DNA from: a virus | Lineage: Duplodnaviria > Heunggongvirae > Uroviricota > Caudoviricetes | DNA length: 64,000 bases | Strand: one strand, 5' to 3' | IMG/VR virus record: IMGVR_UViG_3300037257_000073 | In this document: positions 1 to 64,000 of the stretch, piece by piece | Position numbering within the stretch: the first letter of the stretch is position 1 | Layout of the letters: the number at the start of each line of letters is the position of its first letter | The notes under the pieces: model-generated | The model's database searches: none | Seen by the model: the letters and a program-made list of their open reading frames with translations, nothing else | What the model was told of the DNA's origin: nothing | Made by a program: the position numbers and the translations under genes

Positions 1-519
1 AATTCTTGTGGTGTTATGTTATCACAATTACCACTTCTACACATGGTTAATGCTTCAACAAGAAGTTTTTCTAATACTCCCATTTTTTATAAAAATTATT
101 AATGCTAATATAGATGATAAACTAGTAATTAGTAACATCATCCGTATTGTCATTAAATTTGATGTTAATTTAAATAAAGTATTAATCCAAGTAAAACTTG
201 CAACCAATAATAAGTTAATTATTAATACTCTATGCCATAAACAAAATTTAAATATCTTTGAAAGAGAATATAATAAAATTCCCGTAATGATAGAACTTGA
301 AAATGGATAAAATATTTTTACTATATTAATTTCAAATAATGCAAAAATGAGTGAAATTATTATACAAAATGTTGAAAGAATTGGAATACATCTTACTAAA
401 TTAATACAAAACTTAAATTTATTATCCATTAATTAACAGGAGTTATTGGAGGTACTGGATTTGGATCAATATCGGTATCAGTATTTGGATTTTCTATGTT
501 TAGTTTAAAGTTTTTCATT

Positions 520-1206
520 TTATGAATTGTGTTTTTTAATTTTTCTATTTTTCATTATCTCTTTGATTTCATCCCAAGAATATGGACGAAATTCTTCCCA
601 ATCTATACCAATATCCATTCTACGATATTTAGTATTTAATTCTTTATCATCAAATCTATGATGATTGTGACCATGTAAATGATATGATCCTGTAAGATCC
701 ATCTCATACCATTCTTCAAAAGCATAGTGGGATAAGATTATAGTTTTCTTTTCAATTTTTAATTCAAGATATTTATCTACAGAAGTAAATAAATCTTGAG
801 CTCTAACAGGATTAAGTGGATCTATAAAAGTTGCATCTTCAATATAATCATTTTGTATAGTATCACACCCATCTATTTTTACAACTTTAGTAACCCAATG
901 ACAATTAGGAAGAATTTTATTTTTCTTGATATGGTCATCGTGATTTCCGAGAATTAAATGAAAATTTTTACATTTGATTCTCTTACGAAAATTCCAAATG
1001 TTTTCAATTCCTCCAAAACTTACATCACCATCGTGATACAATTCATCATCCTCCATAACATATTTGTTAATTGAGTTAACTACGGCATCCGTCATTTCTT
1101 CAAGTGTTGGAAAATCACGACAACTAATGTCTTTATCGTCCCAAGTAGAGACACCTTTTGTTATATTCTTATGATACGCATGTGTATCGCTTGTAAACCA
1201 AATCAT
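520..1206 (-). CDS. calcineurin-like metallophosphoesterase
   Basis: motifs SDTHAYH, LGNHDDH, HGHNHH in ORF translation. Confidence 0.6.
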   Translation of the reverse strand: MIWFTSDTHAYHKNITKGVSTWDDKDISCRDFPTLEEMTDAVVNSINKYVMEDDELYHDGDVSFGGIENIWNFRKRIKCKNFHLILGNHDDHIKKNKILPNCHWVTKVVKIDGCDTIQNDYIEDATFIDPLNPVRAQDLFTSVDKYLELKIEKKTIILSHYAFEEWYEMDLTGSYHLHGHNHHRFDDKELNTKYRRMDIGIDWEEFRPYSWDEIKEIMKNRKIKKHNS

Positions 1207-1216
1207 CTTATTTCTT

Positions 1217-1564
1217 TTATTTACTAATTAAATAATCGTACAATTTTTCTGCGGTAGATAAATTAATATCATCTTCTTCTCCAGTATCTTTATTCAAACA
1301 CTTAATCATTCCAGGCTGCCACTCTTTTCCGAAATCTAAATCATACATAAAATACTCAATATCTTCTTCATCAAATAATAAAATTTTTAATAAATCTGTT
1401 AATGCGCAGATTATGCCATTATTTTTAGGATATCCTTGACCATCTTCAAATATTTCTTCAAGTAATTTATTTACTTTTCGATCATGTTCAAATTGTTCAT
1501 AAATTATACTCATAATCTCAATAAATTTCTCTTTATTTAATAATATTGGATTTATTACTTTCAT
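1217..1564 (-). CDS. hypothetical protein
   Basis: 115 aa ORF. Confidence 0.4.
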   Translation of the reverse strand: MKVINPILLNKEKFIEIMSIIYEQFEHDRKVNKLLEEIFEDGQGYPKNNGIICALTDLLKILLFDEEDIEYFMYDLDFGKEWQPGMIKCLNKDTGEEDDINLSTAEKLYDYLISK

Positions 1565-1799
1565 TATTTCTCTTTTTATATAAATATTTATTACAACGTT
1601 TACAGTAATATGTATGAAATGCTTTACTATTTAATGGATTAATATAATCCTTTATATAAGTTTCAACATGTGAACAACTATTTTGAAACGCCAATCTTCT
1701 ATGTATTACTTTACTTGTAAACTGTTCATGTAATTCACAAGATTTTTTATACTCAAATTCCATTTCAATGATGTCTTGTAATTCTTTGTCTTCTTCCAT
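1533..1799 (-). CDS. hypothetical Cys-rich protein (zinc-ribbon-like)
   Basis: CxxH and CKRC pairs. Confidence 0.35.
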   Translation of the reverse strand: MEEDKELQDIIEMEFEYKKSCELHEQFTSKVIHRRLAFQNSCSHVETYIKDYINPLNSKAFHTYYCKRCNKYLYKKRNNESNKSNIIK

Positions 1800-2536
1800 T
1801 AGGCTTCGGTTTCTGGTTCTGTTACACTATCGTGTTCTAATTCAATATAAAATGGCGTATAAACAGGTTTGTAAAATTCATTTAAATGACTTACATTTAC
1901 TGCTTTCCATCCTTCATTATAAATATGATCACCACCGTGAATGTGTCCACAAATTAATAATTTATATTCTACATCAGTTATTCGTGCTCTTAACGGTTCA
2001 TTACCTAAGTGTTGAAACATTCGTTGTGAACGATGTATAGGACCTTCTAAAATAACATCAGTATCACCTACTCCAAATGCTGGATCATGTGTTATAATAA
2101 TATCAACTTTATCAGGTATTTCTTTAAATTTATCGGTCATAAATTCTTCTGTTCTCATAAATGGCCAAGTACCAAATATATGACAATAAGGTGTTCCAAA
2201 TATAGACCATAATTGACCCCAATCATCATAATAATGAGTGGTTTCATTTTTTAAGTATGTGAGTTTACCACATGCTTGAGTGAATGCTAATATATTAGCT
2301 CTACTGGCACTTTCAAAATAAGCATCATGGTTACCAGCAACCAAAAATACTCTATCAACAGGTAAAGATTTCACCCATCCTGCAAATTCAGTTTCTAACC
2401 ATACTTTCATAGCAGGTTTATTAAATTGAATTTCTAATGGTGATATATCTCCTGCAATTATTGCTATGTTTGCGGATTCTATGACTTCTGGTAAATTACC
2501 ATGCAAATCACTCATCGCCATTACTTTTAATTTCAT
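1799..2536 (-). CDS. calcineurin-like metallophosphoesterase
   Basis: motifs SDLHGN, AGDIS, GNHDAY, GHIHGG. Confidence 0.6.
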   Translation of the reverse strand: MKLKVMAMSDLHGNLPEVIESANIAIIAGDISPLEIQFNKPAMKVWLETEFAGWVKSLPVDRVFLVAGNHDAYFESASRANILAFTQACGKLTYLKNETTHYYDDWGQLWSIFGTPYCHIFGTWPFMRTEEFMTDKFKEIPDKVDIIITHDPAFGVGDTDVILEGPIHRSQRMFQHLGNEPLRARITDVEYKLLICGHIHGGDHIYNEGWKAVNVSHLNEFYKPVYTPFYIELEHDSVTEPETEA

Positions 2537-2748
2537 TTCTTTAATTTTAAAATTGATTGTCTATCAAGTGCATATTGTTTATCTTCATGAGGAGGATCAT
2601 AACATTCAGCATCATTAACAGCATCTTCAATTGCTTGATTATATGCATCTTTTTGAATTTCTTCAATTGCTTTTACATAATCATTATAAGTGTAATCTTT
2701 AGTCGATTTCACTATTTTCGTCAAAACATACTTCTCCGGATTTATCAT
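2533..2748 (-). CDS. hypothetical protein
   Basis: ORF. Confidence 0.35.
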   Translation of the reverse strand: MINPEKYVLTKIVKSTKDYTYNDYVKAIEEIQKDAYNQAIEDAVNDAECYDPPHEDKQYALDRQSILKLKK

Positions 2749-2998
2749 CTTCTAATTTTTTAATTCGTTCTTGTAAATTATGAAATCCTTGAGTTTTAGT
2801 ACTCATGTCACTCATAAATCTAAATCCCATTTCAGCATCTTTAAGACCTTGTAAATATGCATCATCTTGAATTTGTTTTATAAAGTCTGTAAATGGTAAA
2901 TAATTTCCTTTACCTTTATTAGAATTCATATAATGTTCTTCTAATTCTTCTGGTGTTTTCATATTAAGCCCAATAATGGTTAAACACTGTTCCGTCAA
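2699..2998 (-). CDS. hypothetical protein
   Basis: ORF; a small Cys-rich ORF (about 2960-3124) overlaps its start in another frame. Confidence 0.4.
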   Translation of the reverse strand: MTEQCLTIIGLNMKTPEELEEHYMNSNKGKGNYLPFTDFIKQIQDDAYLQGLKDAEMGFRFMSDMSTKTQGFHNLQERIKKLEDDKSGEVCFDENSEID

Positions 2999-3124
2999 AT
3001 TGCGGATTTCTTCTTCTCTTATTTAGTAATCGTTTTATAACTTTTTTAAGTCTACGTTTACTATGTTTATTTTTTGAATATCGACATTGTTCACAATGAC
3101 ACGATCTTACTCTACAAGGTGGCA

Positions 3125-3400
3125 TTATTCTACTTGATTAATTGTGTCTAAAATTGATTGTTTGTCAATTGATACAAATTCTTCTTGTCCAACTTCAAAT
3201 GTTTTAGATTTACATTCATTATAATGTGAACCACCAAAACCGGTTTCATATCGTTCTATATAAGCATTTTCAGCAGCTAATTCAAGGAGTTGTTTACATA
3301 CTTCTTTCATTGCTTCAATTACAACTTCATTAATAGATAATTTTTCATCACCTAATTTTTCGGATAATATGTTTTGTAAATTTATTTTTCTTTCTGACAT
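3125..3400 (-). CDS. hypothetical protein
   Basis: ORF. Confidence 0.4.
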   Translation of the reverse strand: MSERKINLQNILSEKLGDEKLSINEVVIEAMKEVCKQLLELAAENAYIERYETGFGGSHYNECKSKTFEVGQEEFVSIDKQSILDTINQVE

Positions 3401-3404
3401 AATT

Positions 3405-3755
3405 CTATTTGTTTAATAATTGAATTAATGATTCGATTAACATTTCCTTATTATCAAAATCAATTATTTCTTTATCCTTTAAATAAATTCCTCCAGAATA
3501 ATCTGAAAAATATCTTAATTCTAATTCAAAATAATCATCATTTAATAAAAGTTTTTCAATTAACCAATCAATTACTTGTTGCCAAAGAGGTGCTGAATAC
3601 CATTCTTTTTTAATATCATTAATATTATTAGTATTCCAATTCACTCCTACATTATGAATATCAAGTTCTGGACAATAAATTCCTAAACATTCTTCATCAA
3701 ATCCTAATCTTTTTAATTGCTTAGCAATCTCATATGTTACAAATTGTTTTTCCAT
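3405..3755 (-). CDS. hypothetical protein
   Basis: ORF. Confidence 0.4.
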   Translation of the reverse strand: MEKQFVTYEIAKQLKRLGFDEECLGIYCPELDIHNVGVNWNTNNINDIKKEWYSAPLWQQVIDWLIEKLLLNDDYFELELRYFSDYSGGIYLKDKEIIDFDNKEMLIESLIQLLNK

Positions 3756-3976
3756 TTTCTACATTTAGGTTTAAACATATCAATCATAGCTTTCGGGTCA
3801 CATGGTTTAAGTTTTGAATTCTTACAAAATCCAGCTTCACCATGATAATTTATAAAATTTTCACAAGAACCACAACATTTTTTAAATGCAGCTTCTTCAA
3901 TAAGTCTATCTTCTTCAGTATATTCTGGAATATTTGAAATAGGCCAACCTGTTTCATCAAAATTTAAATTATCCAT
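3737..3976 (-). CDS. hypothetical Cys-rich protein
   Basis: CCGSC...C...C motif. Confidence 0.35.
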   Translation of the reverse strand: MDNLNFDETGWPISNIPEYTEEDRLIEEAAFKKCCGSCENFINYHGEAGFCKNSKLKPCDPKAMIDMFKPKCRKWKNNL

Positions 3977-4355
3977 AATAAACTAAATTAAAACTTCCAA
4001 ATAAAATACTTAAATGTAAAAACTGATCAAATCCAATACTTACAAAGAAGTCATGTACTTGTTTGTTATTCCATAGAATTGAGTTAATTCTACTAGTTAT
4101 TGCATCAATTGCAGTATGCGTTACAAACTGAATTAAAGCAAATAATAATGATGTATACCAATACTGTGCACCGAAGTAACCTACTTCTTGTAGGATTTGC
4201 ATAGGCACATATAATATCAGCGAATAAATAGCTGCATGTGCTAATAAAGCTTTAAAACTTTTATGCTTATTTTTTGCTTGATAATCAGTTTGAAAAACAA
4301 AATCTGCTAACCAATGAAGAATAAGAATAAAGTAAATAACGATTATGTTAATCAT
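3969..4355 (-). CDS. hypothetical membrane protein
   Basis: multiple hydrophobic segments. Confidence 0.45.
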   Translation of the reverse strand: MINIIVIYFILILHWLADFVFQTDYQAKNKHKSFKALLAHAAIYSLILYVPMQILQEVGYFGAQYWYTSLLFALIQFVTHTAIDAITSRINSILWNNKQVHDFFVSIGFDQFLHLSILFGSFNLVYYG

Positions 4356-4356
4356 A

Positions 4357-4749
4357 TTAAGTTATATTATTGAATAATGACAACGCTTCAGAAAGAGCCC
4401 AAACAAAACTAGTTTTATTTCCGTAGAAACCACAATATAAACTAGCTGAATTAAGAAAGAAATATCCATCATCTTCACCTAATGTTACTACTTGAGGACG
4501 TCCGTCTATTTGAATTATTGCAACTCCACCTTGTGATGTTAAACAATAAACTCTAATAGATTCGGCATTTCTATAGACTCTACTAATTGGAAAGTTACTA
4601 TACATTCCATCTTGTCCACCTACTTCATCATTAATTGTATTGATGTCTTCACCAATAATACAATCTAGATTCATATCTCTTGCACTAGCTTGAGTATGTT
4701 TTCTATATTCTATTAATTCTTGTTGCTCTAAATATTCAGCATGTGTCAT
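4357..4749 (-). CDS. hypothetical protein
   Basis: ORF. Confidence 0.4.
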   Translation of the reverse strand: MTHAEYLEQQELIEYRKHTQASARDMNLDCIIGEDINTINDEVGGQDGMYSNFPISRVYRNAESIRVYCLTSQGGVAIIQIDGRPQVVTLGEDDGYFFLNSASLYCGFYGNKTSFVWALSEALSLFNNIT

Positions 4750-4759
4750 TATTTTAAGT

Positions 4760-5059
4760 TTAATAAGTTATGACTTGTTTTTTAAGGTCTGAAATCGGAT
4801 TATAAATTGAATAAACTACAGCATTAAAATCACTCTTTGCTTTAGTATAAGATCTTAAATCGTGAGATAGCTGGGTATACGATTCACCCCCAGTATATTT
4901 TTTATCTTTTCTTATAGTTACTATTGCTCTTAGAGCACTCTCTAATTGTAAGTAGTAACCTACGGGTTTTGATTTGTTGGTTTCTGATCCTGTTGTTGAA
5001 TACAAAACAAAATTTCCACCTTCATGTACTATTTTAAAATCCTTTTCTTCTATAATCAT
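4760..5059 (-). CDS. hypothetical protein
   Basis: ORF. Confidence 0.4.
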   Translation of the reverse strand: MIIEEKDFKIVHEGGNFVLYSTTGSETNKSKPVGYYLQLESALRAIVTIRKDKKYTGGESYTQLSHDLRSYTKAKSDFNAVVYSIYNPISDLKKQVITY

Positions 5060-5101
5060 AGTTAGTTAAAATAGAGAGAGCCTAAGCTCTCTCTGAATTT
5101 T

Positions 5102-5467
5102 TTAGACTGCAAATTTATTTGCAACCTTTTTGATAAGTTCATCTATATTCTGAACATCAATCGTAGCCAAGTGAATTTCATTTTCGATATCCTCTGTACT
5201 AAAACTAGGAGCATCTTTAAGAATAGTTTCAAAATATGCAGAACGAATTTCATTCATAGTATCGTTTGTACGATATGAACGAACCTTCCATTTATCAGAA
5301 ATCGTTTGTAACATAATACAATCTTCATTAAGTTCGAAGAAATTTTTGTATTCATCCGATTCTCTAATTGCAGCATTTGCAGCATAAATTGGATCTTGAT
5401 ACTTTTCTTTTAATTCTTTTTTAATCTTTGATGCTAAAGCACCTACTTGCGCATTTGATAATTTCAT
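5102..5467 (-). CDS. hypothetical protein
   Basis: ORF. Confidence 0.4.
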   Translation of the reverse strand: MKLSNAQVGALASKIKKELKEKYQDPIYAANAAIRESDEYKNFFELNEDCIMLQTISDKWKVRSYRTNDTMNEIRSAYFETILKDAPSFSTEDIENEIHLATIDVQNIDELIKKVANKFAV

Positions 5468-5475
5468 CTTTATTT

Positions 5476-5847
5476 CTATTTATTTGTGAATAATTTACTT
5501 ACTTGTTTACCATCATATAAACCAGCGTGATATTGTTTAAAATGTTTCATACATTCTCCAACTGAATTAAATTTATATTCATTTAGAATATCTTTAATAT
5601 CTAAATCATTTAATTGTTGTGGTAAGAATTGTTCAAGTATAACATTTTCTTCTAAGTTAGTATTACATTCAATGTTACTAGCTATCATCTTCTTAAGAAC
5701 TGAAACAACTTCCTCGTCTGTAGCAATGTAACCTGCTACTTTCTTAGGACCTTTTTCAATTCTTTCAATTTCTCCAAGAACTACTCCTAAAAGTGTTCTT
5801 GTTTCTCGGTTAGTGAGCCTATGCTCTATTATTTGCTCTTTCAGCAT
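5476..5847 (-). CDS. hypothetical protein
   Basis: ORF. Confidence 0.4.
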   Translation of the reverse strand: MLKEQIIEHRLTNRETRTLLGVVLGEIERIEKGPKKVAGYIATDEEVVSVLKKMIASNIECNTNLEENVILEQFLPQQLNDLDIKDILNEYKFNSVGECMKHFKQYHAGLYDGKQVSKLFTNK

Positions 5848-6100
5848 CTTTCATCATTTTTAATTCTGTTATTACATGTCTTAAATCATCAACTGAATAT
5901 CTTTCGATTTCTCTAATGAGTTCAAACTTTTCTTCATCAACACCCCAACTTGATACACAATTATCAGCATGTTTACTAAACAATGAAAAGAACCTACCTT
6001 TTATTGAATCACGTAATGCTCCATCAGATAATCCCATAAATGAATCTTTTTCTATAGGACCAATCATACATTTCCAATACCTTAATTCTGGATTTTCCAT
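5819..6100 (-). CDS. hypothetical protein
   Basis: ORF. Confidence 0.35.
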   Translation of the reverse strand: MENPELRYWKCMIGPIEKDSFMGLSDGALRDSIKGRFFSLFSKHADNCVSSWGVDEEKFELIREIERYSVDDLRHVITELKMMKDAERANNRA

Positions 6101-6167
6101 TAATCTTTATCAATTAAAATTGCAAATAATCCTATTAAAATAATTAATGCAATTAATATTATTTTTA

Positions 6168-6458
6168 TCATGCTTCTGCTTTTTCTAATACTTTATCGAC
6201 CATTGGTTCTTTAATGTATACTTTTTTCAATGATTTCTGTCCTGATTCAAGCATTACTAATGAATCATATAATTCTTTATTAATGAATTCACTATATAAA
6301 GTATTTGCCGAAGCTACTAATGCATCGCATTGTTCAATAAGTTTTCCAACTTGTATTTTAATTTCATCGTGTGTTAATACAACTTTTTTTTCTTCAGTAG
6401 TTTCTACTGGTTTTGCATTAACATCTTGTCCTAATTTATTCCAGGTTATATTATCCAT
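6168..6458 (-). CDS. hypothetical protein
   Basis: ORF. Confidence 0.4.
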   Translation of the reverse strand: MDNITWNKLGQDVNAKPVETTEEKKVVLTHDEIKIQVGKLIEQCDALVASANTLYSEFINKELYDSLVMLESGQKSLKKVYIKEPMVDKVLEKAEA

Positions 6459-6825
6459 CTATTTCTTCAATTAAAAATTGATTAACTTTCTTTTTAGTAT
6501 ATGTTGTATGATTAATAAAATCACATAAATCTTGATAAAATAAATCGCCAGCATCTCCAGAATGTTCATACTTATCATAATATACTTGTGCTACTAATTG
6601 TGTATAAATATGATCTCCATTACAAGAATCTATTAATTCTGGACCCCATTCAGGGTGTCTTGCTAAAGCAAAACCCATAAATTGATATGCAAATTTTTCA
6701 TGATTTATATCTCCACAATAATCTAGGAAATCTTCACCTGCTTCAACCATCCAATCATTTATACGATCAAGAGTAATATCTTGTAATAGATCTTCTTCGT
6801 TAATTATTAATATAGAATCATTCAT
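6451..6825 (-). CDS. hypothetical protein
   Basis: ORF. Confidence 0.4.
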   Translation of the reverse strand: MNDSILIINEEDLLQDITLDRINDWMVEAGEDFLDYCGDINHEKFAYQFMGFALARHPEWGPELIDSCNGDHIYTQLVAQVYYDKYEHSGDAGDLFYQDLCDFINHTTYTKKKVNQFLIEEIDG

Positions 6826-7159
6826 CTGAATCTTCTTTTACTTTTTTAGGTTTCTCTTCATTAGTAATTAATTTAGCAACTTCATCAACTACAGTTTTAT
6901 ACTTTGCAATAAATTCAGCAACAGTATAAACTCCATCTTTGTCAGCCATTTTAATTCCTACAATCTTCTGCATACATACTTCAAAAGGTAATCCGTGAGC
7001 TACTAATTTCATTTCTGTACGTTCAGTGTCCTTGCCCTCATTTACTTTTACAAGTAAACTTAAATCAAAAAATGGTCCAGTCGTATTTGACTGAACCATT
7101 TCGAATTCTTTACCTTTAATTACAATCATCTTACTTATTTGCGTAGTAGATTTCAGCAC
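6818..7159 (-). CDS. hypothetical protein
   Basis: ORF. Confidence 0.4.
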   Translation of the reverse strand: MLKSTTQISKMIVIKGKEFEMVQSNTTGPFFDLSLLVKVNEGKDTERTEMKLVAHGLPFEVCMQKIVGIKMADKDGVYTVAEFIAKYKTVVDEVAKLITNEEKPKKVKEDSDE

Positions 7160-7568
7160 GCTCCGTCATTTGTTCAAACAAGTTTGAAAGAGTGTACGGA
7201 ACTTTTTTGTAGAAACTCACACGGTTTTCAGCATCCAATGATTGAGCAATTTTTGCACGTTGAAGTGCTTTGTCTAAACCAATTGCTTTGTCAAACGTAT
7301 CACCAGGTACAGAAATAACTACAATTTCTCCAGATGTTTCAGCAACTGGAACCAATTGATCCTTTTTGTTACAAAGTGACCATCCGAATACTCCTGCACC
7401 AAGTGCAACAACTACTCCGATTCTTTCACCTTTTACTACTTCGAGGATAGCTTTTGGGCCACCTTCGCATCTATAATCAATTGCTGATTGCAATCGATCA
7501 TCTTCCTTTAAGTAAGATACTAATACCTTACCGTCAAAATCTTTAAGTGTTAAAGTTTTTTTCTGCAT
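7131..7568 (-). CDS. hypothetical protein
   Basis: ORF. Confidence 0.4.
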   Translation of the reverse strand: MQKKTLTLKDFDGKVLVSYLKEDDRLQSAIDYRCEGGPKAILEVVKGERIGVVVALGAGVFGWSLCNKKDQLVPVAETSGEIVVISVPGDTFDKAIGLDKALQRAKIAQSLDAENRVSFYKKVPYTLSNLFEQMTERAEIYYANK

Positions 7569-7576
7569 AATCTATT

Positions 7577-7882
7577 TTATTTGTGTTTATGTTTATATTC
7601 ATGAAACCATATATTGATTTCATGTGAGTCGTCATTCATATTATAAAGTTTTATACGACGATCTAAATCTCGTTCAGCATGTTGTCTAAGTTTATTTATA
7701 GATTCATCACCTGATACATGATTACATCTATTGTTTTCACATACGATTAAAGTTTTCATTTTACGAACAGAATTATTATCAAAAATTATATATTCGATAA
7801 TATAATCTTCAGATATCTTATAAGTACCTTTAATTTCTTTTTCTTCAGCTATTTCCCAATATATCCGTTTTAATTTCCTCAT
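7577..7882 (-). CDS. hypothetical protein
   Basis: ORF. Confidence 0.4.
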   Translation of the reverse strand: MRKLKRIYWEIAEEKEIKGTYKISEDYIIEYIIFDNNSVRKMKTLIVCENNRCNHVSGDESINKLRQHAERDLDRRIKLYNMNDDSHEINIWFHEYKHKHK

Positions 7883-7902
7883 AATATTTTTTAAATTAAA
7901 AA

Positions 7903-7923
7903 AGGAGACCTAATAGATCTCCT
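7903..7923 (-). terminator. rho-independent terminator downstream of the tRNA cluster
   Basis: minus-strand stem AAGGAGA/TCTCCTT followed by a T-run. Confidence 0.45.
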
Positions 7924-7929
7924 TCTAAG

Positions 7930-8003
7930 CAGCTTGTACCGGGCTCAAACCGGCGACCTCCGCCGTGACAGGGCGGCATTCTAATCAACTGAACTAACAA
8001 GCT
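7930..8003 (-). tRNA. tRNA-Asp(GTC)
   Basis: hand-folded cloverleaf; anticodon loop CTGTCAC. Confidence 0.65.
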
Positions 8004-8070
8004 ATAGTGTGGATTCCTTTTAACCCACGAAGCCAACTTAAATAAATTAAGATTTACTAGTATTTTTAAG

Positions 8071-8162
8071 TATCTAAGGTGGGGATCGAACCCACGGTGT
8101 TCACCACAAAGGGTATAAGATTTTAAGTCTTATGCGTTTCAGCCAAACTTCGCCACTTAGAC
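8071..8162 (-). tRNA. tRNA-Leu(TAA), type II
   Basis: anticodon stem ATAAGA/TCTTAT with loop CTTAAAA; long variable arm. Confidence 0.55.
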
Positions 8163-8310
8163 ATTTTACTACAGTTTATATCTGTAACAAGAACATTTAT
8201 CACAAGAAGGCATAGAAGCACATCCTGCATGTGACATACCATCTGCATCAGCAAAACAAGTCTTTTGTTTCTTTGGTTTCTTAAACCATTTAATTAATTT
8301 TTTAATCATA

Positions 8311-8664
8311 TTTTTATTAAAAAGGTAATATTATCATTAATTCTTTTCTAATTTCATAACTTAGTTTTTCAAACCAACATATAAATTCGTAATTATCTGT
8401 ATTATTAGTTAATGCAAATAATTCATGATCATAACAACATGAACCAAAACCTCTAACATATCGACCACAAACTTCAATTTGTTGACTATATATTAACTGA
8501 TGTGGTTGATCTGGATCTTGATAACCATATACACAACAAAGTCCATCGGGTTCACTTTTGTAATAACATGTCCAAAATCACCATTCTGATTGTGGTACAT
8601 CATCAAATTCTTCTTCAAGTCCAGATTCAGGATCTATATCTAAATTTACTGTTACTAATCTCAT
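8311..8664 (-). CDS. Cys-rich hypothetical protein with one in-frame TGA, paralog of 8675-8953
   Basis: 117-codon frame opens only if TGA at 8578-8580 is sense; the TGA aligns with an aromatic position of the paralog; both end in LPF. Confidence 0.45.
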
Positions 8665-8674
8665 TATTCTATTT

Positions 8675-8953
8675 TTAAAAAGGTAAATTATTTCTTATTT
8701 CATCAGGTAAGTTATTCATCCATTCTATAAATTTAGGATGATCTAAATGTTCATCAATAATAAGTAGTCCAACAGTTGCTGAACATTGTCCAGGATAACC
8801 TCTTGTTCCATTTACTTTTATCATATCACTAAAACTAAATTTATCATAGCCAATATTACCACCATAAAGACAACAACTTGCATTAGCACATTCCATAAGA
8901 CAACCTGTAAAGAAATACCATTTATACTCTGAATCTTCACCGTATTCATTCAT
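8675..8953 (-). CDS. Cys-rich hypothetical protein (paralog)
   Basis: ORF. Confidence 0.45.
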   Translation of the reverse strand: MNEYGEDSEYKWYFFTGCLMECANASCCLYGGNIGYDKFSFSDMIKVNGTRGYPGQCSATVGLLIIDEHLDHPKFIEWMNNLPDEIRNNLPF

Positions 8954-8975
8954 TATTTTATAATTTATAATTTAG

Positions 8976-9046
8976 TTGACCAACCAGGACTCGAACCTGG
9001 GCGACATCCGTCAAAGGGATGTGTGCTACCATTACACCATCGGTCA
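8976..9046 (-). tRNA. tRNA-Gln(TTG)
   Basis: cloverleaf; loop CTTTGAC. Confidence 0.65.
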
Positions 9047-9055
9047 ATATAGAAG

Positions 9056-9142
9056 CGTACACGGCAGGATTCGAACCTGCGGTGGAATATTATTCACCAG
9101 GTTAACAGCCTGGACCTGTCGACCAACTAAGGCAACGTGTAC
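9056..9142 (-). tRNA. tRNA-Asn(GTT)-like with an atypical 16-nt variable arm
   Basis: perfect acceptor GTACACG/CGTGTAC; anticodon arm CCAGG-CTGTTAA-CCTGG. Confidence 0.5.
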
Positions 9143-9143
9143 A

Positions 9144-9317
9144 TTATTCTTCTGAATGTATTTCTCTGTGACAATTAGCACAGACCATAATACATTTATC
9201 TAATTCTTCTTTAACTTTTTCTCATGCTCTAGTATATCCTTTTGCTGATATTCCAAAATCTTTTTCATTTGGATCTAAATGTTGTTTCACCATGTGTTTT
9301 ACACACTCTCATTTCAT
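9144..9317 (-). CDS. HNH endonuclease-like small protein with two in-frame TGA
   Basis: C-terminal CANCHREIH motif; frame needs TGA as sense. Confidence 0.35.
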
Positions 9318-9334
9318 CCATTTTTACTAATTTT

Positions 9335-9360
9335 TACTTGTTTACTAACCACTGAGCTAC
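9335..9360 (-). other. tRNA 5' fragment (acceptor plus D-arm only)
   Basis: GGTTCGTAGCTCAGTGGTTAG matches a tRNA 5' half; no anticodon, T-arm or 3' acceptor follows. Confidence 0.4.
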
Positions 9361-9376
9361 GAACCTTTATACCATG

Positions 9377-9742
9377 TTAAAACCAATGTTCTGTATTGGT
9401 TTCATCAATTGTACCAACTATAGAGCGACGGATTTCTCCACCTCTACGAGAATGATACACAAAAACTTTTTTATCTCGAAAGATTTGTGCTAAATGACTA
9501 AAATTATCACAATTGAAAAAATTGTGTTGATTTCCTTGAGTATCATCTAAATAAAATGATTGTCTCCTCCAACCCATTTGTCGCATTGTTTCAGGTACAA
9601 TTTCAATTACTTCTGGAATAATTGGAATAACTTCTGTATAATTACGTGTTGCTTTCACATAATCTTTTACTTTAATAAGACATAATACTTCTGAATACAA
9701 TTCACGACCATCTGAATTTCTTTTAATTGCTTTGTAATACAT
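9377..9742 (-). CDS. hypothetical protein
   Basis: ORF. Confidence 0.4.
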   Translation of the reverse strand: MYYKAIKRNSDGRELYSEVLCLIKVKDYVKATRNYTEVIPIIPEVIEIVPETMRQMGWRRQSFYLDDTQGNQHNFFNCDNFSHLAQIFRDKKVFVYHSRRGGEIRRSIVGTIDETNTEHWF

Positions 9743-9765
9743 AATTTAAAATTTAATTGTTCTTG

Positions 9766-9839
9766 TGTGACACACGGGGATCGAACCCGCAACGACCGGC
9801 ACCACAAACCAGCGCTCTACCAATTGAGCTAATGTCACC
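9766..9839 (-). tRNA. tRNA-His(GTG)
   Basis: loop TTGTGGT; an extra 5' G(-1) is encoded. Confidence 0.6.
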
Positions 9840-9846
9840 ATGTAAG

Positions 9847-9920
9847 AGCAGTAAGTGGGGTTCAAACCCACGACCCCAGGCTTGGAAGGCGAGTGCTCTG
9901 ATCAACTGAGCTATTACTGC
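9847..9920 (-). tRNA. tRNA-Gly(TCC)-like
   Basis: perfect acceptor GCAGTAA/TTACTGC, loop CTTCCAA, but the anticodon stem has two mismatches. Confidence 0.45.
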
Positions 9921-9973
9921 ATGGTACGGGTAGGATCACTGTGCACGTGCCTACCGAGACTAGATCAGTCTTC

Positions 9974-10273
9974 TTACGAAGTTTCTCCAACACTTTTATC
10001 TTTAGGATTCGACGGTTTAGTCAAATTCTTTAATTCAATTACTTCTAAAGGTTCACCTGTTCCAGGAGCTTTAAAACTCTTTACAAGTTTGGCTTCTGTT
10101 ACTATAAAACATTTACTAGAATCCCAATCAAAACCAAAATTAGTTCGAAGAATAGGTTCTGATATACGACTACCCATAGAAGGATAGTCTAAAGGAATAA
10201 CAACTTCATCATCCCAATGTTGACTATTATAAGGTAATCCTCCTAAATACTCATATAATTCTCTTACTGTCAT
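9974..10273 (-). CDS. hypothetical protein
   Basis: ORF. Confidence 0.4.
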   Translation of the reverse strand: MTVRELYEYLGGLPYNSQHWDDEVVIPLDYPSMGSRISEPILRTNFGFDWDSSKCFIVTEAKLVKSFKAPGTGEPLEVIELKNLTKPSNPKDKSVGETS

Positions 10274-10536
10274 TATTCTTTGTATTTAATGTTCATTGCC
10301 TTAGCTACTTCTATGACTTTTTCAATTTTAGCTCTTATATCAGCATCTAGAGCGTCATATTCTTCTTGTGAAAGTTTAAGAGTTGTCATATGTTCTGATA
10401 ATATATTAACTGATTGACAATACAAACATATTGAAATATCACCAGGTCCAGCTTTAGTACCATCTGTACACGCTGTATTTGCATTTAATATAGCCCCACA
10501 ATTAGGACAAATATTATCACTTTGATTTTTATCCAT
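10273..10536 (-). CDS. zinc-ribbon hypothetical protein
   Basis: CPNC...CLYC. Confidence 0.4.
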   Translation of the reverse strand: MDKNQSDNICPNCGAILNANTACTDGTKAGPGDISICLYCQSVNILSEHMTTLKLSQEEYDALDADIRAKIEKVIEVAKAMNIKYKE

Positions 10537-10538
10537 AA

Positions 10539-10919
10539 TTATAAATTAAATTTATTTAATTGTCTTACTAGTTCATAATAGTGTCTTGAATTTTTATCAG
10601 GTCTATCATTAACAATTTCTCTTGCTGTTCTAGGTTTATCAGCTTTTGTAAACCTTGAACATTCCCAATCAATAATAGCTTCTTCATAATTACAATTCGT
10701 TTTATAAAATGTAATATGATGTCTATTAATCTTACGATGTATCATTTTAATTCGATGTGTTCCTATAAAAGGAATGAATAGATACATTAACACTTTATCC
10801 AAATCATGAAACTTATACTTATAATAACCTAATAACTTCTTTTCAAGTTTTAAAAAAGCTATATAATGTTTCAATGTATATGGAATATGTTTCCAACTTT
10901 TAATAATGTTTTTAATCAT
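10539..10919 (-). CDS. hypothetical protein
   Basis: ORF trimmed to an internal Met because the annotated N-terminus overlaps tRNA-Thr. Confidence 0.4.
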   Translation of the reverse strand: MIKNIIKSWKHIPYTLKHYIAFLKLEKKLLGYYKYKFHDLDKVLMYLFIPFIGTHRIKMIHRKINRHHITFYKTNCNYEEAIIDWECSRFTKADKPRTAREIVNDRPDKNSRHYYELVRQLNKFNL

Positions 10920-10936
10920 CTCTTTATTTTTAATAG

Positions 10937-11008
10937 AGCCCAAGGTCGGGGTCAAACCGACGACAAATGGTTTACAATACCATTGCTCTATCACTGAGCT
11001 ACTCGGGC
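10937..11008 (-). tRNA. tRNA-Thr(TGT)
   Basis: anticodon arm ATGGT-ATTGTAA-ACCAT. Confidence 0.65.
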
Positions 11009-11278
11009 GTGGTGGGAGGGCTCTTTTTTAAGTAGTGCTATCCCATGTTCTACTATCGCAATTTCGGTAATGCGACCCACCAGGACATCTACTCATCGAG
11101 CAGCGTCATTTATCCAGCCCATGTTGGAAGTTGACCAAATAATAATAATATTAAAAATGTTACAAAAACAACTCCTAATGCAGCTGTTATTCTCATTTCA
11201 TTTTGTTCAGCCCATTCAGTTGCATGTCGTGGTGTTGCAAAGAACGTCCACTTTAGTTTTTTATACAGAGTCATAATT

Positions 11279-11476
11279 TTAATTTAAAATGTAAGCAATA
11301 ATTCCAAATATAGCTAATGCTAATGTTAATATTGATGTAAATCTAAGAAATACTGCAATATTATACGTTATTTTATCCTTCTCTTCTTTAACAGTAGAAA
11401 GATCTGCTAAACCTGTAATAAGTAACAATGTTCCAGGTAATGTAAGAATTGAAAGTACTAATAATAATTTATCCAT
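11279..11476 (-). CDS. small hydrophobic protein
   Basis: 65 aa, two TM-like segments. Confidence 0.3.
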   Translation of the reverse strand: MDKLLLVLSILTLPGTLLLITGLADLSTVKEEKDKITYNIAVFLRFTSILTLALAIFGIIAYILN

Positions 11477-11494
11477 TTTATTTTGTTTAGTTTG

Positions 11495-11567
11495 TCACGA
11501 TGAAGAGATTTGAACTCCTGACCCGTCCTGCATGAAAGGACTACTCTACCAACTGAGCTACATCGTG
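11495..11567 (-). tRNA. tRNA-Met(CAT) elongator type, or possibly tRNA-Ile2
   Basis: acceptor CACGATG/CATCGTG; loop TTCATGC; C1-G72 is paired. Confidence 0.6.
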
Positions 11568-11643
11568 TGAAAAGTATTATTGGTGAACGCAAGTGCCACT
11601 CCTTATTTTTATCTTGCTTATTGTCTAAAGACTAATACTTTAG

Positions 11644-11727
11644 TGGGATGTGGTGGAGTCAAACCACCCGAGTCCGAAGACACCTAAGTTACAGTCAGGC
11701 CCGCTATAAGCTACGGTATAACATCCC
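11644..11727 (-). tRNA. tRNA-Tyr(GTA), type II
   Basis: loop CTGTAAC; variable-arm hairpin GTC-TTCG-GAC. Confidence 0.6.
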
Positions 11728-11732
11728 ATTTT

Positions 11733-12677
11733 TCATACATTATGTACAATTATTTGTAAATCAGCAAATTGTGTGATTAACTTCTTATGACCATTAATAA
11801 AATCTCTAGCTGACATAACCTTTTTATTAGGTAATTGTAATGAAACAATCTGAAGACTACTTTTATTACAATTTATAAAAAGTTTATTATTTTCAACACA
11901 AATTAATTCTCCATCTAAGAAATCACCTTTAACACGTCCAGTATACATACATGCATCTTTAATTTTAACTTCAGTATTGTTATCTGGTAAATAAAAGAAT
12001 ACTCCGTGATTCGATTCATATGCCTTCATTTTTGCATATACATCATCAACATTTTTATTAAAATCAAGTAAACAATCATCTTTAGTTATTTTACAACAAT
12101 ATGTAGCTTCACTTTCTATCTGTGGTCTTAAAATAACTCCACGAGTATATTTAGTGATTGTTAGAAGAATATTTTCAGCAGCTAAGTTTGATAATTGATC
12201 AAGAAGCATAATATATCCCATTCCTACAGGTAGATACATTTTACGTTGAGTAATAATACTTCCAGCATCTACAGCAGCATTCATTTTAATAAATGTAACT
12301 CCTGTTTCAGAATCTCTATTCAAAATAGCAGCTTGAATACAAGAAGCACCTCTATACTTCGGTAATAATGAACCATGAATATTAATTGCACCATATTTAG
12401 CAGAATCAAGTATTTTCATTTTAATTATTTGTCCATAAGATGCAACAACAATTAAATCAAAATCAGTACTAATTATACGATGTTCAAGTTCATTAATATC
12501 ATTAGCAGTATATACTAAACAACCTAAAGCTTTACCAGCAATATAAATAGGTGTATTTTGTACTACTCTACCGAAACGTCGTGGTGGTGTTGTTATAACT
12601 GTAACTTGATAAATTTCATGTAATTTTTTTAATGCTGGAACTCCAAAAATTCCATTACCAATAAATAATATCTTCAT
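11733..12677 (-). CDS. fmt: methionyl-tRNA formyltransferase
   Basis: N-terminal MKILFIGNG..FGVP and the formyltransferase signature NIHGSLLPKYRGASCIQ; 314 aa with a C-terminal domain; the ORF ends on TGA. Confidence 0.8.
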   Translation of the reverse strand: MKILFIGNGIFGVPALKKLHEIYQVTVITTPPRRFGRVVQNTPIYIAGKALGCLVYTANDINELEHRIISTDFDLIVVASYGQIIKMKILDSAKYGAINIHGSLLPKYRGASCIQAAILNRDSETGVTFIKMNAAVDAGSIITQRKMYLPVGMGYIMLLDQLSNLAAENILLTITKYTRGVILRPQIESEATYCCKITKDDCLLDFNKNVDDVYAKMKAYESNHGVFFYLPDNNTEVKIKDACMYTGRVKGDFLDGELICVENNKLFINCNKSSLQIVSLQLPNKKVMSARDFINGHKKLITQFADLQIIVHNV

Positions 12678-12696
12678 CTGTTTATGTTTTAATTTG

Positions 12697-12782
12697 CGGA
12701 AATGTAGGATTCCAACTCCTATTCGCCTAAACGAACGCTTTGCTTAGCAGGCAAGCCTTACTTCTCGTAAGTTACTATTTCC
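12697..12782 (-). tRNA. tRNA-Ser(GCT)-like, type II
   Basis: loop CTGCTAA; long variable arm; atypical D-arm. Confidence 0.5.
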
Positions 12783-12795
12783 AGTTTAATTATTG

Positions 12796-12885
12796 TGGAA
12801 GAAGTGGGATTCCGACCCACGCACCGCTTTTACACGATCTAACGATTTTCAAGACCGTCCTCTTAAAGCACTTGAGTACTCTTCC
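12796..12885 (-). tRNA. tRNA-Ser(TGA), type II
   Basis: anticodon arm ACGGT-CTTGAAA-ATCGT; 3-bp D-stem; long variable arm. Confidence 0.6.
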
Positions 12886-12892
12886 ATTTAAT

Positions 12893-13093
12893 TTATTGAT
12901 TTGATTTTAAATAATTCTCATAAATAAGTTTAGATTCTTCTGTAAGAAAATTCTTATTAATCGGTTTGTGATTTAGATTAAAAGGAAATAATTTACCACA
13001 TTCGGTACACCAACTAATTCCCCAATTATTAATTCTAGGAACACATCCTAATTTTACACATTTAGCTGCCATCTTAATTGTTATTTTCGTCAA
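12893..13093 (-). CDS. zinc-ribbon hypothetical protein
   Basis: CVKLGC...CTEC. Confidence 0.35.
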   Translation of the reverse strand: MTKITIKMAAKCVKLGCVPRINNWGISWCTECGKLFPFNLNHKPINKNFLTEESKLIYENYLKSNQ

Positions 13094-13508
13094 ATATTCC
13101 TTTTAAATACCAATAATCTTCACATTTTTTAGAATATGATTTACATTCATTTTCAATATGTCTCCAATTCTTTCTTACAAAAGAAGTTTCTTCATATTTA
13201 AAATAAGTTTTACCATCTATATAACTCTCGGGTTGTAAAAATCTAAATCCTTCAACTTCTATTTCTTTACGTTCAAAATTATATTTAGGTTTATCAGGAA
13301 AAATCGGAGGAGTTATAATCTGATTCCAACTTTTAGCTGAATGTTCTTTACGTCGACCATATTGAAAAGTGTAAGGATTATAATAATTCTTACTATTCCA
13401 TCGTTTGTCATATCTTTCACATACTGAAAGTTGAATCATTGCAGTTTTATGAACATTAGGGCCATTTAATTTAACTCCTATTCTTTTTAAATAATCTAAA
13501 CATTTCAT
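13074..13508 (-). CDS. hypothetical protein
   Basis: ORF. Confidence 0.4.
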   Translation of the reverse strand: MKCLDYLKRIGVKLNGPNVHKTAMIQLSVCERYDKRWNSKNYYNPYTFQYGRRKEHSAKSWNQIITPPIFPDKPKYNFERKEIEVEGFRFLQPESYIDGKTYFKYEETSFVRKNWRHIENECKSYSKKCEDYWYLKGIFDENNN

Positions 13509-13528
13509 TTTATCTATTTTTATATTTG

Positions 13529-13611
13529 TACTCGAGGTCGGACTCGAACCGACACATCTTTCGACATATGCTCCTAAGGCATACGCGTATTAACCATTTC
13601 GCCACTCAAGC
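13529..13611 (-). tRNA. tRNA-Leu(TAG), type II
   Basis: anticodon arm TATGC-CTTAGGA-GCATA. Confidence 0.6.
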
Positions 13612-13616
13612 ATTTG

Positions 13617-13697
13617 CACATCAGGTAGGATTTGAACCCACGAACCTTTCGGATTAGTTTTGGAGACTAACTACTTTAACCGCTTGTATACTGACAT
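13617..13697 (-). tRNA. tRNA-Trp(CCA)
   Basis: anticodon arm TTAGT-CTCCAAA-ACTAA. Confidence 0.55.
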
Positions 13698-13703
13698 ATT
13701 TGC

Positions 13704-13782
13704 TCCCCCAAGGAGGACTCGAACCCACATGTCTCTCGACATATTCCGAAGAATACGCGTCTGCCAATTACGCCATTGGGGA
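13704..13782 (-). other. aberrant tRNA-like element without a decodable anticodon loop
   Basis: good acceptor, D-arm and T-arm, but the anticodon region is two tetraloop hairpins (CGTATTC-TTCG-GAATATG and ATGTC-GAGA-GACAT). Confidence 0.4.
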
Positions 13783-13788
13783 ATTTAG

Positions 13789-13877
13789 TGGGGGCGGAGG
13801 GCTTCGAACCCCCATGTCTCACGACCGCTATGGTCTAACCTATATTTAGCTGCGGCTACCAATTTCGCCACACCCCC
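13789..13877 (-). other. aberrant type-II tRNA-like element (anticodon loop ATATAGG)
   Basis: acceptor GGGGGTG/CGCCCCC, Leu-like D-arm, 4-bp anticodon stem CTAA/TTAG, ~20-nt variable arm. Confidence 0.4.
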
Positions 13878-13893
13878 GATTGTTTTTTTTTTG

Positions 13894-13966
13894 TGATCTG
13901 ACTGGGATTTGAACCCAGAACCCCCGCCTTAAAAGGGCGATGCTCTACCAGTTGAGCTATCAGATC
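13894..13966 (-). tRNA. tRNA-Lys(TTT)
   Basis: perfect acceptor GATCTGA/TCAGATC; loop CTTTTAA. Confidence 0.7.
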
Positions 13967-13975
13967 TTGTAAATA

Positions 13976-14040
13976 ACCACTTGGTTGTAGCGACACTACC
14001 AAGTGGTTTGTTGCCGAAACAACAACGGTCCTAAACCGTA
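13976..14040 (-). ncRNA. three consecutive hairpins in the tRNA-Phe/tRNA-Lys spacer
   Basis: ACCACTTGGT/ACCAAGTGGT (10 bp), TTGTTG/CAACAA (6 bp), ACGGT/ACCGT (5 bp). Confidence 0.35.
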
Positions 14041-14042
14041 AG

Positions 14043-14115
14043 TGGACTCTGTTGGTTTTGATCCAACCTCTCATGCTCTTCAGGCATACGCTTTCACCAG
14101 ATTAGCTTAGAGTCC
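14043..14115 (-). tRNA. tRNA-Phe(GAA)
   Basis: acceptor GGACTCT/AGAGTCC; loop CTGAAGA. Confidence 0.65.
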
Positions 14116-14120
14116 TTAAA

Positions 14121-14900
14121 TTATATTTTATCCCATTCATCATCAGACAAACTATTTATTTCTTTCTTTGAAGAAGGTATATTAAAATGTTTACACCATT
14201 TTCTAATAGCATTATCTGATCTATTGTATAATTTACCAATATTAATAAATGTTTCTGTGCGAACTAAAGTTTTTAAATATTCACGAGTTATACCAAGTTC
14301 ATCGTAAAAATCATTAGCTATTCGTTTAGCAGAACAACTTAAACATAAACCACTTACAGAAGAACTTGTTATAGTATTACCACAAGAATTACAATATAAT
14401 GCATCTATAACTTTATCTTTAACATTTTTACCTTTATAATTATCAGTAAAAGCATGACAGTTTGGACATAATAATTTAAGATTATTTAATTCATTATTAG
14501 TTTTAATACCATCTATGTGGTGTGTTTCTAATGGAATAGGTTCTCCCATTCATTTAGTATTATCACAACATTCACATTTATGTTCTTTTAGATTATTTTT
14601 TAATAATTTATCTCTTAACTTACTTGTTTGTGTATATGCTGAATCTTTACAAAAGATTGTATCTAAAGTGTACACATTCTTAGTTTCATTTGAAGAATTT
14701 CTTTTAAAATGAATTGTGCTAATTTGATGTTTTTTTATCTTAGTTTGAATTGTTTCATAATTACCAGCAGTTAAAGGCAACCCATAATATCTACACACAT
14801 CTGCAAAAGAATAACTTTCTTTTACAATTTTTTCTAAATTTTCTTTTGAATATTTGTTTTCCATAAATTGAACTATTATATTAATAGTACAAAGATACAA
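14121..14900 (-). CDS. HNH homing endonuclease with one in-frame TGA at 14550-14552
   Basis: two adjacent same-frame ORFs; CxxC sits upstream of the TGA and HHIDG..N..LCPNCH downstream, so the HNH motif spans the TGA. Confidence 0.6.
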
Positions 14901-14970
14901 AAAATTTTCGAAAGTGCAAAATATATTTAGTTAAATATTGTTAATAGCAGAAAGAAACCACCGAAGTGGT

Positions 14971-15507
14971 TTATTCAAATAATCCTGAAGGTGTATTATG
15001 AAATTTATTATATAAAACATCTAATGTATAGGATTCATTATCTTTATTAACAAATAATAATTCTTCATCAATTATTGTCGGAGTGTAATTCTCCTTTAAT
15101 ACTTGTAAAAATGATTTAGTTCTTGTTACTGTGCCCCCAAATCTTGGATCATCTCCATAATTAATGATATAAGTTCCTGACGATGGTGTCATACTAGCAA
15201 GAACATCATTATGAACATATTCTGATCTACCATCATGAGTTATTGTTTGACTAAATTCTTCAAGTAAACCTCTAATCATATCATTACTGATATTAAATTC
15301 ATTAGCTCCTGATATTTTATATTTATCCTCATCATTCATAGATTGACTACTCATAGTAATTGTTTGAACTTTTCCAAACAATCTACGCATGCTTTCAACA
15401 ACTCCAAAAAGAGGTCTTGGACCTCGTCCATTTAATGCATCTTCAAACCATTCTAAAGACTGCATTAATACTTTATCACCTACTTTATATCGCTCTGTAC
15501 CTCTCAT
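14971..15507 (-). CDS. tandem paralog family A, member 1
   Basis: N-terminal YKVGDKVLMQSLEWF; C-terminal NYTP..ID..YTLDVLYNKF. Confidence 0.5.
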   Translation of the reverse strand: MRGTERYKVGDKVLMQSLEWFEDALNGRGPRPLFGVVESMRRLFGKVQTITMSSQSMNDEDKYKISGANEFNISNDMIRGLLEEFSQTITHDGRSEYVHNDVLASMTPSSGTYIINYGDDPRFGGTVTRTKSFLQVLKENYTPTIIDEELLFVNKDNESYTLDVLYNKFHNTPSGLFE

Positions 15508-15862
15508 ATATTTCTTTTAAACTATATGCATCATTATTATCATTTATAAAATACAATCCACCTTCATCAATAAGTGGTGTATAATTCTTTTCTACATATT
15601 CAGGAAAAGATGAAGCTATTCCTTCAATCATATCATTACTAAAATTCCAATGACGTGGATCATCTACTAAGTGATATAAAGGTATATATGCATAACCTGC
15701 TTCATTATTTGAAATTACTTGTTCTTTACCAAAAAACTGACGCATATCATAAATTAATCCACCTTCAACAGCTACATGATTTTCCATCATTTCATCAAAC
15801 CAAGCTAATGATTTTAGTCTAACAACATCACCAATTTTATACTTCTTTAAAGAACTCATCAA
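15485..15862 (-). CDS. tandem paralog family A, member 2
   Basis: YKIGDVVRLKSLAWF ... YSLKEIYERY. Confidence 0.5.
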   Translation of the reverse strand: MMSSLKKYKIGDVVRLKSLAWFDEMMENHVAVEGGLIYDMRQFFGKEQVISNNEAGYAYIPLYHLVDDPRHWNFSNDMIEGIASSFPEYVEKNYTPLIDEGGLYFINDNNDAYSLKEIYERYRAI

Positions 15863-16295
15863 ATATTTCTTTTAAAGTAAATGAATTATTATCTTTATCA
15901 GTAAATGTTAAAGTTTCACCATCAAGAAATGGAGTATAATTCTTTTCAAGATGTTCAGGAAATTTATTTGGAGTAATAACATCCCATGAATATTGATCAG
16001 GATCAATTATATTTTCATGTCTATGTATTAATTCAGAAGTTTTTATATTATCAATCATTTGATCAGTATACGTATATTCATTATCACTACCACCACTGCA
16101 ACCTGCTAAAACATATCCACAATAATTTGTATCAACATGAGTAATAACTTGAATTGTTCCAAAATAAGGTCTCATATCACTAGCTAAACCTAATCTAACA
16201 TCACCTCTATCGTCATGTACATCAAACCAATCTTTAGATTTCAAATGTACACATTGTCCTACTTTATACTTAACTGTTGGTAGTGAATCTCTCAT
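15837..16295 (-). CDS. tandem paralog family A, member 3
   Basis: YKVGQCVHLKSKDWF ... FTLKEIFDEF. Confidence 0.5.
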   Translation of the reverse strand: MRDSLPTVKYKVGQCVHLKSKDWFDVHDDRGDVRLGLASDMRPYFGTIQVITHVDTNYCGYVLAGCSGGSDNEYTYTDQMIDNIKTSELIHRHENIIDPDQYSWDVITPNKFPEHLEKNYTPFLDGETLTFTDKDNNSFTLKEIFDEFFKEV

Positions 16296-16839
16296 ATAAC
16301 TGTGTTAAAGTAAATGAATTATTTTCATTATCTGTATAAGTTACAACTCCATCATAAGCAAATGGAACAAACTTCTCAACATATTGTATAAATGCTTTAA
16401 CGTGAATTGAAAGACTGTTTGAAAAACCTAATAATCCACTAAAATCAGTAGTACCTCTCATTCTACCTCTCAATTCTTGTAATGAAAGTTGTTCATACAT
16501 ACTTAAAGCACTTGACATACTTGAAGTACCTGAAGTTAAACTAGATCCTATGGTATTATACATACTTACTAATCTATCATATCCATTAGTTGTAATTGGC
16601 ATATCATAATACTTATCAACCATATCTATTGAGAAATACCAACCTTTAGAATCACTTTCAATATTAAATAATTCAACACCTCTTAATTGAGATCCTCCAA
16701 TTTTTACAGATTTTATAATATGTTCTTTACCAAAATATTGTTCCATATCATTAGTCAATATTGGCAAGAAATCTGCTTTTTTCTCATCATACCATTCTTT
16801 AGGTTTTAATAAAACCTTCATTCCTTGTTTTAAAATCAT
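16270..16839 (-). CDS. tandem paralog family A, member 4
   Basis: MKVLLKPKEWY ... FTLTQLYERF. Confidence 0.5.
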   Translation of the reverse strand: MILKQGMKVLLKPKEWYDEKKADFLPILTNDMEQYFGKEHIIKSVKIGGSQLRGVELFNIESDSKGWYFSIDMVDKYYDMPITTNGYDRLVSMYNTIGSSLTSGTSSMSSALSMYEQLSLQELRGRMRGTTDFSGLLGFSNSLSIHVKAFIQYVEKFVPFAYDGVVTYTDNENNSFTLTQLYERFTTNS

Positions 16840-16892
16840 TTTCCATCTTCATTTAACTTGGGTAATCATCCCAATTTTACCTAATTTATTTG

Positions 16893-16964
16893 TAAGAGCA
16901 GAGAGAATTGAACTCCCGACATCTTCCATGTAAGGGAAGCGTTCCACCACTGAACTATGCTCTC
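16893..16964 (-). tRNA. tRNA-Val(TAC)
   Basis: anticodon arm CTTCC-CTTACAT-GGAAG. Confidence 0.65.
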
Positions 16965-17022
16965 GGTTGTATTGTAGACAGTACTATCTTGTAGAACCAA
17001 TACTAATTTTATATCTACTTTG

Positions 17023-17096
17023 TGTTCACAACAGGACTTGAACCTGTGACCCCCAACTTATCAGGCTGGTGCTCTAACCAACTGAGCTACGCAAAC
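17023..17096 (-). tRNA. tRNA-Ile(GAT)
   Basis: loop CTGATAA. Confidence 0.6.
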
Positions 17097-17188
17097 AGTT
17101 AAACAGTAACTATTCTTAGACTTTCGACATCCTTAATAGCTTTCCAATGATAACTAATTGCTGTTTACCAATTAGCTTCTTCGAAGAG

Positions 17189-17262
17189 TGGAATCTGTGG
17201 GTTTCGAACCCACCACCTATTGCTTGCAAAGCAATCGCTCTAGCCAAATGAGCTAAGACCCC
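17189..17262 (-). tRNA. tRNA-Ala(TGC)
   Basis: anticodon arm ATTGC-TTTGCAA-GCAAT; G3:U70 wobble present. Confidence 0.65.
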
Positions 17263-17427
17263 GATTTAAAGTTTTTTGTGCCACGGTGATTGTATGCCAA
17301 ACTGGTAAAAACTTAATAATACCCATGCGCCAAATACGATGCGCGAGACAAGTATGCATAAACTATCAAACTTTCGTTATTAAGTTCCTAGGCCTTCTCA
17401 ATCTACGTTCAGTTGTTCCTACTGGTT

Positions 17428-17643
17428 TTATTTAATTATTTCAAGTTCTTCTGGAGAATAACCATATCTTAATTTAGAAGGTAACCATCTAACATTCCAT
17501 TCATCACCTTCACCATCAGGATATACTAAATCTTCAACTATACCTATACACTTTCCAAATTCATCAACATGATCTTTACAATCATTTGCAATTAATCCTC
17601 TTTTAAAGGATTTAGTCATTTTAACTATATCTCCTGATTTCAT
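17428..17643 (-). CDS. hypothetical protein
   Basis: ORF trimmed to avoid tRNA-Cys. Confidence 0.3.
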   Translation of the reverse strand: MKSGDIVKMTKSFKRGLIANDCKDHVDEFGKCIGIVEDLVYPDGEGDEWNVRWLPSKLRYGYSPEELEIIK

Positions 17644-17659
17644 AATTTTATTTATTTTG

Positions 17660-17731
17660 AGCCCATACCAAGATTCGAACTTGGGCGTGCGATTTTTGCA
17701 GAATCGAATGTTAACCACTTCACCATACGGG
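17660..17731 (-). tRNA. tRNA-Cys(GCA)
   Basis: anticodon arm CGATT-CTGCAAA-AATCG. Confidence 0.65.
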
Positions 17732-17732
17732 C

Positions 17733-18212
17733 TTATCTATTATTAATAATATTACTAATGGTTCCTTTACTACTAATATTATATTTTTCCATAATTTCTT
17801 TATAAGTATGCCCTAAATTTCGGTATGCTTTAATTTCTAAAACTAATTCATCAGAATATTTTTTATTAGCATTAGATGCAATTCTAATTCTTTCTTCTTT
17901 AGGTTTATCCATCATATTATCACTATATGATCCAATTTCAATATTATCCCAAGAATTATTTAATCCGTTACCATCTAAATGTCTAACTACTATATCTTCG
18001 TTAAAAATAATTTCTCCAAATTTTTGATATGCTTGTAATCTATGTACTTTAACTGGAATATGTTTTTCATTTAATCTAATATTAAATTTTTTATAATTTT
18101 TATTATAAATAGTTCCTGTTAAAATTTTTTCTTTAGGATTTAAAATATCACCATTTATAGTTATTTTATATCCTTTTTCAATTGCTAATAATTCATTTTT
18201 ACTTCTTTCCAT
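17733..18212 (-). CDS. HNH homing endonuclease with a C-terminal HTH
   Basis: VRHLDGNGLNNSWDNIEIGS plus C-terminal ...YKEIMEKYNISSKGTISNI; start moved to an internal Met to avoid the tRNA-like element. Confidence 0.6.
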   Translation of the reverse strand: MERSKNELLAIEKGYKITINGDILNPKEKILTGTIYNKNYKKFNIRLNEKHIPVKVHRLQAYQKFGEIIFNEDIVVRHLDGNGLNNSWDNIEIGSYSDNMMDKPKEERIRIASNANKKYSDELVLEIKAYRNLGHTYKEIMEKYNISSKGTISNIINNR

Positions 18213-18216
18213 ATTG

Positions 18217-18293
18217 TACCTACTCCTGGGATTGAACCAGGCTGTCACCAAATAACCTTTCAACAAGATATAAGCTTGAGGGTATAAGTAGGC
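18217..18293 (-). other. degenerate tRNA-like element
   Basis: perfect T-arm CCTGG-TTCAATC-CCAGG and acceptor GCCTACT/AGTAGGT, but no canonical D or anticodon arm. Confidence 0.35.
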
Positions 18294-19265
18294 ATAAAAA
18301 ATCTCTTTATTCACTTTAAGCAGAGTGGAATAATTATATTGACTTAGGTCATAACGAAGGCTTTTCTGCGAACACTAACCATATCATAACTACATTTACC
18401 AAAACATTCAACCACTGCTATGGTTTATAACCTACGTACTCAACTTTCGTCCTTACCCCTTATTGGGTTGGGTGTCTCCCCCTGGTTACCGTTTTGCTTC
18501 AATTAAAGAGATTTTATTTGTTCAACTTAGAGTAGTCACGGCTACCTCTGATCTCTAAGTCTAATACTAACAGTGGCAAAATGTAGCTCGACCCTAGTTA
18601 GTTTTGTTAATTGGTATGGGCAATAACTTTATAAGTTAAGACTACAACCCCATCTTTGATGGTTTATTCTATCGTAGCTAATAATAAATAAACCTAGTTG
18701 TACTCCAAGCTGGACTTGAACCAGCGACCCTCGGTTTAGAAAACCGATGCTCTATCCACTGAGCTACTGGAGCATTTTAAAAATGAGTAACGGGAGGGAC
18801 AATTACACGCATGTTATCCACGGGACTACACCTACATCTTTTCGTTAGGGATATCTGGACTTAATTCCTCATTCTAAGTCAGCATTGGGTTCCCCTCTTA
18901 CCTGACTCACCGACCATTCTCGGATGTTACTCATTTAATTTTTAAAAATATTGATGTGCTATTACGCCAAAGGGATTTCAGTCCTTACCAGTTACGGGGT
19001 GACCTCCAACTTACCTTACCACATTAAATTCCAACTTGAATTGGTTTATCAACGTAGTCTCGTCCCACTCTTTAGATGATTGCTGCTTCCAAGCCAACAT
19101 TTCAATATTTTATATTTTAAAAAAGATATACTAATTGCGATTGTATATTATAGAAACATCATCGACGATAATAAATTACCATTCTAGATATAACATTCAC
19201 CAATACTTTAAATACGGAGGAATTCCAGAGTCACTTCCCTCATATACAATTAGAGCCCTCTGGAC
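18294..19265 (-). ncRNA. large ORF-free, GC-enriched structured region, candidate GOLLD/ROOL-like RNA, with tRNA-Arg embedded
   Basis: ~950 nt with no ORF over 60 aa on either strand in a densely coding genome; many local inverted repeats; embedded tRNA. Confidence 0.35.
18701..18773 (-). tRNA. tRNA-Arg(TCT)
   Basis: anticodon arm TCGGT-TTTCTAA-ACCGA. Confidence 0.65.
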
Positions 19266-19481
19266 CTAGACTGTTTCTTCTTTTAATTTTTTATTCCATT
19301 TTAAAAATCCTCTAATATTTAAAACTGTAAATGCTAAATACATTATAACTATTGAAATCATATTCCAGAATAATATTATTCCAAGAATACTTCCAATTGC
19401 TCCAAGTATGAAGCCAATTATTCTCTTATTACTTATCAAATAATAAGCGTATAAGTTTAAAATCATTAAAATCCAATCCAT
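19266..19481 (-). CDS. small membrane protein
   Basis: two TM segments. Confidence 0.35.
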   Translation of the reverse strand: MDWILMILNLYAYYLISNKRIIGFILGAIGSILGIILFWNMISIVIMYLAFTVLNIRGFLKWNKKLKEETV

Positions 19482-19684
19482 TATCTATTTGTTTAAGTTT
19501 TAAAAAGGGTTGGGTATATAGTAGAACTTTAATCAACTTATACGTTTATGAATTACACATAATTGCTATCTACCACCCTTTATTTTAACATCCCTCTCTG
19601 CCGCAATCAAGTTTCGGCTGTCTTGTGCTTTGTTTGAACCATTATCAATTGCCGATTTATGGTCACAGAGTTGAGGATATTTAG

Positions 19685-19757
19685 TTGCGAAGGAGGGAAT
19701 TGAACCCCCGACCTCAAGGTTATGAGCCTTGCGAGCTACCACTGCTACCACTTCGCG
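19685..19757 (-). tRNA. initiator-type tRNA-fMet(CAT)
   Basis: C1:A72 mismatch; loop CTCATAA; architecture close to E. coli tRNA-fMet (CGCGAAG..CTCATAACC..TTCAATT..CTTCGCA-A). Confidence 0.55.
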
Positions 19758-19767
19758 ATATATTTTG

Positions 19768-19840
19768 TATAGATGGTGAGACTCGAACTCACGACCCCTT
19801 GCTCCCAAAGCAAGAACGCTACCAACTGCGCCACATCTAT
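19768..19840 (-). tRNA. tRNA-Pro(TGG)
   Basis: perfect acceptor ATAGATG/CATCTAT; loop TTTGGGA. Confidence 0.65.
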
Positions 19841-19843
19841 ATT

Positions 19844-20062
19844 TTAATTATTGAATATTTCACAAATTAATTCTTCAGAAATCCATTCTTCAATTACATC
19901 TTTACTATCATTTTCAGTAATAAAAAATATTTCATGATCTTCTATAGCATCTTTTAAATATCTTGAAACTTTATTAAGATCTGATATGCTTGAAGACTTA
20001 AAAATAAGTCTTGGTGTTTCACGATTACTTATTCTAAGTAAATAATATTTTTTTTCTATCAT
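19844..20062 (-). CDS. hypothetical protein
   Basis: ORF. Confidence 0.35.
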   Translation of the reverse strand: MIEKKYYLLRISNRETPRLIFKSSSISDLNKVSRYLKDAIEDHEIFFITENDSKDVIEEWISEELICEIFNN

Positions 20063-20083
20063 AATTAATTTATCAATATTTTG

Positions 20084-20155
20084 TATTCGGACGGGGAATC
20101 GAACCCCGCTTGCTGGGATGAAAACCCAGATTACTAGCCGCTATAAGACCCGAAC
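20084..20155 (-). tRNA. tRNA-Glu(TTC)
   Basis: anticodon arm CTGGG-TTTTCAT-CCCAG. Confidence 0.6.
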
Positions 20156-20274
20156 ATATATTTTTTATTGGGACTACAAAAGTACAACAATAAGAACAAT
20201 AAAAACCCATAAATTATCAATTTATGATAAAATAATGATCTAACTGTTCTTATTGTTATATCTTTCAATAAATT

Positions 20275-20661
20275 TTACTTCACATCGATATCGTATATCT
20301 TATAAAGTAGTTGTGCATCTTGGTAAGTTAATGACATATAAATATCACCATTATTTAAAATAGTAATAGTCAGTTGTCCAACTTCTTTGTGGTGATTTAT
20401 AAATTTTCCACTAAATATAGTACTTTCATTAAACTTTTTTATTTCTAATTGGTTATAACTAATATACTGAATATCAGTAGAATAAATCGTAATCTTGTCT
20501 CTAACATTATCCCATACTAGAACAACATTAGATTTTTGCCATCCACCCCATTCTCCATTTAAAACTTTAGCATTAAATAATTCAGTTTTAAACCGTTTAA
20601 TTTCTGCTGAAGCTGAACATAGTGATATCAATAAGGCAATAATTACCAAGATTCTTTTCAT
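20275..20661 (-). CDS. secreted or lipoprotein, hypothetical
   Basis: signal peptide MKRILVIIALLISLCSA. Confidence 0.4.
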   Translation of the reverse strand: MKRILVIIALLISLCSASAEIKRFKTELFNAKVLNGEWGGWQKSNVVLVWDNVRDKITIYSTDIQYISYNQLEIKKFNESTIFSGKFINHHKEVGQLTITILNNGDIYMSLTYQDAQLLYKIYDIDVK

Positions 20662-20900
20662 TACTCAACTAATTTAGTAAGATTTTCGATAAATCGAGTG
20701 TTTTGAGCCTGAATAGATGAATGATCATCAATTTCTTTCAGAATAGCAGCGCGTTTGGCTTCTTTTTCATCAATACTTGCTTTTAATTCAGCGTCGAGTT
20801 TTTGAGCATCAGATAATGCTTTTGTAAAAGTTCCCATAATTTTAGCACGTTTAGCACCAAAATCAACTGACTTGAACAAGTTTGTAATAAATTTAAACAT
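20661..20900 (-). CDS. hypothetical protein
   Basis: ORF. Confidence 0.35.
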   Translation of the reverse strand: MFKFITNLFKSVDFGAKRAKIMGTFTKALSDAQKLDAELKASIDEKEAKRAAILKEIDDHSSIQAQNTRFIENLTKLVE

Positions 20901-20925
20901 TTTGTTAAATTTTTAAAAGTTAATA

Positions 20926-21264
20926 CTATTGAACGAAGTCATACTTAACTCCGAAACCTTCATCATATCGATTGACATGAGATTTAAATCTTTGATCTTT
21001 CGACATAGATTTCCATTGAGCAGGTTTCTCCCAATGTGGACAGTCCGGTTTGTTCCATTCATTTACCACTTCTTCAGAAATTCGCACTTTACGAACGCAT
21101 TCCGAAGGATAGCGATCAGAGTGTTTGATTTTTCTGGAAATGAAATTTGGATGTTTTGCTCCAACTTCTGAGACGTCAACAGTGACAATTTGATTGTCAA
21201 CATGTTTTTGAAAACCCATAAGGTTTCCTTTAAGATTAACGGTTAATAATACACCTAAACCCAT
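20926..21264 (-). CDS. hypothetical protein
   Basis: ORF. Confidence 0.4.
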   Translation of the reverse strand: MGLGVLLTVNLKGNLMGFQKHVDNQIVTVDVSEVGAKHPNFISRKIKHSDRYPSECVRKVRISEEVVNEWNKPDCPHWEKPAQWKSMSKDQRFKSHVNRYDEGFGVKYDFVQ

Positions 21265-21661
21265 TTTGTTTTCTCATGCCCTTGAGATATTTTAATTAGT
21301 GGCCAAATTACAGTTCTTAATACTGTCAAGCACATGTGTTTTCATCTAGAGCTACTATTGTTCACTCAAACACACAAAAGATCATTTTTCAGAATCTAGA
21401 AATTCATATGGTTCAGTATGATTATTAAATACTTCAATAATTTCAGCAATAATAACTTGATCAGAACCGGTCGCAATTATTTTATATTTGCGAAAGATTT
21501 TTAAAAGTTCTTCTTCCATATTTTATATATAAAGTCTTATTTCAAATTTACCAATCGCAAACTTATATCCAATACACTGTATATTCATCATTTTTTCAAA
21601 TCTGAACCATTTACCACCAATTAGATATTTTCTATTTACTATTCGAATTCGCATAAGATTA

Positions 21662-21904
21662 TTATGGTACAAATGGTTTAAACGTTACGCTTACACATTT
21701 ACCACTTTCCCAAACAGGAATCATTTCACTTAACTCTTCTTCTGAGTCTATGTAAACTACACGCATGTCGGTAATTTCCTCAGAATCATTTATTTCAGTT
21801 AAAACATTCTCTGCATCATTTGTTACAGACATGTTTCCTAAATTTAAGTCGACAATATTAATGATACCATCGGCGTTTGTGTATACGTAATCAGCTTTTA
21901 CCAT
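21662..21904 (-). CDS. hypothetical acidic protein
   Basis: ORF. Confidence 0.35.
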   Translation of the reverse strand: MVKADYVYTNADGIINIVDLNLGNMSVTNDAENVLTEINDSEEITDMRVVYIDSEEELSEMIPVWESGKCVSVTFKPFVP

Positions 21905-21917
21905 TTTATTTTATTTG

Positions 21918-22325
21918 TTAATGAATTGTTTGTAATATACTCACACAATCAGCAGCTTCTTTTAAACCAAAACGTGATATTTCTTTAAGAATCTTTACAG
22001 CTGCAAGTTTAGAACCAGCATCAAATTCTGTTATTATTCTATCAAGTTCTTTATTATCAACACTATAACCAAAATCAGTATTGACTTTTGTGATTTCTTT
22101 TCTTAATGCAGAACGTTTTGTAATACGTAAAGATAATACAGCATCAAGACCTGCGTCAACTTCAGGTTCTGTGTTATTAGCATTATTAGCTTCAGTTAAA
22201 TCCAATGGAATTCCTGCAGCCATACCTTTAAGTAATGTGATTAATGCGGAATTAAATCCAACATCCTTATCATTCTTAGGATTCGTAATCAACGCTCCTA
22301 TTATATATTTCTCAATATCAGTCAT
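21918..22325 (-). CDS. protein with a ribosomal bL12 (L7/L12) C-terminal domain-like region
   Basis: C-terminal ...TEFDAGSKLAAVKILKEISRFGLKEAADCV resembles the bL12 CTD (..[21 protein letters not shown]). Confidence 0.35.
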   Translation of the reverse strand: MTDIEKYIIGALITNPKNDKDVGFNSALITLLKGMAAGIPLDLTEANNANNTEPEVDAGLDAVLSLRITKRSALRKEITKVNTDFGYSVDNKELDRIITEFDAGSKLAAVKILKEISRFGLKEAADCVSILQTIH

Positions 22326-22329
22326 TATT

Positions 22330-22830
22330 CTATTCTTTAGGGAATTCTAGTTCTTGTTGAACTTTTTTTGGTGGAACTTTATAGTTCATTGGCATCATTG
22401 TTATAATACCATTTCTTACATACATCTCAGCACAACGATTATCATCATCAAATGCCATAAGAATGTCATACTCTTCTTGAAGCTTCTTTAAAGTAGCTTC
22501 TTTCGATAAATATGATTTAGTATAGTCTATACCTTGTTTCATGAATAATTTATATTCATCATCATACAGAAGTCCTCCGTCTTCTAGTTTTTCAATTAAC
22601 CATGCTTCGGTTTGAGGTCTTACTCGTTCAGGTCTCCCTGTAACAAGTAAAATCATATATCCTTGCATAGCTAGTGATTGCATTAGTTCACCAACACTTT
22701 TAATAAGCACGTCACCTGATAAATCACTCCAATCAAAAGGACTTCTGTTAGTATGATACAAAGTAGTAAGATCTAAATCAAAGATTACTGCTTTTTCTTT
22801 TTCCATAAGTTTTTTAAACTTGGTTTCCAT
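22330..22830 (-). CDS. HAD-superfamily phosphatase
   Basis: VIFDLDLTT ... LLVTGRPE ... AFDDDN. Confidence 0.5.
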   Translation of the reverse strand: METKFKKLMEKEKAVIFDLDLTTLYHTNRSPFDWSDLSGDVLIKSVGELMQSLAMQGYMILLVTGRPERVRPQTEAWLIEKLEDGGLLYDDEYKLFMKQGIDYTKSYLSKEATLKKLQEEYDILMAFDDDNRCAEMYVRNGIITMMPMNYKVPPKKVQQELEFPKE

Positions 22831-23012
22831 TTAAATATTTTTGATATTGTAATAATGTAATAAATACTAAAAATTACAACAATCCAACTCATGAAAGCCC
22901 AGGCAACTTCACATTTTTCATAATCATGATCACACAAATCATTAACAAATGATAACATGAATATTGATAATATTACTCCGATAAAATACCAGATTAAAAA
23001 TGTTATAAACAT
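22785..23012 (-). CDS. small membrane protein
   Basis: hydrophobic. Confidence 0.3.
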   Translation of the reverse strand: MFITFLIWYFIGVILSIFMLSFVNDLCDHDYEKCEVAWAFMSWIVVIFSIYYIITISKIFKWKPSLKNLWKKKKQ

Positions 23013-23061
23013 AATGTTAGTATAAAAATTACACTGGGAAATTAATCCCAGTGTAATTTAG

Positions 23062-24492
23062 TTATTTACTTGTTTTTAAATCGGCTTCAAGATAACTCTT
23101 AGCAATAGTGCGAATTTCTGTCCAATGTTGATCTCTCATTAATTTACCATTACGATAAACTATTTCAAGTTCATCAGCATATCCATTATTAATACCATAT
23201 TGTTCTTTAGAACTTTCGATAGTAATGAATTCTGATCCGGCTTTATGAAGTTTCAAAATACCAGCTTTTGAAGCTTTAGTCATATCTCCTTTAGGAGATT
23301 TACGAATATCTTTTGATTCTCCATCAATTACAGCGAAACAGCATTTTACTGCCCAACGATCTGTATCTCTGGTCAATCCTTCAACAAGCAAACCACCACC
23401 TGAACCAACCGCAAAGTTTTCACAAGACCAACCAGTTTTAATGTATTCTGAATAAATATCAACGATTGAATTTTCATTCATACCATCTCCTTGAATTAAG
23501 CCTACATTATGATTAATTACTCTGTAATCTACTTCATTTAAGTGATATCCAAAAATATTACCAAGCATTTCAGAATACTTAATCATATTTGTTAACGGAA
23601 CACCAGAATCCGGACGTAAAATAGTTCTACCTGGACGTGCGATAATACGTTGTTTGATTGCTTCTGAACCAATAACATTTTTAATGAAATTAGTATCATC
23701 ATAAGAATCAATAACAATTGATACCATAGCATCGTCACCAGCGCGATCAAATTGAGCATTGACATAATCAAATTCTCCCTGACCAGGACCAAATACAGTT
23801 GCTACTGAGTGTTCAGTTGCCCATACAGATTTTCCTACGGTTGCATCTCCGTAATAGTCTTCAATAAATTCCATTGCTGGAACATTATCAGAACCATCAG
23901 AAAAGATTAAAGCAGCAGAACCACCTAAACAAGCAGTTTCATGACCTTGAGCACCTCTTAATCCAAAATCATTAACTACATAATCCAACATAGCGTTGTT
24001 AGTAGAGATTTTGAATGATGGAGTAATACCTTTATGAATATTATACATACGAGTAGCAACGGCAACTGGATACCAATTCCACATTAACCAAGGTTCGAAG
24101 TGACTAACCATTGGTGCAAACCACTCTTCAGTAGCTTCAATTGTATAACAAACATTACCAGTTGGAACAACAGTTCCTTCTTTTACAGCTTTGATTTCTA
24201 AAGGATAATATCCTAAATCGCGAACTTTTTCCCAAATTTCTTGAGGGAAATAACCAGGGTTACCAAAAGTATTTAAACTTCTACGAGCACCACGTTCAAT
24301 ATCTTCATTAGTGACAACAGTCATAAAATATTCTTTTATGAAATATTGTATACCATAGAAAACAATATGAGAGTGTTGACCTCCTACACGAGGTTCTCCA
24401 TAAGACATAAGTCTTGTCAATCCCGAAGGACGTTGCGTCCAATGCACAAATTTATATGCATCAGTTGCGGTTGTTGGATGAAATTTTGGCAT
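23062..24492 (-). CDS. nadV: nicotinamide phosphoribosyltransferase (NadV/NAMPT)
   Basis: N-terminal FHPTTATDAYKFVHWTQ matches the NAMPT N-terminus (NILLATDSYKVTHYKQ); 476 aa. Confidence 0.8.
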   Translation of the reverse strand: MPKFHPTTATDAYKFVHWTQRPSGLTRLMSYGEPRVGGQHSHIVFYGIQYFIKEYFMTVVTNEDIERGARRSLNTFGNPGYFPQEIWEKVRDLGYYPLEIKAVKEGTVVPTGNVCYTIEATEEWFAPMVSHFEPWLMWNWYPVAVATRMYNIHKGITPSFKISTNNAMLDYVVNDFGLRGAQGHETACLGGSAALIFSDGSDNVPAMEFIEDYYGDATVGKSVWATEHSVATVFGPGQGEFDYVNAQFDRAGDDAMVSIVIDSYDDTNFIKNVIGSEAIKQRIIARPGRTILRPDSGVPLTNMIKYSEMLGNIFGYHLNEVDYRVINHNVGLIQGDGMNENSIVDIYSEYIKTGWSCENFAVGSGGGLLVEGLTRDTDRWAVKCCFAVIDGESKDIRKSPKGDMTKASKAGILKLHKAGSEFITIESSKEQYGINNGYADELEIVYRNGKLMRDQHWTEIRTIAKSYLEADLKTSK

Positions 24493-24939
24493 TTATTTAA
24501 ATTTATTTTTAAATTCTTCAATACTATTGTATAAAGGAATATTATATTTAGAACATACAATTTCTATATTACCTTTTCTCCAAAATCCTTCAGGACAAAT
24601 TACATGTAACTTTTTAGAAGTTGCATATAAACCTAATTCTAATAAACTAATTGGAGACATAGTTTTAGGATCAAAATACATAATAATTATATCAGAAAAA
24701 TCTAATGCGTGTAATTCCCAAGAAACTTGTTGAAAAAATTCAGGATTATCAAAAGATTGAACCCAAGAACTATCCCAATTATCTCTACGAGGATTAAATA
24801 TATTAAAATCTTTTTCAAAATATTTTGTCATAGTATCTTGCCAATTTTCAGCTTGACCCATTTCAATACTACCTGCTAAAAACATAGAAGGTTTATGTAT
24901 ATCTCGTTGATTTATATTATTTGGAGCTTTAATTACCAT
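24493..24939 (-). CDS. nucleoside 2-deoxyribosyltransferase-like protein
   Basis: SMFLAGSIEMG..W motif and size. Confidence 0.4.
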   Translation of the reverse strand: MVIKAPNNINQRDIHKPSMFLAGSIEMGQAENWQDTMTKYFEKDFNIFNPRRDNWDSSWVQSFDNPEFFQQVSWELHALDFSDIIIMYFDPKTMSPISLLELGLYATSKKLHVICPEGFWRKGNIEIVCSKYNIPLYNSIEEFKNKFK

Positions 24940-25067
24940 TGTTTAAATATGATCGTTAATGTTTTTAATGAATGTACCTAATACAATTATTACAACGATA
25001 CAAATACCTGTAAAAATTATACCTTCTTGTAAATTCATTGTAGTAATTGCGTTAAAGTACGTTTCCA

Positions 25068-25406
25068 TTATAGTTTTATTAATTTAATAAATTTTGAAGT
25101 GTCTTGTTTAATAACATCGTGTTGAAATCTTTCATAAAATTTAATATCAACTGCTTCAAATTCATGAACAAACCATCCAAATTTTTGAAGTTTAATAATA
25201 TCTGCTTTAGGAAACCATTGATATAAACCCTCTAATGATTCAGTAACTGATAACCAGCCTACTAATTTAGGATCAAAATCCATTTCAAGTTTTGAATTTA
25301 AACAAAAATTAAAATCATTATGAATTAATCCTGTAAAAATACCTTTATAATCATACCATAAACCTTGATGGGTATTTATGTTACATACTCTGTAGTATTT
25401 TTTCAT
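25068..25406 (-). CDS. hypothetical protein
   Basis: ORF; ATGA start/stop overlap with the upstream gene. Confidence 0.4.
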   Translation of the reverse strand: MKKYYRVCNINTHQGLWYDYKGIFTGLIHNDFNFCLNSKLEMDFDPKLVGWLSVTESLEGLYQWFPKADIIKLQKFGWFVHEFEAVDIKFYERFQHDVIKQDTSKFIKLIKL

Positions 25407-26302
25407 TTTTCAGTATTTTTTAATAAGTCAACTAATAACTTTTTATGTTCTCCAACCAAGATTTTGTCTAGCTCAGGACCGTATGGGAACCATTTTAAGG
25501 CAGCAATATCATCTTGAGGTTGTGGACTACCAAAAGTATATTTACATTTGTATAAATGCGTCATAATTTTAGCATCATGTGAATTCTTATATCGCCAATC
25601 TTCTACACGTTTTGAACAAACGAATTCAAAGTCAGCAAGTTCAAGACCTGTTTCTTCTCTACCTTCACGACGAGCAGCAGCTTCATCGGATTCATCAGTA
25701 ACATCAACAAATCCTCCAACAAAACACCATTCTTTTTCATCAGGTTTTTGACCTAATAGAATTTCACCTTTTTCATTAAAGATTGCAACATCAACTGTTG
25801 AAAATGAGCGGGGATATTGTGAAAAAACCGAATAAATTATACCAGCTCTGAAATCAGATGATGCTAATATACGTCCGGCAACTTTCTTTCTAATATCTGT
25901 TGCAGATATATAGACTTCTGGTTCAAGTACAGTTGTTTTCCAATTTCCAGTATAATATGGAATAAACGAATCTTTACCTCCATAAAGAGTAACTGTTCCA
26001 GATGGAAAAATATCTCTTACTTTAGTACGAATTTGAGTAGACCATACTTCATTGGATTTACAATCAGCAAGTGGTACAATTGAAGATATTCTATTTCTAA
26101 AATGTGCTTCGATCATAGCTTTACGGGTAATAAAATCCAATGGATTTCTTTGAGTACCCATTGCAGATGTAGTTCCTAAGAATAAAATTACCTTTTCGTG
26201 GTTTGCAAGAACATGTTCAATTAACTTGATATGTTCAGTATGCAATTCGTGTAGCTGAAATCTCCCGATAACAACTCCAATTTCTGTTTGAGTTTCGTTC
26301 AT
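25403..26302 (-). CDS. bifunctional NMN adenylyltransferase / Nudix hydrolase (NadM-Nudix, NatV-like)
   Basis: N-terminal GVVIGRFQ nucleotidyltransferase motif; Nudix box GGFVDVTDESDEAAARREGREETGLEL; ends on TGA. Confidence 0.75.
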   Translation of the reverse strand: MNETQTEIGVVIGRFQLHELHTEHIKLIEHVLANHEKVILFLGTTSAMGTQRNPLDFITRKAMIEAHFRNRISSIVPLADCKSNEVWSTQIRTKVRDIFPSGTVTLYGGKDSFIPYYTGNWKTTVLEPEVYISATDIRKKVAGRILASSDFRAGIIYSVFSQYPRSFSTVDVAIFNEKGEILLGQKPDEKEWCFVGGFVDVTDESDEAAARREGREETGLELADFEFVCSKRVEDWRYKNSHDAKIMTHLYKCKYTFGSPQPQDDIAALKWFPYGPELDKILVGEHKKLLVDLLKNTEK

Positions 26303-26670
26303 TATGGATTTAAAAATTGTTTTAGCAATTCATCATTTAATATTGTGTCTGAATTATTTGCATAAAATTCCGCAAAATCAAACATTTGTTGTTTAGTAAA
26401 TTTAGGAATATTAATAAAATATAATTCTTTAAATTGTTCAAAAGTAATTTCTTCTCCTCTAAGTTGATCAAATATACCTTGTACAATATCTGATCCAGAT
26501 CTCGCCTCAAGATTATTTACTACAATAGAAATATCATTACTATCTGAATGTTCTTTAATGTTAGTTGTGTGTGATCCTACCCATGAACAATTATTTTTAA
26601 ATATTATTTCTTGAACAAATTTAAATTGATCCCTAGTAAGATGATGTATTTTAAAATTTTCGATTATCAT
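26302..26670 (-). CDS. tandem paralog family B, member 1
   Basis: MIIENFKIHHL..FKFVQEIIF ... FKELY. Confidence 0.5.
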   Translation of the reverse strand: MIIENFKIHHLTRDQFKFVQEIIFKNNCSWVGSHTTNIKEHSDSNDISIVVNNLEARSGSDIVQGIFDQLRGEEITFEQFKELYFINIPKFTKQQMFDFAEFYANNSDTILNDELLKQFLNP

Positions 26671-27038
26671 AATTTTAAGAAGTCAGTTAATACATCATCT
26701 GGAGATGATGCGCCAACTATATTGTTAGTGTAATATTCAGCAAATGCAAGGATTTTCTCTCTAGATATACGTAAAGTATTAGCATATTTTTCTTTAAATT
26801 GATCATATGTTAATTCTTCTCCTTCAAGACCATCAAATGTACTTTGGGTAACTACTACACCGGATCTTAACATACCTTTAGATGTCATACATAAAGTAAT
26901 AGTATTACTAGGACTAAACATTCTTAAATCTTTATCTAAGCTGCTTCCCCATCCACCACCATCGCGAAATACCATATTTTGAACAATTTTAGATTGTTCA
27001 TTATCAAGATGATATATTTTAAAAGGTTTTATTTCCAT
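26667..27038 (-). CDS. tandem paralog family B, member 2
   Basis: MEIKPFKIYHL..SKIVQNMVF. Confidence 0.5.
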   Translation of the reverse strand: MEIKPFKIYHLDNEQSKIVQNMVFRDGGGWGSSLDKDLRMFSPSNTITLCMTSKGMLRSGVVVTQSTFDGLEGEELTYDQFKEKYANTLRISREKILAFAEYYTNNIVGASSPDDVLTDFLKL

Positions 27039-27411
27039 TTTTTGGTTTTATAAAGTTATCAAATAATTGTTCTATTGTTAATTCATCATTTAAATGATCC
27101 ATACAATATTTAGCAAAATCAATACAAGTTTGTCTACTTGTTTCACCTTTACCAAAATATCTAATTTTAAATTCTTCTAATGTTATTTCAGGATTATCAT
27201 GATTATGAAAATATCCTCCAATAGTTGCATCACCAGTTATAGTATTATTTAAATAATGATATAACCCTTTCCACGAACTACCTTGGCTATCAACAAGATT
27301 AACTTCTGATTTACCATTTCTCCATTTTGAACCATTTTGAAATAATAGTTTTTGAACAAATATGGACTCTTCTGGATTATTTACTCTTATTTTAAAATTC
27401 TCATTTATCAT
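27019..27411 (-). CDS. tandem paralog family B, member 3
   Basis: MINENFKIRV..SIFVQKLLF. Confidence 0.5.
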   Translation of the reverse strand: MINENFKIRVNNPEESIFVQKLLFQNGSKWRNGKSEVNLVDSQGSSWKGLYHYLNNTITGDATIGGYFHNHDNPEITLEEFKIRYFGKGETSRQTCIDFAKYCMDHLNDELTIEQLFDNFIKPKNGNKTF

Positions 27412-27862
27412 TTTTCAGATTTAATATATATTCATCATATAATTCTTCAAATGTTTTTTCATCATTTAAATGGTTCATACAATATTGTACAAACAAAACA
27501 TATTTATTTTTTTCTGAATGAATAGAGTCAGTTACATATTTACTACAAAAATCTGCAAATGATATTTCATTTTTATCATGTCTATTAAACGATGATGTAG
27601 AAGTTATATCAGTAAATCCTCCAATTTTTTTAGTTACAGAATTATATTCAAGTCCATTCCAATTTATATTTGGATTAGGTCCAAATAAAACTGTTTCTTG
27701 ACCTTCTCTCCATTTAGCTCCATTAGAAAACAAAGTTTCTTGAACTATTTTATGTTCTCTTTCATCTGCAATTTTAATTTTAAAACTTTCAATCATTTTT
27801 CCAATCTTTAAATAGTTCTTGTGGCGTTTTTTCATCATTAAGGTGATCCATGTAATATTCAA
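27401..27862 (-). CDS. tandem paralog family B, member 4
   Basis: ..IESFKIKI..HKIVQETLF. Confidence 0.5.
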   Translation of the reverse strand: MNITWITLMMKKRHKNYLKIGKMIESFKIKIADEREHKIVQETLFSNGAKWREGQETVLFGPNPNINWNGLEYNSVTKKIGGFTDITSTSSFNRHDKNEISFADFCSKYVTDSIHSEKNKYVLFVQYCMNHLNDEKTFEELYDEYILNLKNDK

Positions 27863-28157
27863 TGAATTTAAACATGATATCAGTAGTAATTATAACATTT
27901 TTAGTTGAAACATTAAAAATATCATATTTTTCAATAAATTCATCATAAGTAATTTCTTTATGCTCATGATCATCAAAATGTACATTAGTATTTCCAAAAC
28001 CAGTCATTTGTTTTGAATGATATCTATAACAAATTCCTTCATAATAAAATGAAGATAAAAATTTCTCTAATAAACCCATACTACTTAATATTCTCTGAAC
28101 AGTTTTTATTTGATCAGGATTACTAACTTTCATCTTAAAATTTTCTACTATTTCCAT
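27789..28157 (-). CDS. tandem paralog family B, member 5
   Basis: MEIVENFKMKV..IKTVQRIL. Confidence 0.5.
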   Translation of the reverse strand: MEIVENFKMKVSNPDQIKTVQRILSSMGLLEKFLSSFYYEGICYRYHSKQMTGFGNTNVHFDDHEHKEITYDEFIEKYDIFNVSTKNVIITTDIMFKFIEYYMDHLNDEKTPQELFKDWKND

Positions 28158-28172
28158 TTAATTTCAATTTAA

Positions 28173-28579
<407 letters not shown>

Positions 28580-28600
28580 GAGTATTTTAAAAAGAACAAC

Positions 28601-28873
28601 CTATCGGTTGTTCTCTCTATGTGCTAATTCTAATTCAAAAAAATCTTGAAGACTTTTATCACATTTAATATCACCACGTTGCATTGCTGCAATAATGTTA
28701 CTAACGTGTTTATCGTCTAAATCAGGAACTTTAACTTTTTTACCAGCTTTAGTTATCCAATTCATACGATCTCTATCTTCTAGACTATAAGGTCCAACAG
28801 TACTAGCTGTTGCTACACCTTCGAGTAATATAATTTCTTTACTCATGTTCTTTGGATATGGTAATAGTTTCAA
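28601..28873 (-). CDS. hypothetical protein
   Basis: ORF. Confidence 0.35.
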   Translation of the reverse strand: MKLLPYPKNMSKEIILLEGVATASTVGPYSLEDRDRMNWITKAGKKVKVPDLDDKHVSNIIAAMQRGDIKCDKSLQDFFELELAHRENNR

Positions 28874-29126
28874 TAGGTTTCTCTTTATTTACTTGTTTTA
28901 CAAGTTCAATAGTATCATCGGAACCTTTTTTGTAACCTTCTTTATATCCTTTAAGATTCTCATTAACACCTAAAATAGCTAGTGCAATAGAAAGTACTAT
29001 CCATCCGATTACATTTAACCAGTTTGGTGCAGAAACACTAAAAGGTTTAAATGATATTTTTAATTCAGACATTAATACTAATGCTGCAACTGCTAAAATA
29101 ATTGTAATAATTGTTCCCATTTTCAT
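28839..29126 (-). CDS. membrane protein
   Basis: two TM segments. Confidence 0.35.
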   Translation of the reverse strand: MKMGTIITIILAVAALVLMSELKISFKPFSVSAPNWLNVIGWIVLSIALAILGVNENLKGYKEGYKKGSDDTIELVKQVNKEKPIETITISKEHE

Positions 29127-29127
29127 T

Positions 29128-29445
29128 TTAATGAAGTTTTAATTTAAGTGTATCCTTTTGTAATTTTAACGTCTTGATTAATTCTTTATGACGTTGAATA
29201 TTATCCCAAAGATCTTGGGATTCTCCATCACCCCAATAATACTGACGTTTAATTTTACATATGTATATTTTTGCTTTAACGTATTTTTTCAACAATTCAC
29301 AATAATCACAGTCGCAAAATTCATTGTGAGCATCTATCATTTTCAGATAGACGCCCACAATTATTTCTTGTGACGATTTTTTAACGATAGCATCTACTTT
29401 TCGTTGTAAAGTCGCCAGTTTCATACTACTTTGATGCTTCCGCAA
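29128..29445 (-). CDS. hypothetical protein
   Basis: ORF. Confidence 0.35.
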   Translation of the reverse strand: MRKHQSSMKLATLQRKVDAIVKKSSQEIIVGVYLKMIDAHNEFCDCDYCELLKKYVKAKIYICKIKRQYYWGDGESQDLWDNIQRHKELIKTLKLQKDTLKLKLH

Positions 29446-29902
29446 GTTTGTTGTACGAGTCAGCTGTGTTAGCTGCTAAAGCAATTTCAATAGCTTTAGT
29501 AAGTTTTTCCAAACTTTCTTTAGCTTTTTTGATTTCTTTATAACGAGCTTCTGACATTTTAGTCTTTGGCTCGCCATCAACATATTCAGTAATATCATCA
29601 TAATTGATTTTACTTAATGCGGCTTTAGCAGCATCTTGTTTTTCAATTGATTTAAACAAAATATCAACACGTTTGTTAATTTCAGTATTAGCCATTTTGT
29701 CTATTACTGCGGCTGAGATAGTATCGTTACTTCCAGCAATTTTTTCTGCTACTTTTTCTTGAATAGTCATCTTTTTTTGTTTTGATTTTTTAGAATGATA
29801 ATGCGTAAGAACTTTTTGAAAGTTTAATTTCAACACCTTCAGCATATTTACAAACAACCACACCATCAATAATAGAATATGGTCGTTCGAATAATTTAAC
29901 AC
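29426..29902 (-). CDS. hypothetical protein (non-ATG start likely)
   Basis: ORF; first codon is GTG. Confidence 0.3.
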   Translation of the reverse strand: MLNYSNDHILLLMVWLFVNMLKVLKLNFQKVLTHYHSKKSKQKKMTIQEKVAEKIAGSNDTISAAVIDKMANTEINKRVDILFKSIEKQDAAKAALSKINYDDITEYVDGEPKTKMSEARYKEIKKAKESLEKLTKAIEIALAANTADSYNKLAEASK

Positions 29903-30809
29903 TGGTATAATCCGGCAATAATTTTGTCAATTCTTTTGGATAACCAGATTGATAATATGCAATAATTACAGGGTTCTTACGATAATTTACAAATTGACCA
30001 TCACATTTATAATCAGTTCCTTTATAAGTAACTGTAATATTGAAATATTCAGGTTCAGCGGTCAAGTTAAGGAACTTGGCGCATTCAAGAGCAGATTCAT
30101 CAAATAAATTTACTTCCCGGATAATAGATGTAAGTACATCCATTGTCAACATATCAACAGTTTCAACAAATTTGTCAACTGAATCACGATATGCAGGTTT
30201 TTTAAGTAAATCATCAACAATTTCAGCAACTGTAGCGGCATCAAGTTTACTGTAAATTTTGTGATATTTAACACGATTCAAACGATTTTTCAATTTGTTA
30301 TTAATTGAAGAAGGATCGTTTGCAGTTAATAAGAAAATCAATTTAGTATGATACATACCATCCATTAATGTCAATAATGAATTTGATTCTTCATCACGAC
30401 GATATACTTTCTCAAATTCATCAATAAAGATAATAGAATCAGAAAAGTGTGGATCAGAAATGAATGCTTCAAAACCGGGACCATTGTATGCTTCAGTGAT
30501 AAAAATAACAGGTTTGTTCATTCTTTGACAGAATAACTGAGCAGCTACTGTTTTACCTGTTCCTTTTGTACCAGATAATAAAATACCAAGATTTTTAGCA
30601 CTATTGTGTTCGTAAGATTTAATCCAACGATCAATAAAGTTGAAATCACCATAAAGTTTTGAAGGTAATTTAAAATCAATTTGTTGAGTAAGGAAAAATT
30701 GTTCATTACTTTCATTAAATTGTAAGGCATAATTACCAACGGGTAATTTATCGTGAGAACCAGTAATATTGCCTATAGTATAGACTTTATTATTTTGAAT
30801 AATTGGCAT
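29790..30809 (-). CDS. AAA+ ATPase
   Basis: Walker A GTKGTGKT; Walker B IIFIDEFE; sensor-1 LLTAN. Confidence 0.6.
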   Translation of the reverse strand: MPIIQNNKVYTIGNITGSHDKLPVGNYALQFNESNEQFFLTQQIDFKLPSKLYGDFNFIDRWIKSYEHNSAKNLGILLSGTKGTGKTVAAQLFCQRMNKPVIFITEAYNGPGFEAFISDPHFSDSIIFIDEFEKVYRRDEESNSLLTLMDGMYHTKLIFLLTANDPSSINNKLKNRLNRVKYHKIYSKLDAATVAEIVDDLLKKPAYRDSVDKFVETVDMLTMDVLTSIIREVNLFDESALECAKFLNLTAEPEYFNITVTYKGTDYKCDGQFVNYRKNPVIIAYYQSGYPKELTKLLPDYTSVKLFERPYSIIDGVVVCKYAEGVEIKLSKSSYALSF

Positions 30810-30900
30810 ATCTAATATTTTATTTGTTTTTGTTTTTGATTTAAAAAAGATCCGCTCTCACACATAGGAGAGCAGATCTTTACAATTTTTCAATTTATTA

Positions 30901-31776
30901 TTACTTCATTTGCATCATGAAGCTATTACCGGCAGCACCAGTAACATAAGTAGGAACGTGTGAACCACCTTCTTGCCATGCTTCAATCCAACGCATTTGA
31001 ACCAACAACGGAGTTAAAGTAGAATTCTTAAGTTTATTAGCTTCAGCTTCTGCACGTGCATTAGTAAGCATAGCTTCAGCATCACCTTGTGCTTTAGCTA
31101 CTTTAATTTTAGCTTCTGCTTCGGCTTTAACAACCTCATTTTGCGCACGTTGCGCATCTTGTGTCATCTGAACTTTAGAATTCAACGCATCTTTAATAGA
31201 TTGAGGTATACGTACTGATCCAATTAAAGATAGACGATCTACTACAATTCCATTAGGAGCGAGTTGAGCTTTAACAAGTTTTGATACTGTGTCAATTAGT
31301 AAACCTTTACCGTTACCATAAACAGATTCAACCGGCATATTACCAGCTACTCTATTCAAAGCATCACGAATGGCATTACGAACTACAGTACCACGAATTT
31401 CTTCTACGCCTTTACGATAAGTTGTATACATTTTCGGCAATTTATCCATATCAAAGTGCATAGCAAGACCTAAATCTACTCCACATTACATACCTTCTTT
31501 GGTTTGAAATGTAAATTCTTCATTAGTGTCAGAGCCTTCAGATTTGTCATGAGTAAATGTCCAGTTTACTTGGAAAGTAGGAAAATCGAAATAATCCTGA
31601 CCAAAACCAGAGTAATAAGTACCGGGGCCTACTGGAACTGGTTGAACACCTTTGTCTGAACCATAACGTTCATTAATTACAGAGGCATAACCCGGATCAG
31701 TTGTGTGCATACAAGAAGTTAAAGACATTGAGAGAACAGCAATTACGCAAATTGCTAAAAACTTGAAGTTTTTCAT
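30901..31776 (-). pseudogene. SPFH/band-7 family lipoprotein split by one in-frame TAA
   Basis: lipoprotein signal LTSC plus SPFH N-terminal half (31486-31776) and C-terminal half (30901-31461) in the same frame, separated by a single TAA. Confidence 0.4.
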
Positions 31777-31787
31777 TTTTTGTTGTT

Positions 31788-32000
31788 TTAATTAAGAAAT
31801 TGTTTAGAGAATTTTTGAATTGTTCTGATAATAGAATATAGCCAAAAAAACATTACTGCGATTGTGCCGATAAAACCGACAGCTACCAAAGTATTGCTTG
31901 GATAACTCACAAGAAAAGGTGCGACAATGCCGAACCACGCAAATAAAATAAGGAGATACCCTATAATTTTTGCTACGAAAATAAAAATTAATTTTACCAT
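31788..32000 (-). CDS. small membrane protein
   Basis: hydrophobic. Confidence 0.35.
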   Translation of the reverse strand: MVKLIFIFVAKIIGYLLILFAWFGIVAPFLVSYPSNTLVAVGFIGTIAVMFFWLYSIIRTIQKFSKQFLN

Positions 32001-32332
32001 TTTTTGTTTAAAAATTTAAGGATTCGACCTGGCTTGTAATAGATTTCTTCATCAAGTAATAACCTTATCAGCATATACATGAAAAAACATACTCCAAGAG
32101 TATTTATAATAGGAATAAATGTAATCACCATTCCTAATGCATAAAATCCTATTGTACCTTGAACTTTTTCAAGATAATTAGGATCTTCATAAAGTTTTAC
32201 TTTTACGATATACATTATATATATCATTAAAAGAATTGAAATAAAATAAATTAACCACATATAATTAAATTTAGTTTGAATTTGAAGTTCCGTTTGGATT
32301 AATAAGATCGTCCATACGTTTAAGATCATCAA
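31994..32332 (-). CDS. membrane protein
   Basis: hydrophobic. Confidence 0.35.
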   Translation of the reverse strand: MMILNVWTILLIQTELQIQTKFNYMWLIYFISILLMIYIMYIVKVKLYEDPNYLEKVQGTIGFYALGMVITFIPIINTLGVCFFMYMLIRLLLDEEIYYKPGRILKFLNKKW

Positions 32333-32546
32333 TCTTTTTAGTCATTAATACAGCAGTTTCTGGATTAGGTGCAATGTTTTTAGCCATGACTAATGAACAT
32401 ACTACTTCTAATCTTTTATAAGCTTGTGCTTTATCGGTTGCTGTTTTATACCCATTTAGAGCACCATCAAGCAATTCAATAATTTTTTCTACAGACATAG
32501 TTGATGCTACCATCAATATTGTCTTTCCGTTATCGTTATTCGTCAT
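32271..32546 (-). CDS. hypothetical protein
   Basis: ORF. Confidence 0.35.
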   Translation of the reverse strand: MTNNDNGKTILMVASTMSVEKIIELLDGALNGYKTATDKAQAYKRLEVVCSLVMAKNIAPNPETAVLMTKKIDDLKRMDDLINPNGTSNSN

Positions 32547-32883
32547 CTTTTTCTTTAATTACTTTATAAATTTCTTTTAATACTTTCTGTAATTCAATTA
32601 ATTGTTTTTTAGAACTAACTACTAAGTATGCTAATTCTCTTTTGTTAAAGATAGATTCAATCAACTCTGTTTCTTCTGACAATGTTGAACAATCTATATC
32701 TTTTAATTTTGCAAACTTATCAGGTGATGGTTTTTCAACTCCACACCCTCTCAATGAACTATCTTCTTCATGATTATAAGGCTTGCTGTTTGCAATAAAA
32801 TTTTCTAATGCTGTAATTAAATCATTATCAGTTGCTGATTGATTATCTAAAATTACATCAATTAATTTAATTCTGTTTAACAC
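32536..32883 (-). CDS. dispersed paralog family C member
   Basis: shares the KRELAY motif and layout with 36493-36960 and 37387-37749. Confidence 0.4.
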   Translation of the reverse strand: MLNRIKLIDVILDNQSATDNDLITALENFIANSKPYNHEEDSSLRGCGVEKPSPDKFAKLKDIDCSTLSEETELIESIFNKRELAYLVVSSKKQLIELQKVLKEIYKVIKEKDDE

Positions 32884-32988
32884 GTATTACGCTCTTTAAT
32901 ATTTTTTTCATCTTTATCTATGTGTTTTTTAATTATTTTTGTTCCGCACCGTATTTCTACGGATTGGAATCAAAAACAAAATGAAATG

Positions 32989-33047
32989 GAGGGATAGAGA
33001 GATTCAAACTCCCGACCCTAGGCTCTTTTCGGCTGAGCTATATCCCT
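32989..33047 (-). other. truncated 59-nt tRNA-like element lacking an anticodon arm
   Basis: acceptor AGGGATA/TATCCCT, D-arm GCTC-AGCCGAAAA-GAGC, T-arm GGGAG-TTTGAAT-CTCTC, only 8 nt between D- and T-arms. Confidence 0.4.
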
Positions 33048-33364
33048 CTTTTTAATTGATTCACTAATGCATCAAAAGCACTAATACGTGGTTTAGCATT
33101 ATGTACATCCCACCAATAAGTGATAGTTATTAACTGACACTTAGGTTCTTCGAAATTATACTGTGATGCTAATTTACACACGTTTTCATAAGTAAATGTT
33201 GGAAGAAAATCATCTATCTCAAAAATTGAGGATTTATAACCCTTATCTTTAAGAGTGATATTCAAACTCCAACACATACTACAGAAATTCAAAGCATTCT
33301 GATAGATTAAATACCTAGCTTTAGCTTCTTCAAATATTGCTATTTGATCATTTACGGGAATCAT
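33038..33364 (-). CDS. hypothetical protein
   Basis: ORF. Confidence 0.35.
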   Translation of the reverse strand: MIPVNDQIAIFEEAKARYLIYQNALNFCSMCWSLNITLKDKGYKSSIFEIDDFLPTFTYENVCKLASQYNFEEPKCQLITITYWWDVHNAKPRISAFDALVNQLKRGI

Positions 33365-33695
33365 TCTTTTTTGGTTTAACGAGTTCTTTGTTTAAAAACT
33401 TACCAATAGGAGTAAATATAGTCGGTTTATCAAATTTACCAAATACTTCACTCCAACCTTCTAATGATATTTGTACAGCCAACCAAATTAATGAAACGAA
33501 TATACAAGCAACATTGGCAAAAGGTATAATTGATATGCTTACAATTAACATTAATGTCCAAACTTTTAAACCTATAGGTTTAAATTCATCTGGACTATAA
33601 TAATCAAAATCATCTGCAACTTTGGGTACTCTTACGTACCAAATAAAATAAATAAGTGCGATAAACGGAAATCCAAATAACATAAATACTCCCAT
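33348..33695 (-). CDS. membrane protein
   Basis: hydrophobic. Confidence 0.35.
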   Translation of the reverse strand: MGVFMLFGFPFIALIYFIWYVRVPKVADDFDYYSPDEFKPIGLKVWTLMLIVSISIIPFANVACIFVSLIWLAVQISLEGWSEVFGKFDKPTIFTPIGKFLNKELVKPKKNDSRK

Positions 33696-33708
33696 AACTT
33701 TTTAAATT

Positions 33709-34134
33709 TTAAAAACGTTCTTTTTTACGCACATTAAAACGTTCACCATCAGTAGACGCTAACGTGTGTTGAGCTTCTGCAGCAGTGTTATCTGATGCAT
33801 CACCTTCACTACTGTCGTCATAAGGATCTCCCCCATTCAGACCTTCTAATTGTTCACGCGCTTCTTGAATTTTCCTCAAGAATTCTGACATATCGCCAAC
33901 TCCACCTTTACCTGTACCTTCACCTTCTCCATCACCTTGTCCGTCTCCTTCCTCAGGTAAATGAATATAGTCTCTTGTAATTGTAATTTTACGGGGGATA
34001 ATAGCAATAACTTCTTCTACTTGTTCTTCAACAACATCTTCACTTTCAGATAAAGCAATTCCATCATCTTGAACTATGACAGCAGGAAACGTATCAAACG
34101 TTTCAACTGCGTCATATACAACTTCTTCTTCCAT
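33709..34134 (-). CDS. acidic protein (Asp/Glu/Gly-rich)
   Basis: composition. Confidence 0.4.
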   Translation of the reverse strand: MEEEVVYDAVETFDTFPAVIVQDDGIALSESEDVVEEQVEEVIAIIPRKITITRDYIHLPEEGDGQGDGEGEGTGKGGVGDMSEFLRKIQEAREQLEGLNGGDPYDDSSEGDASDNTAAEAQHTLASTDGERFNVRKKERF

Positions 34135-34146
34135 AATTTTTACTTG

Positions 34147-34971
34147 TTAACGGAGCATGCCGATTTTTAATATTTTACTTACTAAAGGTGATCCTTCTTG
34201 ATGTCCAGCTTGATCTAACAAGATATTTCCACCAATAACATCATACATAGTACCTAAATCTCTGATAATTCTACTTTGATCTAGGAATGTTCCAATACGT
34301 CTTTGATCTCCAGATGCCGAATATCCATTGAATAATGTCATTCTGAAGAATTCTCTATGAGATGCTGCTAAGATCTCCCGAAAGTTTAATTTTTCAGAAG
34401 ATTTAGCAACATTTACCATAACGTAAGAAGCTTTGTTACCAATTGCTTGTGTATCTGAATCAAACATATCAATGTTAACACTTATGTTCATTGCTTGACA
34501 CATAAGAATGGTTTTCAAAATCTTAGTAAACGAACCACTATAGTTACCTCCAACGAAGGTACCTACTTGGAATGCCATATTAAGAGTTTGTTTTTTAGCT
34601 CCAGGCATAGATTTCTTAAAAATCTTATCACAATTAGAAGCATAATGAGACATTGACAAATTACCACTAAATTTATTTAAGTCGAACTTACGTTTCTGAC
34701 TCTTACCTTTATAAACAAGTTCAAGAAATTCCTTGTCAATAGACAATTCTTTCTGAGCCTTATTTACAAGAGCTATTTTACTTTTAGTAAATGTCGCACG
34801 TTCTTCAAAATATCTCCTTGCCGATTCTGGTTCTTCTCTGACTGTACTCATACCTAAACCTCTAGGGTTTGTAGTAATATCGTCAAATTCAAAGATAGCT
34901 TGTAAAGATTCAAATCTTACAAAGTTAGCTCCAGATGGAAGTACTTTTGATACAAACTTTGGCGTACTCAT
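34147..34971 (-). CDS. hypothetical protein, partner of the MoxR-like ATPase
   Basis: ORF immediately downstream of the AAA gene. Confidence 0.4.
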   Translation of the reverse strand: MSTPKFVSKVLPSGANFVRFESLQAIFEFDDITTNPRGLGMSTVREEPESARRYFEERATFTKSKIALVNKAQKELSIDKEFLELVYKGKSQKRKFDLNKFSGNLSMSHYASNCDKIFKKSMPGAKKQTLNMAFQVGTFVGGNYSGSFTKILKTILMCQAMNISVNIDMFDSDTQAIGNKASYVMVNVAKSSEKLNFREILAASHREFFRMTLFNGYSASGDQRRIGTFLDQSRIIRDLGTMYDVIGGNILLDQAGHQEGSPLVSKILKIGMLR

Positions 34972-36227
34972 TATGCTACAACTTGCATTTCACGGTTAAC
35001 AGCTTTTGCACCTTCTTCATCCATATCTTCCAATACCATCTTCAAAATAGTTTGAGTTGTTACACCCGCTCTAATTAAGTTAGACATATCTTCAATATTT
35101 CTGGTAGATAAATAACTACCGGTCTTTTCTAATGATGCTCTCAATTTAGTTGCGAAATTATGATGAGGTCCCATTAATTCTTTTTCAAGACTTAAGTGAT
35201 ACCCAACATGATGACGACAAAAACGGAACCTGTCCATTAATGCTAAATCTTGAAAGTCACGACCAGAATACTCGATAGACCCTTTACCCCAGGTATTACC
35301 ACACATTACAAGATGGAAGTCTTTGTGTTTCTGTGCAATAGGTTTGTCATCGCGGTGAGGAATAGAAATAAACTTTGATGAATCTGCGATACCATTAAAG
35401 AATAAGGCCATATCACCTGACATTGCATCATACTCATCCACCAAGAAAATACCTCCATTTTCATAAGCTTTCAAGAACGTAGTTTCCAAATATGTTTCAG
35501 ATCTTGGTTGTTTATAACCAATCAAATCATGCACAGATGAATCTCTCGAACAAGAATACTTGTAAAAATCTAAGCCCATTCTATCGGATAAAGATGCAAT
35601 CATATAAGTTTTACCAGTACCTGCAGGACCAACTAACATAGCTTTGTGGTGTAGGTTAAGTGACTTAACTACATCAGCTAATACAGGGTGATCTGAATGC
35701 TGGATACTAACATCAACCATACCAGGCATAGTAATAGTGGTGTGACCACGTCTTACTTCAGCAAGTAAACTTGTTCTGATATCACGGAAAATAAGATCTA
35801 CTTGATTCTTATATTCCTTTACTCGTTGTTCAGTGACTGTGTTTAAGTTAGTTGTTAACTCAACATATTTTTGGTCCGTTTCATCCAAACGTTCCGCAAA
35901 CATTTCATCAATCTCTTTAGACAAGCGTTGTAAATCAAATTCAGGAACAGGGATAGATTCAATAGGACCTCTCACAGGTATATTCTGCCGTGCAGGTGGT
36001 CTTGATGAAACTTCTTCACCAACATAATACTTAGGTGTGATGGTCCAAGAGTCAAATCTAAAAGATTGTCCTTGTTCACAAGACGTAATAAACGCACCAT
36101 CAATGGTTTTACCCAATAAATAGTTCATTTTCTTTTGTCCATTCCATCCCACGGGAGTACCAGTTGTTGTTGCCCACAATCCTTCTCTCGTAAATTCTTC
36201 CTCTGTTTTAAATCTCCACTTTTTCAT
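34971..36227 (-). CDS. MoxR/CobS-like AAA+ ATPase
   Basis: Walker A GPAGTGKT; Walker B IFLVDEYD; 418 aa. Confidence 0.6.
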   Translation of the reverse strand: MKKWRFKTEEEFTREGLWATTTGTPVGWNGQKKMNYLLGKTIDGAFITSCEQGQSFRFDSWTITPKYYVGEEVSSRPPARQNIPVRGPIESIPVPEFDLQRLSKEIDEMFAERLDETDQKYVELTTNLNTVTEQRVKEYKNQVDLIFRDIRTSLLAEVRRGHTTITMPGMVDVSIQHSDHPVLADVVKSLNLHHKAMLVGPAGTGKTYMIASLSDRMGLDFYKYSCSRDSSVHDLIGYKQPRSETYLETTFLKAYENGGIFLVDEYDAMSGDMALFFNGIADSSKFISIPHRDDKPIAQKHKDFHLVMCGNTWGKGSIEYSGRDFQDLALMDRFRFCRHHVGYHLSLEKELMGPHHNFATKLRASLEKTGSYLSTRNIEDMSNLIRAGVTTQTILKMVLEDMDEEGAKAVNREMQVVA

Positions 36228-36278
36228 TAATCTTCTTTCTTTTATTTATAATCATTATTTTTTCTGTTCATGTGATAA

Positions 36279-36491
36279 TCAGTCACATGTAATATTTGAT
36301 GGGGGCATAAACCACCCTTTATACCTAAATCCTCCGAAACGTATATCATACTCAATAGTATCATCAATAAGTTGTCCTATTAATGGATTCATAAGTTTTC
36401 TAATGTTCCAGTGTAAGGGAGTTTCATATTCATAGTTCCATAAACAATCTCGTATGAATTCCTCTTTAGTTTTAATTCTTATTATACTCAT
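36279..36491 (-). CDS. small protein similar to the N-terminal domain of the 34971-36227 ATPase
   Basis: IRIKTKEEFIRDCLW..HWNIRKLMNPLIG versus WRFKTEEEFTREGLW..GWNGQKKMNYLLG. Confidence 0.4.
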   Translation of the reverse strand: MSIIRIKTKEEFIRDCLWNYEYETPLHWNIRKLMNPLIGQLIDDTIEYDIRFGGFRYKGWFMPPSNITCD

Positions 36492-36492
36492 T

Positions 36493-36960
36493 TTAATTCA
36501 AATTGAAACCTTTAAATTTTGTACAAGTTGGTTTCTTTCTGCATTTCCAGCATTCAGAATCATCTTCTTCTTTACAGTCAGATGAAGAATTACGCGGTGT
36601 TCCAAACATTTTATCTTTACCTTCTCTTGAATTCATGATTTCAGATAAAAGTTGTTTTAGTTCTTCAGGCATATCATCTTCGTCAACTACAACTTTACAG
36701 TGTTCTTTTGCGATACAAAGTGCAAGTTCACGTTTGGTAAGAGTTTTTTCAATTTCTTCAATTGCATGTGTAATAGAACCTCTTGTTTCTAATTTAAGAA
36801 TAATAGGTTCGTGTAATCCACATGACTCAAATCCAGGTTTATCACTATTGTGATCAAAAGGTCTAACTTTAGCTAATTCAGCTTCAATAGCCACAACTAG
36901 ATCTTTACCTTCTAAACTTGAATTACATAGTTCGATAATTTTTTGTTTTTCTTTTGACAT
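36493..36960 (-). CDS. dispersed paralog family C member
   Basis: KRELAL motif. Confidence 0.4.
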   Translation of the reverse strand: MSKEKQKIIELCNSSLEGKDLVVAIEAELAKVRPFDHNSDKPGFESCGLHEPIILKLETRGSITHAIEEIEKTLTKRELALCIAKEHCKVVVDEDDMPEELKQLLSEIMNSREGKDKMFGTPRNSSSDCKEEDDSECWKCRKKPTCTKFKGFNLN

Positions 36961-37325
36961 TATAATAATGTTTTAAGTTTATTATTTGGTGTGAAATCAT
37001 ATTTGTCTAATTCAACAATCATATCTTTAAGTATTTCAGAAGTTAAAGGTTCAGAACCAATAACTTCTACAATACCTGCTTCTGCAGTATCAAACATAAT
37101 ATGCAGTTTTATTTTTAATTGTTGACTATGAACATACTTAGCAATCATATTGTTTTTCTTAGTATATCCACAGAAATATAAACTTCCCATTATGATATAA
37201 AACGAACAACAGTTTTGGACACTTGTAAAACAAAAACAGCACCAAAGAAAGCAACCAATAAGATTGGATATTTTTCTGGATGACATGCTGCAAATACAGT
37301 AATTAAGCCCATTAATAATGACCAA
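36960..37325 (-). CDS. hypothetical protein
   Basis: ORF; N-terminus hydrophobic and Cys-rich, start uncertain. Confidence 0.25.
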   Translation of the reverse strand: MVIINGLNYCICSMSSRKISNLIGCFLWCCFCFTSVQNCCSFYIIMGSLYFCGYTKKNNMIAKYVHSQQLKIKLHIMFDTAEAGIVEVIGSEPLTSEILKDMIVELDKYDFTPNNKLKTLL

Positions 37326-37386
37326 AATACTTCGATAATTTTAATTTTTGTTGTTGACATTTGTTTTATATTTAAAAAGTTAAATA

Positions 37387-37749
37387 CTATTCATCTCTAA
37401 AATCTTCACCATCTTCTTGTTGTGATTTCATAATCATTTTAACAAGTGGATGTTGTGATATTTTTGTTATTTGTGCAATTGAACAAACTAATGCATACGC
37501 AGTTTCACGTTTGGTCATTGTTTTTTCAATTTGTTCAACGGCAACTGAAAGTTTACCGGCAAATTCACCTTGTGGTAAAACATTACGTAAATCACGAATA
37601 CCTAATGCTTCTTCTGATTTTCGTTCTTCATGTTTAATTGGGTGAAGTTTTGTTAATTCTTTTTCAACTAATAATGTGAATTCATCAATTGGGGTTTCAC
37701 ATTCATGGGCTAATTTAATAACCTCTACTAAATTTGTTACATCATACAT
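37387..37749 (-). CDS. dispersed paralog family C member
   Basis: KRETAYAL motif. Confidence 0.4.
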   Translation of the reverse strand: MYDVTNLVEVIKLAHECETPIDEFTLLVEKELTKLHPIKHEERKSEEALGIRDLRNVLPQGEFAGKLSVAVEQIEKTMTKRETAYALVCSIAQITKISQHPLVKMIMKSQQEDGEDFRDE

Positions 37750-37879
37750 TTCTTTTTATCATTTTGTGTTTAACCTACACGAATTGTGTAACGCACTAAG
37801 CTTAATAACTTTATACTCCCTTAGTGGAGTTAAAACGAGGATGCTATAGAATCGTGATCCCATAGCATCCCTATTCTAT

Positions 37880-40033
37880 TTAGATAATTGTTGAGATTTT
37901 CAACAACTTTTTCTTCTTATCAATACTTTTAAAAGCATTAGGTGATAACATTTCACAAGTTGTTCTATATAAACCACCTACTTTACGTAATTTCTCTAAT
38001 TGAACTTTTAATTCTTCAGTAGATAAAACTGTGGTTGGCTCAAAAAAAGGTTTAATGTGCTTAACTTCTTGTTTTTCATACTCATCTTTATTAATAAAGA
38101 AAGTTTGATTTCCAACAGATACTGGAATAGAATCTAAAGTTCTAGCAAAAGCTTCTGCTTCTCCTAAAGTTTTAAACCATTTTAATCCAATAGAATCTTT
38201 ATTTCCAGACCAATTCACACCTTTAAGATGAATTGCTTTAGGAGAATCAAATTTAAAACATGATTCACTAATACCAATTCCAATATCACCTTTTTTCATA
38301 ATAGATACACCTACAGGATCATTATCAATTGCAACAAAATAACCAAATTCACTAAGTTTTTCAATAATGATTTTATCAGGATGTTCTTTAGGAAGATATT
38401 GTTGAATTTCAGATAAATCAGTAATTAAAACTGGAGTATAATCTTTTAAACTTAAATATCCTTTTTTATCATGAAATTTAGAATCTGTATTTATATTTTC
38501 ACCCCAAAACTGATAAGAATTTTCTAAATGTGAAAATTTACTAATCCAAACACCTAATTTATACCATTTACCAACTTCAAATCTAGATACTTCTTTAGCC
38601 CAAACACCGTTATTAAATATCCTTGCACTAGCATTAGCACGTACAGGATTTGGATCAACAGGAATATAAATTTGAGTACTTTTATTATTGAAACTAAGAT
38701 TATAATTCTTAATATCAAAATCTAAAGTATTACGTAAATCAGTAAATCTTTTAAGAGGATATCTCTTTAGTATTTCTGTTTTAAATAACTCATGAGAATC
38801 ATATTCAGAAGTTGGAATTAAACCTTCTTCAGAAAATCCTTCAGATTCAAACCATTGTCCTTTATGAAATCCCCAAACAGAGTTTCTATGATACAAATGA
38901 ACGATGTAATCTTTCTTTTTATACCATTGCCCCCAAGGTAAATCTTTTTTAATAGGTTCAACAAATGGAGTAGTATCTTCAGGAATTTTTTCAGCCCATT
39001 TACCAGTATAAGCATTATAAATAATACCATTAGTGCCATTATCTTTAGTACCGATATTTCCACTACTATTAAATTTAGGAATATCTTTAACACATATACC
39101 TGTAATTGAAACTAAACCTGAAGTTGCAGAATTAAATTTAGTACCAATAGGATATTCTTTAATGGCACGTTCTAATAATGCAATTTTTGGATCTATAGGT
39201 TTTTCATCAGTTAAACGAGAAACTAATTCAAATTCCTCAAAAAATGTAGATGAATCACCAGCAAAACTAATTTTTTTACATTTTGAAAAATCAATATCAA
39301 TTGTAAGAATTTCTCCAATTTTACGAGAAACATATCCATTTACATTACCAATACATTTTACTTTATCACCAATTTTAAGAGTTTCATACCATTTAGGTTT
39401 ATTGACTGAATAATTATTCTCTTTACACCAAACTTCAAATGATAAAATTTCATAAGAACTAGCTTTATTAGAAGTACTAAAAAATGAATTATTAGGAGAA
39501 TTAATATCAATAATATCACCACACTCTCTATAACCAACTTTATCAATTCTTTTGAGCTTTGAAGCAGCAAAATCCCATTGTTGTTGATTAGCACAGTGAA
39601 CACCTTTAGGTTTATCAATAAATTCAGTAAGTTTACACATTTGTTCATAATTCATATCAAATTCAAACGTGTTGACACAAACTGCACCAATTCTTGTTTT
39701 ATTACAAATACGAACATTAATTTGTTCCATTTTTATAAAAACAAACTCTCTTTTAAGATAATTGATAATAACAATTGTTTTTTTGCTTTTTTCTTTTTCC
39801 CATTTTTTGATTGCTTTGTATTGTCCACGTCCAACAGTTATTCTTGGAATAACATCACAACCTTCTGGTGGAATAATATATAGCAGATCACAGCCCAACA
39901 TCTGCTCATTAGGATCAGCAGGATCATATTCAAATACGAGACATCCTCTTTTTTTAAGAATGTCTCGTATAATTTGAACATTAATCGGATTAGCAGATTT
40001 GGATGCTGAAAGAAATACTTTCAACTGTCCCAT
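37880..40033 (-). CDS. giant multi-repeat protein with a TIR-like or NDT-like N-terminal domain
   Basis: N-terminal KVFLSASKS...LLYIIPPEG; repeated KxGDxV/Trp-rich modules; C-terminal KWFKTLGEAEAFARTL shared with the 885-aa protein. Confidence 0.45.
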   Translation of the reverse strand: MGQLKVFLSASKSANPINVQIIRDILKKRGCLVFEYDPADPNEQMLGCDLLYIIPPEGCDVIPRITVGRGQYKAIKKWEKEKSKKTIVIINYLKREFVFIKMEQINVRICNKTRIGAVCVNTFEFDMNYEQMCKLTEFIDKPKGVHCANQQQWDFAASKLKRIDKVGYRECGDIIDINSPNNSFFSTSNKASSYEILSFEVWCKENNYSVNKPKWYETLKIGDKVKCIGNVNGYVSRKIGEILTIDIDFSKCKKISFAGDSSTFFEEFELVSRLTDEKPIDPKIALLERAIKEYPIGTKFNSATSGLVSITGICVKDIPKFNSSGNIGTKDNGTNGIIYNAYTGKWAEKIPEDTTPFVEPIKKDLPWGQWYKKKDYIVHLYHRNSVWGFHKGQWFESEGFSEEGLIPTSEYDSHELFKTEILKRYPLKRFTDLRNTLDFDIKNYNLSFNNKSTQIYIPVDPNPVRANASARIFNNGVWAKEVSRFEVGKWYKLGVWISKFSHLENSYQFWGENINTDSKFHDKKGYLSLKDYTPVLITDLSEIQQYLPKEHPDKIIIEKLSEFGYFVAIDNDPVGVSIMKKGDIGIGISESCFKFDSPKAIHLKGVNWSGNKDSIGLKWFKTLGEAEAFARTLDSIPVSVGNQTFFINKDEYEKQEVKHIKPFFEPTTVLSTEELKVQLEKLRKVGGLYRTTCEMLSPNAFKSIDKKKKLLKISTII

Positions 40034-40035
40034 AA

Positions 40036-40383
40036 CTACTCAGCTTTAGGTGCTTTTTCTTTACCTTCTGAAAACCAATTTGTATAAGTTTTCTTAGCGA
40101 CTTTCAAGTCAACTTCAGCGGCAAGTAATTCCACTTCAAGATCGTGAAGTTCAGCAGCCCATTTTTCTGCGTTGAAACCTGGTTTTACAACTTGTAGAGA
40201 TAAAGTTGTTTCCGGTGATAAATCAGATAATTGAGTAATTTGACGTTTGATGTCACGAACTTTCTTTTCGTTGGCACGTACGATTTCTTCAGTAGCGATT
40301 TTACAATCTTCTGCTACGTCTTTGGCTCTTTGAGCTTGAATTGCTTCTGGCTTACCAGCCAACATTGCTTCAAATTTATTCAT
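40036..40383 (-). CDS. coiled-coil protein
   Basis: ORF. Confidence 0.35.
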   Translation of the reverse strand: MNKFEAMLAGKPEAIQAQRAKDVAEDCKIATEEIVRANEKKVRDIKRQITQLSDLSPETTLSLQVVKPGFNAEKWAAELHDLEVELLAAEVDLKVAKKTYTNWFSEGKEKAPKAE

Positions 40384-40392
40384 TGTTTTTAA

Positions 40393-41325
40393 TTATTTAA
40401 GAGAATTAATAATGTTTTCTTTTTTCGATTTAAACACTTGTTCTGTGTGATCAGATGTAAATCCGTATTCAGCAACTAAGTGAGGACATTTCATAACCTT
40501 ATTATACAAATTGTTAGGAAATGTATCTAACATAATATTGTTAGCTGCGGCAATAGTTTGACATTCTTTTTCAAGATTAAAATAGCCTTCACGTTGAGAT
40601 TCAATAAAGTTACTTAGGTCTACATAGAATCGAGTAAATTGATCATAAGGAATTTGTTGATTTTCTTGCATCCATTTCCAGGTTACATTTTGACCATCTT
40701 TACGATTTTCCATAATGATTTTAGTTACTTGAATGAACATATCTTTGTCCATACCGGTAATCTTTTCTTTAGTTGAATAAGTTTTCCACATTTTATCAAA
40801 AAAACCTTTCTTTTCTTTAACCTTTTGGTCAAGAGCGTGTGTATAAGTTACATTTTGATTATAAACAACGGATGCTTTTTCAAAGTGACCATAAGCGATA
40901 GTACCAATCCAATATAGACCAAATATAATCACTAAACCAATAAAGTATTTCTTAACTGAAAACTTTTTATCGGGAACATCATCATCATCATCTTCAATTA
41001 TATTATCTGTAAACGGTCCATCTTCACCTGTTCCATTACAGATCAGTTGAATTACATACAACATACAAGCAACACCTGAGAAGATGTACCAAACGATGTT
41101 AAACATGATATGAAATGCCCCAAAGGAACCATTTAAATCATGAGGGAATTCCATGTAATAAGTTAAACACGAAATAAAAAGAATCACTGAACATATCAAT
41201 CCACCTAATAAGGCAAATTGACCTTTTGTAAATTTTGTTTTCATTGTTTTTGTTTTGTTTTGTTTTGATTTAAAAATTGAAATGCATTCCATAGCCTTAC
41301 ATAGTGGCAGTATAAAGAGTTTCAC
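40393..41325 (-). CDS. membrane protein with an acidic patch
   Basis: TM segments, DDDDD run. Confidence 0.4.
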   Translation of the reverse strand: MKLFILPLCKAMECISIFKSKQNKTKTMKTKFTKGQFALLGGLICSVILFISCLTYYMEFPHDLNGSFGAFHIMFNIVWYIFSGVACMLYVIQLICNGTGEDGPFTDNIIEDDDDDVPDKKFSVKKYFIGLVIIFGLYWIGTIAYGHFEKASVVYNQNVTYTHALDQKVKEKKGFFDKMWKTYSTKEKITGMDKDMFIQVTKIIMENRKDGQNVTWKWMQENQQIPYDQFTRFYVDLSNFIESQREGYFNLEKECQTIAAANNIMLDTFPNNLYNKVMKCPHLVAEYGFTSDHTEQVFKSKKENIINSLK

Positions 41326-41395
41326 CTATATACCAAACCATCCACTATTCAGAGGGTTCCTATATGCTAACCGAGAGTTACGCGCTTCCTTTCAA

Positions 41396-42138
41396 TTAAA
41401 TTTCGACAGCTAAATACATATTAAGTAAGGATTGATGTCCATTACCTAATGATCCAACTGGTCGTGTATTATTTTGTAAATCAATATACGAGAATTTACC
41501 GGATGTTTCATCATATAATAATGATACAATGTTTAATCCATCTTCTTTAAGTTTTTCAGTTAATCCTGCTGAAAGATCTTTAACAGTCATTGCAAAATTC
41601 TGAATAGTAAGACAATGAAGTAAATCAAATAACATACAATGTTTAAGAATTTCACCTTTTGGTAATACTTTAAATAATGTAAGAATTGATTCCATTGCAG
41701 TAAATAATCGAGTTGTGGTTGACATGTATTTTGGATAGGTGCCCTCTTTAACATCAGCATTATATGTTACAAGAAGTTCTTTAACTTTGCCTTCTACAAT
41801 ACGACAACTAAATGTTCCATTTTCAAAAACACAGTCATTTTACCTGATATTTCTTCAGGATTAATAAACGTATGATTGAATATAAATTGACACAAATCTT
41901 CACCAGTTTCACCAATATAACCTAAGTCAGCAAACATTCCTGAATACTTACCTAAATCAATAAATGTAAACATTGAAGAAAAATATACAATTTTATTAAT
42001 CATTGTTTTACCTGAACCATTTTCACCACACATTAAAGACAATGATCTTAATTCCATTGTACTTATATGCATTTTTAATGGTTGATCAAGCTCGCATTCA
42101 ATGTTACGAGCTTGACCTAATGCTGTTTTGTCAACCAT
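41396..42138 (-). pseudogene. ABC/AAA_21-like ATPase split by a -1 frameshift
   Basis: Walker A GENGSGKT in the 41794-42138 frame; signature-like LSAGL and Walker B LLYDETS in the 41396-41725 frame; frames overlap around GGTAAAATG. Confidence 0.4.
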
Positions 42139-42512
42139 TACTTACGTAATTTTTCCAATTCTTCAATTGAAAGACCTTCACGAGCTTCACCTTGTTTCTT
42201 AGCAATAAGGGCATCGATTTCAGCATTATGTTTTTTGACATCAGCAGCAGTTTTACGTGCTTCTTGTTCTGCAACAAGGGTATCAAGAACATCGCTTACA
42301 ATAGCTAATTTCAATTTTAAAATTTCAGTATCTTTTGATTTAACTTGAGTAGCTCTACGAGAGGTCTTTTCAAGTTTTGATACTTCTTCTTGAAGTAATT
42401 CTTCTGTGTTAATAAGGTCATTAACATTAGCAGACCATAACTGCTCAACTGATAATAAACCTACGCCAATAACGGCGATACGTAATTTTGCTTTACTCGC
42501 TTGTTTGTACAT
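42138..42512 (-). CDS. coiled-coil protein with an N-terminal hydrophobic segment
   Basis: ORF. Confidence 0.35.
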   Translation of the reverse strand: MYKQASKAKLRIAVIGVGLLSVEQLWSANVNDLINTEELLQEEVSKLEKTSRRATQVKSKDTEILKLKLAIVSDVLDTLVAEQEARKTAADVKKHNAEIDALIAKKQGEAREGLSIEELEKLRK

Positions 42513-42701
42513 AAGCTTTTTTGTTTTAATTAATAATTGTGTATTTTAAAAAATGGTGTGTATTTTCACTCACATCTAATATAACCCTAAGAAGATTACT
42601 AAGTTAATGTGTGAGTATCGATCAATTGTTTCCAATTGGCTGAATCCAGCAGCGACGTCTTCCCGTTTTATACACATACGCGTTTTTACCATTTTATTTT
42701 G

Positions 42702-42787
42702 TATGGATAAAAGGATTTGAACCTCCGACCTCCGGCTAATGTTTTTGTCTTGCTGCCGACGCTCTAACCAGGCTGAGCTATATCCAA
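42702..42787 (-). other. aberrant tRNA-like element with an 18-nt anticodon loop
   Basis: normal D-arm GCTC/GAGC and T-arm GGAGG-TTCAAAT-CCTTT; stem TCGGC/GCCGG encloses AGCAAGACAAAAACATTA. Confidence 0.4.
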
Positions 42788-42956
42788 AGGGTTTTTATGC
42801 TTCAGAGTACTTCTTACCCATTTGTACCATAAGTACGCAATCGGTATTAGTTACTCCATTAGCAATCGCGTGAGCGGATACATTAGATCCTGATGCAACA
42901 TATGCATTGTAAAAATCAACTAATTGTTTTTTCATTTGTTTGAATTATTTTAGAAT

Positions 42957-43247
42957 TTAATTTTTAAGTTCACTATATGTTGCAACTCCATCTTTAATGG
43001 TTACTACAACTTTAATATCAATTCCTCTTACTCCTTCTTCAGTAGTAAGTTCGTAATTTTTGCCATTGAATTTAATATCAATAACATAACCACCCCAAGT
43101 TCCACTATAAATTCCATCAGGAAGTGTTACTTCCTGTGGAACTTTTACTGTTATTTTTGTGATTTTTCCCATCTTAAAACTTAATTTTAAGCATACGTTT
43201 AAATGAACCTTGTACTTTGACAATAAGTTCATCACGAACAGTTGCAT
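42957..43247 (-). CDS. hypothetical protein
   Basis: ORF. Confidence 0.35.
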   Translation of the reverse strand: MQLFVMNLLSKYKVHLNVCLKLSFKMGKITKITVKVPQEVTLPDGIYSGTWGGYVIDIKFNGKNYELTTEEGVRGIDIKVVVTIKDGVATYSELKN

Positions 43248-45330
43248 TGAAACCTAAACCAGATAACTGCTTATCTGCCGGTGCTATCATAGTGGTGTTA
43301 CCCAATACTTCAAGTACTTTACGATGTTCTGCTAATTCAGGTATTAAGTTCTCTGCGTGGAAACTACGAATAGAAGATGGAGATTTACATTTGTCTAACA
43401 TGAAGAAGTAATGTTTGTTTCCAACATTATTATCTCCCCAATGATTCGGACTCAAGCAAACTAAGTTTACTTTATGAAATTCATTGGTTTGTATATTGTA
43501 AAGTTCTCTTGAACCATTAACTGGTTCAATTTTATGATCAATAGTAAATTTACCATTTTTCAATGTAACTTCAGCAATAGTAACCCATTGATGACATTTA
43601 GTTGCAGGATATTCATATTGAAAGATTTCTCCATCAAATTCAATTTCTGCTTTACCACGACCACCTGTTGTTCTAAAATTCCAATTATGAATTTTACAAA
43701 TATACTTACCTTCTGGCATTTTGTTAATGTCAGGAAAAGTAATATTCTCAACAGGAATATATCCTGCTGGGGCTGCTGAAGTATAATCAACATCTTGAAC
43801 GCCACCAGATTGACTATCAGTACGATTATTCCAACCAACACGTCGTCCAGAACCATATGTATTATGAACAATATCATCGGCACGATGAGAATTACCAGGC
43901 ATGAATACATGTAAATCCATTAATGATTGATTAGGTTCTAGTTCATTCCAAGAATGACTAAAACGAAATACACCATCAACACGACCACCTGATGCAGAAA
44001 CTGCTTCACGTAACTGAGATTTACCAGCTAAATTACCATTGAACGTCCAACTATAGTTGTTATCCCATTTAAATATTGACTTAGAATCCGGATTATTAGC
44101 AGTAGTTAATGACACCATATTACCACCGTGATTGTTTGCTAAGAAAGCTTCAACTGATATACAAGCAGGAAGGATATCCTTCATAAATGATTCAATAGAT
44201 ACTTCTTTAACATCATCAAACTCGCTACGTTTGTGACGAGTTGACACAGCCGGTTTAACAGAATCAAAAATTGATACAGATGGAATACTACCATCACCTA
44301 CATTACTATGGAGAATTTCAGCAACTTTGATGTCGTCGAGAATTGCAAAACGTCGATTAAACGATTCAGTGTATCCGTTATTTTCCACAAACTTTTGAGC
44401 TTCCTCAATTTGTTTCTTAGTAATAGGTGCGACAGCTTTCATATAGTTAGCCGGATCAACACGTTTGTTCCAAGATTGGACAGCAGCATTTAACTCTTTA
44501 CCTTCTGATAACTCCGAGCATAACACTCCAAGTAACTCATTTCTGAATTTTGCAATAGGTAAATTGTAAGATTTTATCCAACACCATGCAGCACGTTTGT
44601 TAGCAGCAAGAGCATCATATTCTTTTTTCAAAGGTATGAATTGCTCAACTTTATACAAATGTGTTTGACCATCAAGTAATGAACCTTGAATAATCAAATC
44701 TTTTACAAGATTCAATGTATCAATGTGAATTTCTTGCATGGCGCGTTCAAATACTTCTTTCGAAGATCTGAAATCAGCCATAATTGTTGCACTTGACTTA
44801 CCAGTCTTATCAACATACATAGCTGGAATATCCAGGTGCATATGATTGAATGTAACTACTTCGTTAGGTTTAACAACACCGAATTTTTCAGCTTCTTCTC
44901 TGGTATAACGTTTATCGTTTTTGTCAATACCTAAACGAAACTTAGTAAGAGTTTTCTTACATTGTTCATAAGGTAATGAATTCAATTCATCATACGTTTC
45001 CGTGAAAATGTTTGCTATTGGAGCTTTACTTAAAGCAGCAGACAACGCGATTGTTACAGGTAAGAATTCACCAGGGCCTTCAAAATCAAATAATGAAAGA
45101 ATTCCATTAGCTGGTGTGATTGCTACGATATTACCGTAACGACGAAGGAAATTCTTACACAAATTACAATTGTGTTCAGAACTTTCCGGATCTCTAAACA
45201 TAGGATCATCTTCAAATGATTTGAGATATAAATCCCACACTTGATCACCCGTCATTTCAGACCTGAAAAGTTTACCCACTTCACACATTAGTGCAAGTTG
45301 GGCTTGAAGTTGTTTGTTAAAATTTAACAT
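43174..45330 (-). CDS. large hypothetical protein (718 aa)
   Basis: uninterrupted ORF; every Trp is TGG. Confidence 0.5.
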   Translation of the reverse strand: MLNFNKQLQAQLALMCEVGKLFRSEMTGDQVWDLYLKSFEDDPMFRDPESSEHNCNLCKNFLRRYGNIVAITPANGILSLFDFEGPGEFLPVTIALSAALSKAPIANIFTETYDELNSLPYEQCKKTLTKFRLGIDKNDKRYTREEAEKFGVVKPNEVVTFNHMHLDIPAMYVDKTGKSSATIMADFRSSKEVFERAMQEIHIDTLNLVKDLIIQGSLLDGQTHLYKVEQFIPLKKEYDALAANKRAAWCWIKSYNLPIAKFRNELLGVLCSELSEGKELNAAVQSWNKRVDPANYMKAVAPITKKQIEEAQKFVENNGYTESFNRRFAILDDIKVAEILHSNVGDGSIPSVSIFDSVKPAVSTRHKRSEFDDVKEVSIESFMKDILPACISVEAFLANNHGGNMVSLTTANNPDSKSIFKWDNNYSWTFNGNLAGKSQLREAVSASGGRVDGVFRFSHSWNELEPNQSLMDLHVFMPGNSHRADDIVHNTYGSGRRVGWNNRTDSQSGGVQDVDYTSAAPAGYIPVENITFPDINKMPEGKYICKIHNWNFRTTGGRGKAEIEFDGEIFQYEYPATKCHQWVTIAEVTLKNGKFTIDHKIEPVNGSRELYNIQTNEFHKVNLVCLSPNHWGDNNVGNKHYFFMLDKCKSPSSIRSFHAENLIPELAEHRKVLEVLGNTTMIAPADKQLSGLGFNATVRDELIVKVQGSFKRMLKIKF

Positions 45331-45334
45331 GATT

Positions 45335-45541
45335 TTACTTGTTACGAGTTAATCGATTTTTTAACGTTTCAAGTTCTTTTTGAATACGTGCACGATCAGC
45401 ATCAGTAAGTGGTACAATACCAGCAGTTTTAGTTTGCTTAGTACCAGCTTTTAACTGTGTTTCCAATCTTTCGATTACTGATTTGCGACGTATAATTACT
45501 TTCAACTCCATTGAGTGGTTAACTCCATTCTTCTTCTTCAT
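45335..45541 (-). CDS. small basic protein
   Basis: ORF. Confidence 0.35.
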   Translation of the reverse strand: MKKKNGVNHSMELKVIIRRKSVIERLETQLKAGTKQTKTAGIVPLTDADRARIQKELETLKNRLTRNK

Positions 45542-45629
45542 AAGAACTTCTTTGTTAATTTATTAATAATATTGATTTGTTTTGAAAAAACCTATTAGCA
45601 CAAAGTCCTTTCGGTATCTCTGACTTCAA

Positions 45630-45655
45630 AGACAGGCTAGGACTCGAACCTATAT
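45630..45655 (-). other. tRNA 3' fragment (T-arm plus 3' acceptor strand)
   Basis: ATAGG-TTCGAGT-CCTAG then CCTGTCT; no matching 5' half. Confidence 0.3.
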
Positions 45656-45923
45656 CTCACTTTCATGTATGCTATTGTAGCGACTCTACAGCTACTCCAT
45701 TTACTTAACCACATGCCCAACTAATAAGTTTAAAAAAAGAATTGTCAATCCTTTCCAAAGAGATTGAAATTATATTAACCATAAAAATAATATATCTATA
45801 ACTCTAATATTTGATCTATGGAATTAATGAACTCATACCATTTCAAGTATAATGCTAAGGTGAGGACTTTGGTTTCTCACAATATTTATTCACGATCAAC
45901 TAATTAGCAATTCTCTTATTTGT

Positions 45924-47030
45924 TTACTGAATGATATGAGGTACAAAATACGACATGTTGTCAGTAATTCTTGACGATGTTTCACGGATACCAAAACCAC
46001 AAGACTCTCCACCAATAACCCACGATCCTAAGATCGGATACATTCCATCAAAAGACGGTATATCAACAAGTTCTTGGAAGATAAATCCTTCTTCTCCATA
46101 TTCACCTTCAGTTTCTTCAAGAACTTCACCATTTTTTACAAGGGTTACGTTAGCACCTTCTCTTGAGAATATTGGTTTTTTACAATAGTTACCAGGAAGC
46201 GGTTGATCAGAAGCTTTTAATACGTATGGAGAATTAGGAAACAATTTGGCTACAATAGTAAGTAAATACTTGTTGCTCATAACGGCTTTCCAAAGAGGTT
46301 CGATGAATGTTGTTGCACATACAGGAATAGTTTTTCCAAACTCTTCGTTGAACATCCATTCATATGGATACAATTTAAAAAGAACATCAAGGTTATTACC
46401 ATCAGCGTCAGTAAACAATTCATCATTCGAATGAATTTCTTCAACATCCATCAACGTTACATTCAATCCAGCTTCAGCAGCAGTTGATAGTATGTATGCA
46501 GTGGTAGTATGATCTTCAAGATTTTCTTTACCACATGCAAAATAATACATATCCGATTGATATTGTGTATGAATGTCTTTCCAACTTTGAATAAGGGCTT
46601 CATGAATTGAATTGAACTGATCATTACCAGGATATACTTCTTCTTTCCACATCCATTGTACAATGGCTGCTTCAAATAGAGATGTCGGGGTATCAGCATT
46701 AAATTCAAGACATTTTGGAACACCATTGATAAATGCAAAATCAAAGCGACCATACAGTGACAATTCATCACTATTCCACGAGTCAACGATTACTGGAATC
46801 ATTTCAGCGGGGATATGTAATTTGTCCCAAAGATTATTATCAATAACATGTTGTACGGCAGCACAATACATTTGATAACATTCAACAGTTGCTTTTTCAA
46901 TTTCTTCAATTTCTTTTGATGAAAAAGAATACACGGCATTTTCGAGCCAATAGTTTTCATTGAATTCGAAACCTAAATCAGATAATTTTTGTTTATAATC
47001 TGATCTAGGATTTATTTTAAGTCTAATCAT
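45924..47030 (-). CDS. glutathionylspermidine synthase-like ATP-grasp protein
   Basis: YGRFDFAF and GSWVIGGESCGFGIRE motifs. Confidence 0.55.
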   Translation of the reverse strand: MIRLKINPRSDYKQKLSDLGFEFNENYWLENAVYSFSSKEIEEIEKATVECYQMYCAAVQHVIDNNLWDKLHIPAEMIPVIVDSWNSDELSLYGRFDFAFINGVPKCLEFNADTPTSLFEAAIVQWMWKEEVYPGNDQFNSIHEALIQSWKDIHTQYQSDMYYFACGKENLEDHTTTAYILSTAAEAGLNVTLMDVEEIHSNDELFTDADGNNLDVLFKLYPYEWMFNEEFGKTIPVCATTFIEPLWKAVMSNKYLLTIVAKLFPNSPYVLKASDQPLPGNYCKKPIFSREGANVTLVKNGEVLEETEGEYGEEGFIFQELVDIPSFDGMYPILGSWVIGGESCGFGIRETSSRITDNMSYFVPHIIQ

Positions 47031-47106
47031 TTTATGTTTTGTAAATGTTTTTGTTAAATAATTGAGGGATTTAACAATGTAAATCCCTCATTTTCTTTAT
47101 CGAAAA

Positions 47107-47517
47107 TCAACCACCGAAACCGTGACCACCACCGAAGCTATGACCTGATGATCCAAATCCACCTGAGCGAGATGATGAACCAGTACTATGTGAACCACTG
47201 AACATTGATGAACGAGTTGGTGCTGCAGTACGGAAAGCCGGTACAGATGACGGACGAGTAATTACATGATTTGCAGAATTACGATAAGTTCCAGAAGAAG
47301 GATAATAATGGGTTACACCTGAAGGACGACCGTTCATAGATGAATAAATCATCCAATAACCAGCGCTATTCCATACAGAGCGATTACCACTTTCATCATA
47401 GTATTCTTGCCCCGCTGTTGGTGACATAGGATACCCTGAATTTCTTCTACAAGAAGTTGCGCTTCCTGCTACCGCTAAAGCTACTAAAGCGGCAAAAATT
47501 GCATGCGTTTTTTTCAT
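47107..47517 (-). CDS. lipoprotein with a Gly/Ser-rich tail
   Basis: signal plus lipobox ..AGSATSC. Confidence 0.45.
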   Translation of the reverse strand: MKKTHAIFAALVALAVAGSATSCRRNSGYPMSPTAGQEYYDESGNRSVWNSAGYWMIYSSMNGRPSGVTHYYPSSGTYRNSANHVITRPSSVPAFRTAAPTRSSMFSGSHSTGSSSRSGGFGSSGHSFGGGHGFGG

Positions 47518-47548
47518 AAAAACTTTATTTAATTAAACTTAGAATTTT

Positions 47549-48685
47549 TTATTTAATAATGAAAAGATCACATCGTCTATTAGGACGATATTTCATTTTT
47601 GGATCATTAAGTTTACCACGTCCATCAGTACAAATCCTTTTAGGATCTATTCTCCAGATTTCAACCAACTCTTTTTTAACACGAGCAACACGTTTGTCAC
47701 TTAGTTTAAAATTGTAAGGTTCGTTACCAATATAATCACAATAACCTAAAATATCAACTTTAAATTTAGGATTATCTTGTAGAATTTCTGCAAATTTAGA
47801 TATAGTAATAAGAGCCCAATCATCAAGATCAGCTTTATCAAAATCAAAATATACTGCGGGAATGTCTTCAACAAGAATATTAGTATCTTTGATACAAGTA
47901 TTTTCTGTCCGGTTTAACACATAAGAAGTTAAAGTATCCAATTTATCCGATTGTTTTTTAACCTTTTTATTAAGATCATAAACACGTGCAGATACTTTTG
48001 ATAATTCTAATTGTAATGTATTATCTTTAACAGGATAACGTTTAGGGTTAAATTTATATGAAATAAATATAGTTCCTAAACCTACTCGGTCATTAGTAAC
48101 ACCTTTCCATCCATGTAATCCTTCTAAGTTATCTTTATTAAAACATATATAAGATACCTTAGCGCCAACATCAATCCGATCTGAAGCATTATACTTCAGA
48201 GAAATTGATGTTGGCATGGTAACGGCATTGCCGTATGAATCAGGTAATGAATGAAATCCATATTTATAATATGCATAACCAATTCCTATAGACCCATTAA
48301 CAGTCCATTTAGTTTTAGTATATGGAAACATTAAATGTGTAAAATCAACAGTACCATTAATAGCTATTGTAGATATTTTAGTTGTAACATTAATCAAAGA
48401 ACTTTGAGCTAATGGTATAATATAATATTGAGTATTAGCATTAATAGGTACATAATATCCATTTAAACTTAAACCATATACTGGAGTTAGTTTATATTCA
48501 ATATTACCACCAATTGTAGGATTCCAATTTGAGGTTGGAAATGTGTTTACAAGAGCTTGATTGATGTCACCATCAAAACGATTAACACCAGCTTCTACTG
48601 TTGCAGTCCATTTGGAATACATTGGTTTAAAAGCGAACATACTCATACTTAATGAGAGTAATACAATGATTAAAACTTTTTTCAT
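47549..48685 (-). CDS. OmpA-family outer-membrane protein (beta-barrel plus OmpA C-terminal domain)
   Basis: signal peptide; alternating beta-strand N-terminal half; C-terminal LSDKRVARVK...NRRCDLFI OmpA-like peptidoglycan-binding motif. Confidence 0.55.
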   Translation of the reverse strand: MKKVLIIVLLSLSMSMFAFKPMYSKWTATVEAGVNRFDGDINQALVNTFPTSNWNPTIGGNIEYKLTPVYGLSLNGYYVPINANTQYYIIPLAQSSLINVTTKISTIAINGTVDFTHLMFPYTKTKWTVNGSIGIGYAYYKYGFHSLPDSYGNAVTMPTSISLKYNASDRIDVGAKVSYICFNKDNLEGLHGWKGVTNDRVGLGTIFISYKFNPKRYPVKDNTLQLELSKVSARVYDLNKKVKKQSDKLDTLTSYVLNRTENTCIKDTNILVEDIPAVYFDFDKADLDDWALITISKFAEILQDNPKFKVDILGYCDYIGNEPYNFKLSDKRVARVKKELVEIWRIDPKRICTDGRGKLNDPKMKYRPNRRCDLFIIK

Positions 48686-48964
48686 TTATTTTGTATTTTT
48701 AGGCCAAGTTAAGGCTGTTAGAATTGCTTTTAATTTTTCTTCGGTTAATAAACCATCATGATCAAAATTATGAATACAAATTAAATCTGTAATCTTTTTA
48801 GGATCTTTATGATCAGAAGAACAAATCCATATCATTTCATTTGCTTCACCAACACATCCTAATGACAGATGCCTATCACGACCTAAGTCATAGATTAAAG
48901 CACCTGTTATTGTAAAATGTGGGAGTGGATTAAATCCTAAAGCTATTGCTTCGTCTTTAGTCAT
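48686..48964 (-). CDS. hypothetical protein
   Basis: ORF. Confidence 0.35.
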   Translation of the reverse strand: MTKDEAIALGFNPLPHFTITGALIYDLGRDRHLSLGCVGEANEMIWICSSDHKDPKKITDLICIHNFDHDGLLTEEKLKAILTALTWPKNTK

Positions 48965-48966
48965 TA

Positions 48967-49191
48967 TTAAGAAAATTTATATTGTTTATTAAGAAAATTA
49001 TTTAAATCATTTAAAGAAATATTATTATCTTTATAAGGAAATGCTAAACCTTGTCTTTCATCTTCAATATAATAATTTCCTAACCAAAGAATTCCATTAA
49101 TCCATTTATATTGAACATAAGTTTGTTCAACAATTCCTGTTTCAATTGCTTCAATTTCTTTTAAAGCAAGTATTACTTCATCTTTGGACAT
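48967..49191 (-). CDS. hypothetical protein
   Basis: ORF. Confidence 0.35.
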   Translation of the reverse strand: MSKDEVILALKEIEAIETGIVEQTYVQYKWINGILWLGNYYIEDERQGLAFPYKDNNISLNDLNNFLNKQYKFS

Positions 49192-49955
49192 AATTTAAAA
49201 TTTTTGAATAAAACATATATCATAGCTAAAGCTACTAGTATGAAAATACCATCACCAACAGGTACACCTGGAGGACAATCTTCATAAACATATTCCCAAT
49301 ATCCATCAACCCAATGTTTACCTTGACATCCCCACCAATAACTCCAATAACCTTCATGCCAAACCCAACGACCACAATCTTGTGAATGATCGTTACATCT
49401 TTGAGCTATGTTCAATGCTTCTACTTTATCTTCAGATTTAGTTTCTGATAAAGATACAGCTGATTCAGTAGGAGTAGATTGTGACATAGATTGACTATGT
49501 GAAGTATTAGTTAATAAGGGAATATTTGGATAATTTGGAGATGTTACAGAAGTATTTTCATGACTATAGTTTGAAACACTTTGTTGTTGTGTTGAAACTT
49601 GTGATGAAGTAGAATTCATATGTGAAGTTATATTAGATACATTCACATTAGATGTTTGAATAGGTTCAGCTTGATATTCTACAGTAGTACTAGCTTTATA
49701 ATTTAAACCAGCACTTGAGGGCAATGCTTCATACTTTGGAGTATGATAAGTAATCGTATGAGAATCCGATTGGTAATTCGAAGGACTACCAATTGGTGAG
49801 TATAATATTACAAGTAAAATAATACTTAATAAAATACCTAAAATAGTTAAGAGTTTTTTCATATTATTTTGTATCAGGTTCGTAATAAACTTTGTCTGGA
49901 GTTGATGGTCCACTAAAGATTTTAACCGCAGCAAAGCCAAATACAAGTGCACCAA
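49173..49955 (-). CDS. Ser/Thr-rich membrane-anchored protein
   Basis: TM segment MKKLLTILGILLSIILLVIL (likely the true start near 49862); Ser/Thr-rich region; Trp-rich C-terminus. Confidence 0.4.
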   Translation of the reverse strand: MVHLYLALLRLKSLVDHQLQTKFITNLIQNNMKKLLTILGILLSIILLVILYSPIGSPSNYQSDSHTITYHTPKYEALPSSAGLNYKASTTVEYQAEPIQTSNVNVSNITSHMNSTSSQVSTQQQSVSNYSHENTSVTSPNYPNIPLLTNTSHSQSMSQSTPTESAVSLSETKSEDKVEALNIAQRCNDHSQDCGRWVWHEGYWSYWWGCQGKHWVDGYWEYVYEDCPPGVPVGDGIFILVALAMIYVLFKNFKLCPKMK

Positions 49956-50039
49956 GTGCTACTAATACTATAAACAGAAAAGAGTAAACAGATTTCTTTT
50001 TAAATTTTGTCATGATTAATTAGTTTTAAAAGTAAAACG

Positions 50040-50100
50040 GGGTGAAGATTTTATTGCCATTGTTATTTAATTCATTCAATGCATGGACTTATATCTTCAC
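50040..50100 (-). terminator. long hairpin followed by a T-run (candidate terminator)
   Basis: GGGGTGAAGAT...ATCTTCACCCC 11-bp stem, then GTTTTACTTTT on the minus strand. Confidence 0.35.
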
Positions 50101-50362
50101 CCCTCAATAGTTTAATAAACAACCTACGCTTAGGTTGAGTGAACTTCAAAGCTACCAACTTTTTTATATTCAAATAATGTCTTTACTCTTAAAGACCAAT
50201 TTCTGAACTTTTTAGCACCCTTTTCATTAGCTACATACTTTATCAGTGTACTGCTTATGAAGTTAGGGTCTTGCTGAGAACTTCCAATAGTTTAATAGTT
50301 GCATATCTCATACAGCAACATCTATTCTTTATATTACTATAAAGTTTCTAATCAGGATTTAG

Positions 50363-50773
50363 TTATTTATATCGAGGTAAATCTTGTTTAATTTTACTAT
50401 ATTCATTTCCTCCAATCATTAATCCATTTTTGTAAGCATGAATTTTATTTTCAGAATCAGTACACCATTCAAGATTTACTAATGAATTATTTAATTTATT
50501 TCCATCTATATGATTTACTTGTAAATTTTCAAAGATTGGTCTAAATGTTAACATTACTATTCTATGAACATGTAATGTTTTTATTCCATTTCTATTTTCA
50601 GCAGTAAATCTTAAATATCCAAATTTATTAGGAGATAATTTTAATATTTTCCCTTTTAATTTTCTTCCAATTTTAGATATTCTATTTAAACTTCTTATTC
50701 TTCCTAAATTAGAAACTTGATATATTTCTTCATATTCAGGAATGTCTTTTCAGATTTCTTCTATTTCTTGCAT
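50363..50773 (-). CDS. HNH homing endonuclease (NUMOD4-type N-terminus) with an in-frame TGA at 50750-50752
   Basis: MQEIEEI-TGA-KDIPEYEEIYQVSNLGRIRS; the TGA lies where the Trp of the conserved WKDIPGYEGLYQVSNLGRVRS motif sits; HNH VNHIDGNKLNNSLVNLEW. Confidence 0.6.
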
Positions 50774-50980
50774 AATTATTATTTCAGGAGGTATCCTGTA
50801 TGTTTTATTTAAATGTATAAGCAGTATCCTTGTGCAAAGGGCTGGTGATATACATCGAGAATATATTAACGACATGCCTTATGGCGGAATCGAATATACT
50901 ATCTCATATAGCTTCATACGCTATACTACCTATTTATACACTGTATGAACGAGTATTTATCAGGATTTTTTGTTGTATTT

Positions 50981-51439
50981 TTAAACTAATTCGCTAATTT
51001 TAGCGATCCGGGCTTCATACTTAGCGATTTTTTCTTGACGATTTTTCAATTCTTCGTCATAAGCTTCTTGTTTAGCTTTCATGGTTTCTTTCAAAGCTGT
51101 AATATCATCTTCTTTCGATTTGATATTATTCCAATAAATATCGGAAAATGCTTTGATCGCATCATTCGAACTGATTTCATCCGGCTTAATAGCAAGATAA
51201 GCTTCTTCCAATGCTTCTTCAGCATCTTCTAAAGCATCGGCATGTTTGTCGGTAATTAGCGCGAATTGAGTTTTGGCAGATGACATGTTTTGTTCAACTG
51301 CTTTGATTTTGTCGCGGAACATTTTGATTTGTTTATCAAAGAACTTGTCAACACGACCACTGTCGTCTAACTTCAAAAATGCCATTACTTTGGCTACTAC
51401 TTTTTTCAATACTGGAGCTGATTCTTGTTGTTCACTCAT
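50981..51439 (-). CDS. coiled-coil protein
   Basis: ORF. Confidence 0.4.
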   Translation of the reverse strand: MSEQQESAPVLKKVVAKVMAFLKLDDSGRVDKFFDKQIKMFRDKIKAVEQNMSSAKTQFALITDKHADALEDAEEALEEAYLAIKPDEISSNDAIKAFSDIYWNNIKSKEDDITALKETMKAKQEAYDEELKNRQEKIAKYEARIAKISELV

Positions 51440-51489
51440 AACTTTAATTTTTAAAAATTTAATTGATTTATTTTAATTATTTTTATTTG

Positions 51490-54147
51490 TTAATCTTCTG
51501 AAAGATAAATAAAATCGATTTCATCATCAAAATTCTTTGATGCTATAACAGAATGTTCTGATGCAAATTTATAAGGAATATTCAATAATTTATTCATTTC
51601 ATTGTGGATTAAATTACCAATCTCTTCAGATGTAGCTTTACGAACGCAACTATTTTTAAGCATGTGATCTAAAGACCAACCACCATCACCAGCTTCAATA
51701 TGACAATCGAAACCGTCTATTTTAATTCTAGTAATTTTTGCTGTAAATGGATATGATACTTTAGTAAGTAGATTTTTACGATTACAACGACTTGACCACA
51801 ATTTAGGTTCTCTAGTAATTGTAATATAATCACCAACAGTATAACCTTCATATAATTTTGATTTAGGTTCAGTTCGTGAAATATGATCATTAATAATCTT
51901 ATTAACAACTTCCATATCAGCTAAATGCGGAGTATCCCAATAAGTATGTGCTGAATCTTTTTTCCATACTCCACGATTAATACATTCATCATATTCAAAA
52001 TGATCTGTATGAACCTTAAAACATTTACGAAAATTCTTAGCATTTCCACTAGCATCTTGCGAATACCATTTACTTACTTCGAATTTTGATGGTGTTTCAG
52101 ATTTTGGTTGAGTATATATCTTACAATACAATTCAGAATAATCACGTTTTACTGTTTCAAATGGAACTCGTTCACATACAGTTATATCTTTTAAATAAAT
52201 AAATCCACCGTTCTCAAGACATTTTTTATTACAACAATCATAATAAATTATTGTATCTATTCTTTCTTTTTCTAATTTTGCATCAGTAAATAGAAAGATA
52301 TAACTATACTTTGATAAAGTTACCCTATAAAATTCATTATGTTGAAAATTCAAATTAGGTGATGTACTTTCTGGTTTATAATCCTTTGGTAACACTTCAA
52401 AATCAGATGAAGTAGAATTGTTTGTTGTATAAGTCCAACCTTTTTCAATTTGATAAGAAACAAGTGAAAATTGATCAAGAATTTTAATAATATCACCTTT
52501 TTTTAATGATGTACTTTGTGGATGATCCACAGTTGCTCTTAAATATCGACCGGTTAAATCGTCTTCTGTTGACATAGGTTCTTCAAATTGAGTTTTTGCA
52601 AATGCTTCAGCTTCAGATTTAGTAGCAAACCATTTAGCTTCACTAGCTTTAGATAAATTACAATAATCAGTTCCATTATAAGGAAGTGATACTTTAACAG
52701 TTACTGGACCATTATCTCTTATTATTTTATCAATAGTTCCTTTAGGATGTCCACCATAATCTTTTAAAAGCACAACATAAGTGCCAACAGACCATTTTTC
52801 AGGTTGAGTTTCTTTAACAATTTCTGCCCAAGTATTTTTATCAAAGTCAAATAATGTAACTTTTTTGTCACCATCTGTTATAACTCTTTTATTTTCTTTA
52901 AAAAATGCAGGAGTTTTTAAAACAGTATATTTATCATTTGAAACCACAGGAGACATAACAATAGTACCAATAGGATAACGACGAATTGCTTCGTCTAAAA
53001 CTTCTTGAGTATCACGTTCATTCCAATCTTTTTTCGCTAATTCAACTATTTCAGCCCATTTACCACAAAGAAATACATGACATTGTCTAGCTTCATCACA
53101 TACATTATTTCTTGGATCAATTGTTAATTTAGATCCTAATGTATATATTGATCCAGTTGGTTTATTTCTGTATTTAGTTCCAATAGGATACCTTTTATTA
53201 GCTTCAGCAAGAAGTTCTTCTTTAGAAACTTTAGTCCAATCCTTTTCTGTATTAGTTGAAGTTTCTTTCAAAACATATTGTTTGAATTGAGTAAAAGTTA
53301 TTTCTTCATATTCACTAAGCTTATCAGTATTTTTTGACAAACTATTAAACTTACCAGGACTTATACATAACCAATAATTTTGTACATTACTGTTAGTCCA
53401 CCCTTTTGATTTAAATAATTCATTAGCATAAGGAATAAGAAGTTTACCTTCAGCTTCAGAAGTAGCTATAACACGCCATTTTAATGGTAATGTGAATTCT
53501 TTAGGTTTAAATACCCATTTTTTAAACTGATCCATTGTGAGTTCAGGAACTTCTAAATGATTTATATTATTCCAAGCACCATCTTCAAATAAATAACCGG
53601 CAGTTCCTCTATATTCATCATCATAACGAGATGTTTTTTTTCGCCATTCACTAATCAATTCAAAATCAGGCATAAGTTTATTAACAGCAATACACCATTT
53701 TTTAGGTAATGAAGTTAATTCAGAATTCCATAAATCATAAAGAATTTGAGCTCTTTCTTTAGGATTACTTCCTTTTAATTTTAAATAAACTTCTTCATAT
53801 GGACAAGTTGCACCTAATGAAATATGATTTTCTAATCCGTATAAAGAAAATGATCTTTCTTTGGTTTCTTTAAGCCACCTTTCTAATAAATCATCAGAAA
53901 CAAATGGATCATAACCTAAAAGTTCTTGAATAGTTATTTCTGTTTTATTATTACTATTATGTCTTGAATAAAATTCTTTTTCTCTAGTATTAACTATATA
54001 AGGCCATGTTCCTCCACTAAATTGACGATATAAAGTATCTTTAGGAACAGAAGTATTCCATCCTTGACCTATTAATTTATCATATACTTTTTCAAATATT
54101 TCAAAAGTAATAGACGGATTATATTTTAAATATTTATTCTTTAACAT
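51490..54147 (-). CDS. giant multi-repeat protein (885 aa), paralog of 37880-40033
   Basis: shared motifs GKWAEIV and KWFATKSEAEAFAKTQ; every Trp is TGG. Confidence 0.5.
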   Translation of the reverse strand: MLKNKYLKYNPSITFEIFEKVYDKLIGQGWNTSVPKDTLYRQFSGGTWPYIVNTREKEFYSRHNSNNKTEITIQELLGYDPFVSDDLLERWLKETKERSFSLYGLENHISLGATCPYEEVYLKLKGSNPKERAQILYDLWNSELTSLPKKWCIAVNKLMPDFELISEWRKKTSRYDDEYRGTAGYLFEDGAWNNINHLEVPELTMDQFKKWVFKPKEFTLPLKWRVIATSEAEGKLLIPYANELFKSKGWTNSNVQNYWLCISPGKFNSLSKNTDKLSEYEEITFTQFKQYVLKETSTNTEKDWTKVSKEELLAEANKRYPIGTKYRNKPTGSIYTLGSKLTIDPRNNVCDEARQCHVFLCGKWAEIVELAKKDWNERDTQEVLDEAIRRYPIGTIVMSPVVSNDKYTVLKTPAFFKENKRVITDGDKKVTLFDFDKNTWAEIVKETQPEKWSVGTYVVLLKDYGGHPKGTIDKIIRDNGPVTVKVSLPYNGTDYCNLSKASEAKWFATKSEAEAFAKTQFEEPMSTEDDLTGRYLRATVDHPQSTSLKKGDIIKILDQFSLVSYQIEKGWTYTTNNSTSSDFEVLPKDYKPESTSPNLNFQHNEFYRVTLSKYSYIFLFTDAKLEKERIDTIIYYDCCNKKCLENGGFIYLKDITVCERVPFETVKRDYSELYCKIYTQPKSETPSKFEVSKWYSQDASGNAKNFRKCFKVHTDHFEYDECINRGVWKKDSAHTYWDTPHLADMEVVNKIINDHISRTEPKSKLYEGYTVGDYITITREPKLWSSRCNRKNLLTKVSYPFTAKITRIKIDGFDCHIEAGDGGWSLDHMLKNSCVRKATSEEIGNLIHNEMNKLLNIPYKFASEHSVIASKNFDDEIDFIYLSED

Positions 54148-54386
54148 GTCTTTTTAGATTTAATTAATAACTCTGGTACATAATACCGTTGAATACACGC
54201 ATGAAATTGATTTCTACTATTAGATACTCGAGCAAGATCAGCTTCATTACAATTAAATTGCAACATAACATAATCAGGCAAAAGTTCTAAGTTCTGTAAC
54301 TGACGACACACTATTTGGGATAACGGAGCAACAGCTTCGTCAGTCCAAATAGCATTAGTGTCATTAAATGTTATGAGTTTTATCAT
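54141..54386 (-). CDS. hypothetical protein
   Basis: ORF. Confidence 0.35.
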   Translation of the reverse strand: MIKLITFNDTNAIWTDEAVAPLSQIVCRQLQNLELLPDYVMLQFNCNEADLARVSNSRNQFHACIQRYYVPELLIKSKKTC

Positions 54387-54388
54387 AT

Positions 54389-54805
54389 TTAAAAATTATC
54401 GTACCACCATTTTTTGGTGAACACATGACTACCACAAATTAACCACAATAAAGTTATTCCAAATAAAAGTATAGATGATATAATACCACATATATAAGAA
54501 CATTTAAAAATAATTGGAAGTTCTATCTCTTTGGTTTTATTACCAATATATGAATCTTTAAGTTTTATTTTATTAAATTCTTTACGAGGAACATCAATAA
54601 ATTCACCAAAATCATCTTTATATGTAACAAAAATTTGTAAATCATTGTCACCAAGATCCCACATTCCAGTAACAGTACCTTTTTGATGAATAATCGTACC
54701 TTGATAACTTGGATTATAACAAAAATATCCAAATGAAAAACACATAAAAAAGAATATTGCAATAAATATTCCTTGTCTTACGTAATCTAATATTTTAATT
54801 ATCAT
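54389..54805 (-). CDS. membrane protein
   Basis: TM segments. Confidence 0.4.
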   Translation of the reverse strand: MIIKILDYVRQGIFIAIFFFMCFSFGYFCYNPSYQGTIIHQKGTVTGMWDLGDNDLQIFVTYKDDFGEFIDVPRKEFNKIKLKDSYIGNKTKEIELPIIFKCSYICGIISSILLFGITLLWLICGSHVFTKKWWYDNF

Positions 54806-54885
54806 ACTATCTAGATTTAATGATGTTAGTTATCATCACTGCAGCTATCGCTACAATGATGATGATTCCTAAGGATAATTGCATG

Positions 54886-55206
54886 TTACAATTTATTAAT
54901 GAATTTGTAATAAGAATCAAAATTAGAATTACCTCGATCAGGAGACATATATTCACATTCCCAACCAGCTTTGTGATAAAGAGATTCGAAATCTAAATAT
55001 TTTTTATCATATAAATGTCTTTCAAATGATGAACGATTTTCATATTCAGTTTGATCCGGATGATTAAAAGCTTTAGTAATGATTTCTTTCTTTGTAATTG
55101 TAAAAGACCCACCATTATATCTTTCTTCAATCAATTGATTCACTGAATCAATGATATAATCAGGTAAAATACGTTTAACCTGATTTGGTCTAATTGGTTC
55201 AATCAT
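54886..55206 (-). CDS. hypothetical protein
   Basis: ORF. Confidence 0.4.
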   Translation of the reverse strand: MIEPIRPNQVKRILPDYIIDSVNQLIEERYNGGSFTITKKEIITKAFNHPDQTEYENRSSFERHLYDKKYLDFESLYHKAGWECEYMSPDRGNSNFDSYYKFINKL

Positions 55207-55354
55207 TTTACTTGTAAGATATTAAAGTATCAGACTTTGCATTCCATGCTTTACGCATAATTTGCTTTTCATTTTGAGATGAGGTTAATATTTTACCTGC
55301 TTTAACCTTTTTGTGTTTAGTAACCACTTCGGATAATACAATAGTTTTTTCCAT
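55205..55354 (-). CDS. small basic protein (49 aa)
   Basis: ORF MEKTIVLSEVVTKHKK..., sits directly downstream of repeat R1. Confidence 0.3.
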
Positions 55355-55361
55355 TTTTAAT

Positions 55362-55435
55362 TTGTTTTGAGTTTATACATAATGTGTTTCGTCCAGCCTC
55401 TTCAGTAAACTTTTTAGCCTCTTCTGGATGAGGTG
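55362..55435. promoter_or_regulatory. conserved intergenic repeat R1
   Basis: TTTTGAGTTT + variable hairpin + TTTCGTCCAG + CCAG..CTGG hairpin. Confidence 0.45.
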
Positions 55436-55559
55436 AATAAAAACGCAGCGGACGTTATAACCGCTGCGTTTAAATCAAATAATAATACTAATATACTTCA
55501 CATTTCACAATGTTCTGTATAAATCCAATAAAAATTTACAAATACTAACTATGGCTTAA

Positions 55560-56048
55560 TTATTTTAAGAGAATTTTAGCAAATGATGTATCATTCTTCA
55601 TTTTCTCAATGAGTTCTTTAGAAGACATTTTCTTGGCTTCATCAAGTAATTTATTTTGTTGATCGACAACACCTAAGCTTGTTTTAGCATCCGCAGACAT
55701 TGCTTTTAATTCGGATATAACAAATGTACTTAGTTCTTTAGGAATTTGTTTACATGTTGAATCAGTTGTAACATAATTCATAGCAGTTCCACCACCAATG
55801 ATTAACAACGTATCTTTTTTACTTGGTATGAATGCATGAGCAAGTAAACAAATTGAGAATATTGGAATTATCCAACGTAAAGGTTTACTACAACGATCAT
55901 TTAAATCTTCATCACTTTCGATAAATGAAACCAGCTTCAATATAACATTGAGTGCTAAAAGAATTCCGAAGATAATTAATACTCCTAAAAGTACATGTTT
56001 GAAACCATCGACTACTGTGAGCCAATAAAAGAGTTTAATATAATCCAT
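55560..56048 (-). CDS. membrane protein
   Basis: TM segments. Confidence 0.4.
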   Translation of the reverse strand: MDYIKLFYWLTVVDGFKHVLLGVLIIFGILLALNVILKLVSFIESDEDLNDRCSKPLRWIIPIFSICLLAHAFIPSKKDTLLIIGGGTAMNYVTTDSTCKQIPKELSTFVISELKAMSADAKTSLGVVDQQNKLLDEAKKMSSKELIEKMKNDTSFAKILLK

Positions 56049-56055
56049 TTTGTTT

Positions 56056-56364
56056 TTATTTATTTAATAATTTATTCATATATAAATCAAAATTTTCTTT
56101 ACATGAAGTGAGAACTCCAACTTGATATGGTAATTCATTAGAAATATGAATATTATAATTTTTATCTTCTATTTTTAATAGTTCAGAATTTATAAATTCA
56201 GCAATACCTTTTGGAAGCCAAGCAGATGCTCTAATATGAGGTTTATCTTTAAATAAAACTTCACCTACAATTTGATCACTTTCAGGTACATTTGGATTTT
56301 GTGATTCATATACTCTAATTAATATATCACATTCATAACTTTTATTTAATGTAATTTTATTCAT
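56056..56364 (-). CDS. hypothetical protein
   Basis: ORF. Confidence 0.4.
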   Translation of the reverse strand: MNKITLNKSYECDILIRVYESQNPNVPESDQIVGEVLFKDKPHIRASAWLPKGIAEFINSELLKIEDKNYNIHISNELPYQVGVLTSCKENFDLYMNKLLNK

Positions 56365-56513
56365 ATTTTAAGTTTTGAAATAAGTGTGAAAGGTTGCACC
56401 TTTTATAAGAATTACCAACTGTAGCGCGTACACCTAATGTACCTATCTTACACACTAATTAGATTAAAAGAGTTTCCTCCCCATATTTCTATGGTTTGGA
56501 AACTCGAAAGAGT

Positions 56514-56708
56514 TTACTTTAAATAAAGACCGGTTAACATAGCAAATACAAACATTACTTCACAAAAATGAAATAATCCTATAAATATTACGAAAATCTC
56601 GAATTCTTTAAGTACGACACGATGTAACCAATTAAATAAATGGGTTATTATTGTATGAGCGATAACAATCAACAATACTCCAAATGCGGGTTCGAATGTG
56701 ATATGCAT
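56514..56708 (-). CDS. small membrane protein
   Basis: hydrophobic. Confidence 0.3.
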   Translation of the reverse strand: MHITFEPAFGVLLIVIAHTIITHLFNWLHRVVLKEFEIFVIFIGLFHFCEVMFVFAMLTGLYLK

Positions 56709-56784
56709 TATTTAAATAGTGTTAAGATAAATAATCCAACTGACACACACATTATTACAATAGCAATAGCTTTAAATAGTTTCA

Positions 56785-56961
56785 TTACTTACAAGTTTTA
56801 GTACGATAAATTGCACATGTTTTACCTAACATATCAAAGTTTTCTTCGGATGTAGCAAGCTCTCTTCTTTGATAAGCTGCTTGTCTTGGAGTTAAACCTG
56901 ATATTATTTCTACTTTTACATTGTTACCTGTTATGGCGATGATTGATTTAGTTTTTGACAT
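56785..56961 (-). CDS. small protein (58 aa)
   Basis: ORF trimmed to MSKTKSII..., immediately downstream of R2. Confidence 0.35.
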   Translation of the reverse strand: MSKTKSIIAITGNNVKVEIISGLTPRQAAYQRRELATSEENFDMLGKTCAIYRTKTCK

Positions 56962-56971
56962 AATCTTATTT

Positions 56972-57046
56972 GTTTTTGAGTTTGATATGTTTAAACATAT
57001 TTCGTCCAGTCTCATCAGAAACTATTTTATACTCTACTGGTTGAGT
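56972..57046. promoter_or_regulatory. conserved intergenic repeat R2
   Basis: TTTTGAGTTTG + palindrome ATATGTTTAAACATAT + TTTCGTCCAG + hairpin CCAGT..ACTGG. Confidence 0.45.
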
Positions 57047-58036
57047 TAATAAAAAAGAGAGTACACACTATATGTCCAAATGCGACGATGTGTACTCCCT
57101 TAGTGTTTGTTATCAAAATTAATATGATAACCATTGTTTACTTCGCGGTACATCACCGATAAAATCGGTGAATCTAACCGGGAAGCATTCTTTCGTAATA
57201 AAGAGCTTCACCCTTTTGCTCCCATAGCCAGTTTCAGGACGATATTACGTTGGCTTGTTTTTGACACCAGCAATTAGCACGGCATCGGTTTTAGTATACC
57301 TATCTTTTATTAATTTGTCTTCAAGGATTGACAGAATGGATGCTATTTGTACATATAGCCGTTATACCTTACACTCGGAAGTTCCACACTTTCATCGGAG
57401 GATTGCGCACAGGTTTTCATTATACTTATTTGCAGTTAGTATTATACTGTTTAAAGGCATCAAACCACCATACTGAATCTCTTCTTGATTAGTTATTCAG
57501 ATATGCTTCTTATATAAGAGATTATATTATTTATAACGTTATTATATAGAGAATATACATATCCAACCGTTTATCTGATGAAAGTTGCTTGATGCTAAGA
57601 GTTTAAAGTATATTTACAATAATTGCAGCTAATAAAAATCCAGCTGCGGCAGCATATAAATGCGACATAATATGATTTTCTTTATCAAAACATATTAATC
57701 CCATAAATATATCAAATGCTAAACATAGACTGAGTATAATTACCATTAGCTTATGTATTTAAACATTAATATTCCACAATCAATAAGTAAAGAAAGCATT
57801 ACATATCCCATTCGTGATTCTTCTTGCCATTTGATAATATTGAATTGTAGTCCAATAAATGAACCTAACAAGTAAAAGATAATCCATGGTGCAATGTATA
57901 ATAGAGTTTTTTCAGTTTTAGTCATGTTTTTTGATTTTACATTCTATTGATATAAACATTGCACACAATTCTACAAATAAATAGAAGATTAAGAACGGTG
58001 ATAAACAAATTACTATTGCTTGAGTTTTAGTTAACA

Positions 58037-58330
58037 TTATAGATCTTCATTTTTAAATTTGGTGATGAAATTATCTAACCATTTAAATCGGATATTAAAG
58101 CGAACTCTTTTTATGAGTTTATCGCATAACATACAGATAAAAACAATTAATAATAATCCAATCATAAATATCACTATTAATGTATTTATTCCAGGAATAA
58201 ACCACATAAAATCACATTCAGCTTCATATTTACTAAATATATCTAAATACTTCGGAGATGCAATTCTATATAAGACACTACACAGAACAATGGATAATAA
58301 ATATCCAACAATTAATAAGAATAGTACCAT
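58037..58330 (-). CDS. small membrane protein
   Basis: hydrophobic. Confidence 0.3.
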   Translation of the reverse strand: MVLFLLIVGYLLSIVLCSVLYRIASPKYLDIFSKYEAECDFMWFIPGINTLIVIFMIGLLLIVFICMLCDKLIKRVRFNIRFKWLDNFITKFKNEDL

Positions 58331-58502
58331 GATTATTGTAATGGAATGTGAAACTTAATACACAACATAAGTACAATCCCACACATTATAAATCCACACG
58401 CAAAACCTCCAAGTAATACACCTGTAAGATCTTTTTCAATATAATATTTTCTTGTTAGAAATATATCGAAACATAATAAAAGTAATAATAATATTATCAT
58501 GA

Positions 58503-58775
58503 TTATTTGATTTTAAATTTATCAATTGGATACTCGTACGATGTTATATCATCATCATACACATAAACCTTGATTTTATCCCGAGATTTAATGTGTGTGA
58601 TGTAATATGTGTAAACCAATTTATGTTTTGGTTTAGTTATTGATTCAACTTGTGTAGCAATTGTGGGTTTTGTAGCTTGATGCATATGCCCACTTCTTGC
58701 TTCACAAGATGTTAATACTCGTAAAAGAATAATAACCAAAACTATTACAATAATATTAACAATAATTTTAATCAT
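58503..58775 (-). CDS. small membrane-anchored protein
   Basis: N-terminal TM. Confidence 0.3.
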   Translation of the reverse strand: MIKIIVNIIVIVLVIILLRVLTSCEARSGHMHQATKPTIATQVESITKPKHKLVYTYYITHIKSRDKIKVYVYDDDITSYEYPIDKFKIK

Positions 58776-59044
58776 TATTCTTTAGGTCTAATTGAGTTAA
58801 CACTAATACTATCGAATCCAACAAACGTTTGTTCTTTAAGTATTTGTACAGCTTCAATTGGAGTACGAGCACTAATGAATGTAGAACGTTTTAGAAACTT
58901 ACCAGAAAGATATCCTTTGTAAGTTATTGTGTAAGTTTTTGATAATACTGGAGCATGTCTTCTTGATTGAGAATTACATGCAGTAAAAGAAACAATTAAT
59001 ACTATTGCTACAACAATATTAATAATAAAGATTTTTAATTTCAT
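58775..59044 (-). CDS. small membrane-anchored protein
   Basis: N-terminal TM. Confidence 0.3.
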   Translation of the reverse strand: MKLKIFIINIVVAIVLIVSFTACNSQSRRHAPVLSKTYTITYKGYLSGKFLKRSTFISARTPIEAVQILKEQTFVGFDSISVNSIRPKE

Positions 59045-59045
59045 T

Positions 59046-59267
59046 TTAAACTGATTTTTCTAAATGAATAGCAATGTTAACAATTAATAATAGTATTATA
59101 ATACCATATAATATACATATCTTTGGTAATTTAAAGTATGTAAATACATCAACTATAAGAGCTACTAAAATTGCAACCATTACCACTATTAAAATGATAA
59201 CGATTGTAATTAATATTATGTTTAGCATTTGATTAATTTTTATGAATATTAGATGCAATATGATCAA
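59046..59267 (-). CDS. small membrane protein
   Basis: hydrophobic. Confidence 0.3.
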   Translation of the reverse strand: MIILHLIFIKINQMLNIILITIVIILIVVMVAILVALIVDVFTYFKLPKICILYGIIILLLIVNIAIHLEKSV

Positions 59268-59306
59268 ATAAAAATATTGCCATTATTATTAAACCTATTG
59301 GTCAAA

Positions 59307-59444
59307 TTAATGATGTTGTAAAAATGCTCCGATATTTTGACCGTTATTTAAATACATACTACCAGGAAAATTATATTCTAATACAAGTAATAATATTGGA
59401 CATAATATTAATCCAATAATATAAATAATGATTAATGTTATCAT
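59307..59444 (-). CDS. small membrane peptide (45 aa)
   Basis: MITLIIIYIIGLILCPILLLVL..., downstream of R3. Confidence 0.3.
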   Translation of the reverse strand: MITLIIIYIIGLILCPILLLVLEYNFPGSMYLNNGQNIGAFLQHH

Positions 59445-59454
59445 AATAAATAAG

Positions 59455-59540
59455 TTTTTGAGTTTGACGGGAGTGATGAGCTCCCCGTTTCGTCCTAGTC
59501 TCTTCAGAAACTGATGTTATACTCTCCTAGGCTGAGTCAT
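59455..59540. promoter_or_regulatory. conserved intergenic repeat R3
   Basis: TTTTGAGTTTG + hairpin ACGGGAG..CTCCCCGT + TTTCGTCCTAG + hairpin CCTAG..CTAGG. Confidence 0.45.
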
Positions 59541-59811
59541 ATTGTTCTTACATCACTGTAATACTAAATATAGTTGGGATAGAAATAATGATAATTAGAA
59601 AGAAATACAGACTGATGAGGAATGTATATTGTAAAAAAGACTCATGATAGGCTCCGGACTATTATGCACCGTATGCAACACCGTCGGACGACGGTTAATC
59701 AAATCATAAGTCTTTTATGAAAGTAAACATAATTGAACCCGGGATATCTGTACCGTACTAAAAACCATCAGATCTAATGATTTTTTCAATTATGTTTATG
59801 AGAGAGTATTG

Positions 59812-60039
59812 CTACTTTTTATGTTTATCTATAGTATTTATCATTTGATAAAACTTATAATAGATTATACCTATTGATGCAACAAATAATACAAATGGCC
59901 AAAATAATGACATCATTCCATAACCCAATGCATAATCAGCAGGATCATCACATTCTAAAACATTTGGAAAGAACTTTGTGAAAAGCATAATAATGAATGG
60001 GAATAACGGAATTCCAATGAGATAAATTGTTATTATCAT
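59812..60039 (-). CDS. small membrane protein
   Basis: hydrophobic. Confidence 0.3.
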   Translation of the reverse strand: MIITIYLIGIPLFPFIIMLFTKFFPNVLECDDPADYALGYGMMSLFWPFVLFVASIGIIYYKFYQMINTIDKHKK

Positions 60040-60103
60040 AATTTAATAAGTTTAATAAATCTCCTAATCACCTTACGGCTTTCGGAGACTCAAAAGTGTG
60101 TGA

Positions 60104-60433
60104 TTAAATACCTAATTCTTTTAGTTTACGATAAACTGTTCGTTCACTTAATCCAAGTTTTTCAGCAATTACTTTATTTGTATAATAACCTAGACTCTTA
60201 AGAATTATAATATTCTCAGATTCAGTTCTAACACCTGTAATTTCAAGCTTATTTATTGAACTAATTATTGTAAAACTTGAAAGATCAACAGCATTTGTAA
60301 TAGCTAATAACTCTTTTACAGTTATATTAGATATAATCTCTAAAGTTTGTGATTTGAAATCAACCTTAATTTTTTCCATTATTACCTGGTTTATAAGATT
60401 TATAAACTTTGTGTAATGTGTGACGTGCATCAC
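60104..60433 (-). CDS. HTH DNA-binding protein (sigma region-4 / Fis-like HTH)
   Basis: C-terminal VIAEKLGLSERTVYRKLKELGI. Confidence 0.45.
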   Translation of the reverse strand: MMHVTHYTKFINLINQVIMEKIKVDFKSQTLEIISNITVKELLAITNAVDLSSFTIISSINKLEITGVRTESENIIILKSLGYYTNKVIAEKLGLSERTVYRKLKELGI

Positions 60434-60474
60434 TAGATGATGCTAAATATACAGTTTTATTCATTGTGATATGT

Positions 60475-60570
60475 GTTTTGAGTTTTACGAGAGTTTTAGA
60501 GTTTCCTCTTATTCTCTCGTTTCGTCTAGATCTCATCGGAAACCAATGTTATACTCTCTCTAGCTGAGTT
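60475..60570. promoter_or_regulatory. conserved intergenic repeat R4
   Basis: TTTTGAGTTTT + hairpin ACGAGAG..CTCTCGT + TTTCGTCTAG + hairpin CTAGA..TCTAG. Confidence 0.45.
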
Positions 60571-60638
60571 GTATGTTATCATTTTACAATGACTAATACC
60601 AACGTTCAAAATTACTTAAATGAATAATATATATTGTT

Positions 60639-60932
60639 TTATTTTTTAGAATTATGATTATAAACTTGTTGCATTTTCATAGCTTTATCAAGTTCTTTTT
60701 GAATAATTCCATAATATATTGGTTGAGTTGTAGTAAATATATATTTACCTCGTGATATATTTGTGATTAATTCACAAGATTTGAGAAGATTAAATATACT
60801 TGACGAATAAGGACATTTAGTTTCTTTTAAAATTTTTGTTAATTCAATTTTACTAAAAGAATCAATTTCTTTTGATATGATATTATTAACACATGATATA
60901 ACTAATTTAGCATTTTCTTCAGATGTTTTCAT
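60639..60932 (-). CDS. hypothetical protein
   Basis: ORF trimmed to MKTSEEN..., 8 nt downstream of partial repeat R5 (60940-60966). Confidence 0.35.
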   Translation of the reverse strand: MKTSEENAKLVISCVNNIISKEIDSFSKIELTKILKETKCPYSSSIFNLLKSCELITNISRGKYIFTTTQPIYYGIIQKELDKAMKMQQVYNHNSKK

Positions 60933-61190
60933 TATGATGTTTTTGAGTTTGAGCATCGCGTAGGACCTAAACTTATACCAATTGTATAAATCTATTGTAA
61001 CTGAATTGTTACAATATGCACTCTGTTAATAATATTACATAATCAATCCAAATATGTTTTGTCATATGTAGGGTTTTCAATGTAAAATTTGGTTGGAATG
61101 ATTATTGGGATTATTTTTGGAGTGGTTGAGAGTCGTTGTCAGTGCTCGTTTACTCTCAATCAACCCAAATATTTTTTTAAATAATCATCT

Positions 61191-61460
61191 CTATCTTAAT
61201 ACCACATTAGTTATGATATCATTTCGTGTTTGGATATAGCATTCTATGGGGAAAAATGGCTCATATTCTTCTAATCTCATCTTGTATGGATATACTTTAT
61301 GTTCATGTCCAAAGACATCTTCGAACTTATTGCATGATATCCAAGTGCCTTTCATACATTTCCATGTGCTCACAATTATACTCAATATTTGGTAATACAT
61401 AATTATACTAAGTTGAATACTATAATATATAATTACGTAGTAAAAAAAAGAGAAGTACAA
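61191..61460 (-). CDS. small membrane protein
   Basis: ORF. Confidence 0.3.
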   Translation of the reverse strand: MYFSFFYYVIIYYSIQLSIIMYYQILSIIVSTWKCMKGTWISCNKFEDVFGHEHKVYPYKMRLEEYEPFFPIECYIQTRNDIITNVVLR

Positions 61461-61492
61461 AAATGTACTTCTCTTATAACATTGTTAAAATG

Positions 61493-61990
61493 TTATTTCT
61501 TTTTGGCTGGTTTAGCCGTATCAACTGTAACATCCTCAGTATCAACTGATTCGTTAACAAGTTCAAAGATAGGCATATTTTTTGCAACCTCTTTGATTTC
61601 TTTACCCTCGGCGATTTCGTCAGCAGTACGGAAAGCATTAACAGTTACAGTTTCGTGGTCTACAACTTTGATAGTTTTACCTAACAAGTCCTTAACACTC
61701 AAATTTAAACCGTTGTCAATCACGGCACGTTTTGATTGTTCGCCACTTGTGAAATAAATTCCCATTAACGTATTAGCACCAACCACGGCAACTGAACCGT
61801 TAACAAGTGCAGAGATACCGAGCCACGGTTTTCCACCCTGTGAAATAGCTTCCATTTCAACAACGGCGTCCAATTCAATTACAGTATCTTTCGCATAAGT
61901 ATCGCCACCAATTGAGGCAAAACGAGCAGGAATTTCTGAGGTTGTTAAAATACGTTTACAACCTGGAATTTGTCTTTTTTCAATATTCAT
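61493..61990 (-). CDS. hypothetical protein
   Basis: 165 aa ORF. Confidence 0.4.
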   Translation of the reverse strand: MNIEKRQIPGCKRILTTSEIPARFASIGGDTYAKDTVIELDAVVEMEAISQGGKPWLGISALVNGSVAVVGANTLMGIYFTSGEQSKRAVIDNGLNLSVKDLLGKTIKVVDHETVTVNAFRTADEIAEGKEIKEVAKNMPIFELVNESVDTEDVTVDTAKPAKKK

Positions 61991-62199
61991 AATGATAGAG
62001 TTTTGTTTGTTAGTAGTTTACTTTCCATTCAAGACCTGCTGGGGGTAGAAGAGATGACTGTCCACCCACTCGATTCATAAAAATAAAAAAATTTTTTCAA
62101 AAAAAATTATTCAGAACTTCCTAAAAATTATTTTCAATACTTTTTATATCTTCTACCTTTTAATAAAATTAATTTTACTACGCGCGCGTTCGTATATAT

Positions 62200-62460
62200 A
62201 GTAAACTTTTGCGTTTGATACAACAAATTTTGCGTATCAATATGTAAAGTTTTACGGACAGCCACATTAAGTATAGAATTATTAAGTATATATTAAGTAT
62301 ATGGAAACCTTGTAATTCACTGTGTCACAATAACTTAACCGTTTTCATACAAACTCGAGCGTATCATTTGAAAATTCCGACGTATCATTTGAGATTTTTT
62401 GCGTATCATTTGGAGTTATCTTATTGACTATTAACCGATTACAAATGATATGCTCGAAGT
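62200..62460. promoter_or_regulatory. iteron-like direct repeats at the strand switch (candidate origin or operator)
   Basis: GTATCATTTG three times in direct orientation at ~62358, 62381, 62404 (23-bp spacing) plus an inverted copy at ~62445; related TTTTGCGT(A/T)T boxes at 62209 and 62231; AT-rich tract and CGCGCGCG upstream. Confidence 0.45.
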
Positions 62461-62530
62461 AATTGTATATCAGTGACTTAACATTTTTTAACTATGTGTA
62501 TAGTATTTTTGTCACACAAATTTCTTATCT

Positions 62531-63325
62531 TTGTGTATCAAATTTAATACGATGAGTGAAGAAAAAGAAAAGAAAACAAATAGACACGTCCAAGTGCCAA
62601 ACTCTGTCGCTAACAATGTAGACAGTGATAAGAAATCTAAATACAAAAAGCACTATACTGATGTCTTAGTTTATGGTTTTCTTCGAAAAAATATGGACGG
62701 AAAAACAATGGTGGCATTTATATCCTTAAAAATTATAGCAGACTCGATTGACATGTCGGTCGGTGGTGTATCAGCTGCAATTAAAAGATTAGAAGAAGCA
62801 GGAGATGTAACAAAAATTAAAATGGAAGGTGGACGAAATCAAAATGGATATAAATTTAATCCACATTCCGACAAGTTTGAAATGTATGATTTAAGTTTCC
62901 TCGAAAATAAAGAACTTAATAGTTTACAGAAATCATATTATATGATTATGCAACCTTATTTATATATTGATAAAGAAACTGGAATAGGTAAAACTACTTA
63001 TAGTGATATTGAAATTTCAGAAATAACAGGTATATCTAAAACAGTAGCACAAGAACGTAGACGAGAATTAGAATCACTTGGTTTTATAAACAGAAGAACA
63101 ACTACAGATATGGAAGGTAACTCTTGTGAAGCACTTGAATTTAATCTTCCTAAGTTTGGACAATTTGTTATGTGTAAAATTAAAGAACACGATGTTGCAA
63201 TAACTGATTTAAATATAAAAGTAAATCAATTAGAACAAGAACTAAATCATCTAAGAAAACAAATGAAACTTAAAGGAGAATATACTCCTTACGAAGAAAA
63301 CACTAATAACGAAATAACATTATAA
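62531..63325 (+). CDS. HTH DNA-binding protein, candidate replication initiator or regulator
   Basis: two HTH-like segments (ISLKIIADSIDMSVGGVSAAIKRLEEAG; ISEITGISKTVAQERRRELESLGFI); directly downstream of the iterons; no Trp. Confidence 0.4.
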   Translation: MCIKFNTMSEEKEKKTNRHVQVPNSVANNVDSDKKSKYKKHYTDVLVYGFLRKNMDGKTMVAFISLKIIADSIDMSVGGVSAAIKRLEEAGDVTKIKMEGGRNQNGYKFNPHSDKFEMYDLSFLENKELNSLQKSYYMIMQPYLYIDKETGIGKTTYSDIEISEITGISKTVAQERRRELESLGFINRRTTTDMEGNSCEALEFNLPKFGQFVMCKIKEHDVAITDLNIKVNQLEQELNHLRKQMKLKGEYTPYEENTNNEITL

Positions 63326-63636
63326 TGTCTGGAAAAGAATTAACAATAGAAATAATAAATAAATTAAATAATATTCAAACTAAATATAATCCAACTAATT
63401 ATAAATTTGAATTGAAAGAATATAATGATACAGATAAAAAGCAAATATATGCAAAAATAGTTCATTATAATCACGATGAAGAAATCATTGTTGTAAATGC
63501 ATTAATATATTATAAAGAGTATGATGATACTGTACATAAACTTTTATATGAGGAATTAAATTCAAGTTTATTTAATAAATTATTATTTACAAATATATTT
63601 AAAAATACTATAGCAACTATAGATTTATTAAAATAA
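63325..63636 (+). CDS. hypothetical protein
   Basis: 103 aa ORF; no Trp. Confidence 0.35.
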   Translation: MSGKELTIEIINKLNNIQTKYNPTNYKFELKEYNDTDKKQIYAKIVHYNHDEEIIVVNALIYYKEYDDTVHKLLYEELNSSLFNKLLFTNIFKNTIATIDLLK

Positions 63637-64000
63637 ATGGAAGTAATACAACACTTCGTTCGTAATGACGACCATGATGAATTATACATTATGGAAATTG
63701 AAGGGAAAGCTTATGCTAGGATGTATTGATTCCATGATGATCCAAAATCAGTTTACTTAAACTCTTTAAGTGTTGAGAATAACGAAAGAGAACAAGGACT
63801 TGGAACTAAAATGCAGGAACTAAGAGAGAAAATAGGAATAGAACTCGGAGCTACACAATCCTTTTTATGAGTTAAACGGGATAGTTGAATGTATGAATGA
63901 TATACCCGAAGAGGTTATAACGATTTCTCAGATTACACAGATGATGATAGTATGATATGAATGATTAAAATGTTAAATGATAACAATACTAAATACAAAG
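63637..64000 (+). CDS. GNAT-family N-acetyltransferase with five in-frame TGA (partial at window end)
   Basis: frame open from ATG 63637 to the window end if TGA at 63727, 63868, 63886, 63898 and 63958 code Trp; GNAT motifs REQGLGTK and EWYTRRGYNDF; all Trp are TGA, none TGG. Confidence 0.5.

Follow-up and report, generated by a model that had tools for sequence, protein, structure and literature searches.

Does a tRNA array that encloses a gene for a methionyl-tRNA formyltransferase (Fmt) homologue and a putative initiator tRNA equip a phage to take over the translation of its host, or to supplement it? The question is raised by IMG/VR virus record IMGVR_UViG_3300037257_000073, of which a stretch of 64,000 nucleotides (the window) was analysed. 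An earlier note on this DNA had proposed a translation-takeover module of about 23 tRNAs, an initiator tRNA together with fmt, a tmRNA and a bL12-like protein. Our overall reading, to which we assign a probability of roughly 0.6, is that of a translation-support region of a jumbo phage that most likely infects a bacterium of the phylum Bacteroidota.

Composition and codon fit of the tRNA array

ARAGORN predicted 24 tRNA-type genes between 7929 and 20155, every one on the minus strand. At its gathering score of 29, the Rfam model RF00005 recovered 18 of them with default filters and 21 with permissive filters; under the latter, tRNA-Tyr(GUA) (22.9 bits) and a gene designated (tc) (28.2 bits) scored below the threshold, and a gene designated (ata) went undetected. 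Because Rfam supports 21 genes, Tyr(GUA) is weak and two genes are aberrant, the earlier count of about 23 is fair, with 21-22 predicted to be credible decoders. The remaining two, which had been counted as tRNAs, are aberrant Leu-type tRNA-like genes that would be unable to decode. All 20 amino acids were represented, where coverage of most had been claimed.

From the high-coordinate end, with Rfam bit scores in parentheses, the array comprised tRNA-Glu(UUC) at 20083..20155 (45.2), Pro(UGG) at 19767..19840 (65.6), the initiator-type Met(CAU) at 19684..19757 (53.2), Arg(UCU) at 18700..18773 (69.1), Cys(GCA) at 17659..17732 (53), Ala(UGC) at 17188..17262 (62.9), Ile(GAU) at 17022..17096 (65.8), Val(UAC) at 16892..16964 (65.3), Phe(GAA) at 14042..14115 (54.2), Lys(UUU) at 13893..13966 (72.4), the type II (ata) gene, named Tyr(ata) by ARAGORN, at 13788..13877, the (tc) gene at 13702..13783, Trp(CCA), with an unusually long variable arm, at 13616..13697 (43.5), Leu(UAG) at 13528..13611 (52.4) and Ser(UGA) at 12795..12885 (43.1). 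On the far side of fmt lay the type II Tyr(GUA) at 11643..11727, which started 6 nt downstream of fmt and had orthologues in two related loci (L007 and L008), a second tRNA(CAU) at 11494..11567 (61.2), Thr(UGU) at 10936..11008 (60), Gly(UCC) at 9846..9920 (59), His(GUG) at 9765..9838 (54.5), Asn(GUU), with a long variable arm, at 9055..9142 (39.4), Gln(UUG) at 8975..9046 (61.6), Leu(UAA) at 8070..8162 (53.4) and Asp(GUC) at 7929..8003 (58.3).

The set was matched to the A- and U-ending codons of the phage. It provided one tRNA per amino acid, every four-codon box being served by a U34 tRNA and the NNY boxes by G34 tRNAs, and A or T occupied 84% of third codon positions in the phage genes. On the assumption that U34 reads whole boxes, the only codons lacking a phage tRNA were CGN (263), AGY (263) and perhaps AUA (334) among 14,813.

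The (ata) gene was 73-78% similar to phage tRNA-Leu genes and is probably a non-decoder, because its anticodon arm is not conserved with that of its orthologue (L007:464-557), in which the arm carries indels. The (tc) gene was a paralogue of tRNA-Leu(UAG) with a C(UUCG)G tetraloop in place of the anticodon loop; it was kept in L007, where the changes in its T stem were compensatory. The second tRNA(CAU) appears to be elongator-type, since positions 1 and 72 are paired, and may have either Met or Ile2 identity. It had an unusual G37 and C38, and a search against E. coli gave no informative match.

The initiator-type tRNA and the formyltransferase homologue

The tRNA(CAU) at 19684-19757 had the C1xA72 mismatch that had been described for it, followed by G2:C71, C3:G70 and G4:C69, with A73, A11:U24 and a canonical CUCAUAA loop. 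Two features counted against an initiator: the anticodon stem (A29:U41/G30:C40/G31:C39) retained two of the three canonical G:C pairs, and the D stem contained one bulged U. Consistent with the proposed likeness to E. coli tRNA-fMet, the gene was 77% identical to the cluster of three tRNA-Met genes between mltA and amiC (metZWV); a median of 4 loci matched per E. coli genome, and the one locus inspected was this cluster. These features point to an initiator-type rather than an elongator-type tRNA.

The ORF at 11733-12677 (minus strand, 314 aa) is a full-length and intact Fmt homologue, as had been claimed. Both Pfam domains were present (Formyl_trans_N, 84.1 bits; Formyl_trans_C, 64.3 bits), the best NCBIfam model was TIGR00460 fmt (175.4 bits over 1-303, end to end), and the best PDB matches were all Fmt (3tqq, E 1.9e-39, vs 9e-20 for ArnA). 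The catalytic N99, H101 and D137 and the motif HGSLLPKYRG were retained, and N99, H101, D137 and S103-G110 were invariant in the 16 sequences aligned. Neither of the outcomes that the earlier note had named as refuting its proposal, an elongator-type tRNA(CAU) or an Fmt homologue stripped of catalytic residues, was observed. The fmt gene was always inside the tRNA array in this clade, including all three of the diverged relatives (67% and 44% identity).

The earlier note considered the pairing of fmt with an initiator tRNA unusual for a phage, and this applies to fmt only. Similar initiator-like tRNA-Met genes were carried by 104 phage records and at least 119 IMG/VR contigs, so the initiator tRNA was rejected as an unusual phage gene. 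Fmt, in contrast, was encoded nearby in 0 of the 119 viral loci that had a comparable initiator tRNA; PHROGs contained no Fmt family, and a literature search found no paper describing a phage Fmt. The rare part of the module is thus the formylating enzyme.

Neighbouring genes and the identity of the phage

The tmRNA (28171..28579, minus strand) was solid and complete, matching Rfam RF00023 with 107.3 bits (gathering score 47) over model positions 1-374 of 374 and also called by ARAGORN; it had a G3:U70 acceptor pair, the resume codon GGA, and the tag GNKTISFARTAFMAAA followed by a double stop, in keeping with the tagged tmRNA first noticed here. The gene described as bL12-like (21918..22325, minus strand) fared less well. 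Its C-terminus did contain the alpha4-alpha5 hairpin motif of the bL12 C-terminal domain, KLAAVKILKEISRFGLKEAADCV, but the match to Pfam Ribosomal_L12 was below the gathering score (21 vs 25.9 bits) and covered model positions 4-35 of 67 only. The likeness was confined to a helix-hairpin motif of 28-42 residues, and a ribosomal protein was rejected in favour of a family of small, all-helical phage proteins sharing only this hairpin.

Directly upstream was a gene for a stand-alone phosphatase with a HAD_PNKP domain (22330..22830, minus strand; Pfam PF25109, 69.6 bits), of the polynucleotide kinase-phosphatase type and matching PHROG "polynucleotide kinase" families. The synteny of these two genes with the head of the tRNA array was kept in the locus L095. 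In another phage the L12-motif gene lay near an RNA ligase gene. At the other end, 2 kb past the array, a YqeY/GatB-like domain protein was encoded (5476..5847, minus strand; Pfam YqeY 35.8 bits vs gathering 27; phrog_1460, a "tRNA amidotransferase" family, 71.7 bits), possibly a further translation-related gene. All three proteins travel with the tRNA array, in putative roles. An NAD-salvage gene pair was also found alongside the module.

The owner of the module is a jumbo phage. A 718-aa protein matched the PHROG profile phrog_1735 with 702.6 bits and was 59-63% identical to Cellulophaga phage proteins and to a protein of a 462-kb uncultured phage. Contigs with these phage genes fell in the 0.2-1 Mb bin (>200 kb), and one measured 213,486 bp. 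The phage most likely infects one of the Bacteroidota, as judged from translation-start signals: AGGAG preceded only 1 of 88 genes, and upstream adenine frequencies peaked at -13, -12, -6 and -3 (0.60-0.62), the positions at which adenine was a positive determinant in Flavobacterium johnsoniae (PMC6847099).

Proposed translation support and competing explanations

The module reads as supplementation or insurance of host translation. Takeover was only partly supported: the translation module itself stood, but across the window and roughly 10 kb beyond its left edge no gene was found that inhibits or replaces host components. Likewise, no Pfam match to SmpB, peptide deformylase, an initiation factor or an aminoacyl-tRNA synthetase was found in approximately 5,700-58,700 of the window or in the same left-hand flank of about 10 kb, as covered by precomputed Pfam annotation of the fetched loci's genes and Pfam scans of selected ORFs. 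During infection the phage would transcribe its own decoder tRNAs, so that its AT-rich genes would be translatable even if the host tRNA supply dropped. The phage initiator would be charged by host MetRS, and Fmt would transfer a formyl group to it from 10-formyl-THF. Most likely, the role of Fmt would be to keep the phage-expanded initiator pool fully formylated, so that it would go to IF2 and the P site and not leak to EF-Tu; a passage in PMC6393288 describes rapid formylation as keeping initiator tRNA exclusive to initiation. The tmRNA, with host SmpB, would free ribosomes stalled on broken messages.

A role in counter-defence is rather unlikely as the explanation. Taken as one, it proposes that the tRNA set replaces host tRNAs destroyed by putative abortive-infection nucleases, that the initiator and Fmt guard initiation against toxins acting on initiator tRNA, for example by VapC-type cleavage or by AtaT-type N-acetylation of Met-tRNAfMet (the latter presumably blocked by prompt formylation), that the anticodon-less tRNA-like genes are decoys, and that the PNKP-type phosphatase acts in RNA repair. 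The G37 and C38 of the second tRNA(CAU), the two conserved non-decoding genes, the HAD_PNKP gene conserved beside the array, the proximity of the L12-motif gene to an RNA ligase gene elsewhere and the NAD-salvage pair, NAD salvage being a known anti-defence function, are consistent with it. A published hypothesis casts phage tRNAs as a counter to VapC, PrrC and colicins, VapC of enterics cutting tRNA-fMet (PMC10264068). The initiator, however, has a canonical anticodon loop and no mutated escape variant; moreover, counter-defence is compatible with supplementation and would change only the selective reason.

It is improbable that Fmt and the odd tRNA-like genes are neutral or decaying passengers, shuffled by homing endonucleases into a recombination hot-spot and outside phage translation. 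HNH, GIY-YIG and PDDEXK endonuclease ORFs are indeed interspersed in the arrays, here as an HNH_3 homing-endonuclease-like ORF (17733..18314, minus strand; Pfam HNH_3, 32.4 bits) and a weak HNH-like ORF (14121..14549, minus strand; 20.4 bits vs gathering 21.4), and the block of ata, tc and Trp genes is present in L007 and missing from L009, whose Fmt proteins are identical. By crude NG86 estimates, dN/dS outside the catalytic core reached 0.77-0.80 against L007, and against L010 it was 1.59 in columns 135-200 and 0.37 from column 200 to the end; constraint on the tRNA-binding half of Fmt therefore looks relaxed. Against decay, the core had a dN/dS of 0.32 by the same crude method, lineages with as little as 44% identity still had an intact ORF and an unchanged catalytic motif, the identical protein occurred in 38 blocks of the collection, whose contigs came from several samples of ENA and JGI, and the T stem of the (tc) gene changed in a compensatory manner.

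Very doubtful is the formylation of another substrate, such as an amino-sugar nucleotide, as by ArnA and sugar N-formyltransferases, with the location among tRNA genes accidental. The TIGR00460 score falls short of its curated equivalog threshold (201.5), ArnA (103 bits) and PRK06988 (93 bits) are secondary NCBIfam matches, and the C-terminal half evolves fast. Yet Fmt is best by a wide margin in both NCBIfam and PDB, with an E-value 20 orders of magnitude below that of ArnA, and aligns end to end; the Gly-Arg pair of the Fmt-specific insertion loop is present as G36-R37, aligned with the GR that Coxiella Fmt has in this loop, the diverged relatives keep the gene among tRNAs, and sugar-nucleotide genes were not found nearby. 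That the DNA instead comes from a cell with a small, AT-rich genome, such as a symbiont or a CPR bacterium, in which Fmt, tmRNA and a full tRNA set would be expected, is scarcely credible despite nearest cellular Fmt sequences from Patescibacteria (35-40% identity) and no capsid or terminase gene inside the 64-kb window, given the strong PHROG and phage matches, the lack of ribosomal proteins, rRNA and housekeeping operons in the 64 kb and flanks, a context unlike the bacterial priA-def-fmt-rsmB type (which locus L034 appears to have, judged by ORF sizes and order), the homing endonucleases within the array and the predominance of ORFs without a known family.

Translation support by a phage-borne array has close parallels. 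Cellulophaga phage phi4:1, a cultured relative, carries a similar tRNA array and initiator, with no fmt in the 12-kb stretch examined; this lifestyle therefore does not depend on Fmt, and Cellulophaga phages were absent among the Fmt tblastn matches listed (34 of 40). Modules of like kind occur in huge phages and in Cellulophaga phages, phi4:1 having the same kind of tRNA-Asn(GUU) gene with a long variable arm.

A formyltransferase gene within the tRNA array

The ORF at 11733-12677, embedded in the tRNA array, encodes a protein of 314 aa with the two-domain layout of methionyl-tRNA formyltransferase (Fmt): an N-terminal formyltransferase (Rossmann) domain (Pfam Formyl_trans_N, 84.1 bits, residues 1-147) and a C-terminal OB-like domain (Formyl_trans_C, 64.3 bits, residues 196-297). 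The best NCBIfam model was TIGR00460 (fmt), which covered residues 1-303 of 314, and ArnA scored 103 bits. The TIGR00460 score of 175.4 bits was below the curated equivalog cut-off of 201.5. The six best matches in the PDB were all Fmt (3tqq, E 1.9e-39), followed by ArnA (9e-20). The catalytic residues N99, H101 and D137 and the segment S103-G110 (HxSLLPxxRG motif) were invariant in 16 sequences, which included those of 15 relatives. The Fmt-type insertion loop was 2 residues shorter in the phage protein, with G36-R37 aligned to the Gly-Arg of Coxiella Fmt, and the Arg is replaced in some members of the phage clade; in E. coli Fmt the basic loop residue that reads the acceptor end of the initiator is Arg42. 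The earlier note had named a homolog without catalytic residues as a finding that would speak against its reading. As these residues are retained in a full-length Fmt match, that objection falls away.

Crude Nei-Gojobori estimates gave a dN/dS of 0.32 for the catalytic core. Outside the core the ratio was 0.77-0.80 against the relative contig L007, and 1.59 and 0.37 in the two remaining segments against a second relative, L010. By these estimates the core appears to be constrained and the tRNA-binding half to be evolving fast.

In the contig collection, 38 blocks index the identical Fmt protein, several ENA and JGI samples among them, and 23 of the contigs were read. More distant relatives (67% and 44% identity) were found on short contigs, each inside a tRNA array. 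A small clade of jumbo phages keeps fmt inside its tRNA array, and cellular Fmts are at most 40% identical to the phage protein. Beyond this clade, PHROGs offered only a PurN-type family, which matched just the N-terminal domain of the ORF. Two pattern scans of IMG/VR, both narrow and so of little weight by themselves, returned no relative, close or distant, and Fmt was found in the flanks of none of 119 IMG/VR loci (1.13 Mb) with an initiator-type anticodon arm. A scan of JGI metagenomes with the phage-clade Fmt alignment yielded only cellular Fmts of at most 36% identity. The one tRNA-rich locus among them, L034, looks bacterial by its ORF sizes and its priA-def-fmt-like gene order. A tblastn search of INPHARED with Fmt returned 40 records, many of which, judged by record names and missing annotation, appear to be bacterial contigs under a wrong label or metagenomic fragments that were never annotated. 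Literature searches turned up no report of a phage-encoded Fmt, and the string 'formyl' had no match in the main text of Al-Shayeb et al. 2020 (PMC7162821). The earlier note called a phage with its own formyltransferase and initiator tRNA together unusual, and for Fmt this was upheld. Fmt is the rare part; the tRNAs, the initiator and the tmRNA are already familiar from phages.

The tRNA set, the initiator and the tmRNA

ARAGORN identified 24 tRNA-type genes at 7929-20155 on the minus strand, of which the Rfam tRNA model recovered 18 at gathering score when run on the whole window and 21 under more permissive filters. Scores were weak for Tyr(GUA) (22.9 bits) and for the gene that ARAGORN labelled '?(tc)' (28.2 bits), and the model did not detect the gene labelled 'Tyr(ata)'. 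The earlier note was therefore correct in its tRNA count and coordinates, except that two of the genes counted are not decoders. The anticodons cover all 20 amino acids, one per amino acid, with two Leu tRNAs and two CAU tRNAs, and follow a wobble pattern of U34 in every four-codon box and G34 in NNY boxes. CCA is encoded in none of the 24 genes, each of which ends in N73-C followed by A/T-rich sequence, so that a CCA-adding enzyme is required. Third codon positions were 84% A or T (88 ORFs, 14,813 codons). If U34 tRNAs are assumed to read whole boxes, the phage tRNAs cover 94-96% of codons and leave unread CGN (263 codons), AGY (263) and possibly AUA (334); a Ser(GCU) tRNA is additionally present in L007. 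There was no sign of a recoded genetic code or of suppressor tRNAs. ORFs are densely packed when code 11 is applied, and they end in TAA (67), TGA (11) or TAG (10).

Long variable arms, normally confined to Leu, Ser and Tyr tRNAs, were observed in tRNA-Asn(GUU) (9055-9142, minus strand) and tRNA-Trp(CCA) (13616-13697, minus strand). Cellulophaga phage phi4:1 carries the same kind of long-arm Asn(GUU) (L013:7453-7541), annotated there as 'tRNA-Pseudo'. Outside the array, Rfam gave 47.5 bits to a tRNA-like gene at 42702-42787 (minus strand) that ARAGORN does not call with default settings. Its anticodon loop is 18 nt long, and U1.U72 is a mismatch; with an 11-nt intron forced, the gene was read as 'Leu(caa)' without U33. 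A YqeY/GatB-like domain protein 2 kb from the array (5476-5847, minus strand; Pfam 35.8 bits; phrog_1460 'tRNA amidotransferase', 71.7 bits) may be one more tRNA-related gene.

The tRNA(CAU) at 19684-19757 has a C1xA72 mismatch, and hence no Watson-Crick pair at 1:72, and the loop CUCAUAA (read directly). Its acceptor stem continues with G2:C71, C3:G70 and G4:C69 and ends in the discriminator A73; G2:C71, C3:G70 and A73, the determinants for Fmt, are the same as in E. coli tRNA-fMet. At 29-31:39-41 the anticodon stem A29:U41/G30:C40/G31:C39 has two G:C pairs where three are canonical. This AU/GC/GC stem was also found in bacterial genomes (at least 120 stretches) and in viruses (at least 119) and is for this reason regarded as a natural variant; found across many phyla, it was rejected as an identifier of the host. 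If one U is bulged between positions 10 and 11, the D stem would pair as G10:C25, A11:U24, G12:C23 and C13:G22 and so retain the A11:U24 typical of initiators (the ARAGORN register gives a poor D stem); the D-arm sequence is common to several viral initiator-type tRNAs.

When the gene was compared with 5,426 E. coli genomes, a median of four matching loci per genome was obtained at 77% identity, four being the number of initiator genes in E. coli. The locus inspected was a three-tRNA-Met cluster between mltA and amiC, the initiator genes metZWV. By these matches the tRNA is closer to known initiator genes than to elongator tRNA-Met. The C1xA72 mismatch, the Fmt determinants and the match to the E. 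coli initiator cluster bear out the initiator-like character proposed for it (as 19685-19757) and show that it is not of the elongator type. The presence of an initiator is not in itself unusual, since 104 phage records have initiator-like tRNA-Met genes and phi4:1 has an A1xC72 initiator. The second CAU tRNA (11494-11567) has a paired C1:G72 and is on this basis elongator-type. As to whether it is Met or Ile2, its G37/C38 fit neither, and there was no informative E. coli match.

Two neighboring genes of the array depart from decoding tRNAs. The gene at 13702-13783 (minus strand) is a paralog of tRNA-Leu(UAG) in which a UUCG tetraloop with a C:G closing pair stands in place of the seven-base anticodon loop, leaving no anticodon. 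Its ortholog in L007 (L007:563-642), a contig whose Fmt is only 67% identical, has an identical anticodon arm. Three pairs of the T stem differ between the two genes; the changes are compensatory, and pairing is kept or improved. A search of IMG/VR gave no match to this gene. Being conserved, it makes a tangible candidate for a tRNA with a function other than decoding. The second gene, at 13788-13877 (minus strand), is a type-II, Leu-type tRNA-like gene that ARAGORN called 'Tyr(ata)' in the window and, in L007 (L007:464-557), 'Ile(aat)'. Its similarity to tRNA-Leu genes from T5-like Klebsiella phages and from a Pseudomonas phage is 73-78%, and its anticodon arm is separated from that of the L007 ortholog by indels.

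The tmRNA (ARAGORN, 28173-28579) matched Rfam RF00023 over model positions 1-374 of 374 with 107.3 bits, against a gathering score of 47. Its acceptor, GGGGGUG.../...CACCUCC, includes G3:U70, and the tag frame reads GNKTISFARTAFMAAA followed by two stops, TAA TAG; the ARAGORN output for this tag was 'Tag not identified'. The full-length match, G3:U70 and the doubly stopped tag frame confirm the tmRNA that had been claimed. No SmpB domain was present among the precomputed Pfam matches of the fetched loci or in scans of selected ORFs, a search that covered the window-region loci of a genome >200 kb; host SmpB could be the partner of the phage tmRNA. Phage records contained no relative of the tmRNA beyond a 34-nt T-arm match.

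Two families of tandem paralogous small ORFs, with functions not assigned, were observed, one of four copies within the tRNA array (14971-16839, minus strand) and one of five directly upstream of the tmRNA (26302-28157, minus strand). About 3-6.4 kb past the left edge of the window, the flanking stretch L217:13625-17092 has genes for a radical SAM protein, RNase H, a ClpP-family protease and a ferritin-like protein. The protease gene is not far from the phage tmRNA, which is potentially notable. At the other end, the ORF at the right edge of the window (62531-63325) had no record.

The L12-motif protein, the element and its likely host

The ORF at 21918-22325 had been described as ending in a segment like the C-terminal domain of bL12. 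Its Pfam Ribosomal_L12 match scored 21 bits, short of the gathering score (25.9), and spanned model positions 4-35 of 67; TIGR00855 gave 18.2 bits against a cut-off of 84.4. An exhaustive search defined a family of proteins of ~100-146 aa with an N-terminal motif of its own (LIxxLIxxPxNDKEIGFNSALIxxLK) and a C-terminal motif (KLxAVKxLKExxGxGLKEAKDxID) just beyond which the proteins end. Members match phrog_26927 and phrog_5819, both without assigned function. With the family profile, bL12 accounted for the top 15 PDB chains (E 2e-5 to 0.003), over 28-42 residues only. There was no match to the bL12 N-terminal dimerisation and bL10-binding domain, and tblastn of the protein against phages gave no match. 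An AlphaFold2 model built from 22 sequences (pLDDT 77.9) was all-helical and had no Foldseek match in the PDB at E below 1; an earlier model from 3 sequences (pLDDT 53) was unusable. With a partial C-terminal domain, no bL12 N-terminal domain and no significant structural match in the PDB, the term bL12 homologue was dropped for bL12 motif. The C-terminal bL12-like segment thus stands, at a weak 21 bits, and the protein is not a ribosomal one.

The position of the gene is conserved: another phage contig, L095, has a PNKP-type phosphatase, the L12-motif gene, a few small ORFs and a tRNA array in the same order as the window. In a third, L096 (L096:9423-11628), the L12-motif gene has an NMNAT-like gene on one side and an RNA ligase gene on the other. 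The phosphatase of the window (22330-22830, minus strand) adjoins the L12-motif gene (21918-22325, minus strand) at the head of the array, as does that of L095 (L095:9571-10366).

The window has a G+C content of ~30%, with almost all genes on the minus strand. A 718-aa protein (43174-45330; phrog_1735, 702.6 bits) shares 59-63% identity with proteins from a 462-kb uncultured phage and from the Cellulophaga phages phi17:2 and phi4:1, and further PHROG matches included NAMPT, glutathionylspermidine synthase and AAA ATPases. Contigs with genes of the window phage fall up to the 0.2-1 Mb bin, one being 213,486 bp. A Shine-Dalgarno sequence is absent upstream of genes: AGGAG occurred in 1 of 88 (25 nt upstream of 88 ORFs), and adenine in these regions peaked at -13, -12, -6 and -3. 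In Flavobacterium johnsoniae these are the positions at which adenines promote initiation (PMC6847099), and the pattern is a clue to the host that is independent of homology. Taken together, the phage protein matches, the contigs >200 kb and the upstream adenines without Shine-Dalgarno sequences argue that the window is part of a jumbo phage, for which we infer a Bacteroidota host.

Several other features were observed along the window. NAMPT and a fused NMNAT-like/Nudix protein form an NAD-salvage pair with a nucleoside 2-deoxyribosyltransferase-like gene between them (23062-24492, 24493-24939 and 25403-26302 for the three, all minus strand); NAD reconstitution by phages is an anti-defence function. 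Two RAGATH-1 hammerhead ribozymes (56979-57047 and 59461-59538; 67.6 and 59.4 bits) and one Pistol ribozyme (37769-37830; 41.6 bits), all on the minus strand, exceeded the Rfam gathering scores. The Band_7 gene is an ORF of 186 aa here (30901-31461, minus strand) and of 291 aa in the near-identical contig L011 (L011:14452-15327), a difference that points to variation between strains, a frameshift or another start codon.

Proposed role and comparison with known systems

The observation of the earlier note is confirmed, the tRNAs, initiator, Fmt and tmRNA being present with their features intact, and its interpretation is supported in part. Its term takeover is another matter: nothing in the window attacks host translation, and support is for this reason the better description. 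Under such a model, host MetRS would charge the phage initiator tRNA, phage Fmt would formylate it, and the enlarged initiator pool would stay committed to IF2 and the P site. In E. coli, fast formylation keeps initiator tRNA out of elongation (PMC6393288). The remaining phage tRNAs would sustain decoding of A/U-ending codons, and the tmRNA would recycle stalled ribosomes.

The main rival assigns the same tRNA set, initiator and Fmt a role in counter-defence. A hypothesis of this kind for phage tRNAs has been published (PMC10264068); it changes the selective reason and not the biochemistry. A specific and unlikely form of it, to which we would give about one chance in seven, is that initiator and Fmt make up a self-contained initiation supply that counters defences or shut-off acting on initiator tRNA, with the anticodon-less Leu-type genes as decoys or non-ribosomal acceptors and not decoders. 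Such defences would include VapC-type cleavage, N-acetylation of Met-tRNAfMet or loss of host Fmt.

Three lesser alternatives were also weighed. The Fmt-like enzyme might act on a substrate other than tRNA, against which the best structural matches are all to Fmt. Alternatively, fmt and the odd tRNA-like genes might be passengers in a recombination hot-spot. Homing-endonuclease ORFs are scattered through the arrays of the window and its relatives, and the block of the UUCG gene, the 'ata' gene and the long-arm tRNA-Trp is absent in the relative L009, though its Fmt is that of L007; to be set beside this are the low dN/dS of the catalytic core and the compensatory T-stem changes of the UUCG gene. 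The third is a cellular origin of the sequence, which is a poor fit to the strong PHROG and phage matches.

Large phages are known for tRNAs, tmRNAs and some translation proteins, whereas formylation, which commits methionyl-tRNA to initiation, is not described as phage-encoded in the sources searched. The fmt-carrying clade is a natural test of how far formylation capacity limits initiation when the initiator pool grows, a relation studied so far in engineered E. coli strains (PMC6393288). The host group is of interest because Bacteroidota initiate without Shine-Dalgarno pairing. Were the self-contained supply real, phages and bacteria would have a new battleground in initiator formylation. 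In practical terms the value is modest and lies in better annotation of phage 'L7/L12' matches, here a motif only, and of aberrant tRNA calls.

The huge phages of Al-Shayeb et al. 2020 (PMC7162821) resemble the window in having many tRNAs, a tmRNA and proteins annotated as L7/L12, and their translation genes were proposed to intercept or sustain host translation. The main text of that paper names IF1, IF3, S1, S21, L7/L12, EF-G/Tu/Ts, peptide deformylase, release factors and SmpB, whereas the protein component of the window is Fmt, with no initiation or elongation factor. The cyanophage peptide deformylase (Frank et al. 2013, as cited in PMC7162821) is likewise phage-encoded and belongs to the N-formyl-methionine cycle, with a presumed role in keeping translation going during infection; it strips the formyl group after translation, whereas Fmt acts before initiation. 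No peptide deformylase was found in the stretch covered here. Bacterial Fmt (E. coli 1FMT/2FMT, Coxiella 3TQQ) shares with the phage protein the two domains, N-x-H...D and HxSLLPxxRG, and has an insertion loop whose Gly-Arg aligns with that of the phage protein. The phage gene differs in being 35-40% identical at best, in a loop 2 residues shorter, and in lying inside a tRNA array instead of beside def.

The likeness of the L12-motif protein to bL12 is confined to a stretch of 28-42 residues that matches helices alpha4-alpha5 of the C-terminal domain, the part of bL12 that contacts translational GTPases; the phage protein stops about halfway through the domain model and is predicted to be all-helical. 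Phage T4 has a tRNA cluster with tRNA-like small stable RNAs lacking an assigned role, together with Pnkp/Rnl tRNA repair. The window shares with it a tRNA cluster, tRNA-like RNA genes and a polynucleotide kinase-phosphatase-type enzyme, of which it has the phosphatase domain only, with no ligase in the window. T4 itself has 8 tRNAs, not a full set, and is not known to have Fmt or tmRNA.

The closest cultured relatives, by a DUF8224 protein of 50-59% identity, are phi4:1 and phi17:2 (Lightbulbvirus; genomes of 145 kb). The annotation of the 12 kb that surround the phi4:1 array includes no fmt, and neither phage is among the Fmt tblastn matches listed. The sole ARAGORN tmRNA call in the phi4:1 stretch, an overlapping 'tmRNA*', was judged spurious, and the tmRNA of the window has no similar sequence in the two phages. 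Like the window, they have a tRNA array in which each amino acid has one tRNA, in their case of 23 genes, with two tRNA(CAU), one of them of the initiator type, and a long-arm Asn(GUU); the A1xC72 initiator of phi4:1 has the same AU/GC/GC stem as the window tRNA. Arrays of this kind, nearly complete and with an initiator, characterize the lineage.

Follow-up and report, generated by a model that had tools for sequence, protein, structure and literature searches.

The paralogous gene pair at the locus

Two adjacent genes on the minus strand of the window, by which we mean the whole 64,000-nucleotide stretch of viral DNA that was analysed, encode related small proteins that both end in LPF, and one of the two carries a stop codon within its reading frame:

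8675..8953, minus strand: copy A, an intact 92-residue open reading frame with no in-frame stop and the C-terminus ...NNLPF
8317..8664, minus strand: copy B, 115 codons followed by TAA, with a single in-frame TGA and the C-terminus ...IILPF
8578..8580 (read 8580-8578), minus strand: the in-frame TGA of copy B, codon 29, which the orthologs suggest is decoded as Trp

The pair had been picked out in an earlier note, and the relationship proposed there is borne out by BLASTP, which aligns the two products at 28% identity over 93 residues (E=3e-8) in an alignment that spans the TGA. Copy B had been placed at 8311-8664; its start stands, as the gene opens with ATG at 8664-8662, but its other end moves to 8317, where a TAA terminator (8319-8317) is followed directly by a second TAA (8316-8314), and the strand has also been corrected to minus. 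As had been claimed, the only in-frame stop of copy B is the TGA at 8578-8580, in the context ...PQSEW-TGA-FWTCYY..., and the segment around it does align with EYKWYFFTGC of the intact copy: both BLASTP and MAFFT pair KWYFFT of copy A with EW*FWT of copy B, such that the TGA lies opposite Tyr13 of copy A. The frame also continues beyond the TGA, for 86 sense codons and not the 'about 88' first counted, with no frameshift and no second stop on the way. In this window an in-frame TAA or TAG is normally met within a median of ~7 codons, and an open run of 86 codons in a genome of ~30% GC is well beyond chance. After the TGA there is no ATG, GTG or TTG until codon 80, that is, six codons before the end, and the downstream part therefore cannot be a separate open reading frame. 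Nor is the TGA a sequencing error, because the DNA of copy B, TGA included, is identical in 10 of 10 contigs, each assembled independently from JGI, ENA or Logan samples.

The description of the pair as Cys-rich fits only moderately, as there are seven Cys among the 115 residues of copy B and five among the 92 of copy A, and the only Cys feature kept in every family member is a CC pair (residues 43-44). Neither copy matches a Pfam or PHROG family. In an AF2 model of copy B (pLDDT 77.8), a beta-sheet formed by residues 27-84 is followed by two helices (residues 92-112), and the first 20 residues are disordered; the model has no fold match in the PDB or BFVD, and the predicted product is an orphan small domain made up of the sheet and the two helices. 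Residue 29 is located in the first beta-strand of the model, and a product ending at codon 28 would be without the entire fold.

Homologs and evolution of copy B

The two copies belong to a tiny family: when 5.8 billion proteins were searched by word index and 1.84 billion representatives by exhaustive profile comparison, only a handful of members came up, the profile search giving seven hits that all belong to the same small family except for one marginal hit in a 5,555-residue protein. Among the members are two B-type orthologs from diverged phages, P0002 on contig L001 (~62-63% amino acid identity, with the same gene order) and P0004 on contig L021 (47%), and in both of them codon 29 is TGG: both contigs read 'GAA TGG TGG TTT TGG' where the window reads 'GAA TGG TGA TTT TGG'. 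In all three A-type paralogs the same column is Tyr. The suggestion that the TGA takes the place of an aromatic residue or of Trp is supported by these homologs, and the TGA of copy B appears to have arisen from a Trp codon by a derived G-to-A change confined to this lineage. The earlier note had named homologs ending at this position, or a downstream frame that shows no conservation, as observations that would speak against its reading; what is found is that the homologs continue past this position, and that the downstream blocks LCCVYGYQDP, ELFALTNNTD, WF.KL and ILPF are kept in homologs down to 47% identity.

The rate at which copy B changes differs between its two parts. Compared with its ortholog at 3423-3782 of L001, copy B (8317-8664) has a dN/dS of 0.89 overall, composed of 0.33 before the TGA and ~1.1 over the 86 codons after it, with few sites behind the estimate, and its N-terminal 28 codons are far better conserved than the remainder. 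Copy A is 89% identical to its own L001 ortholog with a dN/dS of 0.37, and the genes neighbouring copy B show 85-93% amino acid identity to L001 and dN/dS values of 0.19-0.57. When P0004 is used as the outgroup, the amino acid changes between the window and L001 divide into eight that are window-specific and five that are L001-specific. Because this split includes a lineage that still bears TGG, the fast change would seem to be a trait of the copy B family and not decay that set in once the TGA had arisen, even if fast downstream evolution is also what relaxed constraint would give. As all 10 contigs are identical in copy B, they are uninformative on selection within the population.

Sense and terminal TGAs in the two transcription arms

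The window has ~30% GC, and its genes lie nearly all on the minus strand up to ~62 kb, at which point a plus-strand arm begins. Its RNA genes are 24 tRNAs, a tmRNA and three small ribozymes, and its protein genes include NAD-salvage, Nudix, glutathionylspermidine-synthase, AAA-ATPase and homing-endonuclease genes, a content typical of a large phage. Many metagenomic contigs share this sequence, and the longest of those that carry copy B measures 213,486 bp. No close relative was found among 50,697 GenBank phage records, and the NrdJ-like protein is only 44-46% identical to its matches in cultured phages. A 103-residue gene at 63325 links the window to contig L017, which extends beyond its right end; the 10,676-nt overlap between the two contains one mismatch, and L017 therefore represents the same phage.

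All TAA- or TAG-bounded frames were scanned for internal TGA, and the sequence on either side of each stop was scored for coding potential. Genes that are otherwise intact are interrupted by TGA only, and nowhere in the window by TAA or TAG. How the TGAs are distributed differs markedly between the arms (Fisher p=1.6e-6 for internal TGA versus TGG use):

Minus arm: 102 scored genes; 229 TGG; 3-5 genuine internal TGAs; about a dozen genes end at TGA
Plus arm: 19 genes over 11 kb; 32 TGG; 10 internal TGAs; all terminators are TAA or TAG

In the plus arm, TGA accounts for about a quarter of the Trp codons and terminates none of the 19 genes, one of which has a TGA followed directly by TAA. The following features, in addition to copy B, bear on how TGA is read:

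63637..64008 (8 nt past the window end), plus strand: GNAT-like acetyltransferase gene (Pfam Acetyltransf_1, E=1.7e-4)
L017 13328-13401, equivalent to window 66652-66725 and 2.65 kb beyond the window end, plus strand: 74-nt tRNA with anticodon UCA (ARAGORN 'tca')
14121..14864, minus strand: HNH homing endonuclease gene (hegA / F-TflIV-like), with a TGA at 14552-14550 in the HNH motif CECCDNTK-TGA-MGEPIPLETHHIDG
50363..50773, minus strand: NUMOD4 + HNH_3 homing endonuclease gene (I-HmuI-like), with a TGA at 50752-50750
9144..9317, minus strand: remnant of an HNH endonuclease gene, its last ~57 codons, with two TGAs (9311 and 9224); the evidence here is soft

The GNAT-like gene has five in-frame TGAs (63727, 63868, 63886, 63898 and 63958) and TGG is absent from it. 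All five are kept as TGA in the relatives L023 (85% amino acid identity) and L024 (77%), and TGA is therefore a selected sense codon in this gene. The PhoH gene of the plus arm matches PDB 3b85 across its own TGA, which falls opposite an Asp of 3b85 in a variable column, and in-frame TGAs are also present in at least four small plus-arm open reading frames.

In the minus arm, homology of the 14121..14864 gene product to T5 hegA and F-TflIV-type enzymes is detected by tblastn on both sides of its TGA, and the TGA column is W in four of four full-length phage homologs. A third HNH gene, located at 13419-13985 of L017 on the plus strand and homologous to that at 14121-14864, uses TGG. The product of 50363..50773 matches Pfam NUMOD4 (E=2e-17) and HNH_3 (E=7e-11), with the TGA opposite Trp3 of I-HmuI (PDB 1u3e). 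The closest homolog of the remnant at 9144..9317 is the HNH gene in Klebsiella phage Muenster (82% nucleotide identity), where Phe (RSFEKL) stands opposite the TGA at 9224. Had the TGAs of copy B and of the two longer HNH genes arisen as random nonsense mutations, genome codon usage would give each a 3-12% likelihood of being a TGG>TGA change, and all three would be so with a probability of only 2e-5 to 2e-3.

The UCA tRNA is identical in L017, L018 and L019, scores 62.9 bits against the Rfam tRNA model, and has a normal cloverleaf with a 7-bp acceptor stem and a short variable loop. Its A1-U72 pair, its discriminator G73 and its anticodon loop CUUCAAA are those typical of bacterial tRNA-Trp. 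Of the 29 tRNAs with which it was compared, the closest is an annotated phage tRNA-Trp (69% identity); the label 'tRNA-SeC' that ARAGORN attaches to it is due to the anticodon only. None of the 25 tRNA or tRNA-like genes inside the window has a UCA anticodon, and the 74 kb covered by the analysis showed neither RF1 nor TrpRS.

At the ends of minus-arm genes, TGA seems to retain its usual meaning. The terminal TGAs there often overlap the start of the next gene (ATGATTGA), and the TGA that closes the fmt gene is 8 nt before a tRNA-Tyr gene, into which read-through would run for 30 codons. Two minus-arm TGA stops are conserved as the terminal codon in the relative L001, and for these two genes, the ones checked, the sequence beyond the stop is not conserved. 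These terminal TGAs are thus best understood as real stops, and their conservation argues for a host with RF2. If TGA still terminates translation in this arm, suppression may be partial or limited in time, with some of the ribosomes stopping at codon 29 of copy B. Unusually early backup stops, which would hint at leaky termination, are not seen: TAA or TAG does not follow TGA-ended genes sooner than expected (median 5 versus 7 codons, Mann-Whitney p=0.13). Sense and terminal TGAs also cannot be told apart by the base that follows them.

Two candidate lines of support for read-through were rejected. Five tandem paralogs of ~125-145 residues at 26302-28157 (minus strand) start with M-x-I-E-N/S-F-K-I and have overlapping stops and starts, three of them ending in TGA; the 'KF*/EF*/TF*' tails seen after these stops are not read-through C-termini but the N-terminus of the next paralog (M-I-E-N-F-K-I) out of frame. 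Similarly, the 115-residue database protein P0001, which has W at the TGA position of copy B, might have been taken as independent support, but the fmt gene of the same contig was called as ending at TGA. Gene callers do in fact disagree on this phage: ENA calls split the TGA-containing genes (PhoH into 111 and 70 residues) and JGI calls read through them, and databases therefore hold both truncated and full versions of the same products, such as the 28-residue P0008 and the 115-residue P0001 for copy B.

Readings of the in-frame TGA

In the reading that we favour, and hold with considerable confidence, this large uncultured phage reads TGA as Trp by means of its own suppressor tRNA, and copy B yields a full product of 115 residues. 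The 74-nt UCA tRNA would presumably be charged by the TrpRS of the host, and with the tRNA so charged a ribosome arriving at codon 29 would insert Trp and go on to complete the protein. In-frame TGAs would occur in several genes because the phage encodes a Trp-type UCA suppressor tRNA; they are numerous in the plus arm, and copy B would be one of the few suppressor-dependent genes in a minus arm that is otherwise compatible with the standard code. The TGG-to-TGA step in copy B would then have been a G-to-A transition in an AT-rich genome and in a lineage already recoded, and it would have been effectively synonymous because the suppressor tRNA reads the new codon.

It is tempting to speculate that the TGA of copy B was instead selected as a gate, with full-length copy B and the two homing endonucleases made to depend on the level of the suppressor tRNA, and so produced late or at low dose, while copy A is made unconditionally. 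Regulation of this kind has been proposed by Borges et al. (bioRxiv 10.1101/2021.08.26.457843). Two of the three firm sense TGAs of the minus arm fall in HNH genes, which hold only ~5 of its ~233 Trp codons (~2%; binomial ~1e-3), and the GNAT-like gene, whose five Trp codons are all TGA here and in relatives alike, gives the impression of selection and not of drift. Since TGA remains a working terminator in the minus arm, competition with release factor is also plausible. We nonetheless consider the idea rather unlikely for copy B: its TGA is derived and limited to one lineage, both known orthologs having TGG, and a gate is thus not conserved; the HNH genes are mobile and could have arrived with TGA already in place; and the following base does not distinguish sense from terminal TGAs. 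The lack of conservation in relatives fits neutral, effectively synonymous drift better than it would fit a gate. A further elaboration, which might be called a 'code lock', would have sense TGAs placed deliberately in minus-arm genes that are selfish or potentially harmful (the two HNH genes and one member of the fast-evolving paralog pair), with the suppressor tRNA setting dose and timing and the codon serving, within this one arm, as terminator early in infection and as Trp later; this is more doubtful still.

It could also be argued that copy B is a young pseudogene, in which a recent nonsense mutation leaves only a 28-residue peptide and the downstream frame is too young to have decayed. 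A paralog pair provides redundancy, the dN/dS after the TGA is ~1, in an AT-rich genome the G>A transition from TGG to TGA comes easily, and DNA that is identical in all contigs is compatible with a recent origin. However, a Trp-type UCA suppressor tRNA makes a TGG>TGA change nearly silent, and wherever a gene of the window is interrupted, it is by a TGA in an aromatic or Trp column and never by TAA or TAG. Moreover, the lineage with TGA has no excess of changes (the eight versus five noted above) and no frameshifts, and evolution is also fast in the lineage of the intact, TGG-bearing ortholog. Taken together, these points make a pseudogene improbable.

Quite improbable as well is that the host itself uses code 4, as Mycoplasma and Spiroplasma do, and that the phage merely follows it, with TGA never being a stop. 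The AT-rich genome (~30% GC) and in-frame TGAs at Trp positions are what one would expect of such a phage, and phages of code-25 hosts are known. Against this, TGA is far more common at the ends of minus-arm genes than inside them; that the terminal position of TGA is conserved in L001 and the extensions are not argues against a host in which TGA never stops, and fmt would in that case be read 30 codons on, into the adjacent tRNA-Tyr gene. In the minus arm TGG outnumbers TGA by ~50:1; organisms with true code 4 have no such excess of TGG. Finally, insertion of selenocysteine, for which one could cite the several Cys residues of the protein and the ARAGORN label on the UCA tRNA, can be dismissed with near certainty, as homologs have Trp or Tyr in the TGA column and never Cys, a SECIS-like hairpin is lacking (the 81-nt stretch that spans and follows the TGA gives z=+1.26, its fold being matched or bettered in stability by 183 of 200 shuffles), the 74-nt tRNA with its short variable loop and 7-bp acceptor stem does not have the long-arm Sec architecture, and TGAs are found in many unrelated genes, five of them in the one GNAT gene.

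Recoding of TGA to Trp ('code 4') is a known phenomenon, and what is new here is an uncultured phage with a clear contrast between its two arms. Phages that use code 4 with TGA suppressor tRNAs, and in which recoded and standard-compatible regions are mixed, have been described (Borges et al., bioRxiv 10.1101/2021.08.26.457843). The phage studied here resembles their Agate and Jade clades in having in-frame TGAs at Trp columns, a phage-encoded UCA suppressor tRNA and mixed regions, and in being a large phage with many tRNAs. It differs in several respects. It has no close GenBank relative, its 74 kb covered here show neither RF1 nor TrpRS, and it comes from JGI, ENA and Logan metagenomes, the survey of Borges et al. 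having covered gut microbiomes. The partition follows two divergent transcription arms, and the recoded genes so far are those for a GNAT-like acetyltransferase, PhoH, small open reading frames and HNH endonucleases, and not structural or lysis genes. A comparable situation is that of the crAss-like and Lak phages in which TAG is recoded to Gln (code 15), as validated by metaproteomics (PMC9523058): there too a stop codon has become a sense codon through a phage suppressor tRNA, unevenly across the genome, but the codon and the amino acid are others and the assignment is backed by peptides, whereas the present phage is known from its sequence alone. With Mycoplasma and Spiroplasma it shares the reading of UGA as Trp by a tRNA-Trp with anticodon UCA, yet in those organisms the reassignment is complete, RF2 being absent and TGA the major Trp codon, and here TGA is a minority Trp codon that still ends minus-arm genes. 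The resemblance to bacterial selenoprotein genes goes no further than an in-frame UGA in a Cys-containing protein, since SECIS hairpin, Cys/Sec column and Sec-type tRNA are all absent.

For annotation, the consequence is that this contig needs to be translated with TGA as Trp, at least in the plus arm and in a few minus-arm genes. If it is not, the predicted genes for PhoH, the GNAT-like acetyltransferase, the two HNH endonucleases and copy B come out split or cut short, and one public caller did split several of them. The TGA of copy B reveals no new mechanism, but it adds a large uncultured phage, one with no cultured relatives and with a clean contrast of two arms, to the code-4 phages. As TGA is a conserved terminator and a conserved sense codon in one and the same genome, the phage could serve as a convenient natural system in which to study the sharing of a single codon between suppressor tRNA and release factor 2 during infection.

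Several further features of the window were noted. At 13528-13877 (minus strand) there are four tandem tRNA-like genes with long variable arms, all identical in contig L002: one is a Leu(UAG) tRNA, another has a CCA anticodon and is the only CCA tRNA of the window, a third is called 'Tyr(ATA)' by ARAGORN, and one, with a 5-bp anticodon arm and the 6-nt loop CTTCGG, is assigned nothing by that program. A tRNA-like gene at 42702-42787 (minus strand; Rfam tRNA 47.5 bits), missed by ARAGORN, has an 18-nt anticodon loop, AGCAAGACAAAAACATTA, that does not contain UCA, and may represent an insertion, an intron or a decoy. The tmRNA at 28171-28579 (minus strand) scores 107 bits in Rfam, and ARAGORN gives its tag peptide as GNKTISFARTAFMAAA. 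The three small ribozymes, two RAGATH-1 hammerheads at 56979-57047 and 59461-59538 and a Pistol at 37769-37830, all on the minus strand and above the Rfam gathering scores, sit between small minus-strand genes. Between 22330 and 26302, also on the minus strand, genes for a Nudix-domain protein, a nucleoside 2-deoxyribosyltransferase-like protein, a NAMPT/NAPRTase and a PNKP-type HAD phosphatase form a nucleotide/NAD cluster.

Follow-up and report, generated by a model that had tools for sequence, protein, structure and literature searches.

Two apparently non-decoding tRNA-Leu(UAG) derivatives in an accessory cassette of a phage tRNA array

Phage tRNA arrays are now regarded as weapons against bacterial defences that cleave tRNAs, and to our knowledge all examples of phage tRNAs with an anti-defence role still function as tRNAs. 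Arrays can also contain RNAs of another kind, as in the tRNA cluster of phage T4, where the small stable RNAs known as species 1 and species 2 are not tRNAs, are matured with the cluster and have no known function. Phage-encoded tRNAs have been described as countering tRNA-cleaving defences (PMC10264068, PMC11464382, PMC11555353), and the nucleases of such defences cut the anticodon arm (PMC12445682, PMC13056530). In soil bacteria, polycistrons of irregular tRNAs and allo-tRNAs have been reported together with an inactive allo-tRNA(UAU) (Mukai et al., PMC5389517; reviewed in PMC7609411), and some allo-tRNAs are thought to be unused in translation and have been linked to mobile or toxin–antitoxin elements (PMC5389517, PMC7609411). 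TRNA shape can also serve RNA maturation, since the t-elements of plant mitochondria are tRNA-like processing signals (PMC1920247). Here we describe two tRNA-shaped genes, A and B, from the tRNA array of a phage and compare them with these systems.

The window, by which we mean the whole 64,000-nucleotide stretch of Caudoviricetes record IMGVR_UViG_3300037257_000073 that was analysed, has a G+C content of 30.5% and carries nearly all of its long open-reading frames on the minus strand. ARAGORN placed 24 tRNA genes on the minus strand, spread from 7929 to 20155. It also called a minus-strand tmRNA at 28173-28579, and Rfam agreed in both cases. The nearest records in phage collections, as judged by one large ORF, were the uncultured 462-kb phage LR756500.1 and Cellulophaga phages at 50-63% protein identity, and at least eight metagenome contigs, drawn from several samples, match the window at no less than 99.7% identity across 13500-14130 and represent the same phage. 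A Pfam scan of about 40 window ORFs returned RNA- or translation-type matches for fmt, a YqeY-like ORF and a Pnkp-phosphatase-like ORF, and no aminoacyl-tRNA transferase, RNA ligase, splicing nuclease or CCA-adding enzyme was found among the ORFs scanned. Unusual tRNA bodies are not confined to A and B, as the Asn tRNA of the window has a long variable arm, related phage contigs contain long-armed Lys, His and Val tRNAs, and in one related phage the D-loop of tRNA-Lys contains an inserted hairpin of 18 nt.

A preliminary description of this DNA had placed two tRNA-shaped elements between tRNA-Trp(CCA) and tRNA-Lys, and both were recovered by ARAGORN and Rfam on the minus strand between Trp(cca) (13697..13616) and Lys(ttt) (13966..13893). 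All of the strings it had quoted (CGTATTC-TTCG-GAATATG, ATGTC-GAGA-GACAT and the loop ATATAGG) were likewise found, the last of them on a CTAA/TTAG stem. The order of genes on the minus strand is Phe, Lys(ttt), B, A, Trp(cca), Leu(tag), with spacers of 4-5 nt from B to Leu(tag). A promoter and terminator scan gave a number of sites not above that in shuffled sequence, and promoter-like or terminator-like sites were absent from the stretch bounded by Lys(ttt) and Leu(tag); the terminator-like hairpin closest to it is located upstream, between Phe and Lys.

Element A was mapped to 13702..13783 on the minus strand (ARAGORN, Rfam). ARAGORN reported it as an 82-nt 'tRNA-??? (tc)' (13783..13702) with a two-base 'anticodon' in a 6-nt loop. 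A comparison with the Rfam tRNA model (RF00005, gathering score 29), as proposed in the preliminary description, gave 28.2 bits (E 3e-4) for A in a local scan, and the anticodon loop appeared as a deletion in the resulting alignment. The first half of A reads UCCCCAA UG GCGU AAUUGGCAG ACGC G UAUUC UUCG GAAUA U and the second half GUC GAGA GAC AU GUGGG UUCGAGU CCUCC UUGGGGG A, giving a 7-bp acceptor stem (UCCCCAA/UUGGGGG) that starts with U1, a D-arm, a long variable arm and a T-arm with a U-C mismatch in its stem, and leaving the anticodon loop absent. To trace this body, bacterial genomes were scanned, one per species, for the D-arm TTGGCAGACGCG and the variable arm TGTCGAGAGAC of A separated by a gap of 10-20 nt, and exact matches were obtained in 16 tRNA-Leu genes, 15 of them with the anticodon TAG and one with CAA. 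In all 16, a 17-nt anticodon arm lies between the exact flanking strings of A. The gene in the window closest to A by alignment is the ordinary tRNA-Leu(UAG) adjoining the cassette at 13528..13611 on the minus strand (ARAGORN; Rfam, 52.4 bits). Because of this identity of the D-arm and variable arm to 16 bacterial genes, A is read as a tRNA-Leu(UAG) body in which the 17-nt anticodon arm has been turned into a 14-nt hairpin.

This capped arm, UAUUC-UUCG-GAAUA at 13742..13755 (minus strand), was recognised by reading of the sequence and by a minimum-free-energy fold of the arm, and consists of a stem of the usual 5 bp that ends in a UUCG tetraloop with a C-G closing pair. This arm is unchanged in the window and in the two related variants described below, L011 and L036, and aligns with the stem UAUGC/GCAUA of the neighbouring Leu(tag) with a G-C to U-A double change. 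The discriminator of A is A73 in the window and G73 in both L011 and L036. The preliminary description had seen the anticodon region of A as replaced by two hairpins, and the first of these is indeed abnormal; the second, GTC-GAGA-GAC, is the ordinary variable arm of a class-II tRNA-Leu, as the same string is present in the 16 bacterial tRNA-Leu genes.

Element B, at 13788..13877 on the minus strand (ARAGORN, Rfam), also derives from tRNA-Leu(UAG) and carries an enlarged, closed anticodon arm. ARAGORN called it 'tRNA-Tyr(ata)' (13877..13788, 90 nt), and the Rfam tRNA model gave 32.5 bits (E 2e-5) in the local scan, B being unlisted in a 23-kb scan. Its acceptor stem is GGGGGUG/CGCCCCC and its discriminator is A73 in the window and in L011, with one extra C in the run in L036. 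Over its full length, B is 73.5-77.8% identical to the tRNA-Leu(TAG) of Pseudomonas phage RVTF4 and of T5-like Klebsiella phages, and the anticodon TAG of these relatives aligns opposite a TAG within the B loop AUAUAGGUU, which is one base off the AUUUAGGUU of Leu(UAG) tRNAs. The base preceding UAG in B is A rather than U33, and extra bases are present on both sides of TAG.

The replacement of the anticodon arm of B spans 13827..13850 (minus strand), and folding of the arm gave the same architecture in the window and in L011. In the window, the 4-bp outer stem GCUA/UAGC is followed by an internal loop that opposes a 5′ AAUAUA to a single 3′ A and by the inner hairpin GGU-UAG-ACC, and in L011 the outer stem is GCUG/CAGC, the internal loop opposes a 5′ CAAAUAUA to a single 3′ A, and the inner hairpin is GGUC-AAA-GACC. 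The arm is 24-28 nt long with two helices and 9-13 nt of extra sequence. An A-U pair of the outer stem in the window is a G-C pair in L011, a compensatory change that is masked in our three-variant pairing count by MAFFT gap placement, and the inner hairpin of L011 is lengthened by a U-to-C change together with an AA insertion; L011 is the only one of the three cassette variants that differs in the arm of B. The preliminary description had given B the non-standard anticodon AUA, which corresponds to the ARAGORN fold of the window copy with a CUAA/UUAG stem, a 7-nt loop, U33, the anticodon AUA and G37. This stem is broken in the L011 homologue (464-557), where the fold cannot form, and the AUA anticodon is thus most simply taken as an artefact of folding one sequence alone. 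A short intron was also considered for B and rejected, because a group I intron would be longer than 9-13 nt and because the loops of 6-8 nt against 1 nt around a 3-4 bp helix do not match a bulge-helix-bulge, which has two 3-nt bulges around a 4-bp helix. No Rfam intron family matched at A or B, and no complement to the loop of B, as a possible antisense target, was found in the window.

Both elements have the body of an elongator tRNA as judged by ARAGORN and Rfam, with a 7-bp acceptor stem, a G18G19 D-arm and a T-arm with a UUCRA loop (UUCGA in both), and both have the long variable arm and Leu-type D-arm of a class-II tRNA-Leu. The conserved anticodon arm, a 5-bp stem with a 7-nt loop, is replaced in A by an arm with a 4-nt UUCG loop in all variants, and in B a 7-nt loop forms only in the window-specific fold and is missing from the shared fold. 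Read in this way, neither A nor B presents an anticodon, and neither is able to decode normally, as the preliminary description had concluded; of the options it had listed, that of tRNA-like RNAs describes both best. Annotation pipelines tag such genes 'Tyr(ata)', 'undetermined' or 'pseudo', and the class is easily missed as a result. Assignment to allo-tRNA or tRNA-Sec, for which we looked for an acceptor/T-stem geometry of 8/4, 9/3 or 8/5 or a 6-bp D-stem, was rejected, given a geometry of 7/5, D-stems of 3-4 bp and zero tRNA-Sec matches. YrlA or a two-piece tmRNA was also rejected, as YrlA was unmatched in Rfam and the sole match was to tmRNA_permuted at 14 bits (E 0.42).

The third member of the group is tRNA-Trp(CCA), at 13616..13697 on the minus strand (ARAGORN; Rfam, 43.5 bits), an 82-nt gene with the long variable arm UCC-GAAA-GG, an A1-U72 pair and G73 that is the only Trp tRNA in the window. 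Comparison with related phages, another check that had been proposed, recovered the three genes in two further contexts. L011 was found via the fmt gene adjacent to the cassette, the product of which is 67% identical to that of the window, and has the same order of Lys, a B homologue (94 nt, called 'Ile(aat)'), an A homologue, Trp and Leu(tag); L036 came from the one scan of metagenomes. The L011 copy of tRNA-Trp is 100% identical and the L036 copy has one pair-improving change, and in the cassette variants tRNA-Trp always adjoins A and B. Across these variants the arm of A is invariant and the AUA fold of B is lost in L011. The recurrence of A and B in three cassette variants and at least eight near-identical metagenome contigs indicates that they are not chance matches.

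The surroundings of the trio differ between phages, with Lys or an intact HNH gene upstream and two unrelated Leu(tag) genes downstream, and in all three variants (the window, L011 and L036) the cassette is directly bordered by HNH genes. Close relatives lack the trio: in L013, the fmt protein of which is identical to that of L011, and in L015, Lys is followed directly by Leu(tag), and in L016 and L017 Phe is followed by Leu(tag). These differing flanks, and the absence from close relatives, mark B-A-Trp as a three-gene accessory cassette. Between the window and L011 the cassette is ~97% identical, with about 10 events in B, about 5 in A and none in Trp, whereas the flanking tRNAs are much more diverged.

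To ask how these changes are distributed, substitutions at paired sites were followed through the three variants. In the T-stem of A, the U50-C64 mismatch of the window is U-A in L011, G51-U63 is A-U and G52-C62 is G-U. In B, U6-G67 changes to U-A and G10-C25 to G-U, and in tRNA-Trp G3-U70 changes to A-U in L036. Altogether, standard pairing survives all 7 paired-site substitutions counted over A, B and Trp, and a further substitution repairs the U-C mismatch, and the proportion of paired cells over the three variants is 97.2% for A and 100% for B. A random paired-site substitution would keep pairing with a probability of 0.18-0.43, depending on transition bias, so that the chance of a 7/7 outcome is estimated at ~0.0001-0.03, the upper end applying to transitions only; with three variants the sample is small, and shuffle controls lacked power. 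Whole-element minimum-free-energy folds of single sequences were uninformative (z-scores of -0.8 to -2.7), and covariation evidence is thin. The pattern of substitution nevertheless argues for maintained structure rather than decay, as the free decay of a tRNA pseudogene should break pairs and none of the 7 substitutions, in this small sample, does so.

Given these observations, our tentative reading, which we put at a little under an even chance, is that A and B are structurally maintained, non-decoding class-II tRNA-Leu(UAG) derivatives that are likely to act as mimics off the ribosome, with a decoy role favoured. Both would probably be transcribed as part of the array, released from it by RNase P and the enzymes of 3′ processing, and then given CCA, since a gap of 4-5 nt separates them from real tRNAs of the same orientation and since they retain the acceptor/T-arm half and the elbow. 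RNase P, the 3′ processing enzymes, the CCA-adding enzyme and elbow-binding proteins all use features that A and B have kept. Because the anticodon loop is missing, neither could enter decoding. B could even be leucylated, as it has A73 and LeuRS ignores the anticodon; leucylation of A is doubtful given G73 in L011 and L036, and this variation between A73 and G73 also speaks against a strict need for leucylation. As tRNA mimics, the two RNAs might then serve as sponges, or as decoys resistant to cleavage, that occupy host factors specific for a tRNA body, the candidate targets being anticodon-arm nucleases and other tRNA-targeting defence toxins. This role is a conjecture, one that fits the accessory nature of the cassette, the structurally altered tRNAs, the Pnkp-phosphatase-like ORF, fmt, the YqeY-like ORF and the tmRNA, as well as the precedent of phage tRNAs that counter anticodon-arm nucleases.

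The main rival, which we consider unlikely overall though worth serious attention, is that A and B are dead tRNA-Leu(UAG) duplicates, pseudo-tRNAs that spread recently with a useful tRNA-Trp through the neighbouring homing endonucleases and would owe their intact folds to that recent spread. Their low Rfam scores (28.2 and 32.5 bits, compared to 43-72 bits for real neighbours) would be expected of such remnants, as would the accumulation of events in B and A when Trp has none, the variable discriminator of A and the T-stem mismatch in the window copy. The bordering HNH genes and a cassette far more alike between phages than its flanks are what recent transfer would leave, and as the cassette is ~97% identical while the fmt proteins are only 67% identical, its conservation may reflect such transfer rather than selection. 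A plain pseudo-tRNA, an option that the preliminary description had listed, is disfavoured by the pairing kept at every paired-site substitution and the mismatch repaired, by the single architecture of the B arm retained through a compensatory pair change and a coordinated substitution and insertion, and by the trio being intact across three contexts. Nor does the loop of A look like a random scar, being a perfectly paired UUCG hairpin that is closed by C-G and shows a double change in its stem. A role as processing or stability elements, in which the tRNA shape guides RNase P and RNase Z cuts or stabilises the transcript for neighbours, especially tRNA-Trp, would account for the 4-5 nt spacers between B, A, Trp and Leu(tag), for the absence of promoter-like or terminator-like sites from Lys(ttt) to Leu(tag) and for selection that seems to act on stems and not on loop sequence, and has a precedent in the plant mitochondrial t-elements (PMC1920247). 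It is nevertheless improbable, given that in L013 and similar relatives Leu(tag) comes immediately after Lys and spacers of this kind are missing, that the same tRNA-Trp occurs without A or B in 7 IMG/VR contigs, and that ordinary tRNAs would serve equally well, leaving the capped anticodon arms unexplained.

Two further explanations would give A and B a use as tRNAs. As leucine carriers, they would be charged by LeuRS for an enzyme resembling an L/F-transferase, a Fem protein or a cyclodipeptide synthase and not for the ribosome. The tRNAs reserved for cell-wall synthesis provide a general precedent, and the Leu scaffold has been kept. A73, a main LeuRS determinant (PMC2377443), is present in the window copies of both elements and, for B, also in L011 and possibly L036. 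With no such transferase among the ~40 window ORFs scanned with Pfam, and with G73 in the A of two of the three variants, we regard this as highly improbable. The least probable of the readings is that one or both elements decode or are precursors of decoders, B reading UAU through AUA or being trimmed or spliced to a tRNA with a 7-nt loop, either Leu(UAG) or one whose UAU anticodon reads AUA, and A reading UGA or CGA through the 6-nt loop CUUCGG. The U33, AUA and G37 of the ARAGORN fold of window B, the single base that separates its AUAUAGGUU from the AUUUAGGUU of Leu(UAG), the related tRNA-Lys with an 18-nt D-loop hairpin, which demonstrates that genes for tRNAs with extra hairpins exist in these phages, and the in-frame TGA codons described below, which need a decoder when a UCA tRNA is absent from the window, can all be cited for it. 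However, the AUA fold is impossible in L011, an A replaces U33 before the UAG of B, the 9-13 nt insert has neither the length of a group I intron nor a bulge-helix-bulge shape, an RNA ligase or splicing nuclease was not seen among the scanned ORFs, and the array already supplies Tyr(GUA) and Leu(UAG) tRNAs. The C-G closing pair and UUCG of A, moreover, form a tetraloop and not an anticodon loop.

The preliminary description had also taken TGA to be recoded here, and this is half right. Among 80 minus-strand ORFs of at least 100 codons, the stop is TAA in 59, TGA in 12 and TAG in 9, and Trp is encoded by 216 TGG codons; the conserved fmt is one of the 12, its TGA falling where the homologues end, and readthrough would cross the tRNA-Tyr gene. 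The standard code therefore fits the core genes, with TGA read as a stop. Homing-endonuclease genes, on the other hand, carry in-frame TGA codons. The HNH gene at 14121-14900 has one (14550-14552) at a position that is Trp in 9 of 9 homologues, the closest of which use TGG, and the NUMOD4/HNH_3 gene at 50363-50773 has a TGA at 50750-50752 inside its EIWKDI motif. In relatives, an HNH gene has two, a PD-(D/E)XK endonuclease gene one and a GIY-YIG endonuclease gene five against a single TGG, and the core genes neighbouring these endonucleases have none. All 10 of the in-frame stops in homing-endonuclease genes are TGA, all at Trp-like positions, a pattern that random decay would not give. Standard-code phages with in-frame TGA at Trp positions only in homing-endonuclease genes would suggest recoding specific to a class of genes, and this pattern may matter as much as the A and B elements themselves. 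A UCA tRNA was not found in the window or in the 10 kb beyond its left edge, a flank in which no tRNA gene of any kind was detected, and a UGA suppressor identity was rejected for the array, as UCA in a 7-nt loop is absent from the 24 tRNAs and from A and B. Nothing was found linking A or B to the reading of UGA.

A more far-reaching proposal, which we judge quite unlikely, takes B-A-Trp as a self-contained counter-defence or recoding module, in which A and B would be processed and CCA-tailed (B perhaps leucylated) to serve as uncleavable decoys for a host nuclease or toxin that recognises the class-II body, and the long-armed tRNA-Trp would be a resistant supply of Trp tRNA and maybe the reader, as Trp, of the in-frame UGA codons in the adjoining homing-endonuclease genes. 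If this were true, A and B would give the first viral examples of a natural tRNA that has no anticodon.

Searches for further copies extended the cassette little beyond the phages described above. In cultured phages, distant blastn searches gave generic similarity to tRNA-Leu and tRNA-Tyr only, with no match covering at least 80% of the query. Five DNA patterns for A, B and a generic UUCG-capped Leu scaffold had zero matches in IMG/VR, and an IMG/VR search with the fmt protein gave no locus. An IMG/VR search with a Trp pattern returned 7 contigs with the same tRNA-Trp, none of which contained A or B, and the bacterial genome scan yielded normal tRNA-Leu genes only. Routes through neighbouring proteins (a 144-aa ORF, fmt and HNH) led again to the same phage, to L011 and to short contigs ending before the cassette.

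Compared with a canonical class-II tRNA-Leu(UAG), A and B share the acceptor/T-arm half, the G18G19 D-arm and the long variable arm, and differ in the anticodon arm, where the canonical tRNA has a 7-nt loop, A a UUCG tetraloop and B a two-helix arm. If maintained, they would also offer a natural anticodon-less tRNA-Leu for LeuRS. Species 1 and 2 of T4, unlike A and B, are not near-complete cloverleaves derived from a specific tRNA. The tRNA-like domain of tmRNA, the YrlA Y RNAs of bacteria and phages (PMC4201824) and the mascRNA-type RNAs are closer in form, as L-shaped mimics that have no working anticodon, reproduce the acceptor, T-arm and D-arm as A and B do, and are handled by tRNA enzymes; in contrast to these, A and B stand alone, have the size of a tRNA and clearly arose from a single tRNA species in recent times. 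The allo-tRNAs resemble A and B as odd, clustered tRNA-like genes with long variable arms from soil and peat data, but retain anticodon loops and an 8/4 or 9/3 geometry, whereas A and B have a 7/5 geometry and capped arms. The phage tRNAs that escape defence likewise have altered anticodon arms or loops, are accessory and vary between relatives, as is the case for A and B. A maintained non-decoding tRNA body would suggest a second strategy beside theirs, that of binding or titrating a host factor rather than making good the loss of a cleaved tRNA, for those tRNAs still decode and rescue translation, whereas A and B could act only by binding.

The in-frame TGA codons of homing-endonuclease genes were found at exactly the positions of conserved tryptophans, ten in all across the window and two related-phage contigs, L011, which carries the same B-A-Trp cassette, and L015, which lacks it. 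The TGA-bearing endonucleases in these three sequences belong to the HNH, NUMOD4/HNH_3, PD-(D/E)XK and GIY-YIG families, and their genes include window 14121-14900 (TGA at 14550-14552), window 50363-50773 (TGA at 50750-50752), L011:836-1273, L011:3306-3701 and L015:734-1369. In core genes, tryptophan is encoded by TGG and TGA sometimes serves as a stop. Judging from these sequences, recoding of TGA at tryptophan positions looks restricted to a single gene class, the homing endonucleases.

The window also codes for translation and RNA-repair accessories at four loci, namely a YqeY-like ORF (5476-5847), a methionyl-tRNA formyltransferase (11733-12677) whose nearest cellular relatives are from Patescibacteria (35-40% identity), a Pnkp-phosphatase-like ORF (22330-22830), and a tmRNA (28171-28579; 107 bits). 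Four tandem minus-strand ORFs of 178, 125, 152, and 189 aa at 14971-16839 have motifs in common, such as 'W(F/Y)D...FG...Q' together with an 'NYTP' or 'F(T/S)L' tail, and from their sequences they look like paralogues; a Pfam scan of one of the four gave no match. Unlike the rest of the window, which is densely coding, a stretch of about 6 kb (about 54830-60640) has few minus-strand ORFs of at least 120 codons, with all three kinds of stop dispersed across every frame.

Class-II-like long variable arms were present on tRNAs of class-I identity, 85-91 nt in length, in the window and in related phage contigs, namely on the window tRNA-Asn (9055-9142, minus strand) and on tRNAs of Lys, His, and Val identity (L043:13379-13469, L041:871-959, L041:1797-1881, L038:2847-2933, and L042:1021-1105). 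Another long-armed tRNA, at L043:11788-11868, has an 8-nt anticodon loop (CAGCCAAG). The related contig L037 contains an amber-suppressor-like tRNA(CUA) at 6209-6284 and, at 2037-2107, a tRNA-like match with the loop AUUUUCAGC that was undetected by ARAGORN. The 'Tyr(ata)' assignment made by ARAGORN at L037:8774-8866 was rejected, as the gene encodes a tRNA-Lys(UUU) whose D-loop contains an inserted 18-nt hairpin (ACUA-GUGA-UAGU). It follows that a 'Tyr(ata)' call in this group of phages reflects the misfolding of an insert-bearing tRNA. In L011, the cassette is followed by a tRNA-Leu(tag) (743-819) of only 77 nt, whose short variable region is atypical of a bacterial-type tRNA-Leu.

The only tRNA-Trp(CCA) of the window, that of the cassette (13616-13697, minus strand), is 82 nt long with a variable arm of 12 nt, and seven IMG/VR contigs contain a tRNA-Trp(CCA) of the same type. 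Pair 3-70 is G3-U70, the alanine identity pair, in the window and L011 copies and A3-U70 in L036, a third sequence variant of the cassette. The window tRNA retains A1-U72, G73, and CCA, and the nearest likeness for its body is tRNA-Tyr of Firmicute phages.

Follow-up and report, generated by a model that had tools for sequence, protein, structure and literature searches.

The window analysed here, a 64-kb stretch of DNA in its entirety, belongs to a phage of ~175 kb with 30% G+C that is present in many wetland metagenomes from fen and peat. Together with overlapping near-identical contigs, ~103 kb of the phage genome was examined. Almost the whole window is taken up by an early/middle arm on the minus strand, which carries a tRNA array, genes for methionyl-tRNA formyltransferase (fmt), NAMPT, helicases and primase, and a tmRNA, and which continues past the window start, where the DNA polymerase gene lies. 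The late arm has the opposite orientation and begins near window position 62,500; it contains genes for a GNAT acetyltransferase, PhoH, GroEL/ES, GIY-YIG endonucleases, the large terminase TerL and the portal, in addition to a tRNA with the anticodon UCA. Within the early arm, three genes related to HNH endonucleases have internal TGA codons (Table 1). All four of these TGAs, which a preliminary description of the window had pointed out, were confirmed on the minus strand and in frame. In a megablast of 8 kb, GenBank phages gave tRNA-sized matches only, and an exact 46-mer search of IMG/VR recovered a single 4-kb fragment.

Table 1. Features of the window that bear on the reading of TGA
Feature	Position	Strand	Details
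Short HNH gene 3	9144..9317	-	57 codons; TGAs at 9309-9311 (codon 3) and 9222-9224 (codon 32); abuts tRNA-Asn
HNH endonuclease gene 1	14121..14864	-	247 codons; in-frame TGA at 14550-14552; directly upstream of tRNA-Phe
HNH gene 2, NUMOD4 + HNH_3 (I-HmuI-like)	50363..50773	-	136 codons; TGA at 50750-50752 (codon 8)
Fourth early-arm HNH_3 gene	17733..18212	-	TGA 0, TGG 1; JGI Pfam call in contig L001 and HMM match
Array of 24 tRNA genes, all 20 amino acids	7929..20155	-	HNH genes 1 and 3 and the HNH_3 gene without TGA lie among the tRNA genes
ORF, function unassigned, in the tRNA island	8317..8664	-	115 codons; one in-frame TGA at 8578-8580
Methionyl-tRNA formyltransferase (fmt)	11733..12677	-	TGA stop at 11733-11735, 6 nt before tRNA-Tyr
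GNAT acetyltransferase	63637..64000	+	Late arm; continues 8 nt past the window end

Gene 1 had been delimited as 14121-14900; its end at 14121 stands, and its ATG lies at 14864 rather than at 14900. The gene reads ...KCECCDNTK-TGA-MGEPIPLETHHIDG...CPNCH, and this read-through translation bears out the earlier observation that the TGA falls between the CxxC half and the HHIDG..N..CPNCH half of the domain. The TGA column holds Trp in 117 of 118 homologs, over all of which the CxxC...HH..N..CxxCH motif is invariant; several carry the name HNH endonuclease in their source records. The Pfam scores of gene 1, 18.7 for HNH_3 and 17.6 for HNH, are both under the cut-offs. In related phages, orthologs with 78% and 75% identity are found at the corresponding tRNA-Ile/tRNA-Phe locus, and these have TGG at this codon. 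On either side of the TGA the dN/dS is 0.18-0.37, which indicates purifying selection and matches the value between intact relatives. The TGA directly precedes an ATG, an arrangement that would permit re-initiation and the production of two polypeptides; however, the TGG-using relatives also have W-M at this place, so the Met is ancestral, and neither gene 2 nor gene 3 has an ATG after its TGAs.

Gene 2 reads MQEIEEI-TGA-KDIPEYEEIYQVSNLGRIRS and matches the Pfam families NUMOD4 (53.6 bits, cut-off 23.4) and HNH_3 (42 bits, cut-off 24.8); with its catalytic H..N..H/N motif present, it is predicted to encode an endonuclease. Alignment against I-HmuI (PDB 1U3E) starts one residue after the TGA, which places the TGA next to W3, and the corresponding column is Trp in 118 of 120 homologs. 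The TGA had been assigned to the N-terminal Trp of the NUMOD4 motif, and this holds. Relatives with 75-78% identity have TGG at the codon and sit in different gene contexts. Gene 2 resembles I-HmuI in combining NUMOD4 and HNH_3 and in aligning after its N-terminal Trp, but differs in several respects. I-HmuI is intron-encoded and written in the standard code, whereas gene 2 is free-standing, flanked by two unrelated ORFs, and has TGA at a Trp codon. In addition, gene 2 is shorter, with 136 residues, and lacks the C-terminal DNA-binding extension. A group I intron context was considered for the HNH genes and rejected, given that Rfam detected no group I intron in the window and in view of the unrelated flanks of gene 2.

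Gene 3 differs from the other two. Its second TGA (9222-9224) falls on a column that is Trp in 112 of 120 homologs, while the first (9309-9311) falls on an N/D/S column within a divergent N-terminus. Compared to homologs of 73-99 residues, gene 3 lacks the N-terminal CxxC and has QH instead of HH, and thus does not contain the complete core of the ββα-Me/zinc-finger type, with two Cys pairs and HH; it also has no Pfam HNH match. It is probably an N-terminally truncated remnant, possibly in decay irrespective of how its TGAs are read. The preliminary description had counted three HNH genes with TGA at conserved Trp positions, each using TGG for other Trp residues. Two of these genes carry the HNH motifs, gene 3 not being a full HNH gene; three of the four TGAs lie on Trp columns (93-99% of homologs); and TGG is used twice in gene 1, once in gene 2 and never in gene 3, where a nearby TGG lies upstream of the ATG.

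The same TGA bases recur in JGI, ENA and Logan assemblies, which are independent but represent essentially one clone (99.7-100% identical), so the HNH TGAs are not sequencing errors. With all contigs this similar, conservation of the TGAs at the strain level is uninformative. Between these near-clonal contigs and the TGG of orthologs elsewhere, there is no evolutionary persistence of the TGAs to invoke. Since close relatives of genes 1 and 2 keep TGG, the TGAs of these two genes are recent TGG>TGA changes in this phage lineage rather than features of the gene families. Because a TGA arises most easily, in one step, from TGG, the placement on Trp columns taken alone is weaker than it looks: the chance that at least three of four nonsense changes hit Trp codons is P = 0.002-0.14, depending on the assumed transition bias. 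Being the most accessible nonsense transition, the change could also have inactivated three HNH genes that are now decaying and to which a suppressor tRNA would be irrelevant. Such a pseudogene origin would accord with the TGG in relatives, with the truncation of gene 3 and with the use of TGA as a stop in early-arm genes. Nevertheless, genes 1, 2 and 3 contain no frameshift and no TAA or TAG, over 247 + 136 AT-rich codons in the first two, and gene 1 has the dN/dS of intact relatives.

The two arms differ markedly in codon usage. Outside the HNH genes, the early arm has 303 TGG against a single in-frame TGA, so that TGG makes up >99% of its Trp codons, and its genes end in TAA (102), TAG (20) or TGA (10, ~8% of genes). 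By contrast, the early-arm HNH genes have four TGA and four TGG (Fisher p = 9e-7 against the rest of the arm). The only other early-arm gene with an internal TGA is the ORF at 8317..8664, which is a single 115-aa gene call in JGI and ENA contigs and has no Pfam or PHROG match; in-frame TGA is absent from the replication genes. In the late arm, the 75-83.6 kb region that includes terminase and portal has 22 TGA to 6 TGG; the use of TGA as Trp rises towards the packaging genes, and the stops are TAA (27) and TAG (1), with no unambiguous TGA. A genome-wide recount of stop codons had been proposed, and its outcome depends on the arm: the late arm writes Trp mostly as TGA and the early arm is standard. 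Hence, recoding in this phage is block-wise rather than genome-wide, and inside the early arm it is essentially confined to the HNH genes. Recoding across the whole window was rejected as a possibility, as ORFs called with code 4 instead of code 11 brought almost no gain on the coding strand.

The preliminary description had also offered a code-4-like decoding, which would imply a host of the Mollicutes or another UGA=Trp lineage in which TGA is never a stop and tRNA(UCA) is a mere member of the tRNA set. Consistent with such a host, the JGI pipeline used code 4 for these contigs, the sole canonical-shaped Trp-like tRNA found has the anticodon UCA, and three of the ten early-arm TGA stops directly precede a TAA. 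However, TGA in the early arm clusters at the ends of ten genes while 303 Trp codons are TGG, which is the signature of a working stop. In fmt, the TGA marks the natural C-terminus: the alignment to Fmt of the PDB spans residues 1-298 of 314, with chains of 314-318 residues, and read-through would enter tRNA-Tyr at 11643-11727. Moreover, the nearest relatives of the phage by TerL are crAss-like phages of Bacteroidota (Bacteroides, Flavobacterium and Cellulophaga), standard-code hosts, and published recoded phages of this kind infect hosts with the standard code (10.1101/2021.08.26.457843). A code-4 host is therefore very unlikely, and the host presumably uses the standard code. In code 4 of Mollicutes and mitochondria, UGA is likewise read as Trp by a tRNA with the anticodon UCA; the reassignment there is genome-wide and RF2 is absent, whereas here the tRNA is supplied by the virus and TGA still serves as a stop in one arm.

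The late genes contain numerous TGAs in essential packaging functions. TerL (PHROG 6681, E = 5e-69) has ten TGA and four TGG, and the portal (PHROG 6547, E = 6e-50) has two TGA and one TGG; both were identified through PHROGs and left unrecognised by Pfam. Compared to the standard-code relative MT835470, the TGAs of TerL correspond to W, F or Y at eight of nine aligned positions. Some of these TGA positions are common to the related phages L033 and L036, and the degree of recoding differs among close relatives (L035 versus L033 and L036). The GNAT gene has five TGAs (63727, 63868, 63886, 63898 and 63958) and no TGG. In homologs gathered with its 46-aa stop-free segment as the query, Trp is the commonest residue in all five columns (19/22, 9/22, 18/20, 19/20 and 16/18, in order). 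This gene lies upstream of tRNA(UCA) in the same arm, which speaks against the timing proposed below. PhoH was tried as an independent test of the Trp reading and failed, its TGA column being variable (Y/Q/D/D). Terminase and portal need TGA as a sense codon, and once the machinery for this operates, the HNH TGAs would be read through as well. This argues against three pseudogenes, which we consider very improbable, in agreement with the preliminary description except for gene 3, which is truncated and may be decaying.

A tRNA with the anticodon UCA, for which a search had been suggested, is found neither in the 24-tRNA array nor elsewhere in the 64-kb window. It is encoded ~2.65 kb past the window end, on contigs of the same phage that are 99.99-100% identical to the window end (L005 13328-13401, L006 8076-8149 and L031 960-1033), and is conserved in L036 and L038, two related phages. 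At 74 nt, it folds into a canonical 7/5 cloverleaf whose acceptor stem has 7 bp and whose variable loop is short. Its A1-U72 pair and its G73 discriminator are features that we take to be Trp identity elements. By BLAST, the only neighbours among phage records were weak ones annotated as tRNA-Arg (57 nt at 80% identity, E ~1e-4), and E. coli genomes gave no match, so its identity has to be read from the residues aligned to TGA and from A1-U72/G73, which suggest that it carries Trp. ARAGORN labels this tRNA “SeC” from the anticodon alone; however, its length, acceptor stem and variable loop do not fit selenocysteine, and Rfam assigns it to the general tRNA model (62.9 bits, full model) without a tRNA-Sec match. 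Furthermore, the TGA columns are Trp or aromatic rather than Cys or Gly, so that code 25, in which TGA is Gly and which had been listed for the recount, does not fit the aligned residues either. Taken together, selenocysteine, glycine and re-initiation in gene 1 are extremely unlikely meanings of these TGAs.

The suppressor reading favoured in the preliminary description is supported by tRNA(UCA), by TerL, portal and GNAT, and by the Trp columns of the HNH genes. Since the phage encodes a tRNA that reads UGA, and since its packaging genes are written in the same manner, the HNH TGAs almost certainly stand for Trp. We propose a phage with two coding regimes, a reading to which we assign a probability of roughly 85%. 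The early/middle arm would be written in the standard code, with TGG as Trp and TGA as stop, and the late arm would use TGA as a Trp codon, decoded as tryptophan by the phage tRNA(UCA). The HNH genes would be mostly intact, their TGG codons having mutated to TGA in the phage lineage, and full-length HNH protein would depend on the presence of the suppressor tRNA. If tRNA(UCA) acts late, as we suppose, the TGAs would delay or curb endonuclease production compared to the surrounding early genes.

Whether such a delay was selected is a separate matter. Opal recoding of late genes in blocks, accompanied by suppressor tRNAs, is known (PMC7886860, 10.1101/2022.06.29.495998, PMC12386605), and a homing endonuclease in an early gene has been reported to prefer TGA over TGG, with the proposal that its production is delayed until late (10.1101/2021.08.26.457843). 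Following this proposal, the HNH TGAs might tentatively be seen as a convergent translational timer: three free-standing HNH genes would have swapped TGG for TGA independently, their orthologs elsewhere having TGG, and the nuclease would be made once late-arm tRNA(UCA) accumulates, sparing early replication from self-cleavage. The competing account is non-adaptive. It leaves the decoding as Trp unchanged and attributes the TGA enrichment to drift, which we regard as plausible though short of an even chance. Under drift, HNH genes are selfish and dispensable, and G>A pressure at 30% G+C would turn their TGG into TGA without penalty, while the same change would be purged from surrounding genes that are needed before the suppressor is present. 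The TGG in orthologs elsewhere, which makes the TGAs young, fits this account, as does the 4:4 ratio of the HNH genes, which is intermediate between the 1:303 of the purged early genes and the 22:6 of the late genes, the latter presumably near mutational equilibrium. The truncation of gene 3 fits weak selection, and two further HNH genes, the early-arm HNH_3 gene at 17733..18212 and a late-arm HNH gene adjoining tRNA(UCA), have no TGA. On the other hand, gene 1 is under purifying selection on both sides of its TGA, and TGA was gained by three independent HNH genes and not by ~129 neighbours, as selection for delayed expression would likewise predict (10.1101/2021.08.26.457843). The present data cannot separate drift from the timer; nevertheless, the contrast of 4:4 with 1:303 makes the published idea that recoding delays homing endonuclease expression directly testable against drift. 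More speculatively, the phage might also manipulate the decoding of UGG/UGA by an as yet undescribed route, because a normal tRNA-Trp(CCA) is missing from its early-arm tRNA set, where the sole “CCA” tRNA is aberrant, with a long arm, and belongs to a tandem of degenerate type-II tRNAs.

Opal recoding in blocks, with a suppressor tRNA, is already on record for crAss-like (Zeta), Agate and Jade phages, and the present phage adds a wetland member to this known kind. The similarity to the Zeta-group crAss-like phages, such as phage Lera (Yutin et al. 2021, PMC7886860; PMC12386605), extends to genomes of 145-192 kb, a cluster of ~26 tRNA genes within the block for nucleic-acid metabolism, a division of the genes into two blocks of opposite orientation, Trp written as TGA in TerL and structural genes alongside a tRNA-Sup(TCA), and several homing endonuclease ORFs that vary between close relatives. 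The isotype prediction of the Zeta-group tRNA-Sup(TCA) is ambiguous between Trp and Arg, which is echoed by the weak tRNA-Arg neighbours found here. However, TerL shares no more than 27-29% identity with classified Crassvirales (tblastn), compared to 44% with an unclassified gut phage. The genome architecture resembles that of published Zeta genomes (PMC12386605), which makes the phage a candidate member of this group; no MCP gene was seen in the ~103 kb covered. In addition, our phage comes from fen and peat instead of the gut, and possesses tmRNA, GroEL/ES, fmt and NAMPT. The Agate and Jade phages (Borges et al., 10.1101/2021.08.26.457843) share with it a degree of recoding that differs between close relatives and an early-gene homing endonuclease that prefers TGA to TGG. 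They differ in that their endonuclease is a group I intron ORF, whereas the HNH genes here are free-standing in or near the tRNA array, and in their gut rather than environmental habitat; moreover, no “code-change operon” with TrpRS or RF1 was seen in the ~103 kb examined.

Block-wise opal recoding has mainly been known from gut phages; these findings widen its range to wetlands, where this abundant phage lineage is a distant relative of the crAss-like phages. They also bear on annotation. Under table 11, terminase, portal, PhoH, GNAT and several endonuclease genes are fragmented, and the ENA calls made with code 11 indeed split them, whereas with code 4 the JGI calls run past the true ends of genes such as fmt; neither table by itself is correct for this phage.

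All three HNH genes with in-frame TGA named in the preliminary description are present, with minor corrections; the start codon of gene 1 is the ATG at 14864, whereas 14900 had been given. Its readthrough product is ...KCECCDNTK-TGA-MGEPIPLETHHIDG...LLCPNCH..., and those of genes 2 and 3 are MQEIEEI-TGA-KDIPEYEEIYQVSNLGRIRS... and MK-TGA-ECVKHMVKQHLDPNEKDFGISAKGYTRA-TGA-EKVKEELDKCIMVCANCHREIHSEE, respectively. Neither frameshifts nor TAA or TAG codons were found in the three genes. Pfam recognised both NUMOD4 and HNH_3 in gene 2, the alignment of which to I-HmuI (PDB 1U3E) begins one residue past the TGA; gene 1 gave HNH matches below threshold only, and gene 3 gave no HNH match. The genes had been described as intact, which holds for genes 1 and 2; gene 3, which lacks the first CxxC and has QH in place of the HH of its 73-99 aa homologs, is truncated.

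Coordinates of the features (window numbering unless a contig is named; residues are those in the homolog column of the TGA)
Feature	Position	Strand	Details
HNH gene 1	14121-14864	-	TGA 14550-14552 (W in 117/118)
HNH gene 2	50363-50773	-	TGA 50750-50752 (W in 118/120)
HNH gene 3	9144-9317	-	TGA 9309-9311 (N/D/S), 9222-9224 (W in 112/120)
115-codon ORF, tRNA island	8317-8664	-	TGA 8578-8580; 3 TGG
TGA-TAA gene	6165-6458	-
TGA-TAA gene	26664-27038	-
TGA-TAA gene	~7.5 kb before window start
TGA-TAA gene, late arm	72921-73196 (equivalent)	+
Four paralogous ORFs	14971-16850	-	124-193 aa, tandem
Four tRNA-like genes	13528-13877	-	tandem, 4-nt spacing
tRNA-like gene	42702-42787	-	Rfam tRNA, 47.5 bits
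tmRNA	28171-28579	-	RF00023, 107 bits; tag peptide GNKTISFARTAFMAAA
RAGATH-1 hammerhead ribozyme	56979-57047	-
RAGATH-1 hammerhead ribozyme	59461-59538	-
Pistol ribozyme	37769-37830	-
GNAT gene	start 63637	+	5 TGA, 0 TGG; W commonest in all five columns (22 homologs)
tRNA(UCA)	~2.65 kb past window end	+	74 nt
PhoH	past window end	+	one TGA, variable column
GroEL/ES	past window end	+
GIY-YIG endonuclease (one of the two listed below)	past window end	+	4 TGA, 0 TGG
Large terminase	past window end	+	10 TGA, 4 TGG
Portal	past window end	+	2 TGA, 1 TGG
Mobile endonuclease, late arm	L031 9627-10223 (GIY-YIG)
Mobile endonuclease, late arm	L031 12011-12844 (GIY-YIG)
Mobile endonuclease, late arm	L006 8167-8733 (HNH paralog of gene 1)

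Readthrough products in which X replaced each TGA were used as queries and returned hundreds of homologs. The proposed placement at conserved Trp applies to genes 1 and 2 and to the second TGA of gene 3, but not to its first, which lies within an N-terminus diverged from the family. This evidence is weaker than it appears, because TGG to TGA is the easiest single-step path to TGA, and the chance that at least three of four random nonsense hits fall on Trp codons is 0.002-0.14, depending on transition bias, given the codon content of the three genes. The TGAs of genes 1 and 2 are recent changes in this lineage, since the closest relatives of gene 1 (78%, 75% and 46% identity, the first two adjoining the same tRNA genes) and of gene 2 (78% and 75%) all carry TGG at the corresponding codon. 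Both the part of gene 1 before the TGA and the part after it have a dN/dS of 0.18-0.37, equal to the value between its two intact relatives.

The window has 30% G+C, and its genes, nearly all on the minus strand, use TGA mostly as a stop. Long genes have many TGG and zero TGA (e.g. 15 TGG in a 722-codon gene), and in-frame TGAs gather at gene ends. The TGA of fmt falls at residue 315, the natural length of Fmt (PDB chains of 314-318 residues), 6 nt before tRNA-Tyr. Across the 133 genes of the early/middle arm, which ends genes with TAA (102), TAG (20) or TGA (10), the HNH genes have 4 TGA to 4 TGG, against 1 to 303 in all others (Fisher p = 9e-7). The replication ORFs (DNA polymerase, helicases and primase), beyond the other side of the window and away from the late arm, have in-frame TGAs only in their first twelve or so codons, a stretch that probably precedes the true starts. 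In this standard-code block, recoded TGA is thus almost exclusive to homing endonuclease genes. The sole non-HNH gene of this arm requiring readthrough is a 115-codon ORF, which matched nothing in Pfam or PHROG. Three of the ten TGA-ending early-arm genes, and one late-arm gene, carry TAA immediately after the TGA (chance ~0.03 for the three of ten); this TAA may be a back-up stop against suppressor readthrough.

From IMG/VR fragments and near-identical contigs we assembled ~103 kb around the window; such contigs are found in numerous metagenomes from fens and peat, and ENA and Logan assemblies also contain them (one measuring 174,982 bp). In the late arm, 20 genes at 62.5-75 kb have 12 in-ORF TGA to 32 TGG, and nine genes at 75-83.6 kb have 22 to 6; its stops are TAA (27) and TAG (1), with no unambiguous TGA stop in this count. 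The recount proposed earlier therefore reveals a phage recoded block by block: TGA is sense in the late arm and the HNH genes, but elsewhere in the early arm Trp is almost always TGG and TGA is a stop. In a standard-code relative, W, F or Y stands opposite the terminase TGAs, and some of these are also TGA in related phages that encode tRNA(UCA). Among IMG/VR relatives (GroEL 64-75% identical), terminase and portal contain TGAs in L033 and in L036, which also has tRNA(UCA), whereas L035 has almost none; therefore recoding in this lineage varies in degree even across short evolutionary distances. The late arm has two GIY-YIG genes, of which the TGG-free copy lies directly upstream of the terminase gene with slight overlap.

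The anticodon-UCA tRNA sought since the preliminary description is absent from the window and was found beyond its end in near-identical contigs. It is canonical (62.9 bits as tRNA in Rfam), with A1-U72 and G73, which are bacterial Trp identity elements, and would be charged with Trp. Directly behind it lies an HNH paralog of gene 1 with TGG only. The terminase and portal cannot be made by this genome without sense reading of UGA; given these genes, the matching tRNA and the Trp or aromatic aligned residues, reading of TGA as Trp by a suppressor tRNA is supported, and therefore genes 1 and 2 are intact genes whose full-length translation needs the suppressor. That genes 1-3 are pure pseudogenes was plausible from the window alone, where TGA is mostly stop and tRNA(UCA) is missing, but the tRNA and the TGAs in GNAT, terminase and portal settle the matter, leaving this quite improbable. 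The host would use the standard code, because TerL has its nearest relatives in crAss-like phages of Bacteroidota and early-arm genes stop at TGA; a code-4 host, which would also read UGA as Trp, is marginally less probable still. That TGA encodes Sec or Gly, against which the aligned Trp and aromatic residues speak, or marks a split gene is scarcely credible.

Both code 11 and code 4 misannotate the genome. At the TGA position, the JGI product of gene 1 (P0003) has W, so JGI used code 4 on the 174,953-bp contig; these calls fuse PhoH, GNAT and others, and overextend fmt by 31 codons into tRNA-Tyr. The ENA code-11 calls split PhoH, GNAT and others in the same region (L005 vs L006/L007). This double failure and the clean 4:4 versus 1:303 contrast are the useful outcomes.

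Opal or amber recoding by blocks, mostly of late genes and with suppressor tRNAs supplied by the phage, is known from crAss-like phages, above all those of the 145-192 kb Zeta group (PMC7886860, PMC12386605). Agate, Jade and further clades show it too (10.1101/2021.08.26.457843), and an annotator has been built for it (10.1101/2022.06.29.495998). The Lera genome shares the present layout, with ~26 tRNAs and homing endonucleases in a metabolism block, a structural block opposing it, and tRNA-Sup(TCA). Its suppressor reportedly has a Trp/Arg ambiguity (PMC12386605), echoed here by the weak tRNA-Arg neighbours of tRNA(UCA). Our TerL has only distant relatives among classified Crassvirales. Borges et al. 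described an early-gene homing endonuclease favouring TGA over TGG and proposed delayed production (10.1101/2021.08.26.457843). Thus, the present phage is an environmental addition to a known phenomenon, of low to moderate novelty. For its HNH genes, we give roughly equal weight to suppressor dependence as a selected timer and as tolerated drift in dispensable selfish genes.

The window also encodes 24 tRNAs, a full-length tmRNA and three small ribozymes; the ribozymes are intergenic, belong to the early arm and all exceed the Rfam gathering scores. The four tandem tRNA-like genes have long variable arms: a normal Leu(TAG), a "Trp(CCA)", a Leu(TAG) paralog with a 6-nt anticodon loop, and one with an "ATA" anticodon and mismatched stem. 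The window has no canonical-shaped tRNA-Trp(CCA), and tRNA(UCA) is the one Trp-like tRNA of normal form seen for this phage. Another tRNA-like gene escaped ARAGORN at default settings; the intron option calls it Leu(CAA), the anticodon loop being interrupted by an 11-nt insertion. Four paralogous ORFs between tRNA-Val and HNH gene 1 share an N-terminal K.G..V.LKS..WFD and a C-terminal NYTP...F...D.....TL.E.Y..F; in related phages the HNH gene directly follows tRNA-Ile.
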